DNA of 56,767 nucleotides from a virus (Duplodnaviria; Caudoviricetes). Of this stretch, positions 1 to 56,767 are shown piece by piece. The DNA lies in the IMG/VR virus record IMGVR_UViG_3300036717_000095, positions 1 to 56,767 of that record. One strand, written 5' to 3'. The translations under genes and the position numbers were made by a program. Position 1 is the first letter of the stretch. Each line of letters begins with the position of its first letter. The notes below the pieces were generated by a model. That model saw nothing but the letters and a program-made list of their open reading frames with translations, was not told where the DNA came from and did not search any database.

Positions 1-93
1 GCCTCGGGTTCGATAGGTTTCAAGGACTGGCAAAACAAAACCGGACCTTACCAGAGCGTTGATCTGAAGATCGAACCGATTCACTTCACCTAA
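1..93 (+). CDS. 3' end of a truncated CDS (…ASGSIGFKDWQNKTGPYQSVDLKIEPIHFT*)
   Basis: Frame 1 is open from base 1 to TAA at 91-93, co-oriented with the downstream operon. Confidence 0.5.
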   Translation, partial: ASGSIGFKDWQNKTGPYQSVDLKIEPIHFT

Positions 94-148
94 CCGCAAC
101 GGCACGGGAGTCAACTATATAGTTCCCTTACAAAAGAGAGGCGGTCGA

Positions 149-745
149 ATGAGAGTAGGAATCGACATCGACGATTGTCTCGCGAATTTCACCGGTAGGT
201 TCGCTGAACTCGCTCGCGATAAATTCGGCAGACCACCTGCCGGTACAAAGCCTTCTGATTGGAATTGGTCTAACTTCGGGCTATCACCAGACCAAATTAA
301 AGACATCTGGGCTGACATCAAAAGCACTTATAATTTCTGGATGACGTTAGACCGGGAAGAAGGAGTGGCTGACAACCTAATTCGCAGACTGGATTGCTAT
401 CATACGGTCTTCTTCCCTACCGCACGGGATTCTACCAAGGGACTGTCGGTGACGAAACAGAGTGCGCGGTGGCTGGCAGATAACTACGGGATCTGGTTCC
501 CGACCGTCTTTGTATCCTCGGATAAAGAGGCCCTGGCGACAGCTCTTCAGTATGACTACTTCATCGATGACCGCCCCAAGAATTGTGTAGCCGTGAAACT
601 CGCTCTTCCCGACTGCAAAGTTTACTTGAAGAACTCCAGTCACAATGAGAATTGGACGGGACACTCGCTACTGTTTGAACCGATTCCAAGGCTACCAAGC
701 GTCAATGAGTTTTGTGACTTAATTTTAGGAGGGGGAGTTAACTAA
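149..745 (+). CDS. HAD-family 5'(3')-deoxyribonucleotidase (NT5C-like)
   Basis: N-terminal GIDIDDCLANF (DxD motif I), FPTAR (motif II), K...DYFIDDRPKN (motifs III/IV); SD GAGG upstream. Confidence 0.85.
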   Translation: MRVGIDIDDCLANFTGRFAELARDKFGRPPAGTKPSDWNWSNFGLSPDQIKDIWADIKSTYNFWMTLDREEGVADNLIRRLDCYHTVFFPTARDSTKGLSVTKQSARWLADNYGIWFPTVFVSSDKEALATALQYDYFIDDRPKNCVAVKLALPDCKVYLKNSSHNENWTGHSLLFEPIPRLPSVNEFCDLILGGGVN

Positions 746-1185
746 TGTCGGTGGCAACGGAGCCTGGGGGGCAACAATCATCTATCACGAACTGGGACGC
801 GGACGGCTTATGCGCTTTCTGCACGCCTGCGAAAAACAATGAACAGCAAATCCGCACCTTCGCGACAGGGGCCACGAGAAACGCCGACACGGACAAGATC
901 GACTATGAGGGTTTTCTCTGCCCTCGGGTCCTGCAAAGATTCGGTGAGTACATGCACTCTCACCGGAAACAGGCTGATGGAAATTTCAGAGAATCCGATA
1001 ATTGGCAAAAGGGCATACCAATCGACCAGTACCGGAAGTCTTTGATCCGACATGTCCACGATGTCTGGATGATTCAGCGCGGGTGGGCCGACTACGCCAC
1101 CACTATGGAGATTGAGGAAGCCCTTTGCGGGGTCATCTTCAACTCGATGGGAATGCTGCACGAGATCTCAAAAGGAGCCAAATGA
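745..1185 (+). CDS. DUF5664-like dATP/dGTP diphosphohydrolase domain protein
   Basis: TFATGATRN..D K DY, NWQKGIP..Y.KSLIRH pattern typical of this phage family; TAATG coupling to the upstream gene. Confidence 0.7.
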   Translation: MSVATEPGGQQSSITNWDADGLCAFCTPAKNNEQQIRTFATGATRNADTDKIDYEGFLCPRVLQRFGEYMHSHRKQADGNFRESDNWQKGIPIDQYRKSLIRHVHDVWMIQRGWADYATTMEIEEALCGVIFNSMGMLHEISKGAK

Positions 1186-1541
1186 CACTCACCTTCGACG
1201 ATTACCAGGACGAAGCCCTCAAAACCGCCGCCTATCCCCATGTCGAAGGGATTGGCGACCATAACCTGGTCTATCCGGCGATGGGGTTGGCTGGGGAAGC
1301 TGGCGAGTATCTGGATAAGGTCAAGAAGAACTGGCGCAATCACAACTCGATGACCGCTAGTAATCTTACTCAGGACCAACGAATGGAGTTCATTAAAGAA
1401 CTCGGCGATGCTCTTTGGTATCTCGCGGCTTCCGCGCACGAGCTGGGAACCTCTCTAGCTTTTGTAGCGCATACGAACATCGAGAAGCTTGCAGACCGGT
1501 ACTCTCGCGGTGTTATCAAAGGGATAGGAGATAATCGATGA
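1182..1541 (+). CDS. MazG-like nucleoside triphosphate pyrophosphohydrolase
   Basis: FDDYQ..A.KTA.YP, GLAGEAGE..DKVKK, KELGDALWY, NIEKL.DR; start moved to ATG 1182 (SD AAGGAG). Confidence 0.9.
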   Translation: MTLTFDDYQDEALKTAAYPHVEGIGDHNLVYPAMGLAGEAGEYLDKVKKNWRNHNSMTASNLTQDQRMEFIKELGDALWYLAASAHELGTSLAFVAHTNIEKLADRYSRGVIKGIGDNR

Positions 1542-2122
1542 TTGAGAAAGAACCGAGTAAAGAGTCCGGGTTGAAGGATTTCAACTTGGATTACGCGGAA
1601 TTTCTGGTGAAGTTTGGGAACGAGAAACTCCGGGAGTTCTTCCTCCAGGGGGCGATCAATGAACAGGCTCTGGCTTTTACCTTGCACTCTTTGAACTACA
1701 TCAACTCGTTGGGTAACGACCCCATCAAAATAACCATGCACACTTACGGGGGTGGGATCAACGAAGGCATGGCGATCTACGACCATATCAAAGGCTTAGG
1801 CAAGAAAACCCCGATCGACATAACGGCGACCGGGGCCTGCATGAGCATGGGGATTATTATTCTTCAGGCGGCTCGAAAAAGATACGCCACGCCGAACGTG
1901 TGTTTCATGCTGCACCAGCTCAGAGGAAGTAACGAAGGGAATCTCGGGCAGCAAAGAGATCAGTACCAACACATGGAAAAACTGCAGGCCAAAATGAATA
2001 TCATCTTGGCGCAACGCACGAAAAAGGCTGTGAAACAGATCGACAAACTGATCGACCGCAAGGACTACTTCATCGGGGCCGAAGAGGCGCTGAAGATGAA
2101 TCTGATCGATGCGATCGTGTAG
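1538..2122 (+). CDS. ClpP-like (S14) serine protease
   Basis: HTYGG.I.EG.AIYD, GACMSMG (catalytic Ser), FMLHQ (His), RKDYF..AEEA...LID (Asp). Confidence 0.85.
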   Translation: MIEKEPSKESGLKDFNLDYAEFLVKFGNEKLREFFLQGAINEQALAFTLHSLNYINSLGNDPIKITMHTYGGGINEGMAIYDHIKGLGKKTPIDITATGACMSMGIIILQAARKRYATPNVCFMLHQLRGSNEGNLGQQRDQYQHMEKLQAKMNIILAQRTKKAVKQIDKLIDRKDYFIGAEEALKMNLIDAIV

Positions 2123-2155
2123 AATGAGACCGAGCACGCGGAGGATCGGGAGACA

Positions 2156-2326
2156 ATGGCCATCCGTACTATCCACGAGTCCGACGACGCCCTAACCATC
2201 GAGATCACACTCGCCGCGCTGGAGGAGATCAAGAGAGTGGAAAGGAGGCTCGGCATGTGGTTCGGCATCTCAATCGCAATGACCGTGGCCGGGATTGTGG
2301 CGTTTGCCTTTCTCGTGTTATACTGA
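2156..2326 (+). CDS. small 56-aa membrane protein (not in ORF track)
   Basis: MAIRTIHESDDALTIEITLAALEEIKRVERRLGMWFGISIAMTVAGIVAFAFLVLY*; SD GGGAG; C-terminal hydrophobic helix. Confidence 0.6.
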   Translation: MAIRTIHESDDALTIEITLAALEEIKRVERRLGMWFGISIAMTVAGIVAFAFLVLY

Positions 2327-2357
2327 CTTCATGCTTGTATAGAAGTGGCGCAACAAA

Positions 2358-2400
2358 AGAAAAACCCAATCACCTCGTCCATGGGTGATTGGGTTTTTCT
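2358..2400. terminator. bidirectional intrinsic terminator
   Basis: Perfect 17-bp inverted repeat AGAAAAACCCAATCACC / GGTGATTGGGTTTTTCT with a 9-nt loop and A/T tracts on both sides, between convergent operons. Confidence 0.85.
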
Positions 2401-2432
2401 ATTGACAACTTTCTTGTATCGAAATGTAGCAG

Positions 2433-2473
2433 CCCACCGCTGGTTCGTCCGAGGGGACGGCGGTGGGGTTTTT
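2433..2473. terminator. second GC-rich hairpin/terminator
   Basis: CCCACCGCTG...GTCC-GAGG-GGAC...GGCGGTGGG followed by GTTTTT; abuts the stop of the 730-aa gene. Confidence 0.55.
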
Positions 2474-4664
2474 ATTGGGTTACGCCTTGGTCTCCTTCAA
2501 AAGCTCGATGCGCTCTGACAAAATCTAAATCTTCTGGGTGATCGTAGGTTTGCCGGGAATCACTTGCGCTAGCTTTCTCTACTGCGTTTGCCAAATCCGC
2601 TCCGATTTGTTGGACTTGTGGTTTTCCTGCGGCATCCATAGCTTTCACTATCAAATTACGAATGACAGGATTAGCCAACCATCTCGGGTTAATGTTGATG
2701 CTGGTCGCCCCTCCCAATGACACCGCAAGGTACCCAAGCCCTTCCTGTCTTTCCATGCTCTTTTCCGCATCGCTGCCAGAACCTGTTGCAGATTTCCACA
2801 ACAGATGTACTCCGTAAGCGGCAGGAGCCACGGTCGGCAAGGAAAGAATAGCCCTGCCCGCGATACCCCTCGCCTCTTGAGCGTACTGGGCATCGGTTAC
2901 AGCTTGTTGAGTTTGTTCGATGTTCTTGATTGATTTATTGAAGAACTCCTGGACTTCTGGCAGTTCTGGGCCAAACAATTGCTCCTTGACTCCATCACTC
3001 ATGTTGGCCCATTTATTGAACAGTTTCGACGGGTTGAGACTTTCGTCCGCGTTCTTCGAATCCGCGAACAACTTGTTGAATAAACCGCCGCGAACCGGCT
3101 TCATGTTCTCTCCGCCAATTAGCGAACCCAGGTTTTTCACGTTCTCGATTTTCTCACCGGACATGAGAATATCGGCGATCGAATCTGGATGGGCTTTTGC
3201 CAACCGCGTAATCGCTTTGGTTTGCCAGAGAGTAACTTTCTGGAAATAATCATCGCGAATCTTATCCAAAGACGTGGCTAACTCCGGCTTGCCCGCGTTT
3301 GTTGCGGATTGGGTAAACGTGTCATCAATGCCGTCTCTCAGTTCGGATAAAATATGTTTGACAGCATAATTATCATCCGGCAACTCACGGATCTGCTCAC
3401 CGATGTTTCTACGAGTCGCTTCCATTTCGTCCCAGGTGTACTGGGCTTTCATGCCTCCCTTGGCGGGCTCTTTCGCACTGCCAATGCCAAAGCGTTTCAG
3501 TATACCGTCGATTGCTTCTTTCTTGCCAGGTTGTAACTTATCTAGTTCTTCTTTAATCTCGGGCGGTATCTTACTATCTCCTTGTAAAGCAAGGGCTTTC
3601 TTTTGAACAGGGCTTCCGTCCCATACAAAGGGTACACCCTTGGCATCTTGCAGGGTCTTACTCATTTGCTGGTCAAAGTTGGATTGGGTTTCGTTAATAG
3701 CATCTTTGATTGACGCTTTGACATTCTCTGTAAGTTCGGGTTGAGTTCCTCCCGGCTCGTGGCCTAACTTTTCGGCTAATGTCCGACCTTCAGCAAGTAT
3801 AGCCTTCCCTGCCCCCTTGGCAGTAGCTTCCGCTTCTTCTAGCTCTGGTCCTTTGGTCAGAAAATTTCTGACCGTAGCTGTTCCTACGGACCCCGCAGCA
3901 CCGAGAATACCTAATACAGCGCTTACCGTGCCTGTCTTCTTGAAATCATCCCAAGCTTTATCCATATCACCGGTCTGTTCAAAACGTTGACCGGCACTGA
4001 TTCCAGCCTGCCGTAAGGTGGTTAAACCGAAATTGGCAATGTCCGCAATAACTTTGTTTTTCTTCAGAAATTCTGCAGTCTCTGCTAATTTTTTGAACTT
4101 TGCGTTAGCTCCTAGTACGCTATTCGCACGCTCGAATTCAAGGATGTTTTCTCCGGCCTGACCGAGCCACTCCCCGAAATTCTGGGAATCTAACGAACCT
4201 TTTGGAAAACCCCAGTCTTGCTCTGTCTCTTGAGGTATCGGTTTAATCGCGGCACCGAGGTGGTGTTGTTCCAACCAGTCTTGATGCTCCTTCGTGAGGC
4301 TGTTTCTAACCAAGCTGTGAATCTTATCATCTACAGAGTTTAACCGGTTGTTGACACCGATCGCGCCTTTCATGAACTGCTGGGTAAAGCCAGTTGCAAG
4401 ATCTAAAGCTGGTTTCGCCCACTTCTCACCTGGAAGATCGCTTTCCTGCGGACGAGCGGGGGAAACTGGCTGAGGGCGCGGAGGCAACGCCGAGGATATA
4501 GTTGGTTTAGACGGATCAGTGCCTACTAGTTCCGCTCCAGGGGGCAGGTTACTGTACTGAGGAGGCGGACTTTGCGAAGACACCGGTCCTGGTGCCCCTT
4601 GGGAAGGGTTAGGTTTGGTAGGATCAGATACAAGCTCGGCACCAGGTGGTAGATTATCAATCAT
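2472..4664 (-). CDS. putative internal virion/ejection protein (730 aa)
   Basis: Last gene of the virion operon; helical, Ala/Lys/Glu-rich; duplicated N-terminal NLPPGAELV motif; C-terminal hydrophobic segments; position equivalent to podoviral large DNA-transfer proteins. Confidence 0.55.
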   Translation of the reverse strand: MIDNLPPGAELVSDPTKPNPSQGAPGPVSSQSPPPQYSNLPPGAELVGTDPSKPTISSALPPRPQPVSPARPQESDLPGEKWAKPALDLATGFTQQFMKGAIGVNNRLNSVDDKIHSLVRNSLTKEHQDWLEQHHLGAAIKPIPQETEQDWGFPKGSLDSQNFGEWLGQAGENILEFERANSVLGANAKFKKLAETAEFLKKNKVIADIANFGLTTLRQAGISAGQRFEQTGDMDKAWDDFKKTGTVSAVLGILGAAGSVGTATVRNFLTKGPELEEAEATAKGAGKAILAEGRTLAEKLGHEPGGTQPELTENVKASIKDAINETQSNFDQQMSKTLQDAKGVPFVWDGSPVQKKALALQGDSKIPPEIKEELDKLQPGKKEAIDGILKRFGIGSAKEPAKGGMKAQYTWDEMEATRRNIGEQIRELPDDNYAVKHILSELRDGIDDTFTQSATNAGKPELATSLDKIRDDYFQKVTLWQTKAITRLAKAHPDSIADILMSGEKIENVKNLGSLIGGENMKPVRGGLFNKLFADSKNADESLNPSKLFNKWANMSDGVKEQLFGPELPEVQEFFNKSIKNIEQTQQAVTDAQYAQEARGIAGRAILSLPTVAPAAYGVHLLWKSATGSGSDAEKSMERQEGLGYLAVSLGGATSININPRWLANPVIRNLIVKAMDAAGKPQVQQIGADLANAVEKASASDSRQTYDHPEDLDFVRAHRAFEGDQGVTQ

Positions 4665-6641
4665 TTATTTGGGTTCTTCAATCGGGTCCCAACTATGCCC
4701 GGAGTCTCTAGAAACGAACCATTGATTCGTTTGTTTGTTTCTAGCATATTGAGGTTTCAAACGATTGAGAGTTGCTGAGGAATTAGGATCTATAATTCCA
4801 TCCGGATGTCTGCCCTTGATTCCGTAGTAATGGGCATCCAGCGCTTCGGCTTTGGAGTTCATCAAAGCAGCGTAGGTTGGGATAACACCAGCGTTGATAA
4901 GCTGGTCAGGAGAATCATAGGAGGCGAGAGTTTGTTCGATACGGCTAGCCTCCTGCTGATCGACGGCTGCGTTTTTGAAGGTCTTACCGATCTCACCCAC
5001 TAAGGCTTCCCGAATCGAATCGAAATTAGGTTTTACGTTTTGGCCTGTTTGCACACTCAACCACTGTTTGATTTTGTTGACTTGTTGAATATCATTCGTT
5101 TTCAGAGCCACCGCAGCATCGTGCAGCATACCTAAATGAGAAATAGCAGTGTTGTATGCGATCGCGTTTCCGCCAGCGGTATTATTCCGGGTGGAACCGT
5201 ATTCTTTCTCCATGTTCTTGATTTCATCGAACTTGTTTTCGTCGAAGTTCGGGTTGATGAATCTTCTAATGAAATCTGTGGCTTGGGAGGCAGTCATTTG
5301 CCCAGTGGTACCACGCCGGTTCCAAGTGGGATAGTTTTTACTAAGACTAGCATCATAGTGCCCGATCGCGTACAAAGTTGAAAATGTCTGCGGCAGTATC
5401 TGATTTTGTGAGGCGTATTGCTGCCGAAGTTCGGCCTCGCTCTTGGTTAGAACCGTAGGATCAGCCACGAAATTCTGGGAGAGAGGAACGGATAGCTGTT
5501 GTATCGCTTTACGTTCGTCTTGCTTTAGAGTAGCCCCCTCGTTCTCTTCTCGGGCAAGAGCTTTCATGTGCAGATGCTCGTCGTGGTCTTTCTGCTCCTT
5601 CACTTGTTTGTTGGTAGCCGCATCGTACTGGGCGTTCAAAGCGTTAACCTGAGACACATCCAAGGGCTGGCCTACCTTGAGGTTTGAAAAGCCAGGGACA
5701 GTTTTATCCATCCCGGCACCAACATATCGATCATAGACTGCTTGGGTAAGAGGTATTTTACCCCGAGGGTCTTTATCGGGATAGAAAGCGTCATAGATCA
5801 ACTTGTAGAGAGGATTACCATTTTCATCTTTTTCCTTTTTACCCTTGTTATCAAGAACGGGTGCAACCCCTACAGGTCTCCATTGGTAAGACTTAGACTC
5901 CGGGTTGTCTTTCCATATCTTAGGGATCTCGCGATCATCCACATTTTGATATGGAATCGGGATTCCTGCTTTCTGGAACATATCTTCAAAAGCTTTACCC
6001 GCCGCAGATTGTTCCTGCGCCTGGTCGTACTGACCTTTGCTTATCATGGAATGCAAGTGTAATTGCTGGGTGTTGAGCATCGCGGTATCCTCTTTGTATT
6101 TTTCAATTTCTGCGTCCGCAACCTTACCTTCCCGATCTGCCTGTTGCTGCTCCCTCTGCTCTTTCTGCTGCTTCAACTGGTTCTCGAACATTTGCTGTTG
6201 AGGAGCCCGGAGTCTCTCCTGTTGAGAAACTCCCGCTTGCACACCCAACCCAAAACCGCCTGTAAAGTTGTGGGATTGCCCGCCTGCAGCTCCCCCGAGG
6301 ATCGCCCCGGCAAGGAGGCTGCGGAACATCTGACCCGGCTTTTGAGGAGTGTTTCCAGCGAGGAAATTGAATGCAGCGCCATGGGCTGCGTCTCGGGCAA
6401 GACCTGCCTTGGCTTGCTGTTGTTGAACTTGTTGAGCTGCCATCGCGTTCTGGGCGGCTTGGGCCGCTCCAGGATTTGAAACTGCGGGCAGATTCGACAC
6501 ATTAGGCGCGTCCGGGAGAACGCCGGGGGTACCGGGAGGAGGTGCCATGGGAGGACCCTGGGGAGTGCCGGAAGGCATCGCGGCATTCGCGGCATCGGTG
6601 CCTGTAATATCGGGGGCGGGAGCGTTCTGCTCTGGAGGCAT
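4665..6641 (-). CDS. putative ejection/DNA-transfer protein (658 aa)
   Basis: Pro-rich N-terminus, Gly/Ala hydrophobic stretch (LLAGAILGGAAGG), Gln-rich coiled coil; synteny with the podoviral ejection cassette. Confidence 0.55.
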   Translation of the reverse strand: MPPEQNAPAPDITGTDAANAAMPSGTPQGPPMAPPPGTPGVLPDAPNVSNLPAVSNPGAAQAAQNAMAAQQVQQQQAKAGLARDAAHGAAFNFLAGNTPQKPGQMFRSLLAGAILGGAAGGQSHNFTGGFGLGVQAGVSQQERLRAPQQQMFENQLKQQKEQREQQQADREGKVADAEIEKYKEDTAMLNTQQLHLHSMISKGQYDQAQEQSAAGKAFEDMFQKAGIPIPYQNVDDREIPKIWKDNPESKSYQWRPVGVAPVLDNKGKKEKDENGNPLYKLIYDAFYPDKDPRGKIPLTQAVYDRYVGAGMDKTVPGFSNLKVGQPLDVSQVNALNAQYDAATNKQVKEQKDHDEHLHMKALAREENEGATLKQDERKAIQQLSVPLSQNFVADPTVLTKSEAELRQQYASQNQILPQTFSTLYAIGHYDASLSKNYPTWNRRGTTGQMTASQATDFIRRFINPNFDENKFDEIKNMEKEYGSTRNNTAGGNAIAYNTAISHLGMLHDAAVALKTNDIQQVNKIKQWLSVQTGQNVKPNFDSIREALVGEIGKTFKNAAVDQQEASRIEQTLASYDSPDQLINAGVIPTYAALMNSKAEALDAHYYGIKGRHPDGIIDPNSSATLNRLKPQYARNKQTNQWFVSRDSGHSWDPIEEPK

Positions 6642-6644
6642 CTT

Positions 6645-7031
6645 TTATCCTGTGACGAAGTAACTCAGCGGAGTAGTGGGTTTGATCTCCGCATCTTTCA
6701 AAGCCCTACGGAGGAAAGAGACGATGGTAGAGATCCCACCAGGCTCCTTCACGCCGTAGACTCCGAGTAGTTGGGTTAAGGAGGATTCGGGGGTAAGTCC
6801 GGCCCGACTCTTGCCGGTGATCTTGAGTTCGATGTCGAACAAGCCCGCCTTGTATCCGCTGAGATACGAACTGAACACACGTCTTCCCAGCTCGTCAGTC
6901 TCATGTTTGCCTGGACGAGCGAAAGAACGGATTAGAAGAGGATTGCGTAGACGATAGGCAGGGGAATCCGGATCGCCTGATCCGTTCGCTCTGCCTATCG
7001 AGTCTACCAGTGCTTCCAGTTTGTTGACCAT
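6645..7031 (-). CDS. virion-associated protein, possibly lysozyme-like (NNPGN-type) fold
   Basis: AYRLRNPLLIR...GRRVFSS..SGYKA...LTQLLGVY resembles the 'RNNPGNIR...F.S...G..A...I..Y' phage family; start set at MVNKL. Confidence 0.4.
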   Translation of the reverse strand: MVNKLEALVDSIGRANGSGDPDSPAYRLRNPLLIRSFARPGKHETDELGRRVFSSYLSGYKAGLFDIELKITGKSRAGLTPESSLTQLLGVYGVKEPGGISTIVSFLRRALKDAEIKPTTPLSYFVTG

Positions 7032-7035
7032 GTTT

Positions 7036-7653
7036 TTATGTGTGTACAAGGCCAGGGTTTCCAATAGCAGCGCTAGCCATTCCGCCGAGAGACCCAGCGA
7101 CCATTCCTATCCAGGCGTTACTCATTTGCTGATTTTCAGCAGCAGATTGGTAGGCAGACGATCCGCTTTGATTAGCGGAACTGGAATAACCGGTGGGGTT
7201 GTATGCGCTAGCTACAGAACCAAGGGCATTCGCAGCAGCGAGGTAGTTCTGAGTTCCTTGAGCGTATCCTTGCTGGGTAATGTTGAGTTGCTGTTGGGAC
7301 TGAAGTTCTGCCGCCTGACTTGCTACTTGTGCTTGAATCTGTTCGGAAGTTCCGGAGGGTAGAACTGCATTCCCTCCACCACGGGCCGCGATCTGCTCGT
7401 TCACCGCTTTCGCGGCGTTCTGGTAATCCGCTCCCGTTGTGTTTGTGGCCAAAGACTGAAGAGCCTGATTCTCCTGCGGACTGTAGCCGTATTGATTGAT
7501 ACCGGCCTTCAGAACGGGGTCCCAAGCTTGCTGCAGTTGGCCTAGAACTTGTTGATTCTGGGCGAACGTCTGGGAATAATCCTGGGTCATCGTCTGGTAG
7601 AACTGGGCTTGTTCCGAAGCCAATTGCTGCTGCTGCGCCGAGGGTCCGCCCAT
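7036..7653 (-). CDS. small ejection/DNA-transfer protein (P22 gp7-like position)
   Basis: MGGPS start, Gln/Ala-rich, C-terminal GMVAGSLGGMASAAIG hydrophobic Gly-Ala tail. Confidence 0.6.
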   Translation of the reverse strand: MGGPSAQQQQLASEQAQFYQTMTQDYSQTFAQNQQVLGQLQQAWDPVLKAGINQYGYSPQENQALQSLATNTTGADYQNAAKAVNEQIAARGGGNAVLPSGTSEQIQAQVASQAAELQSQQQLNITQQGYAQGTQNYLAAANALGSVASAYNPTGYSSSANQSGSSAYQSAAENQQMSNAWIGMVAGSLGGMASAAIGNPGLVHT

Positions 7654-7657
7654 GAAA

Positions 7658-8065
7658 TTAAGCTCCTAGAGAAAGAAAGTAGTGATCTGGCACAAATGGA
7701 ATGTGTTTGAAGCCAAGTTTCCTTCGGCAGAGAGTAACTAGAGGCCGGGAAACGCTATCCATCTGGATTTCCTTGAACCCAGATTTACGGGCGTTCTCCT
7801 TGACTACAGGGAATCCCTGGACGATGGTTTGAGTGTTCCGTTTAGGGTCGTGGGATATGAACTGAAGGAAGAGGTAGAGGGTCTCTTGTCGAGGCTGCAT
7901 CCGAAGGACACAGACGAACCCCTGATCGTCAGAGACTATCATGGACATTCCGCTAGGGTGGTAGAAAAACTCCGGTTTAAGCCACTCCCGGTGAAAAGGC
8001 TCTTCCTGAATCGCCGATTTCACAAGAGGCAGGTGTTGGGGAGTAAGTGACTGAAATTTCACCAT
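7658..8065 (-). CDS. GNAT-fold-like protein preceding the ejection cassette
   Basis: 135 aa; ...ARKSGFKEI.MDS.S..LV....KLGF pattern; position like P22 gp14 / T7 gp13-type proteins. Confidence 0.45.
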   Translation of the reverse strand: MVKFQSLTPQHLPLVKSAIQEEPFHREWLKPEFFYHPSGMSMIVSDDQGFVCVLRMQPRQETLYLFLQFISHDPKRNTQTIVQGFPVVKENARKSGFKEIQMDSVSRPLVTLCRRKLGFKHIPFVPDHYFLSLGA

Positions 8066-8501
8066 CGAAGAGTTCCAGTGTTTGTGTTCCTTTCGCCACG
8101 GAGAGAGCTACCACAAGACACGCTCCATGACTCAAACCACAGGGCAGGCAGATCAGATTCAAAAGACGATCGCCGAACATTTGTTCGAGTTGTAACATTG
8201 CGTCAAACTCTGTGAGTTTGTGACCGTAGAACTTCCAGTAAGTACGTAACTCATCTTTGATGGGATCGAGAAACGCTTGCGCTTTGGTCGTGATGGTCAA
8301 CGGAGAGTTCTGCGTGCCAACTTTGTTTGCGATAGCTTCTGAAACTGCACGTCTCATCTGGAATTCCCACATGGTGTTTACCTTGGTTTCAAGAGCCCCA
8401 AATCTTGAGGAGATCTTGATGAGATTCAAAATGCCAGCGCACAGAATTGCCAGCACTGGAATCAGATCGATTGCACGCGAATACACTAGGTTCCAAGGCA
8501 C
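7977..8501 (-). CDS. membrane protein, N-terminal TM helix (holin-like candidate)
   Basis: LIPVLAILCAGILNLI hydrophobic helix followed by RFGALETKVNTMW; starts right after the stop of the tail gene. Confidence 0.5.
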   Translation of the reverse strand: MPWNLVYSRAIDLIPVLAILCAGILNLIKISSRFGALETKVNTMWEFQMRRAVSEAIANKVGTQNSPLTITTKAQAFLDPIKDELRTYWKFYGHKLTEFDAMLQLEQMFGDRLLNLICLPCGLSHGACLVVALSVAKGTQTLELFDGEISVTYSPTPASCEIGDSGRAFSPGVA

Positions 8502-8502
8502 A

Positions 8503-11500
8503 TTAGCCTCTTTCCGTGAAGTGGCGACCGAAGATTGTGTACGTCAACAGCTCGTTCTTGACGGCTTCTGCCGGGAAGGAGATCTGGAGTTGGAGGTGAC
8601 GGCACAAAGCAGGCAATCCTCCTTGGGTGAGGTAGAACCAGTCTTCGTACAGAGACGAGGAAGGAGGCAGAACGGAAGCGTTGACGCTGGTGGGCAGACT
8701 TTCAAAGGTGCCGCTGATTTCATCCAGCAATACGCTGATGGAAGGGTGACTTCCCGCAGCGGAGCACTGGGTGTTAAAGAACGAGATTTCAGCCAGTTCA
8801 CCGGGTTGGGCCAACACAATGCTGCCGATAATGGCGTTCCAGGTGTAGGTAGAGCCATTGTCGGTGAAAGTATTGAGGCTTCTTTCAAGAATAGGACCAC
8901 TGGTAGTCGGACCTAGTAATAGCTTTTTCGTGCCAGGGGTAACCTCGACTGATTGGACGGCCTGAACTCCCCCCGTGATGGTGGCGAACGGGCTCCAAGT
9001 CGTTCCGGTCTCGGGCGCAGGCGTGGGGTCCATTCTGTACCAGCCCGTGGCACCGTCCGCAACGTAAAGAGCGGTGTCCTGAGACCCGCCGACATGCCAT
9101 GCGATATACGCGGAGGCTGGGTTGTAGTTGTTGTCGAACTGATCTCCGATCGGGAACCCTACTTCTGAGATTCCGGAACTCGGATCAAGAGCAAGAACGT
9201 GGCGATCATTCGACATCATGTAAAGAACAGTGCCATCGATGTCCAGGGCGTTGTAACTGGCGAGTCCGATGTTCGCCAGCAAAGGAACCGCGTAGAAGCT
9301 TGCGATGGTGGTTCCAGCGATCACATAAGTATCGGAGACAGTGAAGACGTACAGGCCGGAACTGCCGTTCGGCCAGAGCCTGGTTACTTGGCTGGGGAAG
9401 ACGAAGTTATCTGCAGGGCTGAAGCATTCGTTCGGGTTCCCGTTCAAAATATCAGGTCCTCCGGAACAATAGACGGTGTTGTCTACTGCTCCCCAGATTC
9501 TCTGTAGGTGGTATGTAGGAATGCTTAGACCGGCAGGAGGGGGAGTGTTGGTGCCAGTGGTGTCCGCCTCGATCAGCTCATTTAGAGTAGAAGTCGGAGA
9601 CGGAGGATCTGGCGAGGTGTCGAGGTAGCTCCATGAACCTCCATTCGCTGGCGCGGGAATGTCGGCCAGCCAGTAGAGGGTTCCACCCGTTGTTAAAGGG
9701 GTAGTAGAGGTGGAGGCATTTCCTTGGACCGTTCTGTAAATCTCGATCGTGTCTACTTGGGGATCGGAACTGCCAGCACCTGAAACGGTGATGTAATTCT
9801 CAGCCTTTCTAAGGATAGCCGCCGTCATAGGGGAGGCGGTACTTACGTTACTTGTAACACTGTTCTTGAAGGCATAGGCGTATCCCCATCCCCCAGTGTT
9901 AGCTGCCGCTGCTGATCCAGTGTTCAACCAGAGGATTTGACTCGGGGTGGTTCCGTCTACAGTGTAGTCACCTTGGGCCATCCAACTGGGGGCAGTTCCC
10001 CCGGACAAACCTCCGATAGAAACCTGTTCGTTGTTAAAGTTCGAATCGATGACAGTCGAAAGGTTGGATACTAGAATAGAGTCCCCGATGTTGCTCTCGG
10101 TAGTAGTGCCTGCTGCTCTGGTTGTTACGTTCCCTGAGTTGAACCAGGTTACAGTCCCATCCTGGACGAATCCGCTGTTCCAGAGGATAGAATGAGTTGC
10201 CGCGCTCGATGACGTTCCAGGGGTCGTGCAAGTAAAGAAGCATGAGTAGGGACCCTGTGTCTCAACGATTTTAGAAGGCGGTGGGATAGGATTCTTTACA
10301 AGCGTAGTGATGTAATAAGTTACAGCGATGCTCGCCCCTACCGCATAGACGGTGCTGGGTACTCTAGTTTCTGAGTTTTGATAAGTCCAAACGGCTGACC
10401 CATCATTCGTTGTGCTGGTTGTCCAAGAGGGTGTTCCTCCTCCCGTTGTACCAGGAGTAGTCAATAATTGAAGGTTGTTGGCACTGTCTACAACAGTCTG
10501 ACTCGGCCAGTAGTAAGTGTTTGCCGCCCAAGCATTCGTCAAAGAGACCGGCGTGTTCGCGACCTGAGGCGCATTTGTCGGCCCTACGATCCCCCAATTC
10601 TGGACTGAGGGGCCATGGCATTGCCAGATGTTGCCTCGGATAGAGTCTTCAATCGTCAGTCCGCCTGTGGTTTCGTTCCAGGTAGGTGCGGTGACATAGC
10701 TCCTGCCTTCGTTTGCGTTTGTGATGACAACCGGAGTGGCGCTTCCTTCCGTGGTGGTAAGATAATCCGGATGATTTGCGGAAGCGAGAATGACGTTCGA
10801 TAGAGCGAAATTGGTAACTGTGTAGGTGTTGTTGTTTAACCAGGTCTGAACATTCATATCGCGGAACGATATTTGGTCGCCCGGTATGAGACCTGCAACG
10901 TCGGCACAAGTGACTGTGAGAACATTAGAGAACACGGAAGTGGAGGTGACTTTGATTCCATATCCCTGCATGACTTGCAGATTGTTATCAGGATCTAGAA
11001 TTACCGTTCCCGTTTGATACAAGGTTAAAGCGGTCCATGCCTGAAACCAATCCCACTGAAGAAGATCTACCCCGTCACCCATGTAGAGGGAGTTACCAAC
11101 ACTCTGCATGTACCCTTGACCGGACCCTGCGGACTTCGGAAAGATCACCTGCTGAGTCGAAGGCCCGGTGGCGTTATAGATGTTAGAAGCCGTGTCCGCC
11201 ATGACGTAGATGTTTTCAGAGTCTGAGGTGAAGGTCCGAAACTCGTAGAAAGCATCGATCGCGGGAAAGGTTGCGCTGTTGTAGACGGTGTGACCAGGCC
11301 GTCTCTGTAATGTCAGACGATTGGACAGCTCGCAGTTCGAACCACCGTACAGAGACTCGAATCTCGTGCCGGAATAGAACTTCTCGTAGAGATAGGGGGT
11401 CGCCGCGTCCCGGAGAGGACTGCGTTGGGTCCACAATCCCGTGATCCACCGGTTGGTGAAGATCGGGACATATTTCGGGGGCTTGGACATCTGCCCCCCG

Positions 11501-11523
11501 GCTTGCTGGATGGGGCTAGTCAT
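8503..11523 (-). CDS. tail nozzle/tubular protein B-like (stabilization protein), 1006 aa, with inserted repeat modules
   Basis: LTLQRRPGH N-terminal motif, beta-propeller-like C-half (YHLQRIWGA..N.VY.S), C-terminal CRHLQLQISF; GYAYAFKN..T..VST.SP and IEIYRT segments. Confidence 0.7.
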   Translation of the reverse strand: MTSPIQQAGGQMSKPPKYVPIFTNRWITGLWTQRSPLRDAATPYLYEKFYSGTRFESLYGGSNCELSNRLTLQRRPGHTVYNSATFPAIDAFYEFRTFTSDSENIYVMADTASNIYNATGPSTQQVIFPKSAGSGQGYMQSVGNSLYMGDGVDLLQWDWFQAWTALTLYQTGTVILDPDNNLQVMQGYGIKVTSTSVFSNVLTVTCADVAGLIPGDQISFRDMNVQTWLNNNTYTVTNFALSNVILASANHPDYLTTTEGSATPVVITNANEGRSYVTAPTWNETTGGLTIEDSIRGNIWQCHGPSVQNWGIVGPTNAPQVANTPVSLTNAWAANTYYWPSQTVVDSANNLQLLTTPGTTGGGTPSWTTSTTNDGSAVWTYQNSETRVPSTVYAVGASIAVTYYITTLVKNPIPPPSKIVETQGPYSCFFTCTTPGTSSSAATHSILWNSGFVQDGTVTWFNSGNVTTRAAGTTTESNIGDSILVSNLSTVIDSNFNNEQVSIGGLSGGTAPSWMAQGDYTVDGTTPSQILWLNTGSAAAANTGGWGYAYAFKNSVTSNVSTASPMTAAILRKAENYITVSGAGSSDPQVDTIEIYRTVQGNASTSTTPLTTGGTLYWLADIPAPANGGSWSYLDTSPDPPSPTSTLNELIEADTTGTNTPPPAGLSIPTYHLQRIWGAVDNTVYCSGGPDILNGNPNECFSPADNFVFPSQVTRLWPNGSSGLYVFTVSDTYVIAGTTIASFYAVPLLANIGLASYNALDIDGTVLYMMSNDRHVLALDPSSGISEVGFPIGDQFDNNYNPASAYIAWHVGGSQDTALYVADGATGWYRMDPTPAPETGTTWSPFATITGGVQAVQSVEVTPGTKKLLLGPTTSGPILERSLNTFTDNGSTYTWNAIIGSIVLAQPGELAEISFFNTQCSAAGSHPSISVLLDEISGTFESLPTSVNASVLPPSSSLYEDWFYLTQGGLPALCRHLQLQISFPAEAVKNELLTYTIFGRHFTERG

Positions 11524-11755
11524 TTATTGCGACCGGTGTAATTCTGGTGAGGGGAACGGAACCTCCATAGAACTGCCGAAGATTGTCTACAGATACTACG
11601 GCGGGCGGCAGGGGGCCGCGAAGGAAGATACTCCGTCCAACACTGATCGGCGCGGGCGCGGGCATGGGATGCACGGCGTTATGAGGATCAACCGGTTGGA
11701 ATCGATTGGGATCGATTTTGGCGGCGGCATCTACCGCTTGAGCAATGGTGGACAT
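11516..11755 (-). CDS. hypothetical virion protein (79 aa)
   Basis: ATG at 11755 overlaps the upstream stop (TAATG); stop overlaps the next start. Confidence 0.6.
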   Translation of the reverse strand: MSTIAQAVDAAAKIDPNRFQPVDPHNAVHPMPAPAPISVGRSIFLRGPLPPAVVSVDNLRQFYGGSVPLTRITPVAIND

Positions 11756-12813
11756 TAGTAGGGGTAAATGCTGTACGGCCAACCAGGACCGATGGGTAGC
11801 CCGTTGTAAACAGGGGAGCTACCGTTCATGATGCTCTCTGAGGGATACATCACTGCATCCTCTCGTTCGCGATCGGCGGATCTCACCGCAACCATTAGAT
11901 CCTCTTCCCACTTCTGGAAAGACTCGGCAAAGAGTTTCGAACCGGCATGTTCGTAACACATCGCCTTAAAACCTTGGCGAAACAAATAAGCGAATTCATC
12001 AGGGATCGGAGCGAGGGTCTGTTGCAGAGAAGTAATTGTCGGTGGTTTCTTTTGATAAATGGGTTCCATCAACCAGGCTAAACTTGACAAAGCAGGTAGA
12101 GGTGCAATTCGAATCGCATACCCGTTCGGGTTGGCAACGGTCCAGGTTACGGTACCATCGGTGACCGTGGTTCCAGCAGGAGAATTGGCTGTAAGAAGAG
12201 GCTGGGTACTTCCTGAAATACCGTATGGATTGGGTGTCGGAAGTACGACCGGTTGTCCGGTAAAGCCGGGGCTATTGATATTGAGACCTAGTACGGTCGA
12301 ATTGATGTACAGAAGGTTCCCATTTGCGTCTTGAAACTGCTGAATGGGGGTAATAGGGATTTGTGCCTGACCGTAGCCACAACCGTAAGCCGTAAGTGGA
12401 TACCATTGCCCCAGATACGCCAAAGAATTCGGGACGAACGAACAGTTAAACGGATAACCCTGGTAAGACGTGCGTCCGAGATCCCGGACAGACTCCATGG
12501 TCCACACAGGCTTGGGAGCGAGGTTTCCGTTGTTGGTCGAGTTATTGATGTCGATGCGATCGCAAGACTCCAACCAGCCCATGTCGGTAACTTGGGTCAG
12601 ATAATCCTGTTGGAGAGCCACACTGAGAATGTCCGGAACGTAAGCCCGGTTCCACTTCCAGTCCATCCCCTCGGCAAGGATTCTTTGGAGAACGTCATTC
12701 GCGATCGTCAAGGCCGGTTCCTGCGTCCATCCGCCTGCAGGAAGTTGAGGACTCAACTCCGCATAAGCTCGGGTGCTTCGGACGACTTGTTGAACTGTTA
12801 TAGTGCTGGCGAT
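11755..12813 (-). CDS. head-tail adaptor/tail tubular protein A-like (paralogue 2), probable ATC start
   Basis: DWKWNR...QQDY, IRIAPLP, PIPDEFAYLFRQGF; frame open upstream to IASTITVQQVV; similar to 13057-13788. Confidence 0.65.
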   Translation of the reverse strand: MASTITVQQVVRSTRAYAELSPQLPAGGWTQEPALTIANDVLQRILAEGMDWKWNRAYVPDILSVALQQDYLTQVTDMGWLESCDRIDINNSTNNGNLAPKPVWTMESVRDLGRTSYQGYPFNCSFVPNSLAYLGQWYPLTAYGCGYGQAQIPITPIQQFQDANGNLLYINSTVLGLNINSPGFTGQPVVLPTPNPYGISGSTQPLLTANSPAGTTVTDGTVTWTVANPNGYAIRIAPLPALSSLAWLMEPIYQKKPPTITSLQQTLAPIPDEFAYLFRQGFKAMCYEHAGSKLFAESFQKWEEDLMVAVRSADREREDAVMYPSESIMNGSSPVYNGLPIGPGWPYSIYPY

Positions 12814-12871
12814 GATGCACCCCGGCTAGAGCAATGGTGTAGAATTCCACGGATATGAAGCAGATACCCCA

Positions 12872-13057
12872 CTAGAAGCCCCCTGCTTTCCCTGCTTTTT
12901 GTACGATCGGTTGGTAGGTCCAACCAAAGTATAGCCAGCCCCCTTCGACAATCGGTTCACTCGCCATGGTCTTCCAGTCGCCCGGATGTAAGGCATCGAT
13001 GGAAGAAGTATGGACTAGAGTTCCGTCATCCTTGTAGAGCTGAAGTTCGAGTCTCAT
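12872..13057 (-). CDS. hypothetical protein (61 aa)
   Basis: TAATG coupling to the upstream adaptor gene. Confidence 0.55.
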   Translation of the reverse strand: MRLELQLYKDDGTLVHTSSIDALHPGDWKTMASEPIVEGGWLYFGWTYQPIVQKAGKAGGF

Positions 13058-13788
13058 TACTGTCCGAGAAACCTTCCCTGGGTAGCATTCTGCGAGGTCT
13101 GCAACATGTTGTTCTGCTCCCTCTGCAGATCAATTCGCTGACCGAGGAACAGATTGACTTGGGTCTGGTCCAGACCGCCGTTGGCGGCTACCAGTTGTTT
13201 CACAAACAAAGACATGGTGCTGCCGAACCGTTCATCCACAAAGTATTCGTAGCTTTTAGCCATGAAGCCTTGCATGTACAAGTACGAAAGGTAGTCTGGG
13301 AGGGGAGACCAAGTGTCGGTTAGATTGGCGAAATTCGGAGGAGCGTTCTGGCTGGTGATCGTGACCGTGTAGACCTTATCAGGCACGGGTGAAAGACGGA
13401 AAGTGATAGAGCCTGCGTTGTTGTCGAGTTCCGGTGCCAGAAACACAGGCTGATTTTGAGTCGCTTCGATCCCGAGATCCATTTGTACAGCCAGCTCGGT
13501 AGTCAATGCCGGTGACACTGTGTTGTCGGTAAGAGTAGCTTTCTCGATCCAACCGAAGTTCGAAATCGATTCTGCGTAGTCTTGCGTCCCGGCTGTCGTG
13601 GTGAAGGTGTTGACCTGGCGATTCCATCTCCACGCAAAAGGTGGAGACAAAATAAACTGCCGCACCCAATCCCCGGCAAGATAAGCCAGGTCATTGGGTG
13701 CGGACAGCGCGGGAAAGGTCAACGGTGCTTGCCGAATGTAGGTTTGAGCCACATTCAGAATGCGCCCTAGAGTGTTGGTGACAGCCAA
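13057..13788 (-). CDS. head-tail adaptor/tail tubular protein A-like (paralogue 1)
   Basis: PPFAWRWNR....FTT.AGTQDY, ITFRLSPVPDKVYTV, SPLPDYLSYLY; TTG start with SD AAGGAG. Confidence 0.7.
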   Translation of the reverse strand: MAVTNTLGRILNVAQTYIRQAPLTFPALSAPNDLAYLAGDWVRQFILSPPFAWRWNRQVNTFTTTAGTQDYAESISNFGWIEKATLTDNTVSPALTTELAVQMDLGIEATQNQPVFLAPELDNNAGSITFRLSPVPDKVYTVTITSQNAPPNFANLTDTWSPLPDYLSYLYMQGFMAKSYEYFVDERFGSTMSLFVKQLVAANGGLDQTQVNLFLGQRIDLQREQNNMLQTSQNATQGRFLGQ

Positions 13789-13799
13789 GAATTACTCCT

Positions 13800-14297
13800 T
13801 TATCGAGCGGCCATTGCTTTGACGGGATCGCGGAAGACCCTCTGACCGGCCCGCGACATGCGGTTGGCGTTCTTGTGTTTGAACCACTTTAACTCTTCCG
13901 GGTCCTCGGAGTTCGACCAGATGGTCTTCTGGCAGTTGGTGCAAATTCCAACCACTACACCCGTGTCAAGCTGATGGAGGACAAAAGAGCCCATCTGCCC
14001 TTGATATTCACTCAGAGCGTTCGAGCCTTGAAGGTGGGCGCAGTAGGCGCGGCTTGCTTCGATTTCCGCCTGCATTCGCTCTTGAGCGATACGGAACGAA
14101 TCCCTCATCATATCCTCGTTCTCTTTCACACGAGGATCAACGTAAGGCTTGCGGGATTCGAGAATGGCGTTGGCGAAGGTCTGTCCGGACTGCTTCACCG
14201 CCTCCGATACCGAGGCGGCGATGAGGGCTTGAAGTTCTTCGAGCCCAAGGGTAAGTGTTTTTTTCTTTGGTTCTACTACTTGTTCATTGTCAGGCAT
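13800..14297 (-). CDS. hypothetical protein with CAH...CTNC putative Zn site
   Basis: SD GGGAG; C-x-H and CxxC motifs. Confidence 0.65.
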   Translation of the reverse strand: MPDNEQVVEPKKKTLTLGLEELQALIAASVSEAVKQSGQTFANAILESRKPYVDPRVKENEDMMRDSFRIAQERMQAEIEASRAYCAHLQGSNALSEYQGQMGSFVLHQLDTGVVVGICTNCQKTIWSNSEDPEELKWFKHKNANRMSRAGQRVFRDPVKAMAAR

Positions 14298-14338
14298 AAC
14301 TTTCTCCCTGCGAAAATCCGTTCGCTGCGGTTATTGGG

Positions 14339-14995
14339 TTACAAACTGTTTCTGAACTCGTATAACTTCCGGTTATAGCGGGCGGAAGCTTTCCCCTCGG
14401 CAGGGCCGAACACCTTGTTGGCCATCTCTTCCGTCAGCATCTTCGCCTTGATAAGACGAAGCAGGACGGTTCTCCAGCCCCGTTGTTTCTCCCGGACGGC
14501 TACATTTCTGTCATTGAATTCGTACTGACTGAATTCCGGAAGGATTCCTGTGGGGATGTAAAAGAGGTATTCGAAGGTTTTTCCATCGAGCGACGGTTGG
14601 GGGGTTCCGTAAGTCTTGAAGACAGCCAGATCCCCTATGATCCTGCCTTGGGTGATGTACAGGTTTGGGATCAGTTCACGAAGAGTGAACACGAGGTCAT
14701 TACTGAGCAAAGGCTTCCCTACCCTCGCTGCGTCATCATAGAGTTCTTCCTGATGATCCCAGCGTTGACTTTGGGAAGCGTTGTAGTTCATTTCTTTCTG
14801 GCGGGCGATGTGCTCTTCGGTACTTAATCTTTCGGCTGTCTGGCAAAGAGCACAAAGATGCTTCCGACCGTCACGGGAGGAGGAGTCTTTGTCGAAATAC
14901 TTATAGGCAAGGACGCGGTAACAACCGATACATTCCTTGCCTAGAAGTTCAGGACTCTCCATGACCATGCGGTCGATCTCATTGAATTCACTCAT
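14339..14995 (-). CDS. hypothetical protein with N-terminal Zn ribbon
   Basis: KECIGC...YFDKDSSSRDGRKHLCALC motif; SD GGGGA. Confidence 0.65.
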   Translation of the reverse strand: MSEFNEIDRMVMESPELLGKECIGCYRVLAYKYFDKDSSSRDGRKHLCALCQTAERLSTEEHIARQKEMNYNASQSQRWDHQEELYDDAARVGKPLLSNDLVFTLRELIPNLYITQGRIIGDLAVFKTYGTPQPSLDGKTFEYLFYIPTGILPEFSQYEFNDRNVAVREKQRGWRTVLLRLIKAKMLTEEMANKVFGPAEGKASARYNRKLYEFRNSL

Positions 14996-15024
14996 ACAGG
15001 TCCCCTTTCGCGGGAAGTTCAGAG

Positions 15025-15696
15025 TTACAGTTGACTTAGGCTGAATTCAGAAACGGCGATAACACCACCAGCGGCGTTGCCCCAGTTCGACACCCCGATG
15101 AAGTTCAATCCCGACAACGCAACGCTTGTGATGGCGTTCGAGTTAGCCTGCCAAACGTGGTAGGAAGGCGTTCCGAAGTTGACACCCCACCAAAATTGGC
15201 CGTACAACTGTTGCGAAGTAGAGTCCCAGAAACACTGGCTTTCGAGGACGAAACTCGCAGCAGTGGTCGAAGATTCGCTGCCGGTTAGAGCACCGGTAGT
15301 AGCGATCGCTGTGCCACCGCTAACAGTGGTGCCGCAGTAAATGGCGAGAGTGATCGAGTTTCCCGCGTTGCTTGCTGGGGTAAGAACACCACAGAGACGA
15401 AGCAAGAAAGGGCGACCGCTATCGAACGTCTTCGCGCTATGACTCGGGGCCGGAGCGTTGATAGGAATGCCCTGGCGACCGGTTCGATAACTTAAAGCCG
15501 CGTTGGTGTTCGGGTCTTGCGGGAAAGTGGAACCAGAGATATAGTTACCCTGCGGGATTGTTAGAACCGCAGGAACTCCGGTACCACTATCGGTGTTGGA
15601 CAAGAACGCAGTGGCACCAGTTGCAGCCAGGGTCTGAGATGCAATTTGGTTACGAAGAGTTCCGCCTTGGAAGCTAGCAATTGTGTTGAAATTCAT
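15025..15696 (-). CDS. beta-rich virion structural protein (decoration-like), paralogue of 41337-41942
   Basis: Gly/Thr/Ser/Ala-rich; GRPFLLRL and CFWDSTSQQLYG match RPFRVRV and CLWDSQSKALTG of the paralogue. Confidence 0.55.
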   Translation of the reverse strand: MNFNTIASFQGGTLRNQIASQTLAATGATAFLSNTDSGTGVPAVLTIPQGNYISGSTFPQDPNTNAALSYRTGRQGIPINAPAPSHSAKTFDSGRPFLLRLCGVLTPASNAGNSITLAIYCGTTVSGGTAIATTGALTGSESSTTAASFVLESQCFWDSTSQQLYGQFWWGVNFGTPSYHVWQANSNAITSVALSGLNFIGVSNWGNAAGGVIAVSEFSLSQL

Positions 15697-15721
15697 GGAT
15701 TGTCCTTTGGAGTGACGTTAA

Positions 15722-16345
15722 CTAAGTCAAGTTTTCGCCAACTTGGGTGGTCGGCTTCTTTCGTGCTTTGAAGATGGGTTCGGCATCAAGCTTGCCGTTT
15801 CCTACATAAATCGCACAGACCCCGCCAGGTTCCACCAAGGTGTAATCGTGGTTGCCCGACAGCATGGTGCCGATCTCGTGAATCACGCTGGAGTGCGCGA
15901 CCAGTAGCAGTGGAATTCCAATCTCCTCCCCCTTGTCGATCGCCTGGGCAAGAATAGGACGGACGCGATTCCGGAACTCATTCAAGGATTCCCCACCGGG
16001 AAACGGTAGGTCGGGATTCTGTACGTGATGCTCCACGATCGCCAGATTGTCCTCATCCTTTGGCTTCCCGCCAAGATCCCCGACATTCCATGCCCGGAGT
16101 TCTTCGTTCGGGAAAATGTCCATAAGTTTGCGATCGCCGATCGTCTTGGCGGTTTCTCGGGTTCTCTTTTTGTCGGAATGAATGATGTAGGAAAGATCGA
16201 CGGGCTCGAAGTAATGCGCGAGTTGATGCGCGTCCCTTACTCCGGACTTATCTAGAGGCGCGTCGATCGGTCCACGGAAAGCGTCCCTCTTATTCAAGTC
16301 AGTCACTCCGTGGCGGGCTACAAAAACCAGAACTTGCTTTTCCAT
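15722..16345 (-). CDS. histidine phosphatase (phosphoglycerate mutase-like family)
   Basis: VFVARHG.T..N, SD..R.RETA, LRAWNVG.L.G, PGGESLNEF..RV, LLVAHS. Confidence 0.9.
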   Translation of the reverse strand: MEKQVLVFVARHGVTDLNKRDAFRGPIDAPLDKSGVRDAHQLAHYFEPVDLSYIIHSDKKRTRETAKTIGDRKLMDIFPNEELRAWNVGDLGGKPKDEDNLAIVEHHVQNPDLPFPGGESLNEFRNRVRPILAQAIDKGEEIGIPLLLVAHSSVIHEIGTMLSGNHDYTLVEPGGVCAIYVGNGKLDAEPIFKARKKPTTQVGENLT

Positions 16346-16746
16346 TAGTCGCCAACTAGAGCGTCGTCACCAAGAGCATTAGGGTTTCGGATGATAGGAG
16401 TGGCGTTCTCGATCACAGCGTCCTGCCACAAACTGGAGGTGGTGACGCTTGCGGAGGGAGCACCGGGAAACTCATCCTCGATGGCGGCTTCCACTACTGC
16501 CTGCACATCGTTACTGGCGGTTTTTTCCTGCTGGATTTCAGCAACGAAACCCGCAAGCTCGGGATGACCGGCCTGGGGGTGTTTGCCATCGAGCAGAAAC
16601 TGAACAGCCGCTTTTCGCCAATCGCGGTTGGCGGCTTCATTGCGGGCGAGATCCAACAGGATCTGTGCGGGAAGGTGGCCGATCTGTTCGGCACGTTGAT
16701 CGTATAGGCGTTGGGCGTTCGCCCTTTTCGCTTGTGATTCGTCCAT
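16345..16746 (-). CDS. hypothetical protein (133 aa)
   Basis: Start moved to ATG 16746 (MDESQ, SD GAGG); the longer ORF-track version runs through a terminator. Confidence 0.6.
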   Translation of the reverse strand: MDESQAKRANAQRLYDQRAEQIGHLPAQILLDLARNEAANRDWRKAAVQFLLDGKHPQAGHPELAGFVAEIQQEKTASNDVQAVVEAAIEDEFPGAPSASVTTSSLWQDAVIENATPIIRNPNALGDDALVGD

Positions 16747-16782
16747 TGCAGCCTCGATTGAAATGGTTTCAAAAAATCGTTC

Positions 16783-16822
16783 AGGAAAGAAAGTAGGGAG
16801 CGAACTGGTCAGGCCCACTCCC
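16783..16822 (-). terminator. intrinsic terminator downstream of the major capsid gene
   Basis: Minus strand GGGAGTGGGC-loop-GTTCGCTCCC followed by TACTTTCTTT. Confidence 0.6.
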
Positions 16823-16956
16823 AACTTCTCGTCAATCCGGACTACGACGACCAATCGCAATCTTTCATGAGCCCCGGCGTAGGGTTGTCGATGTGAACGC
16901 GCCGTACCGGTCTTATTACAGTGCGGAGATTAGGATCACTATTCTCCGCACCTTGG

Positions 16957-17943
16957 TTAGCTGGAGCTGGTTTCCGACTGGAAGCGCCGGATCGTCATGG
17001 TAGAGCCAGGACGAAGGGTGTTGGTGTAGCGAACGTTGTAGCTTACCCATCCGCCGATCTGGCGTGCGGGGTCCGAAACGCTACCCTGAGAAGGTGCTTC
17101 CTGCACCATGAGGCGGTAGTTCTTCTCACCGCTCTCGGGGTTCTTGCCGAGGAAAACGGAGAAAAGAGCGTCATCAGCGTACAGGTACGTGTTGTAGTAC
17201 GTGTTGGAGCTGATGGTTACCGAGGGGGCAGTGGTGGTTTGTTTGAAGCGAACGCCTGCGTACTCGAAAGTGTCGTCATTCGCCAATGGGGCGAACAGCT
17301 TCTCTGCCATTCCAGCGTTGCGCTTCATGATGTCCGTGATACCGTTAAAACTGGTGTCATTGAAGACATCGTGAACCACGTTGGGGTGGATGATCCCACC
17401 CATGTATCCGTCCTTGGTAAGAGGACGAGCGTTGATGCCGGAGAGCTGCTGCACGCCAGTGCGAATGTTGTTCGCAGTGAGGTACGATCCGTTCGCCAAC
17501 TGAATGTTGACGCTCGAATCCACGCCGGTCGCAGCGTCCGTAGTCAACTGGACAAGCGAATTGAGCGTGAGAGCCAGACGATAGTTCAGCTCGGTAGAGA
17601 GGTTCTGGAGCAGCGAGGGATCGTCAATCGCTACATCCATTGCCAGGTCGGACGAGTTGATAAAGTCCGCGTACTGTCCGATCGTTGCCACAATCTTCGT
17701 GGACGATTCGGAGATAGGAGACCCAACCGTGCCTTCTGCAGCCTGGTTGGTGTTGCCTGCCAGGAGTGCATAGGTGAAGAATTGGATCTGGTTGCCCGAG
17801 TGCATGGGAAGCGGTTTTTGCTTCGTCATGCTCAGGAAAGGAGTTTGCGCCTTCAGATTTGGAATCGCCTGCCGCTCGTAGTAGATGGCTACAAGGTTCG
17901 GCAACGCACCTGAAGTAAGGATGCTAGCCGGTGAATAGGCCAT
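16957..17943 (-). CDS. major capsid protein (HK97 fold, N4-gp56-like family)
   Basis: KPLPMHSGNQIQF..Y, AEGTVG, ATIGQYADFI..SD, Y.GIIHP.V..D, SDP..QIGGWVSY; follows scaffold and portal. Confidence 0.9.
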   Translation of the reverse strand: MAYSPASILTSGALPNLVAIYYERQAIPNLKAQTPFLSMTKQKPLPMHSGNQIQFFTYALLAGNTNQAAEGTVGSPISESSTKIVATIGQYADFINSSDLAMDVAIDDPSLLQNLSTELNYRLALTLNSLVQLTTDAATGVDSSVNIQLANGSYLTANNIRTGVQQLSGINARPLTKDGYMGGIIHPNVVHDVFNDTSFNGITDIMKRNAGMAEKLFAPLANDDTFEYAGVRFKQTTTAPSVTISSNTYYNTYLYADDALFSVFLGKNPESGEKNYRLMVQEAPSQGSVSDPARQIGGWVSYNVRYTNTLRPGSTMTIRRFQSETSSS

Positions 17944-17968
17944 TCTGTCTTACCTCTTGTTGGGTTAC

Positions 17969-19126
17969 TTACCTTCGCCGAGATGGTGAAGCTGCACGGC
18001 GGACTCCGGAGAATAGTTCCTGAAGTTCCTTGTCCGTGAGGTTCTCTAACTCGTCGTCTGAGGGCGGTCTTTGGGTTTCTTGCGGAGGCCGACTAACTTG
18101 GCTTTCGCGGATTCCTAGACCCGCTCTCTGACCCACTCGCCGTGCCGCAATGCGCGGATCAGGCGTGCTTGTCGGTGCTGCTGGTTTTGCTGGCGCAACC
18201 GGCACTACTGGTACCGGTTGCGGGGCGGCGGGAGGAGGGGTGATCTCCTCTTCATCGTCCTGAACATCCGGAACTGTCTCAAGTAATCCATCTTCAGACA
18301 ATTCCTCGTAAGCTTCTTCCAAGTCCTCCACAGTCCAATAACCACCGCGAATCAACTGCCGCATGGTGTTATTCACACTGTCGCGGCTGGATTCATCTAG
18401 TGTTTGACGGAGTTTGACTTTGGATAAATACCCGACAATCGCCAGGTAGTTTTTGAATTCGGGATCAGGGTAGTATTCGGGGTGCGCTGCCATGAATGCT
18501 TTTGCAACGCCTTCAGAGTCCAGTTCCTCTCTTGCGAAACGGCCCTGCTCCACGAGTGAAACCAATTCTTCAGGGTTGAGGCCGGTTTTCTTTTGGAACC
18601 AGTTTGAAAAAGCCAAATCAGGGTTCGTAGCAAGTTGGGTTTTAACCTCTTCGATTTCAGCCTGCGTGAGCTGGCGTGGTTGCGCTTGAGGCTGGGGAGA
18701 GACCTGGGGCTCGGGTCGAGCGGTCAGTTTGATCTTCTTACTCAGATCCCGAATATGCTGGCTGGCGTGCAGTTTTGCGGCCAGAACGTTAGTAAGTAGG
18801 TCGTCTTTCGTCCGACCGTAGAATTTCTCTGGAGCTTTGCCACCGGAATCGAGGGTGGCGCACCAACCTTTGTTGGTCTTTTCGAGGGATACAGTAGAGC
18901 CGTCCGGGTACTCGTGAACCTCCGGATCGGGCACAGCGACAACAGGTACAGGGACAACGACCGGCGCTGGCGCACCGTCAGCTTGGATCACCTCCTCTGG
19001 TGTTGGGGCAAGTTCGGGATGTTCATCCACGATTGGGGAGAGTTGATCGATGAGATTGTTGGGAGAAGATAAATCCATCTGGGCGAACTTATCTTCGGTG
19101 GCAAAAGGATCATTGAATTCAGACAT
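17969..19126 (-). CDS. capsid scaffolding protein
   Basis: Acidic, Pro-rich and helical; C-terminal LENLTDKELQEL..RR; directly upstream of the capsid gene. Confidence 0.7.
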   Translation of the reverse strand: MSEFNDPFATEDKFAQMDLSSPNNLIDQLSPIVDEHPELAPTPEEVIQADGAPAPVVVPVPVVAVPDPEVHEYPDGSTVSLEKTNKGWCATLDSGGKAPEKFYGRTKDDLLTNVLAAKLHASQHIRDLSKKIKLTARPEPQVSPQPQAQPRQLTQAEIEEVKTQLATNPDLAFSNWFQKKTGLNPEELVSLVEQGRFAREELDSEGVAKAFMAAHPEYYPDPEFKNYLAIVGYLSKVKLRQTLDESSRDSVNNTMRQLIRGGYWTVEDLEEAYEELSEDGLLETVPDVQDDEEEITPPPAAPQPVPVVPVAPAKPAAPTSTPDPRIAARRVGQRAGLGIRESQVSRPPQETQRPPSDDELENLTDKELQELFSGVRRAASPSRRR

Positions 19127-19186
19127 ACGGGCTCCTAAGGTAATCCGACCTTAACGGGGTGGTTGCAGGTTGATATTGAGTTGCTG

Positions 19187-19549
19187 CTACAAACTGTCGG
19201 CGGGGACAGGGGTTACGTTCTTCAATCCCTGTCTTACAATCTCTGGTGTTTTGCGTGAAGCTTGAATCGCGGCGGCTACATCTTCCTGGAAAATTCGGAA
19301 GATTCGTCCGGCAGCGAACATGATGGCGTGGGTGGCGGCAACCTCGCTTGTTTTGGAAGGATCAGTGTTCATCAACGTATTGACGTTTTGAGTGACGTAG
19401 CTCTGGAGCATCTCCAGAACCACATTCCAGCCAGGACCGTTGACTTGATGGGCCAGATCCCTACCCTTCTGCCAGAGTTCGATTTCCGCCCGATCTTCTT
19501 CAGCTAACGGTTTCCCGTTCAGTTTCTCGATCTGTTCTTGGATGTCCAT
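19187..19549 (-). CDS. hypothetical head-module protein
   Basis: 120 aa, GPGWNVV motif, between portal and scaffold. Confidence 0.65.
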   Translation of the reverse strand: MDIQEQIEKLNGKPLAEEDRAEIELWQKGRDLAHQVNGPGWNVVLEMLQSYVTQNVNTLMNTDPSKTSEVAATHAIMFAAGRIFRIFQEDVAAAIQASRKTPEIVRQGLKNVTPVPADSL

Positions 19550-19560
19550 AGATTAGCGCG

Positions 19561-21654
19561 TTAAGATGCGTTATCGCCGAAGCCTTGATTTCCAGGCGCT
19601 CCCTCTAGAACCTCGGAGGTGCCCGAGTCCTCTAGAGCGTGTCGGAGGATCTCTCTTCCAGCACGAGCGATGTTCTCGCTGTCAACGATTTCCAGTTGGT
19701 TGTTTTTCTTCTGGTCCAGCATCTGGCTCTGGGCCTGCAACATCTGCTGCTGTTTCGCGGCGGCTTGAGCCTGCGGATTCATGGCCGCATGACGTTGAAC
19801 GTCTTCGGGACTCATCTGGACAACCACGTCCTTGAAGTTCTTCCAGTCCGAGACCTCAAACATCATTCGCATGACTTCTACGACATCCACTCGATAGCCA
19901 GCGACTGATAGCTGTTGGGTGGTTTGTTCATTGGTCAGGAACTGAACCAGAATAGGTAGAGCCTGGGCCATATTTCTCCGGGCCTGCATCTTCGCGGCGG
20001 CGAGTACGGAGAACTTCACTTTGGCGTTGAGTAACTCCATGGTGGTGTCACCTTTGCTCTTCATGAACTCGTGCTGCAGTTCATCTCCAAGGATGTACTT
20101 CATTGTAGTAACCGGGAGTAACGCACGGTTTAACTCATGGGAGGCGTACAAGAACGGTAGGAAGACTTGATTCGTGATTTTCTCCACGAAGTCACCACTC
20201 TTGTTCGCACCTCCCGATGCGAGGAGGTTGGCACCTGCCGCACTCCGAGCAATGTTCGCGTGCCCGCTGGGTCCTGCGATACCTTGAGTGCCAATTTCGC
20301 TTGCGCCAGATACCTGTTCCGCTCTCGCCTGTGACATCTGAATATGAAGTTGTGCCTCAGGAACGGCGGGAATTCTTTGTAGAGGCGAGAAGTCGTCTTT
20401 GTTATCGACTTCAACGATTCGGCCTGGGGCCATCCTAATGTTTTGGGTGGGTATGCTCTTGCCACGGACCCGAACGTAGATCCCATTCAGATTCATCGCG
20501 GCCTGGTCGAGCCAGGTGTTTGTAATTCCAGCTTGCAAACGTTGTTCGGCACCGATCGTCTTCGCCAGACCCATGGACCAGAAGGCTTCATTGATGTCCC
20601 ACCAGCCGACCGACAGGAACGGAATTTCCCCGTATGGATTCTTGGTATTACAGATGACTAGTTTCTTTTGCAGCGCCACCATGTATTTTTCGCCGTCCCA
20701 GCGCTCCAGCATCTCCAGAGGTTCATTAAAAGGATCAACGGTGGTGACTTCGTACCGGCTTTCAGAACGTGCATCCCACAGGGGGTTCTTGGCAACGTTC
20801 TCACCTACCGCAGAAATGGCTTCCTCTTTGGGTGGGAAGAAAAGTTTGAGCAGGTCTTCTCTCGATGGAATGTTGAAACCTGGACGGTCTCGCAGTTTAT
20901 CGAGATCGTTCCAGGTTACATACATCCTGTGAATGACATACTTTGCCTTGCGTATATCAGGAACCTGCAGGCCAGGATCGACCAGCACCTGTCGTAAGTT
21001 AACAATGTGCTCAAAGAAAGGTCGATCAACGTACTCTTCATCCTCTACAAACTTGATGTCTTCTTCGTCGTTGTAGATCGGGATAGGGGGCTGACCGGGT
21101 ATAGCATTGGGCACCGTGACGGGGCTGTTTTTCCGCTCATACATGGTGCGGTTGCGGGTGAAGGTTTCCCATCCCCACTTCCATATCCCTGTACCGAAAA
21201 GAACTGCGTTGTGGATTCCCAACCGCAATTCTTCCCGGAAGTTAATATCGTCCAGTTGGTAGGCTAGTAACGCTCCGATGGCTCGGGCCGCTTGAGAGCT
21301 GGTACCTGGCCTTTCCTGGACGATGAAAGGAGGATTGTCCGAAAACAATCCAGAACAGATTTGTGGCACCAAGGAATTGACGCAGGTTGCCACGGTGTAG
21401 AAAGGGACGTTCGCTCTTTCAACCTGAGTTCCTTCCCAGTACCGGGCGGTGAAAGGACTTTGATAAAGAGATGTAGCGATCGGCCACGCAAGGACCCATT
21501 GTTTGGTTGACTCGTAATTTTCAGCTCTGATCGAATCCTGCACGATCATCTGTAAAGCGGAGTCGTCATCCCACTGCCCTGTACGGAGGGCTTTCTTTGC
21601 CGCGTCGATCTCTAGCGGTTTGTGAACATCTACAGTGGGTTGTTCAATCAGCAT
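19561..21654 (-). CDS. portal protein (P22/T7-like podoviral type)
   Basis: NAVLFGTGIWKWGW, VLVDP, NPYGEIPF, FWSMGL, ARSAAGAN, Gln-rich C-terminal barrel; 697 aa downstream of terminase. Confidence 0.9.
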   Translation of the reverse strand: MLIEQPTVDVHKPLEIDAAKKALRTGQWDDDSALQMIVQDSIRAENYESTKQWVLAWPIATSLYQSPFTARYWEGTQVERANVPFYTVATCVNSLVPQICSGLFSDNPPFIVQERPGTSSQAARAIGALLAYQLDDINFREELRLGIHNAVLFGTGIWKWGWETFTRNRTMYERKNSPVTVPNAIPGQPPIPIYNDEEDIKFVEDEEYVDRPFFEHIVNLRQVLVDPGLQVPDIRKAKYVIHRMYVTWNDLDKLRDRPGFNIPSREDLLKLFFPPKEEAISAVGENVAKNPLWDARSESRYEVTTVDPFNEPLEMLERWDGEKYMVALQKKLVICNTKNPYGEIPFLSVGWWDINEAFWSMGLAKTIGAEQRLQAGITNTWLDQAAMNLNGIYVRVRGKSIPTQNIRMAPGRIVEVDNKDDFSPLQRIPAVPEAQLHIQMSQARAEQVSGASEIGTQGIAGPSGHANIARSAAGANLLASGGANKSGDFVEKITNQVFLPFLYASHELNRALLPVTTMKYILGDELQHEFMKSKGDTTMELLNAKVKFSVLAAAKMQARRNMAQALPILVQFLTNEQTTQQLSVAGYRVDVVEVMRMMFEVSDWKNFKDVVVQMSPEDVQRHAAMNPQAQAAAKQQQMLQAQSQMLDQKKNNQLEIVDSENIARAGREILRHALEDSGTSEVLEGAPGNQGFGDNAS

Positions 21655-21662
21655 GGGGCCTC

Positions 21663-21706
21663 AAAGACACCGTTCGGTAACATTTGCGAAAGACACCGTT
21701 CGGTAA
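21663..21706. repeat. 18-bp tandem direct repeat AAAGACACCGTTCGGTAA x2 upstream of portal
   Basis: Copies at 21663-21680 and 21689-21706, each containing the dyad ACCG-TT-CGGT. Confidence 0.9.
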
Positions 21707-22093
21707 TTACCGGGAGGGGATCTTGGCGTGCGGATCGCCGACTTCATCAACTTTCGTTTCAGCGTAACCCTTGACCGTGATCTTGCCTGTCACCAGGTCC
21801 ACACTGCAGCGATCCGAGATGGCCGATGGAGCAGACTCTCCCTCACCCTTGTTCCGTTCGATCTTGAAACCCGTGCCACCTTTACCCCAGTTGGAAGGAG
21901 TTCCAGCACCACTGGACCCCATACCGTCATCTTGTTCGCACCGAGGGCTGGATTGGTATTCGCCCTGACTACAGAGCTGGTCCTTGCCTTCGGCCATCTG
22001 GCCCTTCCCGCTGGAGGGAAATTGGGACGGTTTGACGGTGTAGTTATCGACTTGGGCTGGGTTGAGGGAAACGAGAGAATCTTTTTCAGACAT
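21707..22093 (-). CDS. hypothetical protein (128 aa), probably disordered
   Basis: Start moved to ATG 22093 (MSEKDS, SD AGGAG). Confidence 0.6.
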   Translation of the reverse strand: MSEKDSLVSLNPAQVDNYTVKPSQFPSSGKGQMAEGKDQLCSQGEYQSSPRCEQDDGMGSSGAGTPSNWGKGGTGFKIERNKGEGESAPSAISDRCSVDLVTGKITVKGYAETKVDEVGDPHAKIPSR

Positions 22094-22143
22094 GTTGACT
22101 CCTTTTATAGTTGAATTGATACGAACAGCAGAGAAACCGAGCT

Positions 22144-25100
22144 TTAACCATAGAGCCCCGCCCCTAAAATCGGCTCGTAGCCGGGTATTCCCTCCAGCTT
22201 CGCGCCCTCGTCCACCGCAGGATCGGGGTTGATCGGTTGAATCCATCCCGCTCCCGGCCTCCCGAAAGCATCGCAGTTCTCTTCGAACAGAAGATTGTAA
22301 GCAGCGTTCGATTGACTCCAAGTCTGGATTTCGTTCTTCTCGATGACCTGAAGCATTCGCGGGCCATATTTCGTTTGACGGGAAATCACGTCCGGGATGT
22401 CGTCATGATGGTGACTGGACATGCACCGTTCGAACTCGCTATACAAGGCTTCTAAATGAGGCAGATGCGCTGAGAATTTGAGTTGATCGTTCATCAACCA
22501 AGGATGCAAAGATCCCATGCGGGTTCGTTTGGCATCTTTATTGTTGGTGGGTGAGATCCAGTCGATCGCATTACAGACCGCAATGACTTGCTGATCTCCT
22601 GTTTTTTGCGCTGCCATCTGGATCGAATACTCTAAAGCTCTCGACCCCCCGGCATCCTCGATCCCAACCACGAAGGGATGCCACCGTCTGGCGAAATCGA
22701 CCACGGCTTGCGCCAGATCGTTCGGCTGAAATCGATCACGGATGAGATCGTTGATGTACGCGGTTCCTTTATCATCCCAGAGAGCGCAACAGCCGGTGGT
22801 GTAATCTCTTCCCTTCTTCTGGCTGAAGGCAAAGTCCCACGTCTGTGAGGTCGGACCTTTGTACGGCATTTTGTCAAAACTTACAGTAGCCCGTAGGAGT
22901 AAACCCCTCGTGAAAGGAGTTAGGCTCCGAGGACGGGCGTTGTTGTTTCTCTGGCCTTCGAAGCTGATTTCATCGAGGGCAAAATCCTTCATCAGATACG
23001 CATAGGATAAGACCTCGGGAAACAGAAGATCACAACCCTCTTCCCCGGCTTCCTTGTAGGTGACCGGACGTTGCTCCTTCTCCAGCTTCTCTATGATCTC
23101 CGGCTTGATGACAATCGCCCTGCCGATCAGAATCTTCCACTTCATCTGGAGATTGTCGATGTAGTCCCAGCAGGGGCCTTTTTCTACCTTCAAATCGCCG
23201 ACATTCTTGGAAATCAGATCTCCGTAATAATCTTCATCCGCATATCGGGTACCCACGATGTCAAAGTATCCGAAAGGCATGAGCATCTTTCGAACACTGA
23301 CGTTGACGCGGGAGGTGACACGTTTACACATGTCCTCGTTTTCAGAGTTCCGGTTCGAAACAATGTCATCGCCTTTGATAACATCGAAGTGCGTACCGGA
23401 AAGATCGGAAGTGATCGAGGACGCGAGGCAGGTTGGTTCTTTGCGCCGAAGGTTCTGTACTCTCCACATCGGAGAAGTGAACTCGAAAGCGCTCTCTTTA
23501 CTCAGTTCTTTTTCCGGCAGACAGAACTCTGGGAAGAACAGATTCATAAGACTGGGCTCGTATAGCTTCTCCACGAAGTGCCCTTTGGTCTCGTTCACGA
23601 AAGCGATAGCGCGATCGTCTACGGCGGTGAGGAACAAGATTCGGATCTGGGGAAAGTTGAGAATCCACTGCACAGCATCAGTCACGTCGATGGTGCTATT
23701 GTGGGTTGGTATGAAACCCTCACCAACTAGAAAAGTGTGGTCTGGAGAATCCACCATTAAGCATTTGACGGGACGGCTTGGTACTTTTCTTGCGGCAACG
23801 ATGTGCCTGCTAGATTGCTTAGAAAGGCGGGTGCGTGCTCTTTGCCTGATCCGCTTCCTGCGTAACCGGAACACCGGATGATCCTCATAGGCAGTAAACC
23901 TAAACGTGTAAGCAATCCCGACAACATCCTTCACGATGGTTTGTTTGGTCGTAAGCTTACCTGGCTTCAATCCCAAGGATGCTACTAGTTCTCGGGTGTT
24001 CCGCGCCAGAGTAAGGTTACTGACTTCAAAAGCACACTCACCTGTCTTCGAAATCGTTCCATCGGTATCCATCAATCCTTGCAGCAAGGATAAGCGTTGC
24101 GCTCTGCTAGCCCTCAAATACGAGGTAGGAATATGTTTATTGTTGAGCAGGCCGAGTGCTCGAAGCCTACTAGCTAGGCTATTGCTGTTTCTGTAATCAG
24201 GATGATCTGGTCCGCCATTGAACACCCAACGGTACCTACCTGATTCGGAAGCCCGGATGACTTCTCCTTCTTTGCGAATCTTCTCTATGATGCCAAAGTC
24301 TGCACCAGTTAATTGGGCGCAAGCTGAAGTACCATCCCCTAACCAGCAACCTAGAACATAAGGAGACACTGTAAAACTTTGGTCATCTCCCTGAATAGAG
24401 GTCGCAACCTGAACTCGATGATTGTGTTCCTCTCGGCAGAAGATGGAGGCCGCGATCGTTTCCGTTGTTTTTGCGGTGGGAAAAGGTACCGCTTTCTGCT
24501 TGAGACTACCGTTTCGTTTTGCGTCTCGATCGCGTCTGGCATCTGTTATCCAGAGGTGTCCGGCGTCTGATACAATTGTTTCACCGCTTGAAAACTCTAG
24601 TTCGTAACACTCTTGGTTACTACGAACCGGACTCACACCCGTAACCGTGCAAGGCGCACCTTGGCTGGAATAAACAGTGTCACCTGGTTCTATATCCCGA
24701 ATCAGTTTGAAGCCTGAAGGGGTTGGTATTTTTTCATCTAGATCCAACGCTTTCATGGTATTACGGGGGTAGAGAATCAGGCGTTCTTTGTAAACGTCTT
24801 GCTCTGGGATAGTCTTCGTATCGTCTTTGACAACAAACATGTTGCATAAACGACGATGAACTCTGTCCAGAATCTTGTTCTCGCTGAAAGGCTTGCCAGA
24901 ACATTCCGCGTTGGTCTCCCAACAGAAATACTTGACCAAGAAGTAGAGGTCTGATTTCGCCCTACGTCTGCCCTCGATGAAGATGGGGCTTTGCTTGATG
25001 ATCTCTAGGTATTTCTCCAACCCCAACTGGAGTTGATTCCCTGCATCTTCCCGGAACTTTTCCTGGTTGATGTAATCGTAGAATTGTTCGTCAGGAATTT

Positions 25101-25149
25101 GGGCTGGAGTTTCGTAGGACGAGACCAGCTCCGTCCAGGTGAGAGACAT
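22144..25149 (-). CDS. terL: terminase large subunit, intein-containing
   Basis: Walker A-like YPRNTMK|ST split by the intein, Walker B-like FDVIKGDD, VGTRY, RNase H-like nuclease TWDFAFS..KGRDYT ... HDDIPD. Confidence 0.92.
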   Translation of the reverse strand: MSLTWTELVSSYETPAQIPDEQFYDYINQEKFREDAGNQLQLGLEKYLEIIKQSPIFIEGRRRAKSDLYFLVKYFCWETNAECSGKPFSENKILDRVHRRLCNMFVVKDDTKTIPEQDVYKERLILYPRNTMKALDLDEKIPTPSGFKLIRDIEPGDTVYSSQGAPCTVTGVSPVRSNQECYELEFSSGETIVSDAGHLWITDARRDRDAKRNGSLKQKAVPFPTAKTTETIAASIFCREEHNHRVQVATSIQGDDQSFTVSPYVLGCWLGDGTSACAQLTGADFGIIEKIRKEGEVIRASESGRYRWVFNGGPDHPDYRNSNSLASRLRALGLLNNKHIPTSYLRASRAQRLSLLQGLMDTDGTISKTGECAFEVSNLTLARNTRELVASLGLKPGKLTTKQTIVKDVVGIAYTFRFTAYEDHPVFRLRRKRIRQRARTRLSKQSSRHIVAARKVPSRPVKCLMVDSPDHTFLVGEGFIPTHNSTIDVTDAVQWILNFPQIRILFLTAVDDRAIAFVNETKGHFVEKLYEPSLMNLFFPEFCLPEKELSKESAFEFTSPMWRVQNLRRKEPTCLASSITSDLSGTHFDVIKGDDIVSNRNSENEDMCKRVTSRVNVSVRKMLMPFGYFDIVGTRYADEDYYGDLISKNVGDLKVEKGPCWDYIDNLQMKWKILIGRAIVIKPEIIEKLEKEQRPVTYKEAGEEGCDLLFPEVLSYAYLMKDFALDEISFEGQRNNNARPRSLTPFTRGLLLRATVSFDKMPYKGPTSQTWDFAFSQKKGRDYTTGCCALWDDKGTAYINDLIRDRFQPNDLAQAVVDFARRWHPFVVGIEDAGGSRALEYSIQMAAQKTGDQQVIAVCNAIDWISPTNNKDAKRTRMGSLHPWLMNDQLKFSAHLPHLEALYSEFERCMSSHHHDDIPDVISRQTKYGPRMLQVIEKNEIQTWSQSNAAYNLLFEENCDAFGRPGAGWIQPINPDPAVDEGAKLEGIPGYEPILGAGLYG
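23698..24750 (-). mobile_element. intein (351 aa) with LAGLIDADG homing endonuclease, class-3 signature
   Basis: Starts ALDLDEKIPTPSG (Ala1), SDAGHLWIT (block B Trp), YVLGCWLGDG and LLQGLMDTDG (LAGLIDADG), VKCLMVD (block F Cys), ends IPTHN followed by Ser. Confidence 0.9.
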
Positions 25150-25307
25150 TACGCCTTTTTCACCCGCTTGAGACGCGGGTTCTTTTTCTTGGCCTTCTTC
25201 GAAGCTTTACGAGTAGCGGAAGCGAGAATGCGACCGGCAGCGGCCATGCCGTACTTCTTCGCGATCTTTCCCTGAACCGCTTTGAAACCGGGGTGCATAC
25301 CAGCCAT
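25149..25307 (-). CDS. small basic protein (52 aa)
   Basis: MAGMHPGFKAVQGKIAKKYG..AAGRILASATRKAS..AKKKNPRLKRVK; TAATG coupling at both ends. Confidence 0.7.
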   Translation of the reverse strand: MAGMHPGFKAVQGKIAKKYGMAAAGRILASATRKASKKAKKKNPRLKRVKKA

Positions 25308-25759
25308 TACGTCTTCCTCCGAGCTTGACTGATCGCGATCGCAACCGCCTGTTTCTGATTCTTTACGACCGGACCTTTTTTCGAACCGCTGTGAAGTGTT
25401 CCAGACTTCCATTCGTCCATCGTCTTTTTGATCTTGGCTTTCGCACGTTTGGTTTTGGGTGCTTTCTTTTTCTTTCCACCCATAGTGCGACCAGCGGCAT
25501 TTGCGGGGATTACTCTTTCACCTTTGTGAACCTTTGCCCATCCCGTCTTCTTGACCTTGCCGCCCTTTTTGAAAGAGACCGGGCGGGCTATCCCTTCTTC
25601 TCCGGAAGGCATCGGTCTGTCACCAAGAGATCCAGGAGTAACGGGCCATGGTGCGCGAATGCTAGGGGTGCGAGGAGCTGGCCTCCCAGAAAAACCCCCA
25701 CCGTATGCTGGGGTGCGAGGAGCTGGCATTCCAGAAAAGGCCCCACCGTATGCTGGCAT
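25307..25759 (-). CDS. basic protein with DUF6496-like C-terminal domain
   Basis: KIKKTMDEWKSGTLHSGSKKGPVVKNQKQAVAIAISQAR; internal KKGG.VKKTG.AKVHKGERVIP; duplicated PAYGG.FSG.PAPRTP at the N-terminus. Confidence 0.7.
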   Translation of the reverse strand: MPAYGGAFSGMPAPRTPAYGGGFSGRPAPRTPSIRAPWPVTPGSLGDRPMPSGEEGIARPVSFKKGGKVKKTGWAKVHKGERVIPANAAGRTMGGKKKKAPKTKRAKAKIKKTMDEWKSGTLHSGSKKGPVVKNQKQAVAIAISQARRKT

Positions 25760-26268
25760 TAGTTGGCTCCTGTAACTATGAATGTGCAGTTCTTACTCGT
25801 GAAGCCAGCAGGAATAGATCCAGAGCTTTTCGGGCAAGCCAGCGTCCCTGTCAACGTGTGGCCAACAGGAGACCACGGAGGGCCTTGGATTCCCTGCTGG
25901 CCTTGAGGTCCTGTGTTGCCTTGCACTCCTTGACTTCCTTGAATTCCTTGAGAACCATTGGTTCCGTTCTGACCAGGAATGCCTTGGATACCCTGCGGGC
26001 CGGTCAAAGAGTGATACGAGCCTCCGTTGTCGCTTTCCTGCAGCATTCCATTCACGATGGTCAAGAGGTACTGACCACTGGTTGGAGGAGTTACTGGTTT
26101 TCCTATGTCGAGAAATACCCATCCGGATTGATTTCCGTTTGGAGCCGCAGTGACGGTAATGGGTCCCGCACAGATCGTCCCCGGAGGGGGACTCGCTTGG
26201 GAACATTGCCCGAGAGCCAGAGTGCTGAATAGCAGAATTGTGCTCAAAACAGGTACGATCGTACTCAT
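25759..26268 (-). CDS. secreted-type protein with collagen Gly-X-Y repeat
   Basis: Signal-like [20 protein letters not shown]|QC; [42 protein letters not shown]; Cys pairs at both ends. Confidence 0.8.
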
Positions 26269-29200
26269 TATTGGTTCACCGTTGTGGTTGCGCCCTTGAT
26301 AACGGGGGACCCAAGGAACAAGGTACTTGGCATACCCGTAATTACTGTATTGGCGTTATCCGGGAATGGTCCAGGACCGGAGCAACCAGGGGCCGAGGTG
26401 CATTTATAGATGTTCGCCAAGAAGGCGGCATCGATGTACTGGATTCGAGCGCCGATGTCGGCGTTGTCTGTGCATGGCGTTGGACCGGAGTAGCAAGGTG
26501 TGGTAAGAGGATCGTTGGCGATTCCGAAGTAGGAACTGTTCCCGCCGCAGGCCGCAAATCCGGCAGGAGTGTTCCCACAGAGTTCGTAACCGTGGTAGTC
26601 AGGGAGGGTGAGAAACACCTGTCCATTCAACATTCCAACGAATCCGACACACTCCCCATTCGGCGTTGTGGTCGAGCAGTAGGGAGTCGCGGGGAAGAAC
26701 ATACTAGGAAGACCGTACTGCGGAGGAGAACCCGGAAGAGCTGGCGGTGATCCCGCGCCTGTGAAGGTGCAACTGATAGGCACGGAGGAGCTGGTCGGGC
26801 TACAACCGCTGTTTGTACACACGCCAAGGGTGGAGCTGGTCGTCAAACACCCTGTCCCCGTGCATGTGTCTGGATCTGGAAATGAGGGGTTGTTACCAAA
26901 CTCTACATAGCACCCTTGACTGGTCTGAGTGAATTGGCCATTTCGACCAGGCCAGACCACATTGTAAGCGGACAAGGTAAAGTAGTCGTAATTGAAAAAC
27001 TCGGTCGTCCCTCCTTCATGCGGCAGGTTGGTCGAGGAGTTGTACCAACCTGATGCAGGACATGAGGTTAGGGTACTGTTCGAACAGTTGGGAGGAGGAC
27101 TGACAAAAATGTCGTTCAGTAAGGAAGCATTCTGAATGAACGGTGACCCTCTGGTGCTGGATGCGCCTTGTCCGATAGGCGTGGAGGCATCGCTTACGAA
27201 CGTCATGTGCTGCCAGCCGATCGACTTCGGACTGCCCATCACGTTGCTGATGACGCAAAGACCCGTGTTGTCGGCAGATTGTCCGGACAGGCTCCAGTCA
27301 TAACTTACTTGAGCATTGGATGGAGTAAAGCTACCCAACCAGGGGGCCGTGCCGTAGATTGACCCGCTGGTATAAGCCAAAGCTCCGGGGCCGACACTGG
27401 CGGGGGTGATGTTACCGCCGACTGTCTGTGTAACGTACTGAGTCTGACCCGAAGCACCGAAAGAATAGGAGTTGCAATCGGACGGAGACGCGCCTAAAGT
27501 CGGGGCGTTGAGTCTCCCCACCGAGGTAATCATCACCGCGTCACCTGTGTACATGTCCATCACCTGGTAGCCAACAGCGGCGTTAGACGAGGGGCAGTTT
27601 AGACCAGAAGTACAGGTGTTCAGGATCGGGTTGGCGTTGTTGGCAGGGCAAGCACCCGCGCCGGTACTCAAATTAGTAGTGCAGGAATTTGCTTGGTCTA
27701 CTCCGCTGGCGTTTGCCAACAAGACCCAACTCTCGGTGACGCTACCGGTATGGGGATATGCGCCAGAATCCACACATTGAAAACCCCCGTAGTAAGGAGC
27801 GCCCGCGCTAGCAGCAGAGTTGTTATTGGCGTTGGCGTATCCGTAAATGAAGATGTAAGCCCCATTGAGTTGAATCGCTGGGTTCGTAGGTGTAACAGAA
27901 GCACCAGTCGTTAACGTAACTGTCGTACCCGCTGGCGTAGTGGTTTGAACACTAGCGATCGTGGTAATGAGATCGGCTCCAAGGGGACCCGCTCCTGCAA
28001 CAACAATACCAGCGCCGGTCATGTCCGGCCCAGGGGCGTTCATCGTGTTGTTTGAAAAAGTGCCTGCAGGGGCTGTCAGCGTGGTGCCAGAAATCGTGGT
28101 CTTGGTCGTGATGTAAAACGGCGATCCGCAAAGCGTGGCATTCGATGCAGCGGAGTTCTTGTAGAGATTGTAAAGAGTGTATCCGCTGGGGATGGTCCCT
28201 ACGTAGTGAGGAGGAAAGGTTCCGCCTGTGCAGGTGGTATCCGCGCAAGCGGAGATAGTGACCGCGCCTGCTTCAATCGAGGCGATGCCTTGAGCTGTGG
28301 CTACCCCACCAACCTCACTGATAACCGCGTTCCATGTCTGACTAGCAGAAGAAAAAGCGGTACCATAGCTGTCGCTACTACAGCCCGGATTGGTTTGAGT
28401 AATGTGATAACCCAGAGCATCGAGGAAGCTGAAACGCTGTTGACCGAAGGAAGACCCGTCCCCGTTAGAGGAGGAACCGCTTGAGTTAGCTGACCGACCT
28501 CCAATATCCGCAAAATCGTTGCAATGATTGCGCGACATGTAGTCTGTCACAGTGATGTCGTTCATTGCGGTGTTGTAGGCTTGTCCCCTGGGTTGGCCTG
28601 AGATTGATCGAGTAGCATCGGCGAAACAGATTCCATTCTGACCGCCGCTGTTATCGACGTTTTCACACAAGAAACCACTGATGATAACCCGAGCGCCTTG
28701 TTTTATCTCCAGACCGTTCTTACGGGTAAGGTCTCCGAAACCGTTATAGAACAAAGCTCCTGGAATGGCGGTGCTCCCTGTCGAAGCGGTTACAGCGATC
28801 AACGTTGGACAACTGTTTGCGGCAGGGCCGGGCCAAGAACAACCGCCGATGGCGTTTCCCAGACTTCCTACTTGACCGCCATTCGGAGCTTGGGTCGCGG
28901 TGAAAATTGCTCCGGAAGACTGATCGTACCAAGTACCGGCTGCGGGCGACCCTGTGTAAGCGCTAATGACAAGGGTTTTTGTACCGGAACCTCCTGTAAC
29001 AGAATTGACGGCATAAGCCGCGAGAGTTGAGTCGTTGTTTTGCCACAGCAAGTCGTTCGCCGCGATGTTGCCTGATGGTAAAGTCCCCGAGAGTGAGTAG
29101 TTACCGATCGAGTTGACAGTATAGGTTGCACAAGCTCCCGTGGACTGTGGACAGAAACGGATAGAGCCGCCGTTCAGAACGTTCGCAGAAGACAAAGAGT

Positions 29201-32200
29201 CGTGAAACTGCTGTCCGGCAACATAAGTGATGAAAAGTTCGTTCGCCGAAACACAGGTCATCCTCGGGCCGGGAGTCGGGCAGTTGTTAGGAACGCTGGA
29301 AGCAGTGCTGGTTGATCCCCCGGTGAAGTAGGTAGGAAGGTTGTTTCCGAAGCCACCTGAAAACGCATTGAGATACGGCGGGGTATAACAGGCGTTATTC
29401 AGATTGGAATACCAGGTTACTGACGAGGACAGATTGACGGAATCATTGCATTGCGTTCCCAACCATGAGTAGGGGAACGTTCCGATGTTTCGGCGTAGCT
29501 CCGCATCGGTAGCGGGATTGTACATCAACCATGCGGGGGCCTGTGAAGATCCTCCCGCAAACATGGAGCTGGATTGACCTTCGAAGGAGTTGTTGACCAT
29601 TTTAATGGTGTTGGCATCAATGCTAGCAGCGTGGACTTCGCTGCCGGGGCTGATCCCCATGCTGAACTTACTGCCCTCCATGGAGCAGTAATAACAACCC
29701 CCCATCGTTATGCCACTCGATACACGATTCACACCGGAAGACAAACTGGTATAATCCCCGTGCATCCATACATCACGAAAGTGAATGTGGGTGGCGTAAT
29801 TGGTGTAACAGGAGGCGGGGAACGGCGGATAAACGCAAGAGGATGGAGGCGTGGTTTGGTTCTCAACCCCACCGCCGAGAATGATTAGGTCGTTAGCATC
29901 GATCGCTGCTTGACATCCTCTAGGCGATGTTGGTGTAGGTCCTCCAAAGTTTACTTGAGAGTAAGGTCCAGGACATTCCGCGATCGCCAGACCTTGAAAG
30001 TGAACGTGGTCGGGGCCGTTGGCGAAAGAGCAATTCACACCAGCCGTAGCGTTGCTGGTGACGTTGATGCTGCTGCACAGACCGAGAGGGACACAACCTT
30101 TTGTGTTGCATTCAATTTCCGGCATGTACTGCCGGTAGTTGTATTTCGCGACTTGAGCCTGGACACCGTTCGCCAGAGAGAAAAGCCCCGTGCCGTTGAC
30201 GATGTTTCCGCAGGCTCCTGGGTTTAACGGGAAGGTCAAACCCGAGCTGGGTCCAAGGTTGTAGACAACGCAGGTGCCTGCGGGATGGGGAAACAAGAAG
30301 CTGGCGTAGAGGCCGCTCTGGTTCGCGATAACCGCCAACGCGACCACAGGGCTAGGAGCCGGAGCGGGGGAAGTGCAGGCCGCTCCTCCATTGAGAAAAG
30401 ATAGAGTCCCAGATCCAACCGCACTCACGTAGAAGGTGCCGTTGCAAGCGACTGGCAGAAGACCAGTGACACCGATCTGAGTTCCCACAGGAGCATTGAG
30501 CGTGGGGGATATGAGGATCGTCTCGGTACACGGCGCGGCGATCGTGCAAGCGCCCGAGGTGGACGCGGAAGAAATTGTGGCCGAGAGGGAGGTTCCAGAT
30601 CCCGGAGCCCCGATCGGAGTGACTGTCTCTTGATTCACCCCGGTATCAACAGTGATACTGCCTCCGTTGACGAGAACGGGAGAAACATAGTCGTTGTTCA
30701 AAGGGACTAATTGAGCGCAGGGGTATGTTCCGCAAGTCACTGCCGTCAGAGTCGTGGTGTTGATTGAGACGGTCGTGCGACCCGTGATTAGGCCAGCGAT
30801 GTTCTGCATCCCCAGGTCGTAATACATGTTCGTGCCGGTGCAATCCGCGTTATCGATTCGAGGATTCGCGGTGCTCGGAACCTCAGGGGTGTTGTCTAAC
30901 AATCCTCCATCACATACTGGCTCGGGCATTCCCGCCAACACCTGGTACATGGTGGAACGAATGATGAGAGGCGCGATGGTTGTACTGGCCGATGTTTGAG
31001 GGATAATCGTGCCGTTATAAGCAACGTTTTGATTGCAGTATGCCCCACCGTAGAGATTCGCCGTCGCTGTGGGCTGCAGGACGTTCGGGAAAGGTCCAGG
31101 GATCTGACAACCAAGGTTAGGGGGATCGGTCGGACAAGTCCCTGCGGCAGTACACGAAGGGTCTCCTGGAAGACCAGGAGAAACATCGATAATGAAGCTG
31201 AGATAGACTGGGGGTGTGAGAGATAACCCGAGCGTGTGGCATCTGTCGGCGGCGGTGATGAAGCTTTGAAGACCGGTACCGGTCGTTGGAAACGTCGAGA
31301 AATTAAACACAGCGTTGTTACAAGAAGCACCCAACCCGACAGGGGTGACCCCAACTTTCCATCCACCAGCTCCTAACACATATTCGTTCTGGCATCCTCC
31401 CGTTGGCGAAGTAGTACAAGGGACATTGGCGATGCTCGTATATCCGGACGTAATCGCAGGAGAAACTGCGCCGGTAGCACTGTAGCAACCGTTCGTGTAG
31501 TTCGTGCCGGTGCCGTACTGATTCCCCGCTGCATTGATCGCACAGGTTAACTCGTTGTTATCCACCCATTGGTTCGGTTGGGAGGCGATGATGACAGAAG
31601 GAACAAACGCTGGGTAACAATTCGCCGCGTTGAACGATAAGTGGCCTCCGGTCCCATCCAGCGGCCCGTTCATTGTGTTGAGGTAGCAGTCCATCGCGGG
31701 ATTGCTACTGACCCGCCCGCCTAAAGACGACGTGCTGCACGTTCCGACACCACATTGGGAGTTCTTGGTGCAACGCTGTCCGGCGTAAGTTCCTGATGAA
31801 CAGAGACCAACGTTTCCACCCGTGAGTTCAGAACCGATTCCAGGGAAAGGTTCGCCCTGCCAAAACGATGGGCTGCTGGCTAGATATAAGGATGGGTAGG
31901 AACTGAAAATCGTGCTCGGTGTTTGAAGAGCGGGATAGCTAGTGGCTACATATCCTCTCTCATCACCAGTCCCTGTGACGTTCGCGGTGCAGTAACTTGG
32001 GGTTCCCGTTCCAGTGCAAAAACGAGCAAGATTGCTAACTGTATCAAAGTTACCCCACCGCATCGCTGTGGATTCCGTCAATTGTTCGCTGGCGATAGGA
32101 TTGCCCGTGTCGCACAGACCTTGAGTGGCGGCAAACCCAAAGCTGTAGATGGACGTGTTGAAAGTGGCGTTTGTCGGACTCGGGCAGGTGCTTCCGTTGT

Positions 32201-34280
32201 AACTAGATTCGTAAGTTAGATGGTAGGAACTGGTGCCTAGAACGTTATTGACGATGTTCCAATACCGGCTATGAGAAGCGAGGTTTATTGGGAGCGTCTG
32301 CAAAGTACAAGGAACCGACACACAAGTCGAGTCAACACCATTGTAGTAATTCCGGAAGTCGGTCCCGAAGTTATGGGTACCGTGAATTGTGTCGGTTTCC
32401 TGTCCGGAAGCAATGTTTCCCTCGTGCAGGTTGTAGCAATTTCCAGCGTCATGGGAGATGGTTGTGGGTATGAGCCAGTACGAGAGCGGCGGGGAGTAGA
32501 AATCCCACAGCCCGAAGTTGTAGGAAAACACGTTGCCGCAGGTTGTTCCTTCGAGGTGCGGGGCGGCGATCTGCTGAAAAATGTTATTGTCGAACCGATT
32601 GTCGCTGGCCGCTACCCAAGGCTCGATGCCGTAACTCTCAGACAGACCGTGTTGAGTTTGATAGAAGTAATCACTTTCGACGAGATTGTGGGCCGAGTAT
32701 TGCAGCCAAATATGATCTCGGAGACCATGAGCAGAGGCAACACCTGTCACCCAGTTTCCAACCGCATTGATGATCCCCATACCACCAACAGGTGGGTTGC
32801 AAGGAAAGCCGTATTGGAAGCAATTCAGAACGTAGCTGTAATCGATCCCGAAGTTCTCAATGCCGACACCTTGAATGGTGGAAGCGGCCCAATACGCTCC
32901 GGGGTTTTGTCCCGTCCTCCAGTTCGGCATGTACAGACCTGGGGAAATGACAACAGAAGTGCTACCGCCACCAGCCGTGCAGGATGTACCCGGTGTGGTG
33001 ATTGTTCCACACTGGGTTACTTGGACCATCTGGGCTTGATTACGATCGGGATATTTTCCGTTCGCGCATACGTTGGATGTGCCTGCAACTGTACCGGGGT
33101 AAATTCCGACATTACGTCCGGGGGCTGTACTTGCGGCAGAATTGTCGTTAGCAAAGTAAGTAGGCGCACCAAAAGGAACGCCACAGCTTCCTGTGTTATT
33201 CGTGGTGTCTGCAACCAGAACCGGTGTAGGTATGTTGGGGTAATCCCAGACATCGTTCTCTTGGTCCAAAATGATCCACTGGCCGACAGACAGGTTGGAG
33301 ACAGAACCCAATGTGATCGCCGTGGCCCCTTGAGTGTAGCCGCTTGTCCATGTCGTTGTGAAACTATGAACGCCGTCTCCTGCGTTTCCAATCCACTGTT
33401 CCGCACCTTGTACGCAGAAAGCCACAGATGTGATACAGGAGGAGACGGGGCCAACCGGGTAGAGAGTGGTTCCCGAACCACTCGCCCCACGGAAGGTAAA
33501 GTTACTGACGTTGATAGATATCCCGGTCGTATAGAAAGTACCGGCTGCGATGTTGACAACGCAATGCGATGCGGCGGCAACAGCGGCATTGATAGCAGCG
33601 CCGTTTGCTGTACCGCTCACAGCTTGAACAGTTCCTGCCGGGCCAACAGACGGCCAGGTTTTAGTGCCGCCAAGAGTGTAAGTGAAGGTCTCAGGTCCGA
33701 CCGTGGCGATTAACCACGCGCCGTCATAGCTTTGATTGGTGACGGTAGCCCCTGTTACAGAGGTGACCGCTGTTGGAAAGAAGTTCACCTGCGTACCGCT
33801 GATAAATGGAGCCACAATCGTGGTCGTTAGAGCAGCCCCACCGACACCCGCACCGGCAATCGTGATCGGATCGCCTATCATTGAGGAGTTGAAAACGGAG
33901 GTACTGCTGGTCAGAAGACCGCTGTTCGAAATTACGTTTACTGCTCCGGTAACCGTGAGTGGTGTGTTGACACCCGAGATCAACACATACTCTCCCACCG
34001 TCAGGTGAGGGGTAAGAGGGGAAGACGTGTTTCCGGTGACGGTGCTGCCGCTCACTGAGATCGAGCTTAGGTTGATAGAGGAGTCGGGAGCAATCAACGT
34101 TGGCTGGGTAGCGCAGGCGTTGTTGCGAACCGTTGGCAATACCCCAGCGGTCGGCCAGGCATCGGTAGCCCGTGCTGGCGCAAGCAACCCCCCATAGAGT
34201 GGCCCGCCAGAAGGGTGGACTTGGGGCTGGACGCGCCCGCAAAAGGCCAGTGCGAGAATGAGAACAAAAAATCGTTTCAT
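26268..34280 (-). CDS. giant (2670 aa) Cys-rich parallel beta-helix (pectin-lyase-like/tailspike-like) protein with signal peptide
   Basis: [19 protein letters not shown]|Q; [12 protein letters not shown]...VNIAAGTFY...[11 protein letters not shown] beta-helix cap; Asn-ladder segments ([22 protein letters not shown]); many Cys pairs. Confidence 0.75.
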
Positions 34281-34293
34281 AGGCAACAAGAAT

Positions 34294-35379
34294 TTAACTT
34301 TGGGTGAAAGCAATACCACTTACAGTGAGACGGTCGGTGACGTGGGTTAACCAGTAAGGCGCGTAAAAATTATTTGAACCGCTAGCGCAAGTGAAAGACA
34401 CTGCGTACCCGTACCCAGGAGCACCGCTAGCAACAGGGGCGGGTGTAATTCCACTCCAGCACCCAGCGGCGGATGTACTGTTCCCGAGGTAGGCCGTACC
34501 TCCTGTGGTCGTTCCTAGATTCGACACCGAGCTGAATGAAAACGTGGAAGAACTGGTTGTAGCTACAGAGAACACGCCGTTGTATCCCGTGTTGCCGCTC
34601 ATAGTTACAGTGTTCGATCCAATTGGAGGGTTCAGGGAACTACTGCACACAACTGTGTAGGGACTGCTACTACCGCTGGTAAAACAGGTGGTTACAGCAT
34701 CGCTAACTGGACCAAGACCGGAGCTTGCCCCACCAGTAGGATAACTTAAGGTTGAGATGCTTTCAATAACAGCATCGTTAGAGCTAGAAAGGGTCAGCCC
34801 TGCTCCCAGACACGGGTTTGAAGTGACTCCACAGCTTGCATTGCTGTTATTGGATACCGCTACTGTGTCTAAACTGAAAGGCCCGGTGCCTAGTAGCTCC
34901 ATCGCTATCACATGCCATGTCGCACCAGGGGCGGTAGCAGGAGCGATGGTAACTGTGATGCCGCCGCTGCTAGAGATGGCGGATAGGGAGCCCCCTAAGT
35001 TATATCCGCAATCGCTACTTTGCAAACCTGGACTCGTGCCTTGGTTAATATAGCAGCCAGCGAAGGTATTGGTGCATCCTGCACTGCAATAGTAGCCGGA
35101 ATTGCTGGCCGCATCGGTGATGCTGCTGATCGAATAGCCGGACGTATTGACAGATGCAGATACATACAGCATGTTGTTACTACCGGCTAATGTATTCGAC
35201 GGGAACTTGACCGTGCAGGTTGTGCTGCTCGAAGAGCAGTTTTGAACCGCAGACTGGCGAACAGTGAAGCTGGAGGCTCCAACCGGAGCCGGAGGCGCTG
35301 GGAAAGGAATAATAGCCTGCTCGAAACCGCAGAACAGACCTACAGTGAGAAGCAGCGAAAGGGCAACGATCGGCTTCAT
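34294..35379 (-). CDS. secreted-type Ser/Gly/Thr/Cys-rich fibre-like protein (361 aa)
   Basis: MKPIVALSLLLTVGLFCGFE|Q; TVRQSA..CSSS..TCTV.F..NT.AG beta-sandwich-like pattern. Confidence 0.7.
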   Translation of the reverse strand: MKPIVALSLLLTVGLFCGFEQAIIPFPAPPAPVGASSFTVRQSAVQNCSSSSTTCTVKFPSNTLAGSNNMLYVSASVNTSGYSISSITDAASNSGYYCSAGCTNTFAGCYINQGTSPGLQSSDCGYNLGGSLSAISSSGGITVTIAPATAPGATWHVIAMELLGTGPFSLDTVAVSNNSNASCGVTSNPCLGAGLTLSSSNDAVIESISTLSYPTGGASSGLGPVSDAVTTCFTSGSSSPYTVVCSSSLNPPIGSNTVTMSGNTGYNGVFSVATTSSSTFSFSSVSNLGTTTGGTAYLGNSTSAAGCWSGITPAPVASGAPGYGYAVSFTCASGSNNFYAPYWLTHVTDRLTVSGIAFTQS

Positions 35380-37853
35380 TATCGAACGACGCTCCAGTTC
35401 AGCACTACCGTACCGGGTGTTTGGGAGGTAGAAGTCCAGTTACACACATCGAAGTTGACAAACCCTGCTGTGGGGTAAGCGGCAATACTAAGACCACCAG
35501 AGGTACCGGGAGTGAAACCGCTTTGAGCTTTGATAGAAGCGTTTGGCGTCCAGAAGATGACATCAGCCGTGGTCACGTTAGTGGCTGCGATGCTGTTAAC
35601 CGATCCTGCGGTAACGGCCTGACACGCTCCACTGGCGATGCTGGCAGTATCTAGAGTCACTGTGCCGGAGGTAACACTGCTGTTCGCCACGGTCTGAGTA
35701 AGAGTACCTGGCGAGGCGGCGGGAATTGGGATCAACATGGTCACCGTGCCAAGGGCCGTGCCGGTAACCGGCTCTAGACTCAACGTCCCACCTGAGGAAC
35801 TGGCAAACTTCAGCACACCACTCGTCGTTGATGTGATACCGAGCGTGGGGGTCGCTGTCCAGCCAGAAACCGTGGTGCTGGTGGTGTTCGGCACCTGACC
35901 CGCTGCGGCAGAGGTGGAGGAAGAGCTTAACCCGCCTTCACCGATCGAGATCCCCGTACCGCTCCAAACTCCTGTTGTCACTGCACCGGTGCTACTGACT
36001 TCGAACTTCAACGTGCCGCCTGATAGACCCCCGGTCGCACTTACGGTGCCACCGGCGTACATACGTAAGAAATCACCTGTGTCCGAACTGCCTTCATTGA
36101 TGACGAATGGGATTTGGTTAGCACCTGCTCCCGTGGTTCCGACCAGTAAGGCTCCCGTGGTTGCGGTGCCCGCGTTCAAGTTGCTATAGACGTAAGGGAA
36201 CGTTAGGGCTGAGGTTTCAACTCCAGCGAAAGTGATGCTGTTGCCTGCCGCCGTTTCAGTGATCGCGACACTGGCGGCATTAGAACCCGTGATAGAGGAG
36301 AGGACGGAAGAGCCGCTACCCCCGCAAGCCGAACCAGTATTCGAAACTTGTCCGCTGGTGTTAATTTGGAGGCAGTTGGTTCCGCTTCCAGCTTCGATAC
36401 CTGTTAGAAGGAGACCATTAGCCCCACTTCCGGAGATTGTGAAGCTCGTGCTTGCAGCCATCGCGGTCGCATTTTGGAGCGTGATGCCAGCACCTGTAGT
36501 TGCAATGCTCAGACTACCATCCGTCGCGGCTCCTAAACTGGCGACTCCGGAAGTAGAGCCGCTCAGAAAAACACGGCCATTTGATCCACCGGTCAGACCG
36601 AGATTTAGAGTTGTTCCGCCAGCCGTTGTGATCGTGGCATTCGCTACCGTATTGGGGCAGGCACCCGTGCCTCCTCCGACAACGATTCCGTTGTTCGCCA
36701 ACAGAGTGGAAGTGGTGAGCGAAGAAGATGAGGTAGCGCAAACCACACCTCCCGAGGTTGCTGTATTCCCGCCGACCGCCTGGGGAAATGCGATCGAAGC
36801 GGTAGACGTTACCCACTGCAGGGTCGTGCTGGACCCTGTTGCGCTTGCGGCGTTCAAATACTGTCCGGCAGTCCCCGGCGCGGATGGGAAAATAAAGTTG
36901 TAAGCCGTACCACTAGTACCAGCCATCAAGCCGACACCGATTCCAGTACCAGGGGCGGCTTGGGCGGTTCCGTAACCCAAGACGATTTGGGAAGCAGTCG
37001 AGGCAGTGCCGCTAAAGGTTGCGGTGCCTCCGTTCAAACTCAGACCCGTGCTAATGCCGCTGTTCGGAGCCGATCCAGAGTTCGCGCCAATGGTGACTGT
37101 GGTGCCGTACAGGAAGGTGGTGCTTGATCCCGTGGCATTGGACAGAGCATTGACCAAGCCGGAGTTACCGAGGAGGAAGTTGACGTTGAGGGCGGGACTC
37201 GTTGGGCCTGAACCTAAGAACAGACTGTTGGCATTGTTGTCTGACAGGATGACGGCTGAATTTGTTCCGGTGTGATTGGCAAAAGTCAGACCACCACATC
37301 CCACACAAGGTCCGTCAAAACCCAAACCAAATTGTGTGGAGGACATGGTTAGGAAGTTAGTGTTGACATCCGAAATCGTAAGTCCGGAGGTAGTCGTCTG
37401 GATCTTATTGAGATTCGGAGAAGAGTTTGAATCCAGAATCGTGATGCCAGAGGACTGCAGCGTGATTGAGTTTGTTCCACCGCTGCCACTCAAACTGACG
37501 GTGTTGCTTCCATTCTTCAAACCCAGGACGGTCTGAGAGCAACCCCAGGTCGCAACACCGCTTGTGTTGGTGGACACTAGGACCTGGCCGACCGGAGAAG
37601 AACACTGTTCCAAGCCGATCGTATTAGGAGCGGACCCGGCATAAGCCAAGCCACCGTTCGAAGTAAGACCGGTTACAACACCGCCCGTAGAAGTACAAGA
37701 CCAGGCCGTGCCGCTCCATTGCAGCACACCGTTTGAAGCGCATGTCGATCCACTGATTTGAGAGATGTCGATCTGGGCAGAAGCTGGAAGAGATGCAAGA
37801 CAGACAAGGAAGACGATCAGGAGAAGTAACTTAGTAGCGATACCAGGCCGCAA
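35379..37853 (-). CDS. secreted-type tail-fibre-like protein (824 aa)
   Basis: MRPGIATKLLLLIVFLVCLASLPASA|Q; fibre motifs VLQWSGTAWSC, FIFPSAPGTAGQYL...LQWV, CLQINTSGQVSNTG..C, GTGISIGEGG; C-terminal VCNWTSTSQTP...LNWSVVR. Confidence 0.75.
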   Translation of the reverse strand: MRPGIATKLLLLIVFLVCLASLPASAQIDISQISGSTCASNGVLQWSGTAWSCTSTGGVVTGLTSNGGLAYAGSAPNTIGLEQCSSPVGQVLVSTNTSGVATWGCSQTVLGLKNGSNTVSLSGSGGTNSITLQSSGITILDSNSSPNLNKIQTTTSGLTISDVNTNFLTMSSTQFGLGFDGPCVGCGGLTFANHTGTNSAVILSDNNANSLFLGSGPTSPALNVNFLLGNSGLVNALSNATGSSTTFLYGTTVTIGANSGSAPNSGISTGLSLNGGTATFSGTASTASQIVLGYGTAQAAPGTGIGVGLMAGTSGTAYNFIFPSAPGTAGQYLNAASATGSSTTLQWVTSTASIAFPQAVGGNTATSGGVVCATSSSSLTTSTLLANNGIVVGGGTGACPNTVANATITTAGGTTLNLGLTGGSNGRVFLSGSTSGVASLGAATDGSLSIATTGAGITLQNATAMAASTSFTISGSGANGLLLTGIEAGSGTNCLQINTSGQVSNTGSACGGSGSSVLSSITGSNAASVAITETAAGNSITFAGVETSALTFPYVYSNLNAGTATTGALLVGTTGAGANQIPFVINEGSSDTGDFLRMYAGGTVSATGGLSGGTLKFEVSSTGAVTTGVWSGTGISIGEGGLSSSSTSAAAGQVPNTTSTTVSGWTATPTLGITSTTSGVLKFASSSGGTLSLEPVTGTALGTVTMLIPIPAASPGTLTQTVANSSVTSGTVTLDTASIASGACQAVTAGSVNSIAATNVTTADVIFWTPNASIKAQSGFTPGTSGGLSIAAYPTAGFVNFDVCNWTSTSQTPGTVVLNWSVVR

Positions 37854-38367
37854 GGATGTCTCCTGACTGGGGGGTGTTTGCTATCCCTCCGGCGAATGTG
37901 ATGTTGTTGGTGCTGAGGCTGTAATTCGTGCCCTGGAACTGAGTCAGTCCGTTTCGGGAAAGGACCAGAGAAGCGGCAGGACTCGGGGTATGAGCGAGAG
38001 TGAAAGCAAGAAGCGCTCCGTTCGGAACGCCGCCTGGAGTCTCGTCGTCACTGAAGTTGTAGACCGTCCCACTACTGCCTACATTGGTGAAGTCGGGTCG
38101 GGTATCGACCAGGGTGACGACATTCAGAAGACTGGTCACCACGGTCGCGATAGGAATGTTCCCCGAGGAATAACCCGTGGTGTTGACTCCGATTTGACCA
38201 GTCGAGGTGTTCAAGTACACGTAGCTGGTCGAGTTCGGGGAAAGAAAGATGAAGGTAAACGGAGAGAATGTTACCGAACCGTTGAGCCACAGACTTGCTG
38301 GACCAATCGCTACTTGAAGACCTTTCTCACTGGCAGTCGGGGCTAGTGCATTACTTAAAGCAATCAT
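37831..38367 (-). CDS. tail-fibre-associated adaptor-like protein (no signal peptide)
   Basis: YVYLNTSTG.I.VNTTG...IPIATVVT; C-terminal DETP.G..NG...FTLA..P.....L.RNGL.Q..G..Y......ITF...PQSGD.L.A.YRY module typical of phage fibre proteins. Confidence 0.65.
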   Translation of the reverse strand: MIALSNALAPTASEKGLQVAIGPASLWLNGSVTFSPFTFIFLSPNSTSYVYLNTSTGQIGVNTTGYSSGNIPIATVVTSLLNVVTLVDTRPDFTNVGSSGTVYNFSDDETPGGVPNGALLAFTLAHTPSPAASLVLSRNGLTQFQGTNYSLSTNNITFAGGIANTPQSGDILAAWYRY

Positions 38368-38921
38368 TAGAACCTCAGCCTGTCAGAGAGTTCAAGAATC
38401 AACTTCGAGCGGAGTACCAGGTTCTTGACGTGTTCCACTAATTCTTCATGGGTCACATCCGCAAATTCCAACTTCTTTACGCGCTTGGTTACTTCCAGCG
38501 CCTCTTTCGATGGGGCGGCTTTCTTATCCAGCTCCTGCAGGAGTAAAGCAGCAGTGACATCCCCTTGGGCTGAAAGCGTCTTGAGATCTTCTCGGGCCTG
38601 TCGCCTGGATACAAGAGTGGCCGTGATCGGGTTCTTCAGTTCCGCCTTGGCCTGATCGACCAGGGGAACCTCAGGCAGATCTACCTTTGGTTTGATGACG
38701 TGGTACTTGGTCTCTAAACCTCGCAGCAAATTCTCTTTATTGACTGCACAGTAAAACTTGCCATCGATCGAGACACTCCACTGACCGAGGTCGTAACGCA
38801 GGAGAAACCGCCTCCCATCGCTGAGTTTGATCTCATGGGGGGCGGTCTGTGCTTTGAACAAAGCGCGGCGAGATTGACCCTCAAAAGACGGGCCTGGAGA
38901 TCCGGAAGGAGAGTAAGCCAT
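38367..38921 (-). CDS. hypothetical protein (184 aa)
   Basis: TAATG coupling at both ends. Confidence 0.65.
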   Translation of the reverse strand: MAYSPSGSPGPSFEGQSRRALFKAQTAPHEIKLSDGRRFLLRYDLGQWSVSIDGKFYCAVNKENLLRGLETKYHVIKPKVDLPEVPLVDQAKAELKNPITATLVSRRQAREDLKTLSAQGDVTAALLLQELDKKAAPSKEALEVTKRVKKLEFADVTHEELVEHVKNLVLRSKLILELSDRLRF

Positions 38922-39229
38922 TATTGGGGCATCGGCTGCGCGGGCATGGGCTGGGGGGTTTCCGCAGGACCGATATTCGGGGCGTGCTGCTGGATGTGAT
39001 CGAGCAATTCCTGCTCGTCTCCCGCAGCGTGCTCCTCAGGCTCGGGAACTTGGCCGTCAGCGCCGGGATGTTGATCGTGGGTAATACTGAAGGCAGGATT
39101 ATCGTCCCCGGTCATCCTGCGGATGTGCATCGCTTTGATCTTCGATGCTTTCTTCTTACCCTTCTTGGGTTTGGATTTCTTGGGCTTGGGCGATCCGCCC
39201 ATCGCTCCTTTGACACGATCGTTTGCCAT
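38921..39229 (-). CDS. small protein with basic N-half and acidic/His C-half (102 aa)
   Basis: Start moved to ATG 39229 (MANDRVKG, SD AAGGA). Confidence 0.65.
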   Translation of the reverse strand: MANDRVKGAMGGSPKPKKSKPKKGKKKASKIKAMHIRRMTGDDNPAFSITHDQHPGADGQVPEPEEHAAGDEQELLDHIQQHAPNIGPAETPQPMPAQPMPQ

Positions 39230-39237
39230 ATTGTCCT

Positions 39238-39975
39238 TTAATTCGAGAGATATGCTAGAATGATGCTTGTCCAGTTGTTCCAGTTTCCTGTTGTAGTGAG
39301 ACTCGGTAGGTTGACGGTGGTGGTGGCTAAGTAACCCGTCCATACTCGGATACTGTTCGATGTTACTAGTGGGCCTTGAGCGCTTGTATAGCCGCTTGCT
39401 GCTGTGGACCCTGAGGCACCGCTGCTGCAATAGCCGTAGACTAACTCATAGCTTTGCGTTGTATCACTTTGGGCTGTGTTTGAGCAATGATTATTTGCCA
39501 ACACAGTATCGAAATTGCCAGCATCCGCCGCGCCGAATACTGGATACCACCCGGTAGAAGAAGTGAAGGTATCGACAAACAGCATCACACCTCCGGCAGC
39601 TTCCGCATCGGTACAAGTAATGACGTTAGAACCGCCAGACGTAATGACGGTAGAAAATTGGTCATAACTGTTTCTACCATCTGTCCCGCCGAAAGTGCTG
39701 TCGGTCCATGTATTTCCGGCGCTATCGCTTACAACCAAGTTGCCTACTCCTGCATTGTCACCAAAACCCGTACAGGTTGCGATTGATAGTTGACCAATCA
39801 CAGAAGTTATTGTAAGTGTGATCGAAGTGTCGAGGCCATTGTTGTTTCCGCTTTGTGCGGCGTTGTAAACGTAAGTGGGAGGCCCTGCACTATGGTGCGT
39901 GTCATTCGTAATCGACTGGAGCATCTGGGCGTTGAGACAACCAGCCAGCAAGAAAACCGCCAACAATGCTTTCAT
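39238..39975 (-). CDS. secreted-type beta-rich protein (245 aa)
   Basis: MKALLAVFLLAGCLNA|QMLQSI; VSDSAGNTWT motif; start at ATG 39975 coupled to the upstream stop. Confidence 0.75.
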   Translation of the reverse strand: MKALLAVFLLAGCLNAQMLQSITNDTHHSAGPPTYVYNAAQSGNNNGLDTSITLTITSVIGQLSIATCTGFGDNAGVGNLVVSDSAGNTWTDSTFGGTDGRNSYDQFSTVITSGGSNVITCTDAEAAGGVMLFVDTFTSSTGWYPVFGAADAGNFDTVLANNHCSNTAQSDTTQSYELVYGYCSSGASGSTAASGYTSAQGPLVTSNSIRVWTGYLATTTVNLPSLTTTGNWNNWTSIILAYLSN

Positions 39976-40802
39976 TAGTTGGCGATCCAAGTGCCTACGT
40001 AAGACACGGACAGATAGTGAGTCGCGTCACGCCCAAGTAGACATATCTTGTCGCCCACCGCCCCTCCCGAAACGAAGGTTCCCGTGCCCGCCGTGCCATA
40101 GCCGGTTCGAGCGGTGTTCTCGTACAATGCGGAAGATCCGAGAGCGGCCATGGTTATGACCGTGCTTACGTTGTCATCGTTCATGACGCAGAATTCATAG
40201 CCTGCGGCTGGAACGGGAGGAGTTACTGTACAGGTCGTAGTGCAAACAAAGTACCCACGGGGTGCCGTAAGGGTTACTGACGTACCGGTCGTAAGTTTGG
40301 TCGCAAGACTGGACAGAGTACAAGTGCCTGTCGAGGTGATGGTGCAGGTGCCTGAGGTACCGATCTGATTTGCGGTTCCGGCGATGCCAACGGATGACAC
40401 CGTGCCCGATCCGCCGCCTGGGTTGAAGGTGCTGCCGTTCCAAGTTACGGTAACCGAACCCCCGCCTGTTAGAGTCGTCATGTTGATGGCGAGGTAGTTG
40501 AAGACCCCTGAGGTGTAAGATGTCTGACCGGCAGACGTAAAGGTCTGAGTGCTGATCGCACCACCTGCGGTCCAGGTCACTCCATCAGAAGAAGAATCCA
40601 ATTGGACCGCACCGCTCACCGTTCCTGAGGTCGTCCAGGTCAGTTTGCTATAACCGATCCCGGTTCCAGCGATAGAGATAATGCCGCTCGGAGAGGGGTC
40701 CCGGCCCGTGGTGGTAAAGGTATAGGAATGGAAACCAGTCTGCGCCTGCAGTGTTCCGAAGAAGATGCCAAGGAAAACTAACAGGGCCTTTAGCGTTTTC
40801 AT
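39975..40802 (-). CDS. secreted-type fibre-like protein (275 aa)
   Basis: MKTLKALLVFLGIFFGTLQA|QT; GGGSGTVSSV..GT..QI...G..ITSTGT..LS fibre shaft motif; C-terminal YFVCT.TCTVT.P...AG.EFCV...GTWIAN knob. Confidence 0.75.
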   Translation of the reverse strand: MKTLKALLVFLGIFFGTLQAQTGFHSYTFTTTGRDPSPSGIISIAGTGIGYSKLTWTTSGTVSGAVQLDSSSDGVTWTAGGAISTQTFTSAGQTSYTSGVFNYLAINMTTLTGGGSVTVTWNGSTFNPGGGSGTVSSVGIAGTANQIGTSGTCTITSTGTCTLSSLATKLTTGTSVTLTAPRGYFVCTTTCTVTPPVPAAGYEFCVMNDDNVSTVITMAALGSSALYENTARTGYGTAGTGTFVSGGAVGDKICLLGRDATHYLSVSYVGTWIAN

Positions 40803-40804
40803 GG

Positions 40805-41164
40805 TTAGTCCCTGTACCAAATAAGAAGCGTCCCTGAGGTAAGCGTGCTCACCTCAAAGTCTCGCCATTGACCCATACGACCGGTGAAATCGTATTCCTG
40901 ATCGACCAGTTCCGCGCCTGCGGTTCCCTGTAGAAGGATCACTGCGGTGTTGTTGGGGTCCACGATCGAGAAGGTGTGGCCTTGCGCGGTCATGCCGGTC
41001 CAAGAAACTTTGGTGACGTTGATGCCCCATTGACGAGTCACTGCGCCCGAAACCTGTTGGGCATTCGACGGCAGATTCCCGGTGTTCAAGGTCTGTAACG
41101 ATCGCCAGCCAGCACCCATGACGGTGTTGATGATGATTGGATTCTGATTGTAGGAATTTGCCAT
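40805..41164 (-). CDS. small beta-rich virion protein (119 aa)
   Basis: MANSY.QNPIII.T; C-terminal VSTLTSGTLLIW pattern. Confidence 0.65.
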   Translation of the reverse strand: MANSYNQNPIIINTVMGAGWRSLQTLNTGNLPSNAQQVSGAVTRQWGINVTKVSWTGMTAQGHTFSIVDPNNTAVILLQGTAGAELVDQEYDFTGRMGQWRDFEVSTLTSGTLLIWYRD

Positions 41165-41171
41165 AGGTCCT

Positions 41172-41323
41172 TTGCCCGATCCGGCATCGGTGCCGTCTGG
41201 GACTTTCGTCTTAGGTAAGCAGCTTTAAGCTGGAGGCATGGTTGCCACGTCCGCCGCGACCGGGCAACGCGGTTCTTCCCGAGGCCGGAATTGAAAAGGC
41301 AGTTTAATGTCGTACCCAGGACT
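41172..41323 (-). ncRNA. candidate structured cis-regulatory RNA (pseudoknot plus multibranch domain)
   Basis: 10-bp closing stem TTGCCCGGTC/GATCGGGCAA enclosing four hairpins; upstream compact H-type pseudoknot. Confidence 0.45.
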
Positions 41324-41336
41324 TGCTAGTCGCTTG

Positions 41337-41942
41337 TTAGTAACGATCGATGGTGAAATCGATCGGGCCAAACACGTCCGAGGTACCGGTTCCGGCAGTG
41401 ATCGTGAAGAAGAAGTTCAGATCGCTCTCGTTCAAGGAGGCCACGTTGAAGGAGAAAGTTGTCACCGCGATGACAGCAGGAGTCGCCTTCGCGCTAGCAT
41501 ATCCGTAGTAGTAACCAGTCAAAGCTTTCGACTGGCTATCCCACAGACAGACGGCATCGAGGAAGCAGTTACCCTTGATGGCACCGCCGGTCGCCATGGT
41601 GCCGGTGGTGGCGATCGCCGTGCCGTTCGCGGTGGCCGTGATCCCTGCAGCAAACTTCGCAGCCGTTGCCTGGTAGATCTTCAGCGTGATGTTCTCGGAC
41701 TGGGCCGAGTTAATTTCCATGTTCACGCGGACGCGGAAGGGGCGGGCGTAGTCCAGCACACCACCGGTAACATCACCGGCGAGAGCAGGAATGCACAGCC
41801 AGTTCGCGGCGACCTGGGTGGGGGAAGGGAGGCTGGGGTAGGTTCCAGCAGCGGGGATGACGTAACCAGTCTCGGTCGAACCGTAGGTCCAGGTTACAGC
41901 AGGCAGGTTTTGAAAACCTGCAAACGTATTAGCGTTAGCCAT
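41337..41942 (-). CDS. beta-rich virion structural protein, paralogue of 15025-15696
   Basis: MANANTFAGF vs MNFNTIASF; shared RPF..R, GTAIATTG and C.WDS.S..L.G motifs. Confidence 0.65.
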   Translation of the reverse strand: MANANTFAGFQNLPAVTWTYGSTETGYVIPAAGTYPSLPSPTQVAANWLCIPALAGDVTGGVLDYARPFRVRVNMEINSAQSENITLKIYQATAAKFAAGITATANGTAIATTGTMATGGAIKGNCFLDAVCLWDSQSKALTGYYYGYASAKATPAVIAVTTFSFNVASLNESDLNFFFTITAGTGTSDVFGPIDFTIDRY

Positions 41943-42080
41943 GATGATTGTTCCTTTTGTTTTTTGATTGATGGAATGGAAGCAGGGGAGCGGTCGAAAA
42001 CTTCGACTTTCATACCCAAACTTTTAAGGGACTCTTATCCTTTGACGAAGGAGGATTCAAACTTTAGGAAGGAAACCTGG

Positions 42081-42581
42081 TTACTTGAAGTAGGTGGTGG
42101 TGCCAATTTGAGCGGTGCGTGGGTGGTCGGGAGACTGGACGATGTGCTTGTAGAACCAACTGTCCGTGGAGACTCCTCGGCCAATGTCAGCATAGTAGAG
42201 GGCTCCCCCGGTAAGATTGTCCGGTCGGGTGTCGTCATAGACGGAATCTACGAGCTGAAGGACGGAAAGAATGCTAGGATCGCGTGGGTCTGGATATAAA
42301 ACTGTTTGGGAGTCCCCACTGACCGACATGCTACTGAACTGATTGTGGGCCTCGATGATCTTGGACCAGCTTCCTTGACTCCATCCCGCCTTGGCACGAT
42401 TACGAACGACAAACAGGACGCCTAACATTCCATTGATACCGTTCGATCGTTCTTCCCTCCAGGCCAATAAAGCTGCGAGTCCTTTTTCGTAATCCGCGAC
42501 AATCATGGTGTTTGGGGTTCTTTCAGGGTAATAAGGGACGAGGGACAGGCAGAGGAGTAGAGCAAGGAGGCTTCGAATCAT
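42081..42581 (-). CDS. cell wall hydrolase, SleB/Hydrolase_2 family (candidate endolysin) with N-terminal hydrophobic signal
   Basis: AWREERSNG..GM..V..VVRNR, NQFSSM, D.LTGGALYY, TAQIG.T.YFK. Confidence 0.85.
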   Translation of the reverse strand: MIRSLLALLLCLSLVPYYPERTPNTMIVADYEKGLAALLAWREERSNGINGMLGVLFVVRNRAKAGWSQGSWSKIIEAHNQFSSMSVSGDSQTVLYPDPRDPSILSVLQLVDSVYDDTRPDNLTGGALYYADIGRGVSTDSWFYKHIVQSPDHPRTAQIGTTTYFK

Positions 42582-42692
42582 TATTCCACTCCCTTATCGG
42601 CGGTTGGAAAAGCGGAGGGTTTTTTTTTACTCTCCTCTGCTCCGGTGGAACCGTGATTCGTGCTGGATACTTCACCAAGCTCAACGACGGAT

Positions 42693-42872
42693 TCAATCTT
42701 TCGTCAATTGTTTCCCGCACCATTTGCAGGTATAGACTTCATGACCATCCATGGTGCCGGGACAAAAGTTATGACCTTTGAAATCTTCGTTGAGGTTTCT
42801 GTATCGTCCGGTGTGGTCGTGGGCGTAACAGAAGGAGTAATCCACGGTCGGGTTTGCCAAATTTGGCGACAT
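42693..42872 (-). CDS. small hypothetical protein with CKWC motif
   Basis: MSPNLAN...FCYAH...HNFC...YTCKWCGK. Confidence 0.4.
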   Translation of the reverse strand: MSPNLANPTVDYSFCYAHDHTGRYRNLNEDFKGHNFCPGTMDGHEVYTCKWCGKQLTKD

Positions 42873-42908
42873 ATAAGTCGCAACCAAGCTACGATTGCAG
42901 TCCGGTAG

Positions 42909-43046
42909 TTACCGAAGACCCAATTCGCTCTGGGATACTGGTCGGGAGGTAGTATCGTCATCTTCCCTGTCCGGCAAATATAAGATCGACAGCAGGTACA
43001 GAATCAATCCCAGCGATATAAACCACCATGGGGATTCGAATACCAT
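42909..43046 (-). CDS. small 45-aa membrane protein (not in ORF track)
   Basis: MVFESPWWFISLGLILYLLSILYLPDREDDD...; TAATG coupling to the upstream gene. Confidence 0.55.
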   Translation of the reverse strand: MVFESPWWFISLGLILYLLSILYLPDREDDDTTSRPVSQSELGLR

Positions 43047-43282
43047 TACGCCCACCGGGCTGGTATTAACCGGTCCAGTTCTTCGATGCAGTAGGCGATC
43101 TTCCTTTTCGCGTCCTCGGGGTTGGTGGTCGTTGCAGCCTCCAGGACTTCTTTCAGATCGAGCAGCTCCCAGCGAATGGTGCTGTAGTTGGCGTTGAACC
43201 GGATTCGTTGGGACCAGATGTACCCACCGAGAATCACGATGTACGCTGCGACTGCGTAAGCGGCAACCTTGAGGAAAATCAT
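43046..43282 (-). CDS. small membrane protein (78 aa)
   Basis: N-terminal VAAYAVAAYIVILGGYIW helix; ATGA coupling. Confidence 0.6.
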   Translation of the reverse strand: MIFLKVAAYAVAAYIVILGGYIWSQRIRFNANYSTIRWELLDLKEVLEAATTTNPEDAKRKIAYCIEELDRLIPARWA

Positions 43283-43536
43283 ATCAGCTCCGTTCCGCCT
43301 GAGTTTTTCTTCCTTTGCTCTCTACCCTCTTCCCACTTGGTTTGGATGTCAAGAAAATAGCGGTTGTCAGCCGCGATGTGGTAGAGATCGAAACACAGTG
43401 TGCATACCGCTTGATAGAACCGGTTGAGATACTTGGGCTCGGGGACACCTGCCATGGCGTAGACCCGGCCATCGAGGATCTCGGTGTTGTACATCAACTC
43501 GCTGCAGTGTTCGCAACGCCATGGATTTTGAGACAT
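43279..43536 (-). CDS. Zn-finger-like hypothetical protein
   Basis: CEHC ... CTLC. Confidence 0.6.
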   Translation of the reverse strand: MSQNPWRCEHCSELMYNTEILDGRVYAMAGVPEPKYLNRFYQAVCTLCFDLYHIAADNRYFLDIQTKWEEGREQRKKNSGGTELI

Positions 43537-43584
43537 CCTTGCGTATCCTTCCCCTTGTCACTACTGCGTATTGCTACCGTGTGC

Positions 43585-43720
43585 GTTTGGAGGACGCTAG
43601 TTCAGACGGCATTGCCAGCATAATTTGTTGCCACCCACCTCGCGGTCACGGTGGCCCGTGGTCGATTTCGTTCACCCGATCGATCGGGCTATGAAAGCGA
43701 CAAAGAAATAGCACTCAAAC
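43585..43720 (-). ncRNA. candidate structured RNA immediately 3' of the tRNA
   Basis: Ends pair (GTTTGAGTGCTA / TAGCGTCCTCCAAAC); nested TTGTCGC/GTGGCAA, CCCGA/TCGGG and CCACC/GGTGG stems; no convincing ORF. Confidence 0.35.
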
Positions 43721-43798
43721 TGGTAGCGGGGGTTGGATTCGAACCAACGTAAGTCGGTTTATGAGACCGGTGCTGGGACCACTCCAGTCTACCCCGCA
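43721..43798 (-). tRNA. tRNA-Met(CAT), initiator-like acceptor end
   Basis: TGCGGGG...CCCCGCT-A-CCA, anticodon loop CT-CAT-AA, T arm GTTGG-TTCGAAT-CCAAC, encoded CCA. Confidence 0.9.
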
Positions 43799-43804
43799 TA
43801 CTTG

Positions 43805-44029
43805 TTAGACCCCAAAAAGGGTCTTGATACCTGAGAGCGAAACACTCTCTGCGGCTTCGAGATCCGACACGAGTTGTGCAAAACGCGCCTTGGCACCGGC
43901 GCTGAGAGTTGAAAAGGTGGACTGGGCTTGCGCCAGAACACCTGCATAATCGGTCTTGGCGGCGGCAACATCAGCCGTAACATCGGCGGTGACGGCAGCA
44001 AGGGCGGAAGCGGGGGTAACACTGCTCAT
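43805..44029 (-). CDS. Ala-rich helical protein (74 aa)
   Basis: SD AGGAG; amphipathic Ala-rich sequence. Confidence 0.7.
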   Translation of the reverse strand: MSSVTPASALAAVTADVTADVAAAKTDYAGVLAQAQSTFSTLSAGAKARFAQLVSDLEAAESVSLSGIKTLFGV

Positions 44030-44041
44030 GATCTTCTCCTG

Positions 44042-44095
44042 TTATTGTGAATTATTGTGAACGTAATCGTTCGTAACGAGCATTATTGTGAACGT
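44042..44095. promoter_or_regulatory. direct-repeat regulatory site (ATTATTGTGAACGT x2 plus one partial copy)
   Basis: Copies at 44051-44064 and 44082-44095 (31-bp period) and TTATTGTGAA at 44042-44051; intergenic. Confidence 0.55.
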
Positions 44096-44350
44096 TTACC
44101 ACTGACCCGGCCCATCCCAATCCAAGACCTCGGAGATGTCGTGATAGGCGTCCCTGATCTCTTCTTTCATTTCAGGGCTCAGGACGATCGCGGATGCTCC
44201 CTCTTCGCAGGCCCCAGAACCGATGATGTCTCCCAAAAGAAGCCAAACCGAATGAAGAGCTTCGAGCGCCGCGTCTTCGGAATTTCCGGTGTTCGGGAAT
44301 TCAAACCCGTCACTCGGGAATTCAAACCCGTCAAGAGAATAGCGTGCCAT
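44096..44350 (-). CDS. acidic hypothetical protein (84 aa) with DGFEFP duplication
   Basis: Start MARYSL (SD AAGGA); 20-bp direct repeat with a 21-bp period at 44293-44333. Confidence 0.55.
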   Translation of the reverse strand: MARYSLDGFEFPSDGFEFPNTGNSEDAALEALHSVWLLLGDIIGSGACEEGASAIVLSPEMKEEIRDAYHDISEVLDWDGPGQW

Positions 44351-44354
44351 AGTC

Positions 44355-44573
44355 TTATCCTTTTGTGCTCCGACGATGGTGAACAGAGGTTCTCCGATCG
44401 GCGATCTTCCTAACCGGCTTCCCTGCCCCGTCAAAGCCTTGAACGTGGCCGTAAGGACAAGACCAGAAACAACCATCCGACACCAGAGGAGAAGAACAGT
44501 CGTGATTCCCTCCGGCATCCCCTAAGGCTTGTACCCCGCATATCAGGCTATTCGGTATGGAGAGATCAGTCAT
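44355..44573 (-). CDS. hypothetical protein (72 aa, Cys/His-containing)
   Basis: SD GGGAGG; fills the gap between neighbouring genes. Confidence 0.5.
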   Translation of the reverse strand: MTDLSIPNSLICGVQALGDAGGNHDCSSPLVSDGCFWSCPYGHVQGFDGAGKPVRKIADRRTSVHHRRSTKG

Positions 44574-44837
44574 TTACGACCTCCCCCTCTTGGTACTCTT
44601 CTTTGGCGGTCTGTTCCAGTTGATACTCGCTTCTTTGGTGGTCTGTTCCAGGATGGCGGGGTCGATGTCATACCAGCCAGTCAGACGGTGTAAAAGATAC
44701 CCAACCGTAGTTCCTTCCATAACTTCGGTTGAATGGACTTCCCAGCCTTCTTTCGCCAGGTCGTTTATGCTATGGATCAGGTTACTCGGTACGGGGATAT
44801 ATTCGTACACCGGGTAGGACGTGCGTTTGGTCAGCAT
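44574..44837 (-). CDS. hypothetical protein (DUF4177-like), probably leaderless
   Basis: YEY......INDLAKEGWEV pattern; ATG 6 nt downstream of a -10 box. Confidence 0.6.
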   Translation of the reverse strand: MLTKRTSYPVYEYIPVPSNLIHSINDLAKEGWEVHSTEVMEGTTVGYLLHRLTGWYDIDPAILEQTTKEASINWNRPPKKSTKRGRS

Positions 44838-44843
44838 GAGAAA

Positions 44844-44872
44844 AGTATACAAGACAGACCGTATAGTGTCAA
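44844..44872 (-). promoter_or_regulatory. sigma70-type promoter for the leftward operon
   Basis: TTGACA-17 nt-TATACT on the minus strand. Confidence 0.8.
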
Positions 44873-45093
44873 GTACCTTTTTTCCACAGACTCTTGAGGG
44901 GGTATCACCCGGCAACTTTCACCGGGCTCGCGGCCTGGTCAGGGGTTGGGCGGCACCCTCGCGACCCAAAAAAGCAAAGGGGACCCATCCGGAAGAAAAC
45001 AAAGGGAAGAGGGACAAGAAAATACTTACCCTAATACCTATACCACTGAGAATAAAGTAGTTAACGCCGGATGGATACCGTTCTGATACCGTT

Positions 45094-45159
45094 TTACTTG
45101 CCCTTTTGCTTGCCGTTCGCCTTTTGCTTTTGTTTCGCTTTTGCTTTTTGTTCGCTCAT
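45094..45159 (-). CDS. 21-aa Lys/Gln-rich micropeptide MSEQKAKAKQKQKANGKQKGK
   Basis: Strong SD AGGGAGG 8 nt upstream of the ATG; explains the CTTTTG-like repeats on the + strand. Confidence 0.5.
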   Translation of the reverse strand: MSEQKAKAKQKQKANGKQKGK

Positions 45160-45262
45160 ATGGTTTTCCTCCCTTTCAAATTTTACTTTCGCCAAGTAAC
45201 CTGTGGAAAACTTTGTGCTTTCGTCTGTCAAGTATAATCACTGCAATGCCTTACGATTTTAC

Positions 45263-45291
45263 TTGACAATGTTCTAGTATTTCGGCATACT
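45263..45291 (+). promoter_or_regulatory. sigma70-type promoter for the rightward early operon
   Basis: TTGACA-17 nt-CATACT. Confidence 0.7.
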
Positions 45292-45328
45292 GTCCTCGCT
45301 GTTAAATCCTAGAGCTGAGGCAACGCTA

Positions 45329-45553
45329 ATGACACTCACCAAACCCAAGCGCCGTATCCACGCGGTAGCTGCGAATCTCCATTCCCTATCCCATTCTAAC
45401 AGACGGTGGTTAATCATAGCCATGCTATTGTTCGGCATTGGGCTATGGTTACATGGTGAGCATGGTACGGTAGCTGCGACTATGCTGGCGTTACGGGACC
45501 GCATACTAGACGCACTGGGGGACGTATTCATGGATAGGGGGATAAACTCATGA
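45329..45553 (+). CDS. small membrane protein (74 aa)
   Basis: SD GAGG; WLIIAMLLFGIGLWL helix. Confidence 0.6.
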   Translation: MTLTKPKRRIHAVAANLHSLSHSNRRWLIIAMLLFGIGLWLHGEHGTVAATMLALRDRILDALGDVFMDRGINS

Positions 45554-45654
45554 ACTGGTCACGCGAAAGCATTATTGACTGCATTCTGTTCGGATGCGCC
45601 ACTGTCGTACTAGCCTTAGCAGAACTGTTCGCTTGGGCCGGATGGATTCTCTAG
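45550..45654 (+). CDS. 34-aa membrane peptide (not in ORF track)
   Basis: MNWSRESIIDCILFGCATVVLALAELFAWAGWIL*; ATGA coupling, SD GGGGG. Confidence 0.55.
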   Translation: MNWSRESIIDCILFGCATVVLALAELFAWAGWIL

Positions 45655-45725
45655 TTAGGACATTAGCAAGCCCTTAAAGTCTTGGCTTGCTATTAGCTCA
45701 ACTAGAGCCTTGGGGGGAATACAAG

Positions 45726-46040
45726 ATGCTATACGAGATTATGACCGAAGATACAGGACGGGAAAACATCACCCGCGCTCTGGATGCCAGTTTCCCAGGA
45801 TACACGCTCATTCCGACTATCGGGCGCTGGGAAGGAGTAACGGAGCCGTCCATCATGGCGCAGATTGAAACGGACAACGGTCAGGCTGTGAGGCAATGCG
45901 CTGAACAGATTAGGGAAGCGAACAAGCAACAGGCTGTATTAGTCGAAGCGATTCCCAGCTCAAGCGAATTGGTAACCGACCCAAACATGGGAACGGGTAG
46001 CATGGTTACAGGGAAGCACGGGAATGGTTTGATTCGCTGA
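45726..46040 (+). CDS. early protein, possibly SAM lyase-like (T3 0.3-type ferredoxin fold)
   Basis: GYT.....G.WEG..E.S....I......AEQI...NKQQAVLV pattern; first soluble gene of the early operon. Confidence 0.4.
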   Translation: MLYEIMTEDTGRENITRALDASFPGYTLIPTIGRWEGVTEPSIMAQIETDNGQAVRQCAEQIREANKQQAVLVEAIPSSSELVTDPNMGTGSMVTGKHGNGLIR

Positions 46041-46164
46041 ATAAATCCGGCATGCCCGCGCTAGTTCTGAATCCGAACGTCTGGCAATTCAATGCCAGCA
46101 CGGGCGAGTATTCGTAAACAGTTGTGAAAAATCGGGTGGCGACCTACGCCAAGAGGTAACGCTA

Positions 46165-46515
46165 ATGACACTCGCAAAAGTAGTACGTAAGGGAAGCTAT
46201 CAAGGTGTACCGCAATGGGGGATTAGTACCGGGGCGGAGATCACGCCAAGCAAGGCAACGGCGGAAAAATGGGCAAGAGCTGAAAATGCCGTGATCGGGC
46301 GAAGCAAGAAAGCCAAACCAACGACCGCAAAACTCAATCAGGTGAACGTAGTGCAAGGTGAACACAAATGCAAGTTGCACAATTACGAGCACTTCTACGT
46401 GCGCCACACTTGCGGACATGAGTTCTGCCCTCAGTCTTGGCTGTATTGCCCACGTTGCCACGGTAGTCACGAAGGTAACCGCATAGGTCCAATCGGACGT
46501 AGTGCCAGCGAGTAA
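46165..46515 (+). CDS. hypothetical protein with Cys/His Zn-binding C-terminus
   Basis: CKLH..EH, CGHEFC, CPRCH; SD GAGGT. Confidence 0.65.
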   Translation: MTLAKVVRKGSYQGVPQWGISTGAEITPSKATAEKWARAENAVIGRSKKAKPTTAKLNQVNVVQGEHKCKLHNYEHFYVRHTCGHEFCPQSWLYCPRCHGSHEGNRIGPIGRSASE

Positions 46516-46556
46516 GTGTATACAGTTCAACGGTACGAACAAGGAGAACACCACAA

Positions 46557-46784
46557 ATGGTTTACGTTCAATACTTCCACAAAGGGATAGTAACTGGTAA
46601 CGACATTCCAGCATGCGGAGACCGCGCGGTAGTCACATTGGACGGCCGCCAAACAATCACAACATGGCATCGCGATGCGGTCTCATTCAACGGCATGCGG
46701 AGACCGATGTATACCGCGTACCAGATTATGCGCGGTGAATCGTTCACACGTTCCACACCTATTAGTCCGATAGTCCGATTGTAA
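46557..46784 (+). CDS. hypothetical protein (75 aa)
   Basis: SD AAGGAG. Confidence 0.7.
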   Translation: MVYVQYFHKGIVTGNDIPACGDRAVVTLDGRQTITTWHRDAVSFNGMRRPMYTAYQIMRGESFTRSTPISPIVRL

Positions 46785-46851
46785 CCTCAGGTTTAGTACT
46801 GGCAGGCCCTTTTGGCTTGCCATTAGTAAATCTAGTTGGAGGGTAACGGTT

Positions 46852-47061
46852 ATGGCTGAAACGGTTGCAAACACTGATTTTGCAGTACAGGACGAAGGCT
46901 CAATCTACTTGCTGCATCCTCTAACTGAGGCGGCAGAAGAGTGGATTGCCGAACACATTCCGAGCGATGCTCAATACTTGGGCAAGGCGGTTGCTGTCGA
47001 GCATAGATACATCGGCGGTATTGTCGAGGGTATCAAAGCCGATGGTCTCACGGTCGGTTAA
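46852..47061 (+). CDS. hypothetical protein (69 aa)
   Basis: SD GGAGG. Confidence 0.7.
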   Translation: MAETVANTDFAVQDEGSIYLLHPLTEAAEEWIAEHIPSDAQYLGKAVAVEHRYIGGIVEGIKADGLTVG

Positions 47062-47116
47062 CCGGACGGCTTGCCATGAGTAACACTGGAGGGTTGAGTA
47101 AATGAATCTGTTGGCT

Positions 47117-47669
47117 TGACATGACATCTAACACAGGTGTCATGTCCGGCTAACCGGACGGAAATACGGAAATGAGGTAACAAAAATGAAAAGGAAAATA
47201 TCCACATTGGAACTATGGTACGACGATGAGACCGAGAACGTTTCGCGTCTCGAAGGAGAATCTCGCGACGGTAAGATGCCTGACCTATTCCGGTTGGTTT
47301 TGAATCCGGCTTACGATCACCTGCATGCAGAGGGTACCCGCAACAAAAAAGCCGTATTCGCTTCCATCTTGGCGCATGAGGTTGGACACTGGATTGCGAT
47401 GTTAATGGGCAGCAAGTGGCAGATTCCCTTTATGCGACAGTTATCGGCACTTCCGAGCGAAAAAGAAGCTTGGAGTCTGGCGCATTATGTCAACCCTAAC
47501 ATCAACCGCGAGGTTGAGATCGAATGCTTGAAGTCCTATGAGGACAAAAGTATTCCTGAATACGCGCAAAAAGCTATCGATGCGGTGTTCGAGGAAACGA
47601 AGATTGCTTGAATCCGGTTGCTGTGACATGACATCTAACTTATGTGTCATGTCCGGCTAACCGGACGGA
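47117..47669 (+). repeat. 46-bp near-identical direct repeats flanking one gene
   Basis: TGACATGACATCTAAC-N4-GTGTCATGTCCGGCTAACCGGACGGA at 47117-47162 and 47624-47669. Confidence 0.9.
47186..47611 (+). CDS. HExxH zinc-metallopeptidase-like protein
   Basis: ILAHEVGHW ... SEKEAW (third ligand Glu). Confidence 0.6.
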   Translation: MKRKISTLELWYDDETENVSRLEGESRDGKMPDLFRLVLNPAYDHLHAEGTRNKKAVFASILAHEVGHWIAMLMGSKWQIPFMRQLSALPSEKEAWSLAHYVNPNINREVEIECLKSYEDKSIPEYAQKAIDAVFEETKIA

Positions 47670-47681
47670 CTGGAGGACGTT

Positions 47682-47888
47682 ATGGAATACGGCGGCTTTG
47701 ATGTGTTTGTGAGAACGTGGTGGAAACTCAATCCTTCATGGCCGAATGGCCTTGAGCCTTGTCCCGGTCAACGGCGTTACATTGCCAAAGGCGTTACCGA
47801 AGAACGAGCAAGAGAGATCTGCAAGGCTTACAACACCACGCATGACTCAGGCAAGTTGAGCAAGAAAGCGGAGTACGAAAGTGCATAA
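47682..47888 (+). CDS. hypothetical protein (68 aa)
   Basis: SD GGAGG. Confidence 0.7.
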   Translation: MEYGGFDVFVRTWWKLNPSWPNGLEPCPGQRRYIAKGVTEERAREICKAYNTTHDSGKLSKKAEYESA

Positions 47889-47940
47889 ACCGGGCATGGT
47901 CCCGGTCTGCCGATATTGTCGGCACTGAAAGAGGACCATT

Positions 47941-48285
47941 ATGATGGACATCGGAACCATTCGGGAAATGAGCCGTAATGCGGCTATCGATGCGGCTGTG
48001 AGACACAGGAAACCCTTGATTGTCGAGGCCGAAGACATCGAAGCACTCAAGGCGGGCAAGCACTTGCCCATTCCTTTTCTTGGGGATTATGTCCCGAAGG
48101 GATGGAAGCGAACCGACCGCGAGGTCATGTTCGTTGACTCTAGCGGTTTTGGAGCAACGGGCGAACCGGCGATGACGCTGAATAGCTTTTTCGATTCGCT
48201 CATACCAGGCAAAGGCTATGCGACTGTCGAGCAAGGACAGTTTCAGGTCTATGTCGCTGAATACGAAAAAGTCAAAGCGGCCTAA
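47941..48285 (+). CDS. hypothetical protein (114 aa)
   Basis: SD GAGGA; FVDSSGFG...EPA and GQFQVYV motifs. Confidence 0.7.
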   Translation: MMDIGTIREMSRNAAIDAAVRHRKPLIVEAEDIEALKAGKHLPIPFLGDYVPKGWKRTDREVMFVDSSGFGATGEPAMTLNSFFDSLIPGKGYATVEQGQFQVYVAEYEKVKAA

Positions 48286-48359
48286 AGTTGGGACACTGGG
48301 GAGTGCTTGCACTCCCGAATGATTCAACTTTAAGAATCAAAGGAGACTGGAGGTACCTT

Positions 48360-49250
48360 ATGAACTATCAAAGCGCGAATGAAAAGCTTACCGGGCGATG
48401 TCATGATTCCCGAAAACTTTGCAACAACACCTATCTGCGGCGTGATTACTCGCACCGCAACGGGGAGAACGATCTTGCTGTCCGGTTGCATTCCACCGAT
48501 GTGGTGGTATTCCATCCAAATGGCAGTGTAACCCTCAATACGGGTGGATATAACACTGTTACCACGAAAGACACGATCAATTGCTATTCGCCCTGTCGTG
48601 TATGGTCAGAGCGAGGTCAGATGTTCGTGGGAGTGAATGGGAAAAGCTATCCGTTTGACCGAACGGTGACTGTCGATGCCAAAGGCAAGATCCGCGGCGC
48701 ACTAGATGCGGAAAAGATCAAAGCGCAATTTCGCGAATTTGACCGGGAAGCTGCCAGAGTTTCAAGGTGGCTGTCCAAGGCGCGGGGTCTCAAGGTGACC
48801 ACGCATTGCGGCAAAGGATGGGAATGCTATACACGTTCGGTGTTCGGACGACGCAGGCGCGACTTGCCCTTGCAGCCAGGAACGTATGAATGCGGCTGTG
48901 TTGTCGAGCGGCTCCCTGTTCGGACAAAGCTCACAGTGGAAAAGATCATGGCCGAACCGAATATCACCGTTCGCATGGCGATGGTCCATTGCTATGGCCT
49001 TGAGCGATTTTTGCTAGATGCCAAAGCGAAGACTCTTGATACTGTGGGTGAGTATCAATTGCTGGACATGCCTTTGGGCGAAGTCAGCGGTTGGAGGTCT
49101 CGAACCATCAGGGCGCTCAAGATGACGTGTCCGAGCACTGGAGCTGTCTACATTTCACCGGTAGAACCGCGTCTCGGAACGGTGTCCGAGGCGTTAGATT
49201 GGATGTACGACACAGAGGACTATCTGGCGAACATCGGTCAACAAACCTAG
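48360..49250 (+). CDS. protein with C-terminal DUF6745-like domain
   Basis: N.TVRM..V..YGLERF ... KMTCPSTG.VY..PV.P...TV.EAL.W; start moved to ATG 48360 (SD GGAGGT). Confidence 0.7.
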   Translation: MNYQSANEKLTGRCHDSRKLCNNTYLRRDYSHRNGENDLAVRLHSTDVVVFHPNGSVTLNTGGYNTVTTKDTINCYSPCRVWSERGQMFVGVNGKSYPFDRTVTVDAKGKIRGALDAEKIKAQFREFDREAARVSRWLSKARGLKVTTHCGKGWECYTRSVFGRRRRDLPLQPGTYECGCVVERLPVRTKLTVEKIMAEPNITVRMAMVHCYGLERFLLDAKAKTLDTVGEYQLLDMPLGEVSGWRSRTIRALKMTCPSTGAVYISPVEPRLGTVSEALDWMYDTEDYLANIGQQT

Positions 49251-49309
49251 ATGGGACATTAGCGGCATCGCAGTGCCGCTATTGATTCGACTAGAATCAA
49301 GGAGACCTT

Positions 49310-49636
49310 ATGAAAACAAAACCTGTAAGACAGGGGGACATTCTTTTTGTCCCTACTGAGGACACGATTAACCCAGTCAAGAAACTGGAGGACGGGGTGA
49401 TTGCCGAAGGCGAAGCGACCGGTCACCGGCACCGCATCTTCGAAGCGGACTTGCCATTCTGCGAACTAGTCGAGGTGGACTATCGCGGCAGTAAGATGCT
49501 CAAGGTCACGGATCACGGAATCTCGATTGTCCACGATGAGCACAAACCGGTCACGCTGGAACCGGGCACTTACCGAATCCACCAGGCGAGGGAGCACGAT
49601 TACCTCGCCGGACTGTCCCGGCCTGTATGGGACTAA
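49310..49636 (+). CDS. conserved RQGD/His-rich protein (usual partner of DUF6745 genes)
   Basis: RQGDILF, AEGEATGHRH, HDEH..VTL.PGTY....RE.D. Confidence 0.75.
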   Translation: MKTKPVRQGDILFVPTEDTINPVKKLEDGVIAEGEATGHRHRIFEADLPFCELVEVDYRGSKMLKVTDHGISIVHDEHKPVTLEPGTYRIHQAREHDYLAGLSRPVWD

Positions 49637-49715
49637 GTGCGACTTTAGCGGGTTAGGAATCATCTAACTCGCTATGGATGCGCTTTAACACAGAGTGCAG
49701 CTATTGGAGGGAAAG

Positions 49716-50075
49716 ATGGAAAAGAAATTAGATCCCGAAACGTTAAGAGGTTTCATCGGCACGGAGAACTGGTATAAGCATGGCTTAGTGCCGTCGATCA
49801 CCTATACCGATGGTGTGAAGTACGTGGCTGAAAATGGTGGGGCCTATTGGCTTTTGGATGAAATTGCCCTTGCCAATGGTTTTGACCCGAAAGTCAAAGC
49901 ACAATGGTTTCAGGTTTGGAAGTTGACCGCTTCAGATAGAAGCGGTGCTCTGACGTGCGAAGACGGTAACGGTAACCGTGTTCTTTACAAGCGGATAGAC
50001 TTCACTGACTTCCCATTGCCGGAAATTACTATCTGGTTCACGGATGGGGTAATGCTCCTACCTAGCGAGTATTAA
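49716..50075 (+). CDS. DUF6876-like protein
   Basis: F.GTE.WY.H, YTDGVKYVAE..GAYWL.D.I, FQVWKL, EDGNGN, I.FTDFPL, LLPSEY. Confidence 0.75.
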   Translation: MEKKLDPETLRGFIGTENWYKHGLVPSITYTDGVKYVAENGGAYWLLDEIALANGFDPKVKAQWFQVWKLTASDRSGALTCEDGNGNRVLYKRIDFTDFPLPEITIWFTDGVMLLPSEY

Positions 50076-50129
50076 GGTAGAGTATTGCCTTAGTAACAGA
50101 ACAGGAATTTAACCGATAGGAGGTTAAAA

Positions 50130-50675
50130 ATGACCCAAAATTATGCGGGACTAGATTACAGTTTCGGGAAGGCTAATTTCAATCCTGAGACCGGCATCCA
50201 CTTCGGTGTGATTTCACAGAATTCGATCATGCCGGAAGCGATGGAGGACGTGGAATACGATTACGGCAAACCGACCTGCGGCAAGTGCGGTGGCTCTGCG
50301 ATTGAGTCGGGCGAACTTCCGGCAGAGTTCGAGGATGCCGAATGGAACGAAGGCAAGGATTATGCTTGCGTTACTTGCAAGCGGTGTTTCTGGAGCGATA
50401 CCGCATTCCCGGATATGGCAATCGGTTGGAGCTACGGCAAGGACGGCTACAATCTGACCGACTGTCTCACCAATGATGTGTTTGTTCTGGATTCGCCGTT
50501 CTATACCCGAGCACAGTATTGCTCACCTTGCGTACCAGGGGCGGGCAATCTGGATAATCCCTGCGAGGACGGGCCTAAGACTTACTGTCTCGGGCACGAT
50601 TGGTTTGAAGGCGGCAAGGCACCTTACCAGGTATTCAAGGTTGCTGACGATACCGAGGTTGTCGAGCAGGTGTGA
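50130..50675 (+). CDS. Cys-rich hypothetical protein (181 aa)
   Basis: CGKC, CVTC, CSPCVPGAGNL; SD AGGAGG. Confidence 0.75.
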   Translation: MTQNYAGLDYSFGKANFNPETGIHFGVISQNSIMPEAMEDVEYDYGKPTCGKCGGSAIESGELPAEFEDAEWNEGKDYACVTCKRCFWSDTAFPDMAIGWSYGKDGYNLTDCLTNDVFVLDSPFYTRAQYCSPCVPGAGNLDNPCEDGPKTYCLGHDWFEGGKAPYQVFKVADDTEVVEQV

Positions 50676-50744
50676 CATTAGCGGGTGATACGTCACTCGC
50701 TATCGATGCAATCTACCGATTACTGGCATCAGAGGGAGCGGTTT

Positions 50745-51371
50745 ATGAAAAACAAGATTCAGATTCCCGAATGGGAAGGCACCAAGCACACAGTGATTGG
50801 CGACCGCATTGTTTTTGTGCGAGTGGAACAGGATTCGATGCGCGAAAACCCCTGTCATGACGACGGGATGGGTCAGATTCGTTCGCTGTCGCGCAAGCAC
50901 ATCGACAACATCGATTGCGAATATGCTGTCGAGTTGCTCAAGAATGACCCGGATGTTGTCGCGCTGTCCTATTTTGAGCACGGACAATCGCTGTGGATGG
51001 TGCAAGGTTCGCCAGCTCCAGCGGGTGTCGAGTTCCAATGGGACGGACGGGAGTTTGCAGGTGTGTGGATTCCAGACGATTGCGTCCGGGAGTCCTATAC
51101 AGGACAGGGTGGTTTGTCTCGCCGGGAGTGGATGGTGAAACAAGCCAAAAGCTGCTGCGATGTCTACACGAAGTGGGCAAACGGCGACTGCTGGGGGTAT
51201 GATATTCAGGTGTTCAAGATCCGCAAGGACGATGACGGCGAGGTCTACGATGTTTTGGATGATTATCGCCGAAACAAAGCTGTCGATGAAGACTCATGCT
51301 TCGGTTTCATCGGTCACGATCACTTGGTTGAAGAGCTGGAAGCAGCGGTAGCGAACATGACGAAAGAATAG
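50745..51371 (+). CDS. acidic hypothetical protein (208 aa)
   Basis: Y..WANGDCWGY...DSCFGF.G motif; start moved to ATG 50745. Confidence 0.7.
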   Translation: MKNKIQIPEWEGTKHTVIGDRIVFVRVEQDSMRENPCHDDGMGQIRSLSRKHIDNIDCEYAVELLKNDPDVVALSYFEHGQSLWMVQGSPAPAGVEFQWDGREFAGVWIPDDCVRESYTGQGGLSRREWMVKQAKSCCDVYTKWANGDCWGYDIQVFKIRKDDDGEVYDVLDDYRRNKAVDEDSCFGFIGHDHLVEELEAAVANMTKE

Positions 51372-51435
51372 CCAAACGAAGCACGAGTTCACGCCCAAGA
51401 AGCACTACCCCAACGTTTGTCAGCAGTGCGGTGGG

Positions 51436-51735
51436 ATGCGAATTACGCCAGAGCACGGGTACGACATGGCAGCGGAAGCCGAGGATAAAATGAAGGATAA
51501 AAAGATTGTCGAAGAGGTGTACTGCGGCACTCGCCTTTGCTTGACCGAGAAGCAAAAACAAGAACTAGAAGCATACCGGAAACTAGGGCGGTCTAAACGG
51601 GCGAAGGTGCGGAAAGCGGGAACCAAGCTGTTTGGTTTTCGGTCCCTAAATGAGGCGGAATGGCTTGCCTTGAAATATCCCGAGGTGCCGAAGATCGTCC
51701 GGGACGCAATGCTGGAGGAGGTAAAAAAGAGATGA
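51436..51735 (+). CDS. basic hypothetical protein
   Basis: ORF in operon orientation; start uncertain. Confidence 0.5.
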   Translation: MRITPEHGYDMAAEAEDKMKDKKIVEEVYCGTRLCLTEKQKQELEAYRKLGRSKRAKVRKAGTKLFGFRSLNEAEWLALKYPEVPKIVRDAMLEEVKKR

Positions 51736-51772
51736 TCGAACCAAAGACGAGGCGAAACGGGAGGGGTGAAAA

Positions 51773-52138
51773 ATGAACTACCTGAAAAAATCCTATACCG
51801 AGGCAGACCGGAACCGTTTGCTGCTCACGATCAGAACCCAGACTCGGGTTGCCAATGTGCCGGTCTGCGATTTTTGCGCCGACCCGGATATTAAGTTTAT
51901 CTATGCGTCCGATGTCACAAGCTCCGGCGTTACCGAGCGGTGCTGGCGCTGGACTGTCTGCGCCGAGTGCGATGCCTTGATTGAGGCGAAGGATTGGTAT
52001 TTGCTCAAGGCGCGAATCCGGGATTCCTTGAGCAAGATATTGAAAAAACTAGTATCCGACAAAATAGTCACTCAAGCCGTCGAACACTCGTTTGCGACTT
52101 TTACCCCAGTTGCGGAAAGGAGAAGACCCTTGTCGTAG
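51773..52138 (+). CDS. Zn-finger protein (CDFC...CAEC)
   Basis: PVCDFC, WTVCAEC..LIE..DW; SD GGAGG. Confidence 0.7.
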   Translation: MNYLKKSYTEADRNRLLLTIRTQTRVANVPVCDFCADPDIKFIYASDVTSSGVTERCWRWTVCAECDALIEAKDWYLLKARIRDSLSKILKKLVSDKIVTQAVEHSFATFTPVAERRRPLS

Positions 52139-52201
52139 CACTAAAAACCGCTATTGCGGGCGCTCCCAGAACTAGGGTAATATACCAAGCAAGGAGGTCT
52201 T

Positions 52202-52924
52202 ATGGAGACACAAGAGCCACAAAAAGAGTTGGAGATCTTGGAACAAACCACAAAAAAAGGAAAACAGGTCGAACCCGTCTCGACTGCCGACATTGCTAAA
52301 CGGGGAGGCTTTTACCATTGCACGGATAGATTGCCGAATGGGAAAAGATGTAAAGCGAAGTTCACGGAGCGTCGTTTCCTCGGTAGACATCGTACCACGC
52401 ATGGCGTCCTTGGTACGGGGTCTTCATCTGTGAAGAAGCGAGGAAAAAAACAGCGGGAACAAACACAGCGGGAACAAACACCACAATCAATAACTGTGTA
52501 CAGGACGAACGGAAGCTACCCATGTCCTGTGCCAGACTGCGTTTTCGATAGTGCAAGTTCCTTCGGTGTGAAGACTCACCTCAGAAGCAAACACCGAATC
52601 CTGCAAGTGATCCTCGGAAAAAAATCTGACCAAGAAGGAGAAAACAATGGCGGCATCGATAGCAGTCCAACCACGCGACTCGTCAAAGCCAAAAAAAACG
52701 GAAAAGGAAACCCGTGGTCTCCAGAAGCCCTTTCCGGTTTCTTATATGCCCACCTCGACACTCACCTTGAAAATGCAAGCCAAGGGGACCCGAGCACTAG
52801 AGCGCATATTTCCCACCGGCTCACTGAGTTTCTTTCCCATTCGGTATTACGGAGTGGATTACAGGACCGGGAAGGATCGGTTCGGAACGCCGAACATCTG
52901 TCCCCAATGTTTCGCGAGACCTGA
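52202..52924 (+). CDS. protein with two C2H2-type zinc fingers
   Basis: C.......C...F.....LGRHRTTH and CPVPDC.F......V..HLRSKH; SD AGGAGG. Confidence 0.7.
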   Translation: METQEPQKELEILEQTTKKGKQVEPVSTADIAKRGGFYHCTDRLPNGKRCKAKFTERRFLGRHRTTHGVLGTGSSSVKKRGKKQREQTQREQTPQSITVYRTNGSYPCPVPDCVFDSASSFGVKTHLRSKHRILQVILGKKSDQEGENNGGIDSSPTTRLVKAKKNGKGNPWSPEALSGFLYAHLDTHLENASQGDPSTRAHISHRLTEFLSHSVLRSGLQDREGSVRNAEHLSPMFRET

Positions 52925-53018
52925 CCAGGGAGTGCCGCAACATCTACGTGCAAAGTGGATCACCTTTCATTACGTGGTCCAGCATGGTGGCGGTCGGAGA
53001 GTTCGTTTAATTCAATAA
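52647..53018 (+). CDS. overlapping out-of-frame ORF (123 aa) with CPQC...H....H
   Basis: Good SD AAGGAG 6 nt before ATG 52647; overlaps the previous ORF by 278 nt. Confidence 0.4.
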   Translation: MAASIAVQPRDSSKPKKTEKETRGLQKPFPVSYMPTSTLTLKMQAKGTRALERIFPTGSLSFFPIRYYGVDYRTGKDRFGTPNICPQCFARPDQGVPQHLRAKWITFHYVVQHGGGRRVRLIQ

Positions 53019-53183
53019 AGACCGTTGTGCGGGGTGGACTTGTGCGGGGCTGAGATCGATAACCAGATCCTCGGTTGCTGGTGCAAACCACGGCCTTGCC
53101 ATGGGGACGTGTTGATTAGGCTCAGAAAGGAACAGCTCAAAAACGAAGGCCCTGCATTCGTAGTCTTCGGACGGTGCTAAAAA

Positions 53184-53744
53184 ATGATGCCCAAAACTCG
53201 TCGGTGGGTCGTTTCGGATAGTCACTTGGGGCACTCTTCCCCGACGTTTCAGGCGCACACCCGCCGACCGAAGAATGTGGACGAGATATTCACCAAGGCG
53301 TGCAAACGCCTGATCGGTCCCGATGATCTCGTGATCCATGTGGGAGACGTATGCTTCAACTTCTTCGACCTCAAGGCATGGTTTGCTGACATGCCGGGGC
53401 GCTGGGTACTGGTGCGCGGCAATCACGACAGTCGCAGCCTTAGTTGGTACATGAGCCACGGCTTTGCATTCGCTTGCGAAGCGCTAGAACTTGGCGGGGT
53501 GTATTTCACGCACAAACCATCGGAGACCTTACCGAAGGGCTGTCAGTGGAACGTGCATGGTCACCTGCACAACCGTGTGCCGACCGACTTCAAGAAATAT
53601 CCGCACTGCAAACTCTTCGCCTTGGAACACAGCAAGTATGAACCGATGCTGCTCGACAAGTTCCTGCGTAAAGGTTGCCCTGGTGGTATTACCGTGCCTA
53701 CCGAGGAAGACCTAACAGAGATGAGCGAGGTGGATCATCCGTGA
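53184..53744 (+). CDS. calcineurin-like metallophosphoesterase
   Basis: SDSHLGH, HVGDV, RGNHD, FTH.P, NVHGHLH. Confidence 0.9.
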   Translation: MMPKTRRWVVSDSHLGHSSPTFQAHTRRPKNVDEIFTKACKRLIGPDDLVIHVGDVCFNFFDLKAWFADMPGRWVLVRGNHDSRSLSWYMSHGFAFACEALELGGVYFTHKPSETLPKGCQWNVHGHLHNRVPTDFKKYPHCKLFALEHSKYEPMLLDKFLRKGCPGGITVPTEEDLTEMSEVDHP

Positions 53745-54358
53745 AAACTCCTCTACAGATTCGTGAAAACCGATGCGTAAGGTGCGGTGCTCCTATCTCG
53801 ATGCACTCTTCTTTCTCGCTTTGCAAAACATGCCGAAGGCTTTTCTGGTCCAAACACGGGGTGCCCATGATCGAATTTCGTAGCGGCGATATTCTGAAGG
53901 ATGAATCGGAGGCACTCGTCAACCCAGTGAATTGCGTCGGTATCATGGGTCGCGGCCTTGCCTTACAGTTCAAGGACACTTATCCCGACAACTTCAAATT
54001 CTATGCAGCAGCTTGCCAGCGCAATGAAGTCCAGCCGGGGCGAATGCTGGTGTTCGAAACAGGAAAGCTCTCGCCGCCACACTACATCATTAACTTTCCA
54101 ACCAAGCGACACTGGCGAGACAAGAGCCGGATCGAGGATATCCAGGGTGGGTTGAAGACGTTGGTGGAAGAGGTTCTGGCCCGTGGTATTTGGTCAATTG
54201 CTATTCCATCGCTGGGGAGCGGATTAGGTGGACTCGATTGGGCGACCGTCAGACCGCATATCGAGGACGCGGCAAAAATACTTGCCGATGTTTGCGTTTG
54301 CGTGGTAGTTTACGAACCGAAAATGCCGGGAGTAAAGCAGCAATCGATAGTGAAATAA
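53741..54358 (+). CDS. macrodomain protein, DarG-like, with optional N-terminal Zn ribbon
   Basis: GDIL....EALVNPVNCVGIMGRGLALQFK, IINFPTKRHWR..S.IE.I, SIAIP.LG.GLGGLDW; GTG start overlapping the upstream stop; alternative ATG 53867. Confidence 0.85.
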   Translation: MKTPLQIRENRCVRCGAPISMHSSFSLCKTCRRLFWSKHGVPMIEFRSGDILKDESEALVNPVNCVGIMGRGLALQFKDTYPDNFKFYAAACQRNEVQPGRMLVFETGKLSPPHYIINFPTKRHWRDKSRIEDIQGGLKTLVEEVLARGIWSIAIPSLGSGLGGLDWATVRPHIEDAAKILADVCVCVVVYEPKMPGVKQQSIVK

Positions 54359-54467
54359 TTTCGCTATTATGCCACTTTATATGAGTGAAAATAAAATTTC
54401 TCAGTTGTTGGGTAGTGTCCTAAACTTGCGTTGAAGAAAACAGCAGTCGGTAACTGGAAAAACGGCC

Positions 54468-54698
54468 TCAGCCTTGACGACGCTTACGCACATTTGGAAG
54501 ATGTTTTTGAGGCACTTCTGGAATAACGTAGTCGCCCTCAGTTCTCCAACGAATACGGCCTCGCAGTGCCGCGTTCCTGACACGTTCAGGCAAGCATATC
54601 TTGCAAAACGGGTTCTCTTGGTACTCAAGCCCCGTGCACGTCATCTCTCGCCCACAGTAACGGCAGCGTCGAATCCTAGCCAAAATCATCTCTGCCAT
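54468..54698 (-). CDS. small Zn-finger protein (CRYC...CKIC)
   Basis: RRCRYCGREM....Y.ENPFCKICL.ER. Confidence 0.6.
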   Translation of the reverse strand: MAEMILARIRRCRYCGREMTCTGLEYQENPFCKICLPERVRNAALRGRIRWRTEGDYVIPEVPQKHLPNVRKRRQG

Positions 54699-55121
54699 GG
54701 CGGCAAGATTAGGACACTACCCAGTTGTTGTACTTTGCCTTCCCCTTGCGAACCACTCGATACTGCGGCGCACCGAGCCGCTGTACCTGGCGCTCAAGGA
54801 TGTCAATCCTCTCGCCCAGTTCGGTTCCGAGTTTGCACGAGCCAGCGAGCGTGATCCGTGAGCAGTTGGGTGTGGTCGGGATCGTGTGTTGAGGCCAATT
54901 TGAGTGCATCCTTGACCTGCCGTTGCAGCTTCCAGAAGCCCCTCGTTTCCCCTAGCCAAAACGTTAGTTTTTCGGTTGTTTGCGGGTCAGTCAAATTCAG
55001 TCGTCCCAGCCTTGATATGTCATGTCGAAGCCCTCCCGTTTCAGCGTTGTATTATGCCGCTTAAACTCCAAGCTGCTTAATACGCTTCTCGGTCGCTTTG
55101 CTTTTGCCATAGTAAACTTTT

Positions 55122-55343
55122 TTACGGAGTCGTGAGTCCCAACATCGCAGCCACTGATTCCTTGGCGGCTGCGGTTTTATTCTTCGTTCTCTTCCTGTAC
55201 TGCCGTGGTATCTCCGAGATCAAAAGTTCCACGAGTTGCCGGGTGGCTTCCAGCCTGGTATCGGCGGGCAGGTTTTCGCTTGCCTTGTCTGCGGCGATCT
55301 CAATCAATACTTTCTTCAGCCGTTGCCTTGTGTTAACGGGCAT
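55122..55343 (-). CDS. hypothetical basic helical protein (73 aa)
   Basis: Amphipathic helices, basic tail. Confidence 0.5.
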   Translation of the reverse strand: MPVNTRQRLKKVLIEIAADKASENLPADTRLEATRQLVELLISEIPRQYRKRTKNKTAAAKESVAAMLGLTTP

Positions 55344-55767
55344 AATTTAGGGCGGGTGCGGGGATGGGGGCAAGCGGGGGCCTTTGCATCCCCGCATGGT
55401 TAGAAGAGGAACGTAACTACTTTCCATGCTCCGTGCGCGGTTTTCACCGGGTGGACCACGGGATAGGACACGACCTTGGCGGTACGCTTCACAACATGGC
55501 CGACAACATGAGCCGGAGCAGCCGAGGCGAAACCGCACAAGATCAGCGAGAGAAAGAGTGCAGAGAGCTTTTTCATTGGAGTCCTTTTGTACCGGTTTTA
55601 GCAAAATTTTCACATGGCCAAGATAATTAACATGGCCAAGTCCAATGTCAATCTCTTTTAAGCGAGAGCGATTCTTTTTTAGGGAAGAGCACGGTGACCG
55701 TGCTCCTCCTAGCGATTGGTTACTTGTCTTTAGCGATCAGCAAGAGCCAGCAATCGCGCTGGGAAAA

Positions 55768-55989
55768 CTAGTCTTTGCGGTTTGGTTGAACCGTGCCATG
55801 ATGCTGTTTCGCTTTCACGGCGGCACTTTCAGTAACCTTGTCCACGTCCTTGGACGTTCCAACATACACGTTGGGGTGTAACCCACGGCTCATGCCTAAA
55901 CCTTCGCGTTTAAGGATGTCTTCCCAGTAGGCAGGATCGGTTCTGGATGTGTCTATTGTTTCAGGTGGAACGGGTGTTAATCTTTTCAT
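55768..55989 (-). CDS. hypothetical protein (73 aa)
   Basis: Follows the HTH gene after a 7-nt gap. Confidence 0.55.
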   Translation of the reverse strand: MKRLTPVPPETIDTSRTDPAYWEDILKREGLGMSRGLHPNVYVGTSKDVDKVTESAAVKAKQHHGTVQPNRKD

Positions 55990-55996
55990 GGGCCAG

Positions 55997-56305
55997 TTAG
56001 CATGTCCCTGGTACTATTGGCAAAGATACCCTCTTTTTAGACAACCTATCTAGCACCATTTCAACGGCTTTCAAGGTTTCCCCTAGTTCGTCTGCGATCT
56101 CTTGGGCGGACTGGTTGTTGCACCAATACAAGATGGCGATGGTGGATTGACGCACCTCTCTGTCACCGCATACATGGTTTAGGATGGTAGAAGGTTTAAT
56201 AGCCCAACTTGGACGGTTCTTCCGAGCGTTGGTGAGTTTAATAGGGGGCGGCGGAACGGCTGTGATCTCTGCGTAATGTTCGGCAACATCTTGATTTTGA
56301 AACAT
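55997..56305 (-). CDS. sigma70 region-4-like HTH protein
   Basis: RQ..IA.LYW....SAQEIADELG.T.KAV...L.R; SD AGGAGG. Confidence 0.7.
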   Translation of the reverse strand: MFQNQDVAEHYAEITAVPPPPIKLTNARKNRPSWAIKPSTILNHVCGDREVRQSTIAILYWCNNQSAQEIADELGETLKAVEMVLDRLSKKRVSLPIVPGTC

Positions 56306-56353
56306 GGTTTCCTCCTGTCTGCGCTCAAACTCTTTTGGATAGTTCCCTAATTT

Positions 56354-56397
56354 ATTATACTAGACTATTGACACGATGTCACATTCTTGGGTAGAAT
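56354..56397. promoter_or_regulatory. overlapping divergent sigma70 promoters with central palindrome
   Basis: + strand TTGACA(56368)-18-TAGAAT(56392); - strand GTGACA(56382)-17-TATAAT(56359); TGACA-cga-TGTCA dyad. Confidence 0.7.
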
Positions 56398-56483
56398 TGT
56401 TTTTTAGGAACAGTTAAAATCAGGGCGGCGATTGACGTTCTACACCGCGAAGAGTCGGGCGATTGCAGGAGGGCACTACATAA

Positions 56484-56767
56484 ATGAAATACGAAGGAAA
56501 AGTTACCGAGCAGGCGAAAACCGTGTACGCCAGAGGTTGCACCTCGCTCACCGAACTGAAGGCCGAGCAGGCGAAAACCGTGTACGCCAGAGGTTGCACC
56601 TCGCTCACCGAACTGAAGGCCGAGCAGGCGGAAACCGTGGACGCCAGCGGTTGCACCTCGCTCACCGAACTGAAGGCCGAGCAGGCGAAAACCGTGTACG
56701 CCAGCGGTTGCACCTCGCTCACCGAACTGAAGGCCGAGCAGGCGAAAACCGTGTACGCCAGCGGTTG
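56484..56767 (+). CDS. LRR-like 19-aa repeat protein (truncated by window end)
   Basis: MKYEGKVT then (EQAKTVYA[R/S]GCTSLTELKA)n; SD AGGAGG; missing from the ORF track because there is no stop. Confidence 0.8.
   Translation, partial: MKYEGKVTEQAKTVYARGCTSLTELKAEQAKTVYARGCTSLTELKAEQAETVDASGCTSLTELKAEQAKTVYASGCTSLTELKAEQAKTVYASG
56506..56767 (+). repeat. 57-bp coding tandem repeat, at least 4.6 copies
   Basis: Units start at 56506, 56563, 56620, 56677 and 56734 (CCGAGCAGGCG...). Confidence 0.95.

Follow-up and report, generated by a model that had tools for sequence, protein, structure and literature searches.

Covarying hairpins between the early genes of an uncultured peat phage as candidate mRNA processing signals

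The window analyzed here is the whole contig of an uncultured peat phage (56,767 bp), in which small genes, all in the same orientation, form an array downstream of a promoter-like site at 45263-45291. Many gaps of this array carry hairpins, raising the questions of whether these form a single family, whether they act as RNA or as DNA, and what they may do between genes. The promoter-like site (TTGACA / 17 nt / CATACT, + strand) is sigma-70-like, lies ahead of the first + strand gene of the array, and agrees with 10 of 12 consensus positions, which makes it a consensus match only. Nearly all of the early proteins are without known function. Elsewhere in the window, Rfam 15 returns a borderline tRNA match at the gathering score.

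Structured gaps and the core family

Each of the 12 gaps in the interval 45654-50745 was folded and compared with 200 dinucleotide shuffles. The + strand is more stable than its shuffles in nine of them (z -2.85 to -4.54), at most one shuffle in 200 reaching the observed stability, and does not exceed them in the gaps 46041-46164 (z -1.1) and 46516-46556 (z -0.06) or in the E12 gap taken whole (z -0.2). Raw folding energy is unexceptional genome-wide, many coding 70-nt windows being equally stable, and the case therefore rests on shuffles, position, motif and covariation. A first-pass annotation had described about 10 hairpin elements of one family in this array. The hairpins are present where it placed them and nine gaps are indeed structured, but covariance models assign only six to a common family, two others being copies of a different repeat and the rest unrelated. 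A covariance-model search of the window finds exactly these six core members (E1, E4, E8, E9, E10 and E12), all on the + strand, at 45.6-58.3 bits with model R2; after these, the best R2 scores (no higher than 18.9 bits) come from the reverse strands of the same elements. The annotation had not recognized the motif, and Rfam 15 likewise holds no family that accounts for the core elements, either for the whole window at the gathering score or for 45200-51500 at E up to 1 (0 matches).

The six core elements each lie between co-oriented genes, all behind the one promoter-like site, and a scan of 44800-56767 calls no terminator between them. E1 (45647-45712, R2 58.3 bits, fold -24.9 kcal/mol, z -2.97) holds the stop codon TAG (45652-45654) inside its 5' foot, at alignment column 8, and the next AUG is at 45726. 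The GACAT-like pentamer that had been proposed as a common feature occurs in five of the six; E4 (46783-46842, 46.8 bits, z -3.79 on the + strand versus -1.88 on the - strand) reads GTACT in its place and has G-G at the purine-purine mismatch described below. E8 (48280-48338, 45.6 bits, z -4.43), with pentamer GACAC, has its stop TAA (48283-48285) inside the 5' foot at alignment column 6. The stop codons are similarly inside the 5' foot in E9 (49243-49301, 47.8 bits, z -4.19; TAG 49248-49250), which separates the genes for proteins of 296 and 108 aa, and in E10 (49629-49694, 53.3 bits, z -3.59; TAA 49634-49636), whose pentamer is GACTT. E12 (50662-50722, 46.0 bits) has a weak lower stem, and its stop TGA (50673-50675) overlaps the GACAT pentamer, at alignment column 14.

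The remaining structured gaps hold + strand hairpins of other kinds. E5b (47110-47162) is the first copy of a separate 53-nt hairpin repeat (direct repeat family D1) with a perfect 9-bp core stem; it lies upstream of the gene at 47186-47611 and gives no R1 or R2 match at the thresholds used. The second copy, E6 (47617-47669, 89% identity to E5b, z -4.54), lies downstream of the same gene, so that the pair flanks it; its R2 score is only 11.3 bits (E about 2). The gaps 47889-47940 and 50076-50129 carry short hairpins unrelated to the core family and without a covariance-model match: E7 (47889-47924, z -2.85), consisting of two short hairpins directly after a stop TAA, and a hairpin at 50070-50095 (z -2.95) that spans the stop TAA (50073-50075) of a DUF6876 gene. 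The E7 gap also contains a weak promoter-like call (9/12).

Pairing, strand and position

An alignment of 10 copies, comprising the six from the window, three from the relative G002 and one from the metagenome fragment L103, supports a hairpin of 23 consensus pairs in which 86.1% of 216 cells are paired, the structure being derived from the same sequences. The paired share is 62.9% in shuffles, none of 500 attaining the observed figure, and 28-42% with slid partners. Changes on both sides are found in 22 of the 23 pairs, and the covariation score is 0.615 versus 0.224 (10 copies, structure again from the same sequences). The hairpin structure is under selection, and the earlier impression that the stems vary in sequence while keeping their pairing is borne out by both covariation and shuffles. 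Primary sequence, by contrast with both drifting stems, is kept where the helix is irregular: column pair 16/57 is a purine-purine mismatch in all 10 copies (A-A in six), and column pair 19/54 is U-U in seven. At two gene junctions, copies from different phages can be compared directly, namely E9 with L103 399-464 (60.7 bits with R2) and E1 with G002:10532-10595; in both pairs the upper stems are unrelated and the flanking motif is kept. No further member was found in 167 loci (1.56 Mb, 0 hits), and the family is known from what appears, in the sequences searched, to be a very narrow phage lineage.

Each of the 10 copies lies on the coding strand. Counted across 14 hairpins, G-U pairs number 39 and A-C single mismatches three on the sense strand, compared with 11 and 10 on the antisense strand, and the sense fold is better by more than 3 kcal/mol in 10 of the 14. 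Judged by z-score, no more than six of the nine structured gaps favor the sense strand, and composition accounts for part of the strand asymmetry. The position of the hairpins is equally regular. The upstream stop codon usually lies in the 5' arm, as had been claimed, starting at alignment columns 6-8 in seven of 10 copies; the next AUG is 9-28 nt from the helix foot in nine of 10; and the next gene's ribosome-binding site is 0-12 nt past the 3' foot. The core elements probably act as sense-strand RNA structures, as probably do the other intergenic hairpins of the array.

Gene borders as recombination sites or terminators

The array is mosaic, and this has to be weighed as a sign that the elements are DNA-level module boundaries, either cassette-exchange junctions of the PeSL or attC kind or small mobile palindromes spreading between genes, with RNA structure secondary. 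Only five of 27 window proteins are matched in the relative's 11-kb early region, and three additional genes separate the relative's copy of E1 from the next gene that the two phages share. A contig from another sample retains the gene at 46557-46784 and diverges from the window at 46787, where E4 has its 5' edge, and the gene at 47186-47611 sits between the 89%-identical repeats. PeSLs are described as points of exchange (PMC4122927). Against this, the two feet of each core hairpin covary, which crossovers within an element would break; the G-U and A-C counts favor the transcribed strand; the core elements are without promoter or terminator calls; and a scan of 30 of the proteins encoded on this possibly incomplete contig, against Pfam and/or PHROGs, finds no integrase, HUH or other recombinase family. 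Phages, moreover, commonly have breakpoints at gene borders even where there are no such elements. Module boundaries are on this evidence quite improbable, and the suggestion in the first-pass annotation of single-stranded DNA recombination sites akin to attC or PeSLs is not supported, given the absence of a recombinase among those 30 proteins and of promoter calls, the sense-strand G-U bias and the covarying feet.

The comparison with described systems is nevertheless instructive. The PeSLs of T4-type phages are short conserved stem-loop motifs that separate small, variable early genes where the genome is mosaic (PMC4122927), a description that would also fit the elements here. PeSLs differ in being composite terminator/promoter sequences, whereas the core elements have neither consensus, no internal early sigma-70 promoter being called in any of the six, and their feet covary rather than forming a shared recombination target. 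In attC arrays, a structured imperfect palindrome follows each co-oriented gene, structure is conserved over sequence, and positions within the helix are unpaired. The phage array shares one imperfect palindrome per gene, structure kept over sequence, and unpaired positions; it differs in the integrase, of which the 30 scanned proteins include none, and in the order of the core sites, since by inspection the feet read ..GTT / AAC.., which we take to be the reverse of the attC order. Bottom-strand folding as the active form, after attC, was considered and rejected on the ratio of G-U to A-C (39:3 on the coding strand, 11:10 on the other). A third comparison is with the SAS/ESAS of Cluster K mycobacteriophages, elements whose function is given as unknown and which are linked to translation starts (PMC3203893). 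Like the core elements, they are lineage-specific imperfect inverted repeats with a variable spacer that closely precede, in one orientation, the start codons of some of the genes. ESAS have 17-bp arms of conserved sequence, with a separate 13-bp start-site motif after them (PMC3203893); the arms of the core elements drift while covarying, sequence conservation is confined to the irregular part in mid-helix, and the stop codon of the preceding gene has its place in the 5' foot.

Stable, GC-containing hairpins directly after stop codons, with two alternative structures as in the usual anatomy of an attenuator, might also serve to grade expression along the array, as pause sites or as terminators or attenuators lacking a U tract. 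This is very unlikely. No element has a T run, the 18 terminator-like calls in 44800-56767 all lie elsewhere, and the one clear terminator-like hairpin of the contig (2358-2400) is flanked by A and T runs. With nine or more terminators packed into 5 kb, furthermore, the distal genes would be silent. The RNA data come from a single metatranscriptome run as four short contigs, of which two cross E6 and E12 uninterrupted; as evidence against termination this is weak, because DNA carry-over is possible, it is weak evidence also for a single transcript through the array, and it indicates that either uncut molecules or contaminating DNA exist.

The second hairpin and RNase III sites

The 3' strand of the long hairpin has a second potential partner. 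In E9, a hairpin of 7 bp with a 5-nt loop (49282-49300, + strand) ends at the ribosome-binding site, and it and the long hairpin are mutually exclusive because they share this 3' strand. With its + strand equivalents at 45696-45708 (E1), 48320-48339 (E8), 49675-49703 (E10) and 50705-50730 (E12), it agrees with the claim of a second hairpin competing with the lower stem. Overall the second hairpin forms in eight of 10 copies and is singly weak, 11 to 70 of 300 shuffles being equally stable (z -0.7 to -1.8). A second, mutually exclusive hairpin is a prediction with moderate support.

The alternative fold had suggested a bistable switch actuated by ribosomes: a ribosome terminating on the upstream gene would melt the long hairpin, the 3' strand would then form the second hairpin beside the ribosome-binding site, and the translation or decay of the next gene would depend on translation of the previous one. 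The fixed register of the stop codon in seven of 10 copies is what such a switch calls for, and in eight of 10 the second hairpin appears when the 5' strand is taken away or blocked. A shared position of the 3' strand also changes together with its downstream partner, T with A (E8, E9) and G with C (E12, G002 copy a, L103), although this amounts to one position in two states, and Fisher's method applied to the 10 shuffle fractions gives p about 0.02 for hairpins that are each weak alone. The predicted outcome at the ribosome-binding site speaks against the switch. Blocking the 5' part, in imitation of a terminating ribosome, raises the predicted unpaired probability of the site in two of the six core elements (E1, E4) and lowers it in four (E8, E9, E10, E12); the site is free in both states, leaving no simple on/off logic; and E4 and G002 copy b lack a credible second hairpin. 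What stands of the proposal is the alternative hairpin, not a general unmasking of the ribosome-binding site, and we regard the switch as unlikely.

The layout of the elements is best matched by RNase III processing sites. According to PMC3867540 and PMC1540722, RNase III substrates are stems of about two helical turns (about 20-22 bp) in which an internal loop, a bulge or a mismatch coincides with the target site, and such loops or mismatches restrict the enzyme to one strand, leaving a stabilizing 3' hairpin; the same sources give five RNase III signals in the ~7000-nt polycistronic precursor of T7. The core elements have a stem of this kind, with 23 consensus pairs and two conserved 1x1 mismatches. 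When the T7 early gaps are folded with the same tool, they show a stop codon in the lower stem, a variable upper stem-loop, a conserved 3' strand and then the ribosome-binding site, the order found here. We take these gaps to be the locations of the T7 RNase III sites (Dunn and Studier 1983), which the record NC_001604 does not annotate. Both systems place hairpins of about two turns, interrupted mid-helix, in the gaps of co-oriented small early genes behind host-type promoters. They differ in that T7 has an asymmetric internal loop where the phage has two 1x1 mismatches, and in the competing second hairpin of the phage elements. R2 does not match T7 (positions 400-8000; best match 9.4 bits, E 0.66), and the likeness is therefore one of analogy only. 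Among the three roles offered by the first-pass annotation, an RNase III-like site fits best, judged by the T7 folds and the published substrate rules, with cleavage itself putative.

The conserved primary motif in the core elements could instead point to a sequence-specific factor. On that account the elements would be operators for a phage or host RNA-binding protein, such as a translational repressor, a shut-off nuclease other than RNase III or an antiterminator, that reads the motif of purine-purine mismatch, two pairs and U-U mismatch within the helix. Conservation of sequence at the irregularity while the stems drift fits this idea, as do restriction to one narrow lineage, expected for a lineage-specific partner, and the lack of known function in nearly all early proteins. 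Yet no RNA-binding or nuclease family occurs among the early proteins scanned, the T7 RNase III sites share sequence with one another without a dedicated factor, and six to ten sites per operon are many for an antiterminator. A dedicated protein thus has a small probability.

The preferred reading remains processing. From the promoter at 45263-45291, host RNA polymerase would make a long polycistronic early transcript, in which each element would form a quasi-continuous helix of about two turns that encloses the stop codon in the 5' foot and is followed, past the 3' foot, by the ribosome-binding site. Much as happens in the early mRNA of T7, host RNase III would most likely cut at or near the two conserved mismatches. 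This would leave the variable upper stem-loop on the upstream message as a protective 3' hairpin, and the freed 3' strand would pair with the bases immediately preceding the ribosome-binding site, giving the second hairpin as the 5' terminal hairpin of the downstream message; in eight of 10 copies it is found at the extreme 5' end of this would-be product. The observed structure, conservation, covariation, strand and position of the core elements are consistent with this course of events. Tentatively, and at somewhat less than an even chance, the core elements may be signals between cistrons for the processing and stability of a polycistronic early mRNA, analogues rather than homologues of the RNase III sites of T7.

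Hairpins in the gaps of the small-gene array

The virus record, a contig that fills the entire 56,767-bp window and whose sequence occurs in peat metagenome runs, carries small genes on the + strand from about 45.3 kb to the contig end. A sigma-70-like site (45263-45291) stands ahead of this array, and a divergent sigma-70-like site stands ahead of the − strand genes. The layout of the genes suggests that the array is early. Nearly all of its small proteins lack a known function, the exceptions being one DUF6876 protein and one that is weakly DUF6745-like. The − strand encodes the portal (19561-21654) and the terminase large subunit (22144-25149, 1001 aa), the first ~500 residues of which match other terminase families, with weaker matches to primase and helicase-loader families. 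Inside the structural block, a 2683-aa ORF (26268-34319, −) has no sequence match in Pfam, PHROG or PDB; both a giant virion protein and a virion RNA polymerase have been considered for it, and the latter identity would make hairpin promoters a candidate for the elements described here. Elsewhere on the contig, a perfect 17-bp hairpin between convergent genes (2358-2400), with A and T runs on its flanks, looks like a two-way intrinsic terminator, a tRNA match at 43727-43796 (−) is borderline (29.4 bits, gathering score 29), and two overlapping divergent sigma-70-like sites, each 11/12, lie near the contig end (56354-56397).

When the sequence separating each stop codon from the following start is folded, long hairpins appear whose 5′ side starts at the stop codon or close to it. 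Of the 12 gaps between 45654 and 50745, nine are unusually stable on the + strand when compared with 200 dinucleotide shuffles each (z −2.85 to −4.54, at most one shuffle as stable), bearing out the expectation of the first-pass annotation that hairpins would be enriched over shuffled sequence. The gaps 46041-46164 and 46516-46556 and the whole gap of E12, the last core element (50662-50722), show no excess stability relative to shuffles. Raw energy, computed in 70-nt windows over the whole contig, does not set the elements apart and was dropped as evidence, because many coding windows are equally stable.

A covariance model, R1, was built from six aligned elements (alignment A2) and run unfiltered on both contig strands. 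It ranks these six core hairpins (45647-50722) first at 48-68 bits, followed by four of the same elements read on the opposite strand (12.9-23.4 bits) and then by noise. A different 53-nt repeat accounts for the hairpins at 47110-47162 and 47617-47669, two copies (89%) that lie on either side of one gene, and other hairpins occupy the gaps 47889-47940 and 50076-50129. The R1 scan and the repeat comparison therefore do not support the first-pass annotation in its proposal of a single family of about ten, but resolve a family with six members, another with two, and at least two singletons. The first-pass annotation did not recognise the motif, and none of the families in Rfam matches the elements. 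No promoter consensus is found at any core element, and the absence of a T tail at every one of them speaks against terminators or attenuators, which is a most improbable reading.

An irregular helix and its possible alternative fold

Alignment of ten copies (A3) yields a consensus of 23 pairs, in which columns 6-15 pair with 58-67, 17-18 with 55-56, and 20-30 with 43-53. Pairing is found in 86.1% of 216 cells, a count flattered by the structure having been written from those same sequences, compared with 62.9% when partners are shuffled among sequences (0/500 as high) and only 28-42% when partners are slid by 1-3 columns. Changes on both sides occur in 22 of the 23 pairs, with fewer independent events than cells because several of the ten copies are paralogues. 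The expected covariation is present. The unpaired column 16/57 is purine-purine in all ten copies (A-A in six), and column 19/54 is U-U in seven. The GACAT pentamer listed by the first-pass annotation forms one side of this irregular part of the helix, and the opposing TTGAT forms the other. That the elements are operators for a dedicated protein is unlikely.

Every copy sits on the coding strand. G-U pairs outnumber A-C mismatches by 39 to 3 in the sense orientation, as against 11 to 10 in the antisense, and 10 of 14 hairpins fold better by more than 3 kcal/mol as sense RNA; the z-scores favour the sense strand in only 6 of the 9 structured gaps. Part of this asymmetry is compositional, because the + strand is G-rich. 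The strand data give moderate support to a structure in the sense RNA. DNA module boundaries are a distinctly doubtful reading of the elements, and the window proteins that were scanned gave no match to a recombinase or nuclease family.

The first-pass annotation had further proposed that the elements are bistable. When everything up to and including the upper stem is deleted, the RNA that remains opens in 8 of 10 copies with a hairpin of 4-8 bp. This second hairpin is often closed by a 5-nt loop formed from the 3′ foot of the long hairpin and ends at the ribosome-binding site, and one register, with one covarying pair, is common to five copies. The second hairpins are individually weak, and the Fisher combination of their ten shuffle fractions gives p ~0.02. 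Bistability is therefore plausible and moderately supported. In seven of the ten copies, the first base of the upstream stop codon falls in columns 6-8, and in nine the next AUG lies 9-28 nt from the helix foot. This fixed register, together with the second hairpin, would suit a translation-dependent switch refolded by terminating ribosomes. However, when the 5′ part is blocked to mimic a terminating ribosome, the predicted accessibility of the next ribosome-binding site rises in only two of the six core elements and falls in four, so that the site is not systematically freed, and such a switch appears unlikely.

Relatives and neighbouring sequence

The closest of the records examined are two viral contigs, G001 and G002, with a terminase 83% identical to that of the window. 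The early region of these relatives, the reverse complement of G002:1-10,650, is mosaic in G002 with respect to the window, holding matches for 5 of 27 window proteins. G002 has three copies of the family, after homologues of the first, third and seventh genes, and the G001 record includes the first of these before it ends. In G002 (locus L165), a 106-nt gap at 7478-7598 (−) opens like the third copy (GGCATTGAGT) and continues with a ~50-nt insert bearing its own hairpin; this gap could represent a member of the family that has expanded or decayed. At the junction occupied in the window by E9 (49243-49301), a 1,145-bp metagenome fragment, L103, carries a copy flanked by homologues of the 296-aa gene and the 108-aa gene; it keeps the GACAT pentamer, and its upper stem is quite different from that of E9.

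Beyond these relatives, the family was not encountered. Blastn of 45000-52000 against public phage records gave no match, and with the element E1 by itself as query it returned just three chance matches of 24 nt (E 8). A single-protein search of viral contigs with the 296-aa gene found no relative; its closest homologues, 58-61% identical, are found in other assemblies only. A profile search with this gene gathered 80 viral, 1 genome and 80 metagenome loci, in none of which R1 with default filters found anything, and a second model, R2, found no further member in 167 loci (1.56 Mb). Apart from the named relatives, no locus that encodes a relative of the 296-aa gene carries a family member. Inspection by eye of 20 loci and 23 further flanks revealed the element in L103 alone; the hairpin in L082 is long but lacks the motif. 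An exact-pattern scan of viral contigs with a 17-nt degenerate motif gave six matches, none with a hairpin, and searches with two other early proteins led back to G002 and otherwise only to two loci, 40% identical, that lack the elements. The hairpins are a real, lineage-restricted RNA family, supported by covariation and absent from Rfam.

The sequencing-run data are low-depth contigs in which stretches without cover carry no meaning, and RNA ends, expression level and cleavage are therefore not readable from them. One contig joins 50159 to 50638 with 22 nt on a side, a single case too weak for use. Contigs of three other samples match the window at 46164-46220 only and differ on both sides. 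On a contig of run X3, the 75-aa gene (46515-46787, +) lies in different surroundings, the likeness ending at the stop codon of the upstream gene and 3 nt beyond the stop of the 75-aa gene. A 5.9-kb contig of run X4, at depth 52, shares only 47466-47593 (+), 128 nt of the 141-aa gene with one difference, and a much more abundant phage thus seems to carry a piece of this gene. Within the array, 45317-45343 and 46153-46179 (+) are 89% identical over 27 nt that span the ribosome-binding site, start and first codons of two genes, and a third, partial copy lies at 47174-47189.

Resemblance to the early message of T7

According to two reviews (PMC3867540, PMC1540722), RNase III substrates typically comprise two helical turns, loops or mismatches restrict the enzyme to a cut in one strand that leaves a protective 3′ hairpin, and the ~7000-nt polycistronic precursor of T7 contains five such signals. 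The early gaps of T7, when folded, place the stop codon in the lower stem, followed by an interruption, a variable upper stem-loop between conserved flanks and, after the hairpin, the ribosome-binding site. The elements share the stop codon in the lower stem, the variable upper stem-loop and the ribosome-binding site that comes next, whereas their signal sequence differs and a predicted alternative fold is added. R2 has no match in the T7 early region, and the likeness is therefore one of design and not descent.

The elements are best, if tentatively, read as punctuation for the processing and stability of an early polycistronic mRNA. A bolder version, which we regard as improbable, would make them a new class of two-state mRNA punctuation, in which the terminating ribosome, at a stop codon of fixed register, selects the structure, so that the fate of a message would be set by translation of its upstream neighbour. 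In one state, the long helix would present its purine-purine and U-U signature to a dedicated nuclease or binding protein; in the other, a pair of short hairpins would protect and insulate the neighbouring messages.

If the elements do punctuate the early mRNA, a peat phage without a cultured relative would have independently reached the solution of T7, in which a long early transcript is cut into stable single-gene messages. The gain would be a covariation-supported RNA motif outside Rfam, an entry point for annotating the early operons of phages that have not been cultured, and compact natural "insulator" parts for operon building. Should a dedicated factor or a ribosome-dependent switch read the mismatches, this would be a new way in which translation of one gene bears on how the neighbouring message decays or is used.
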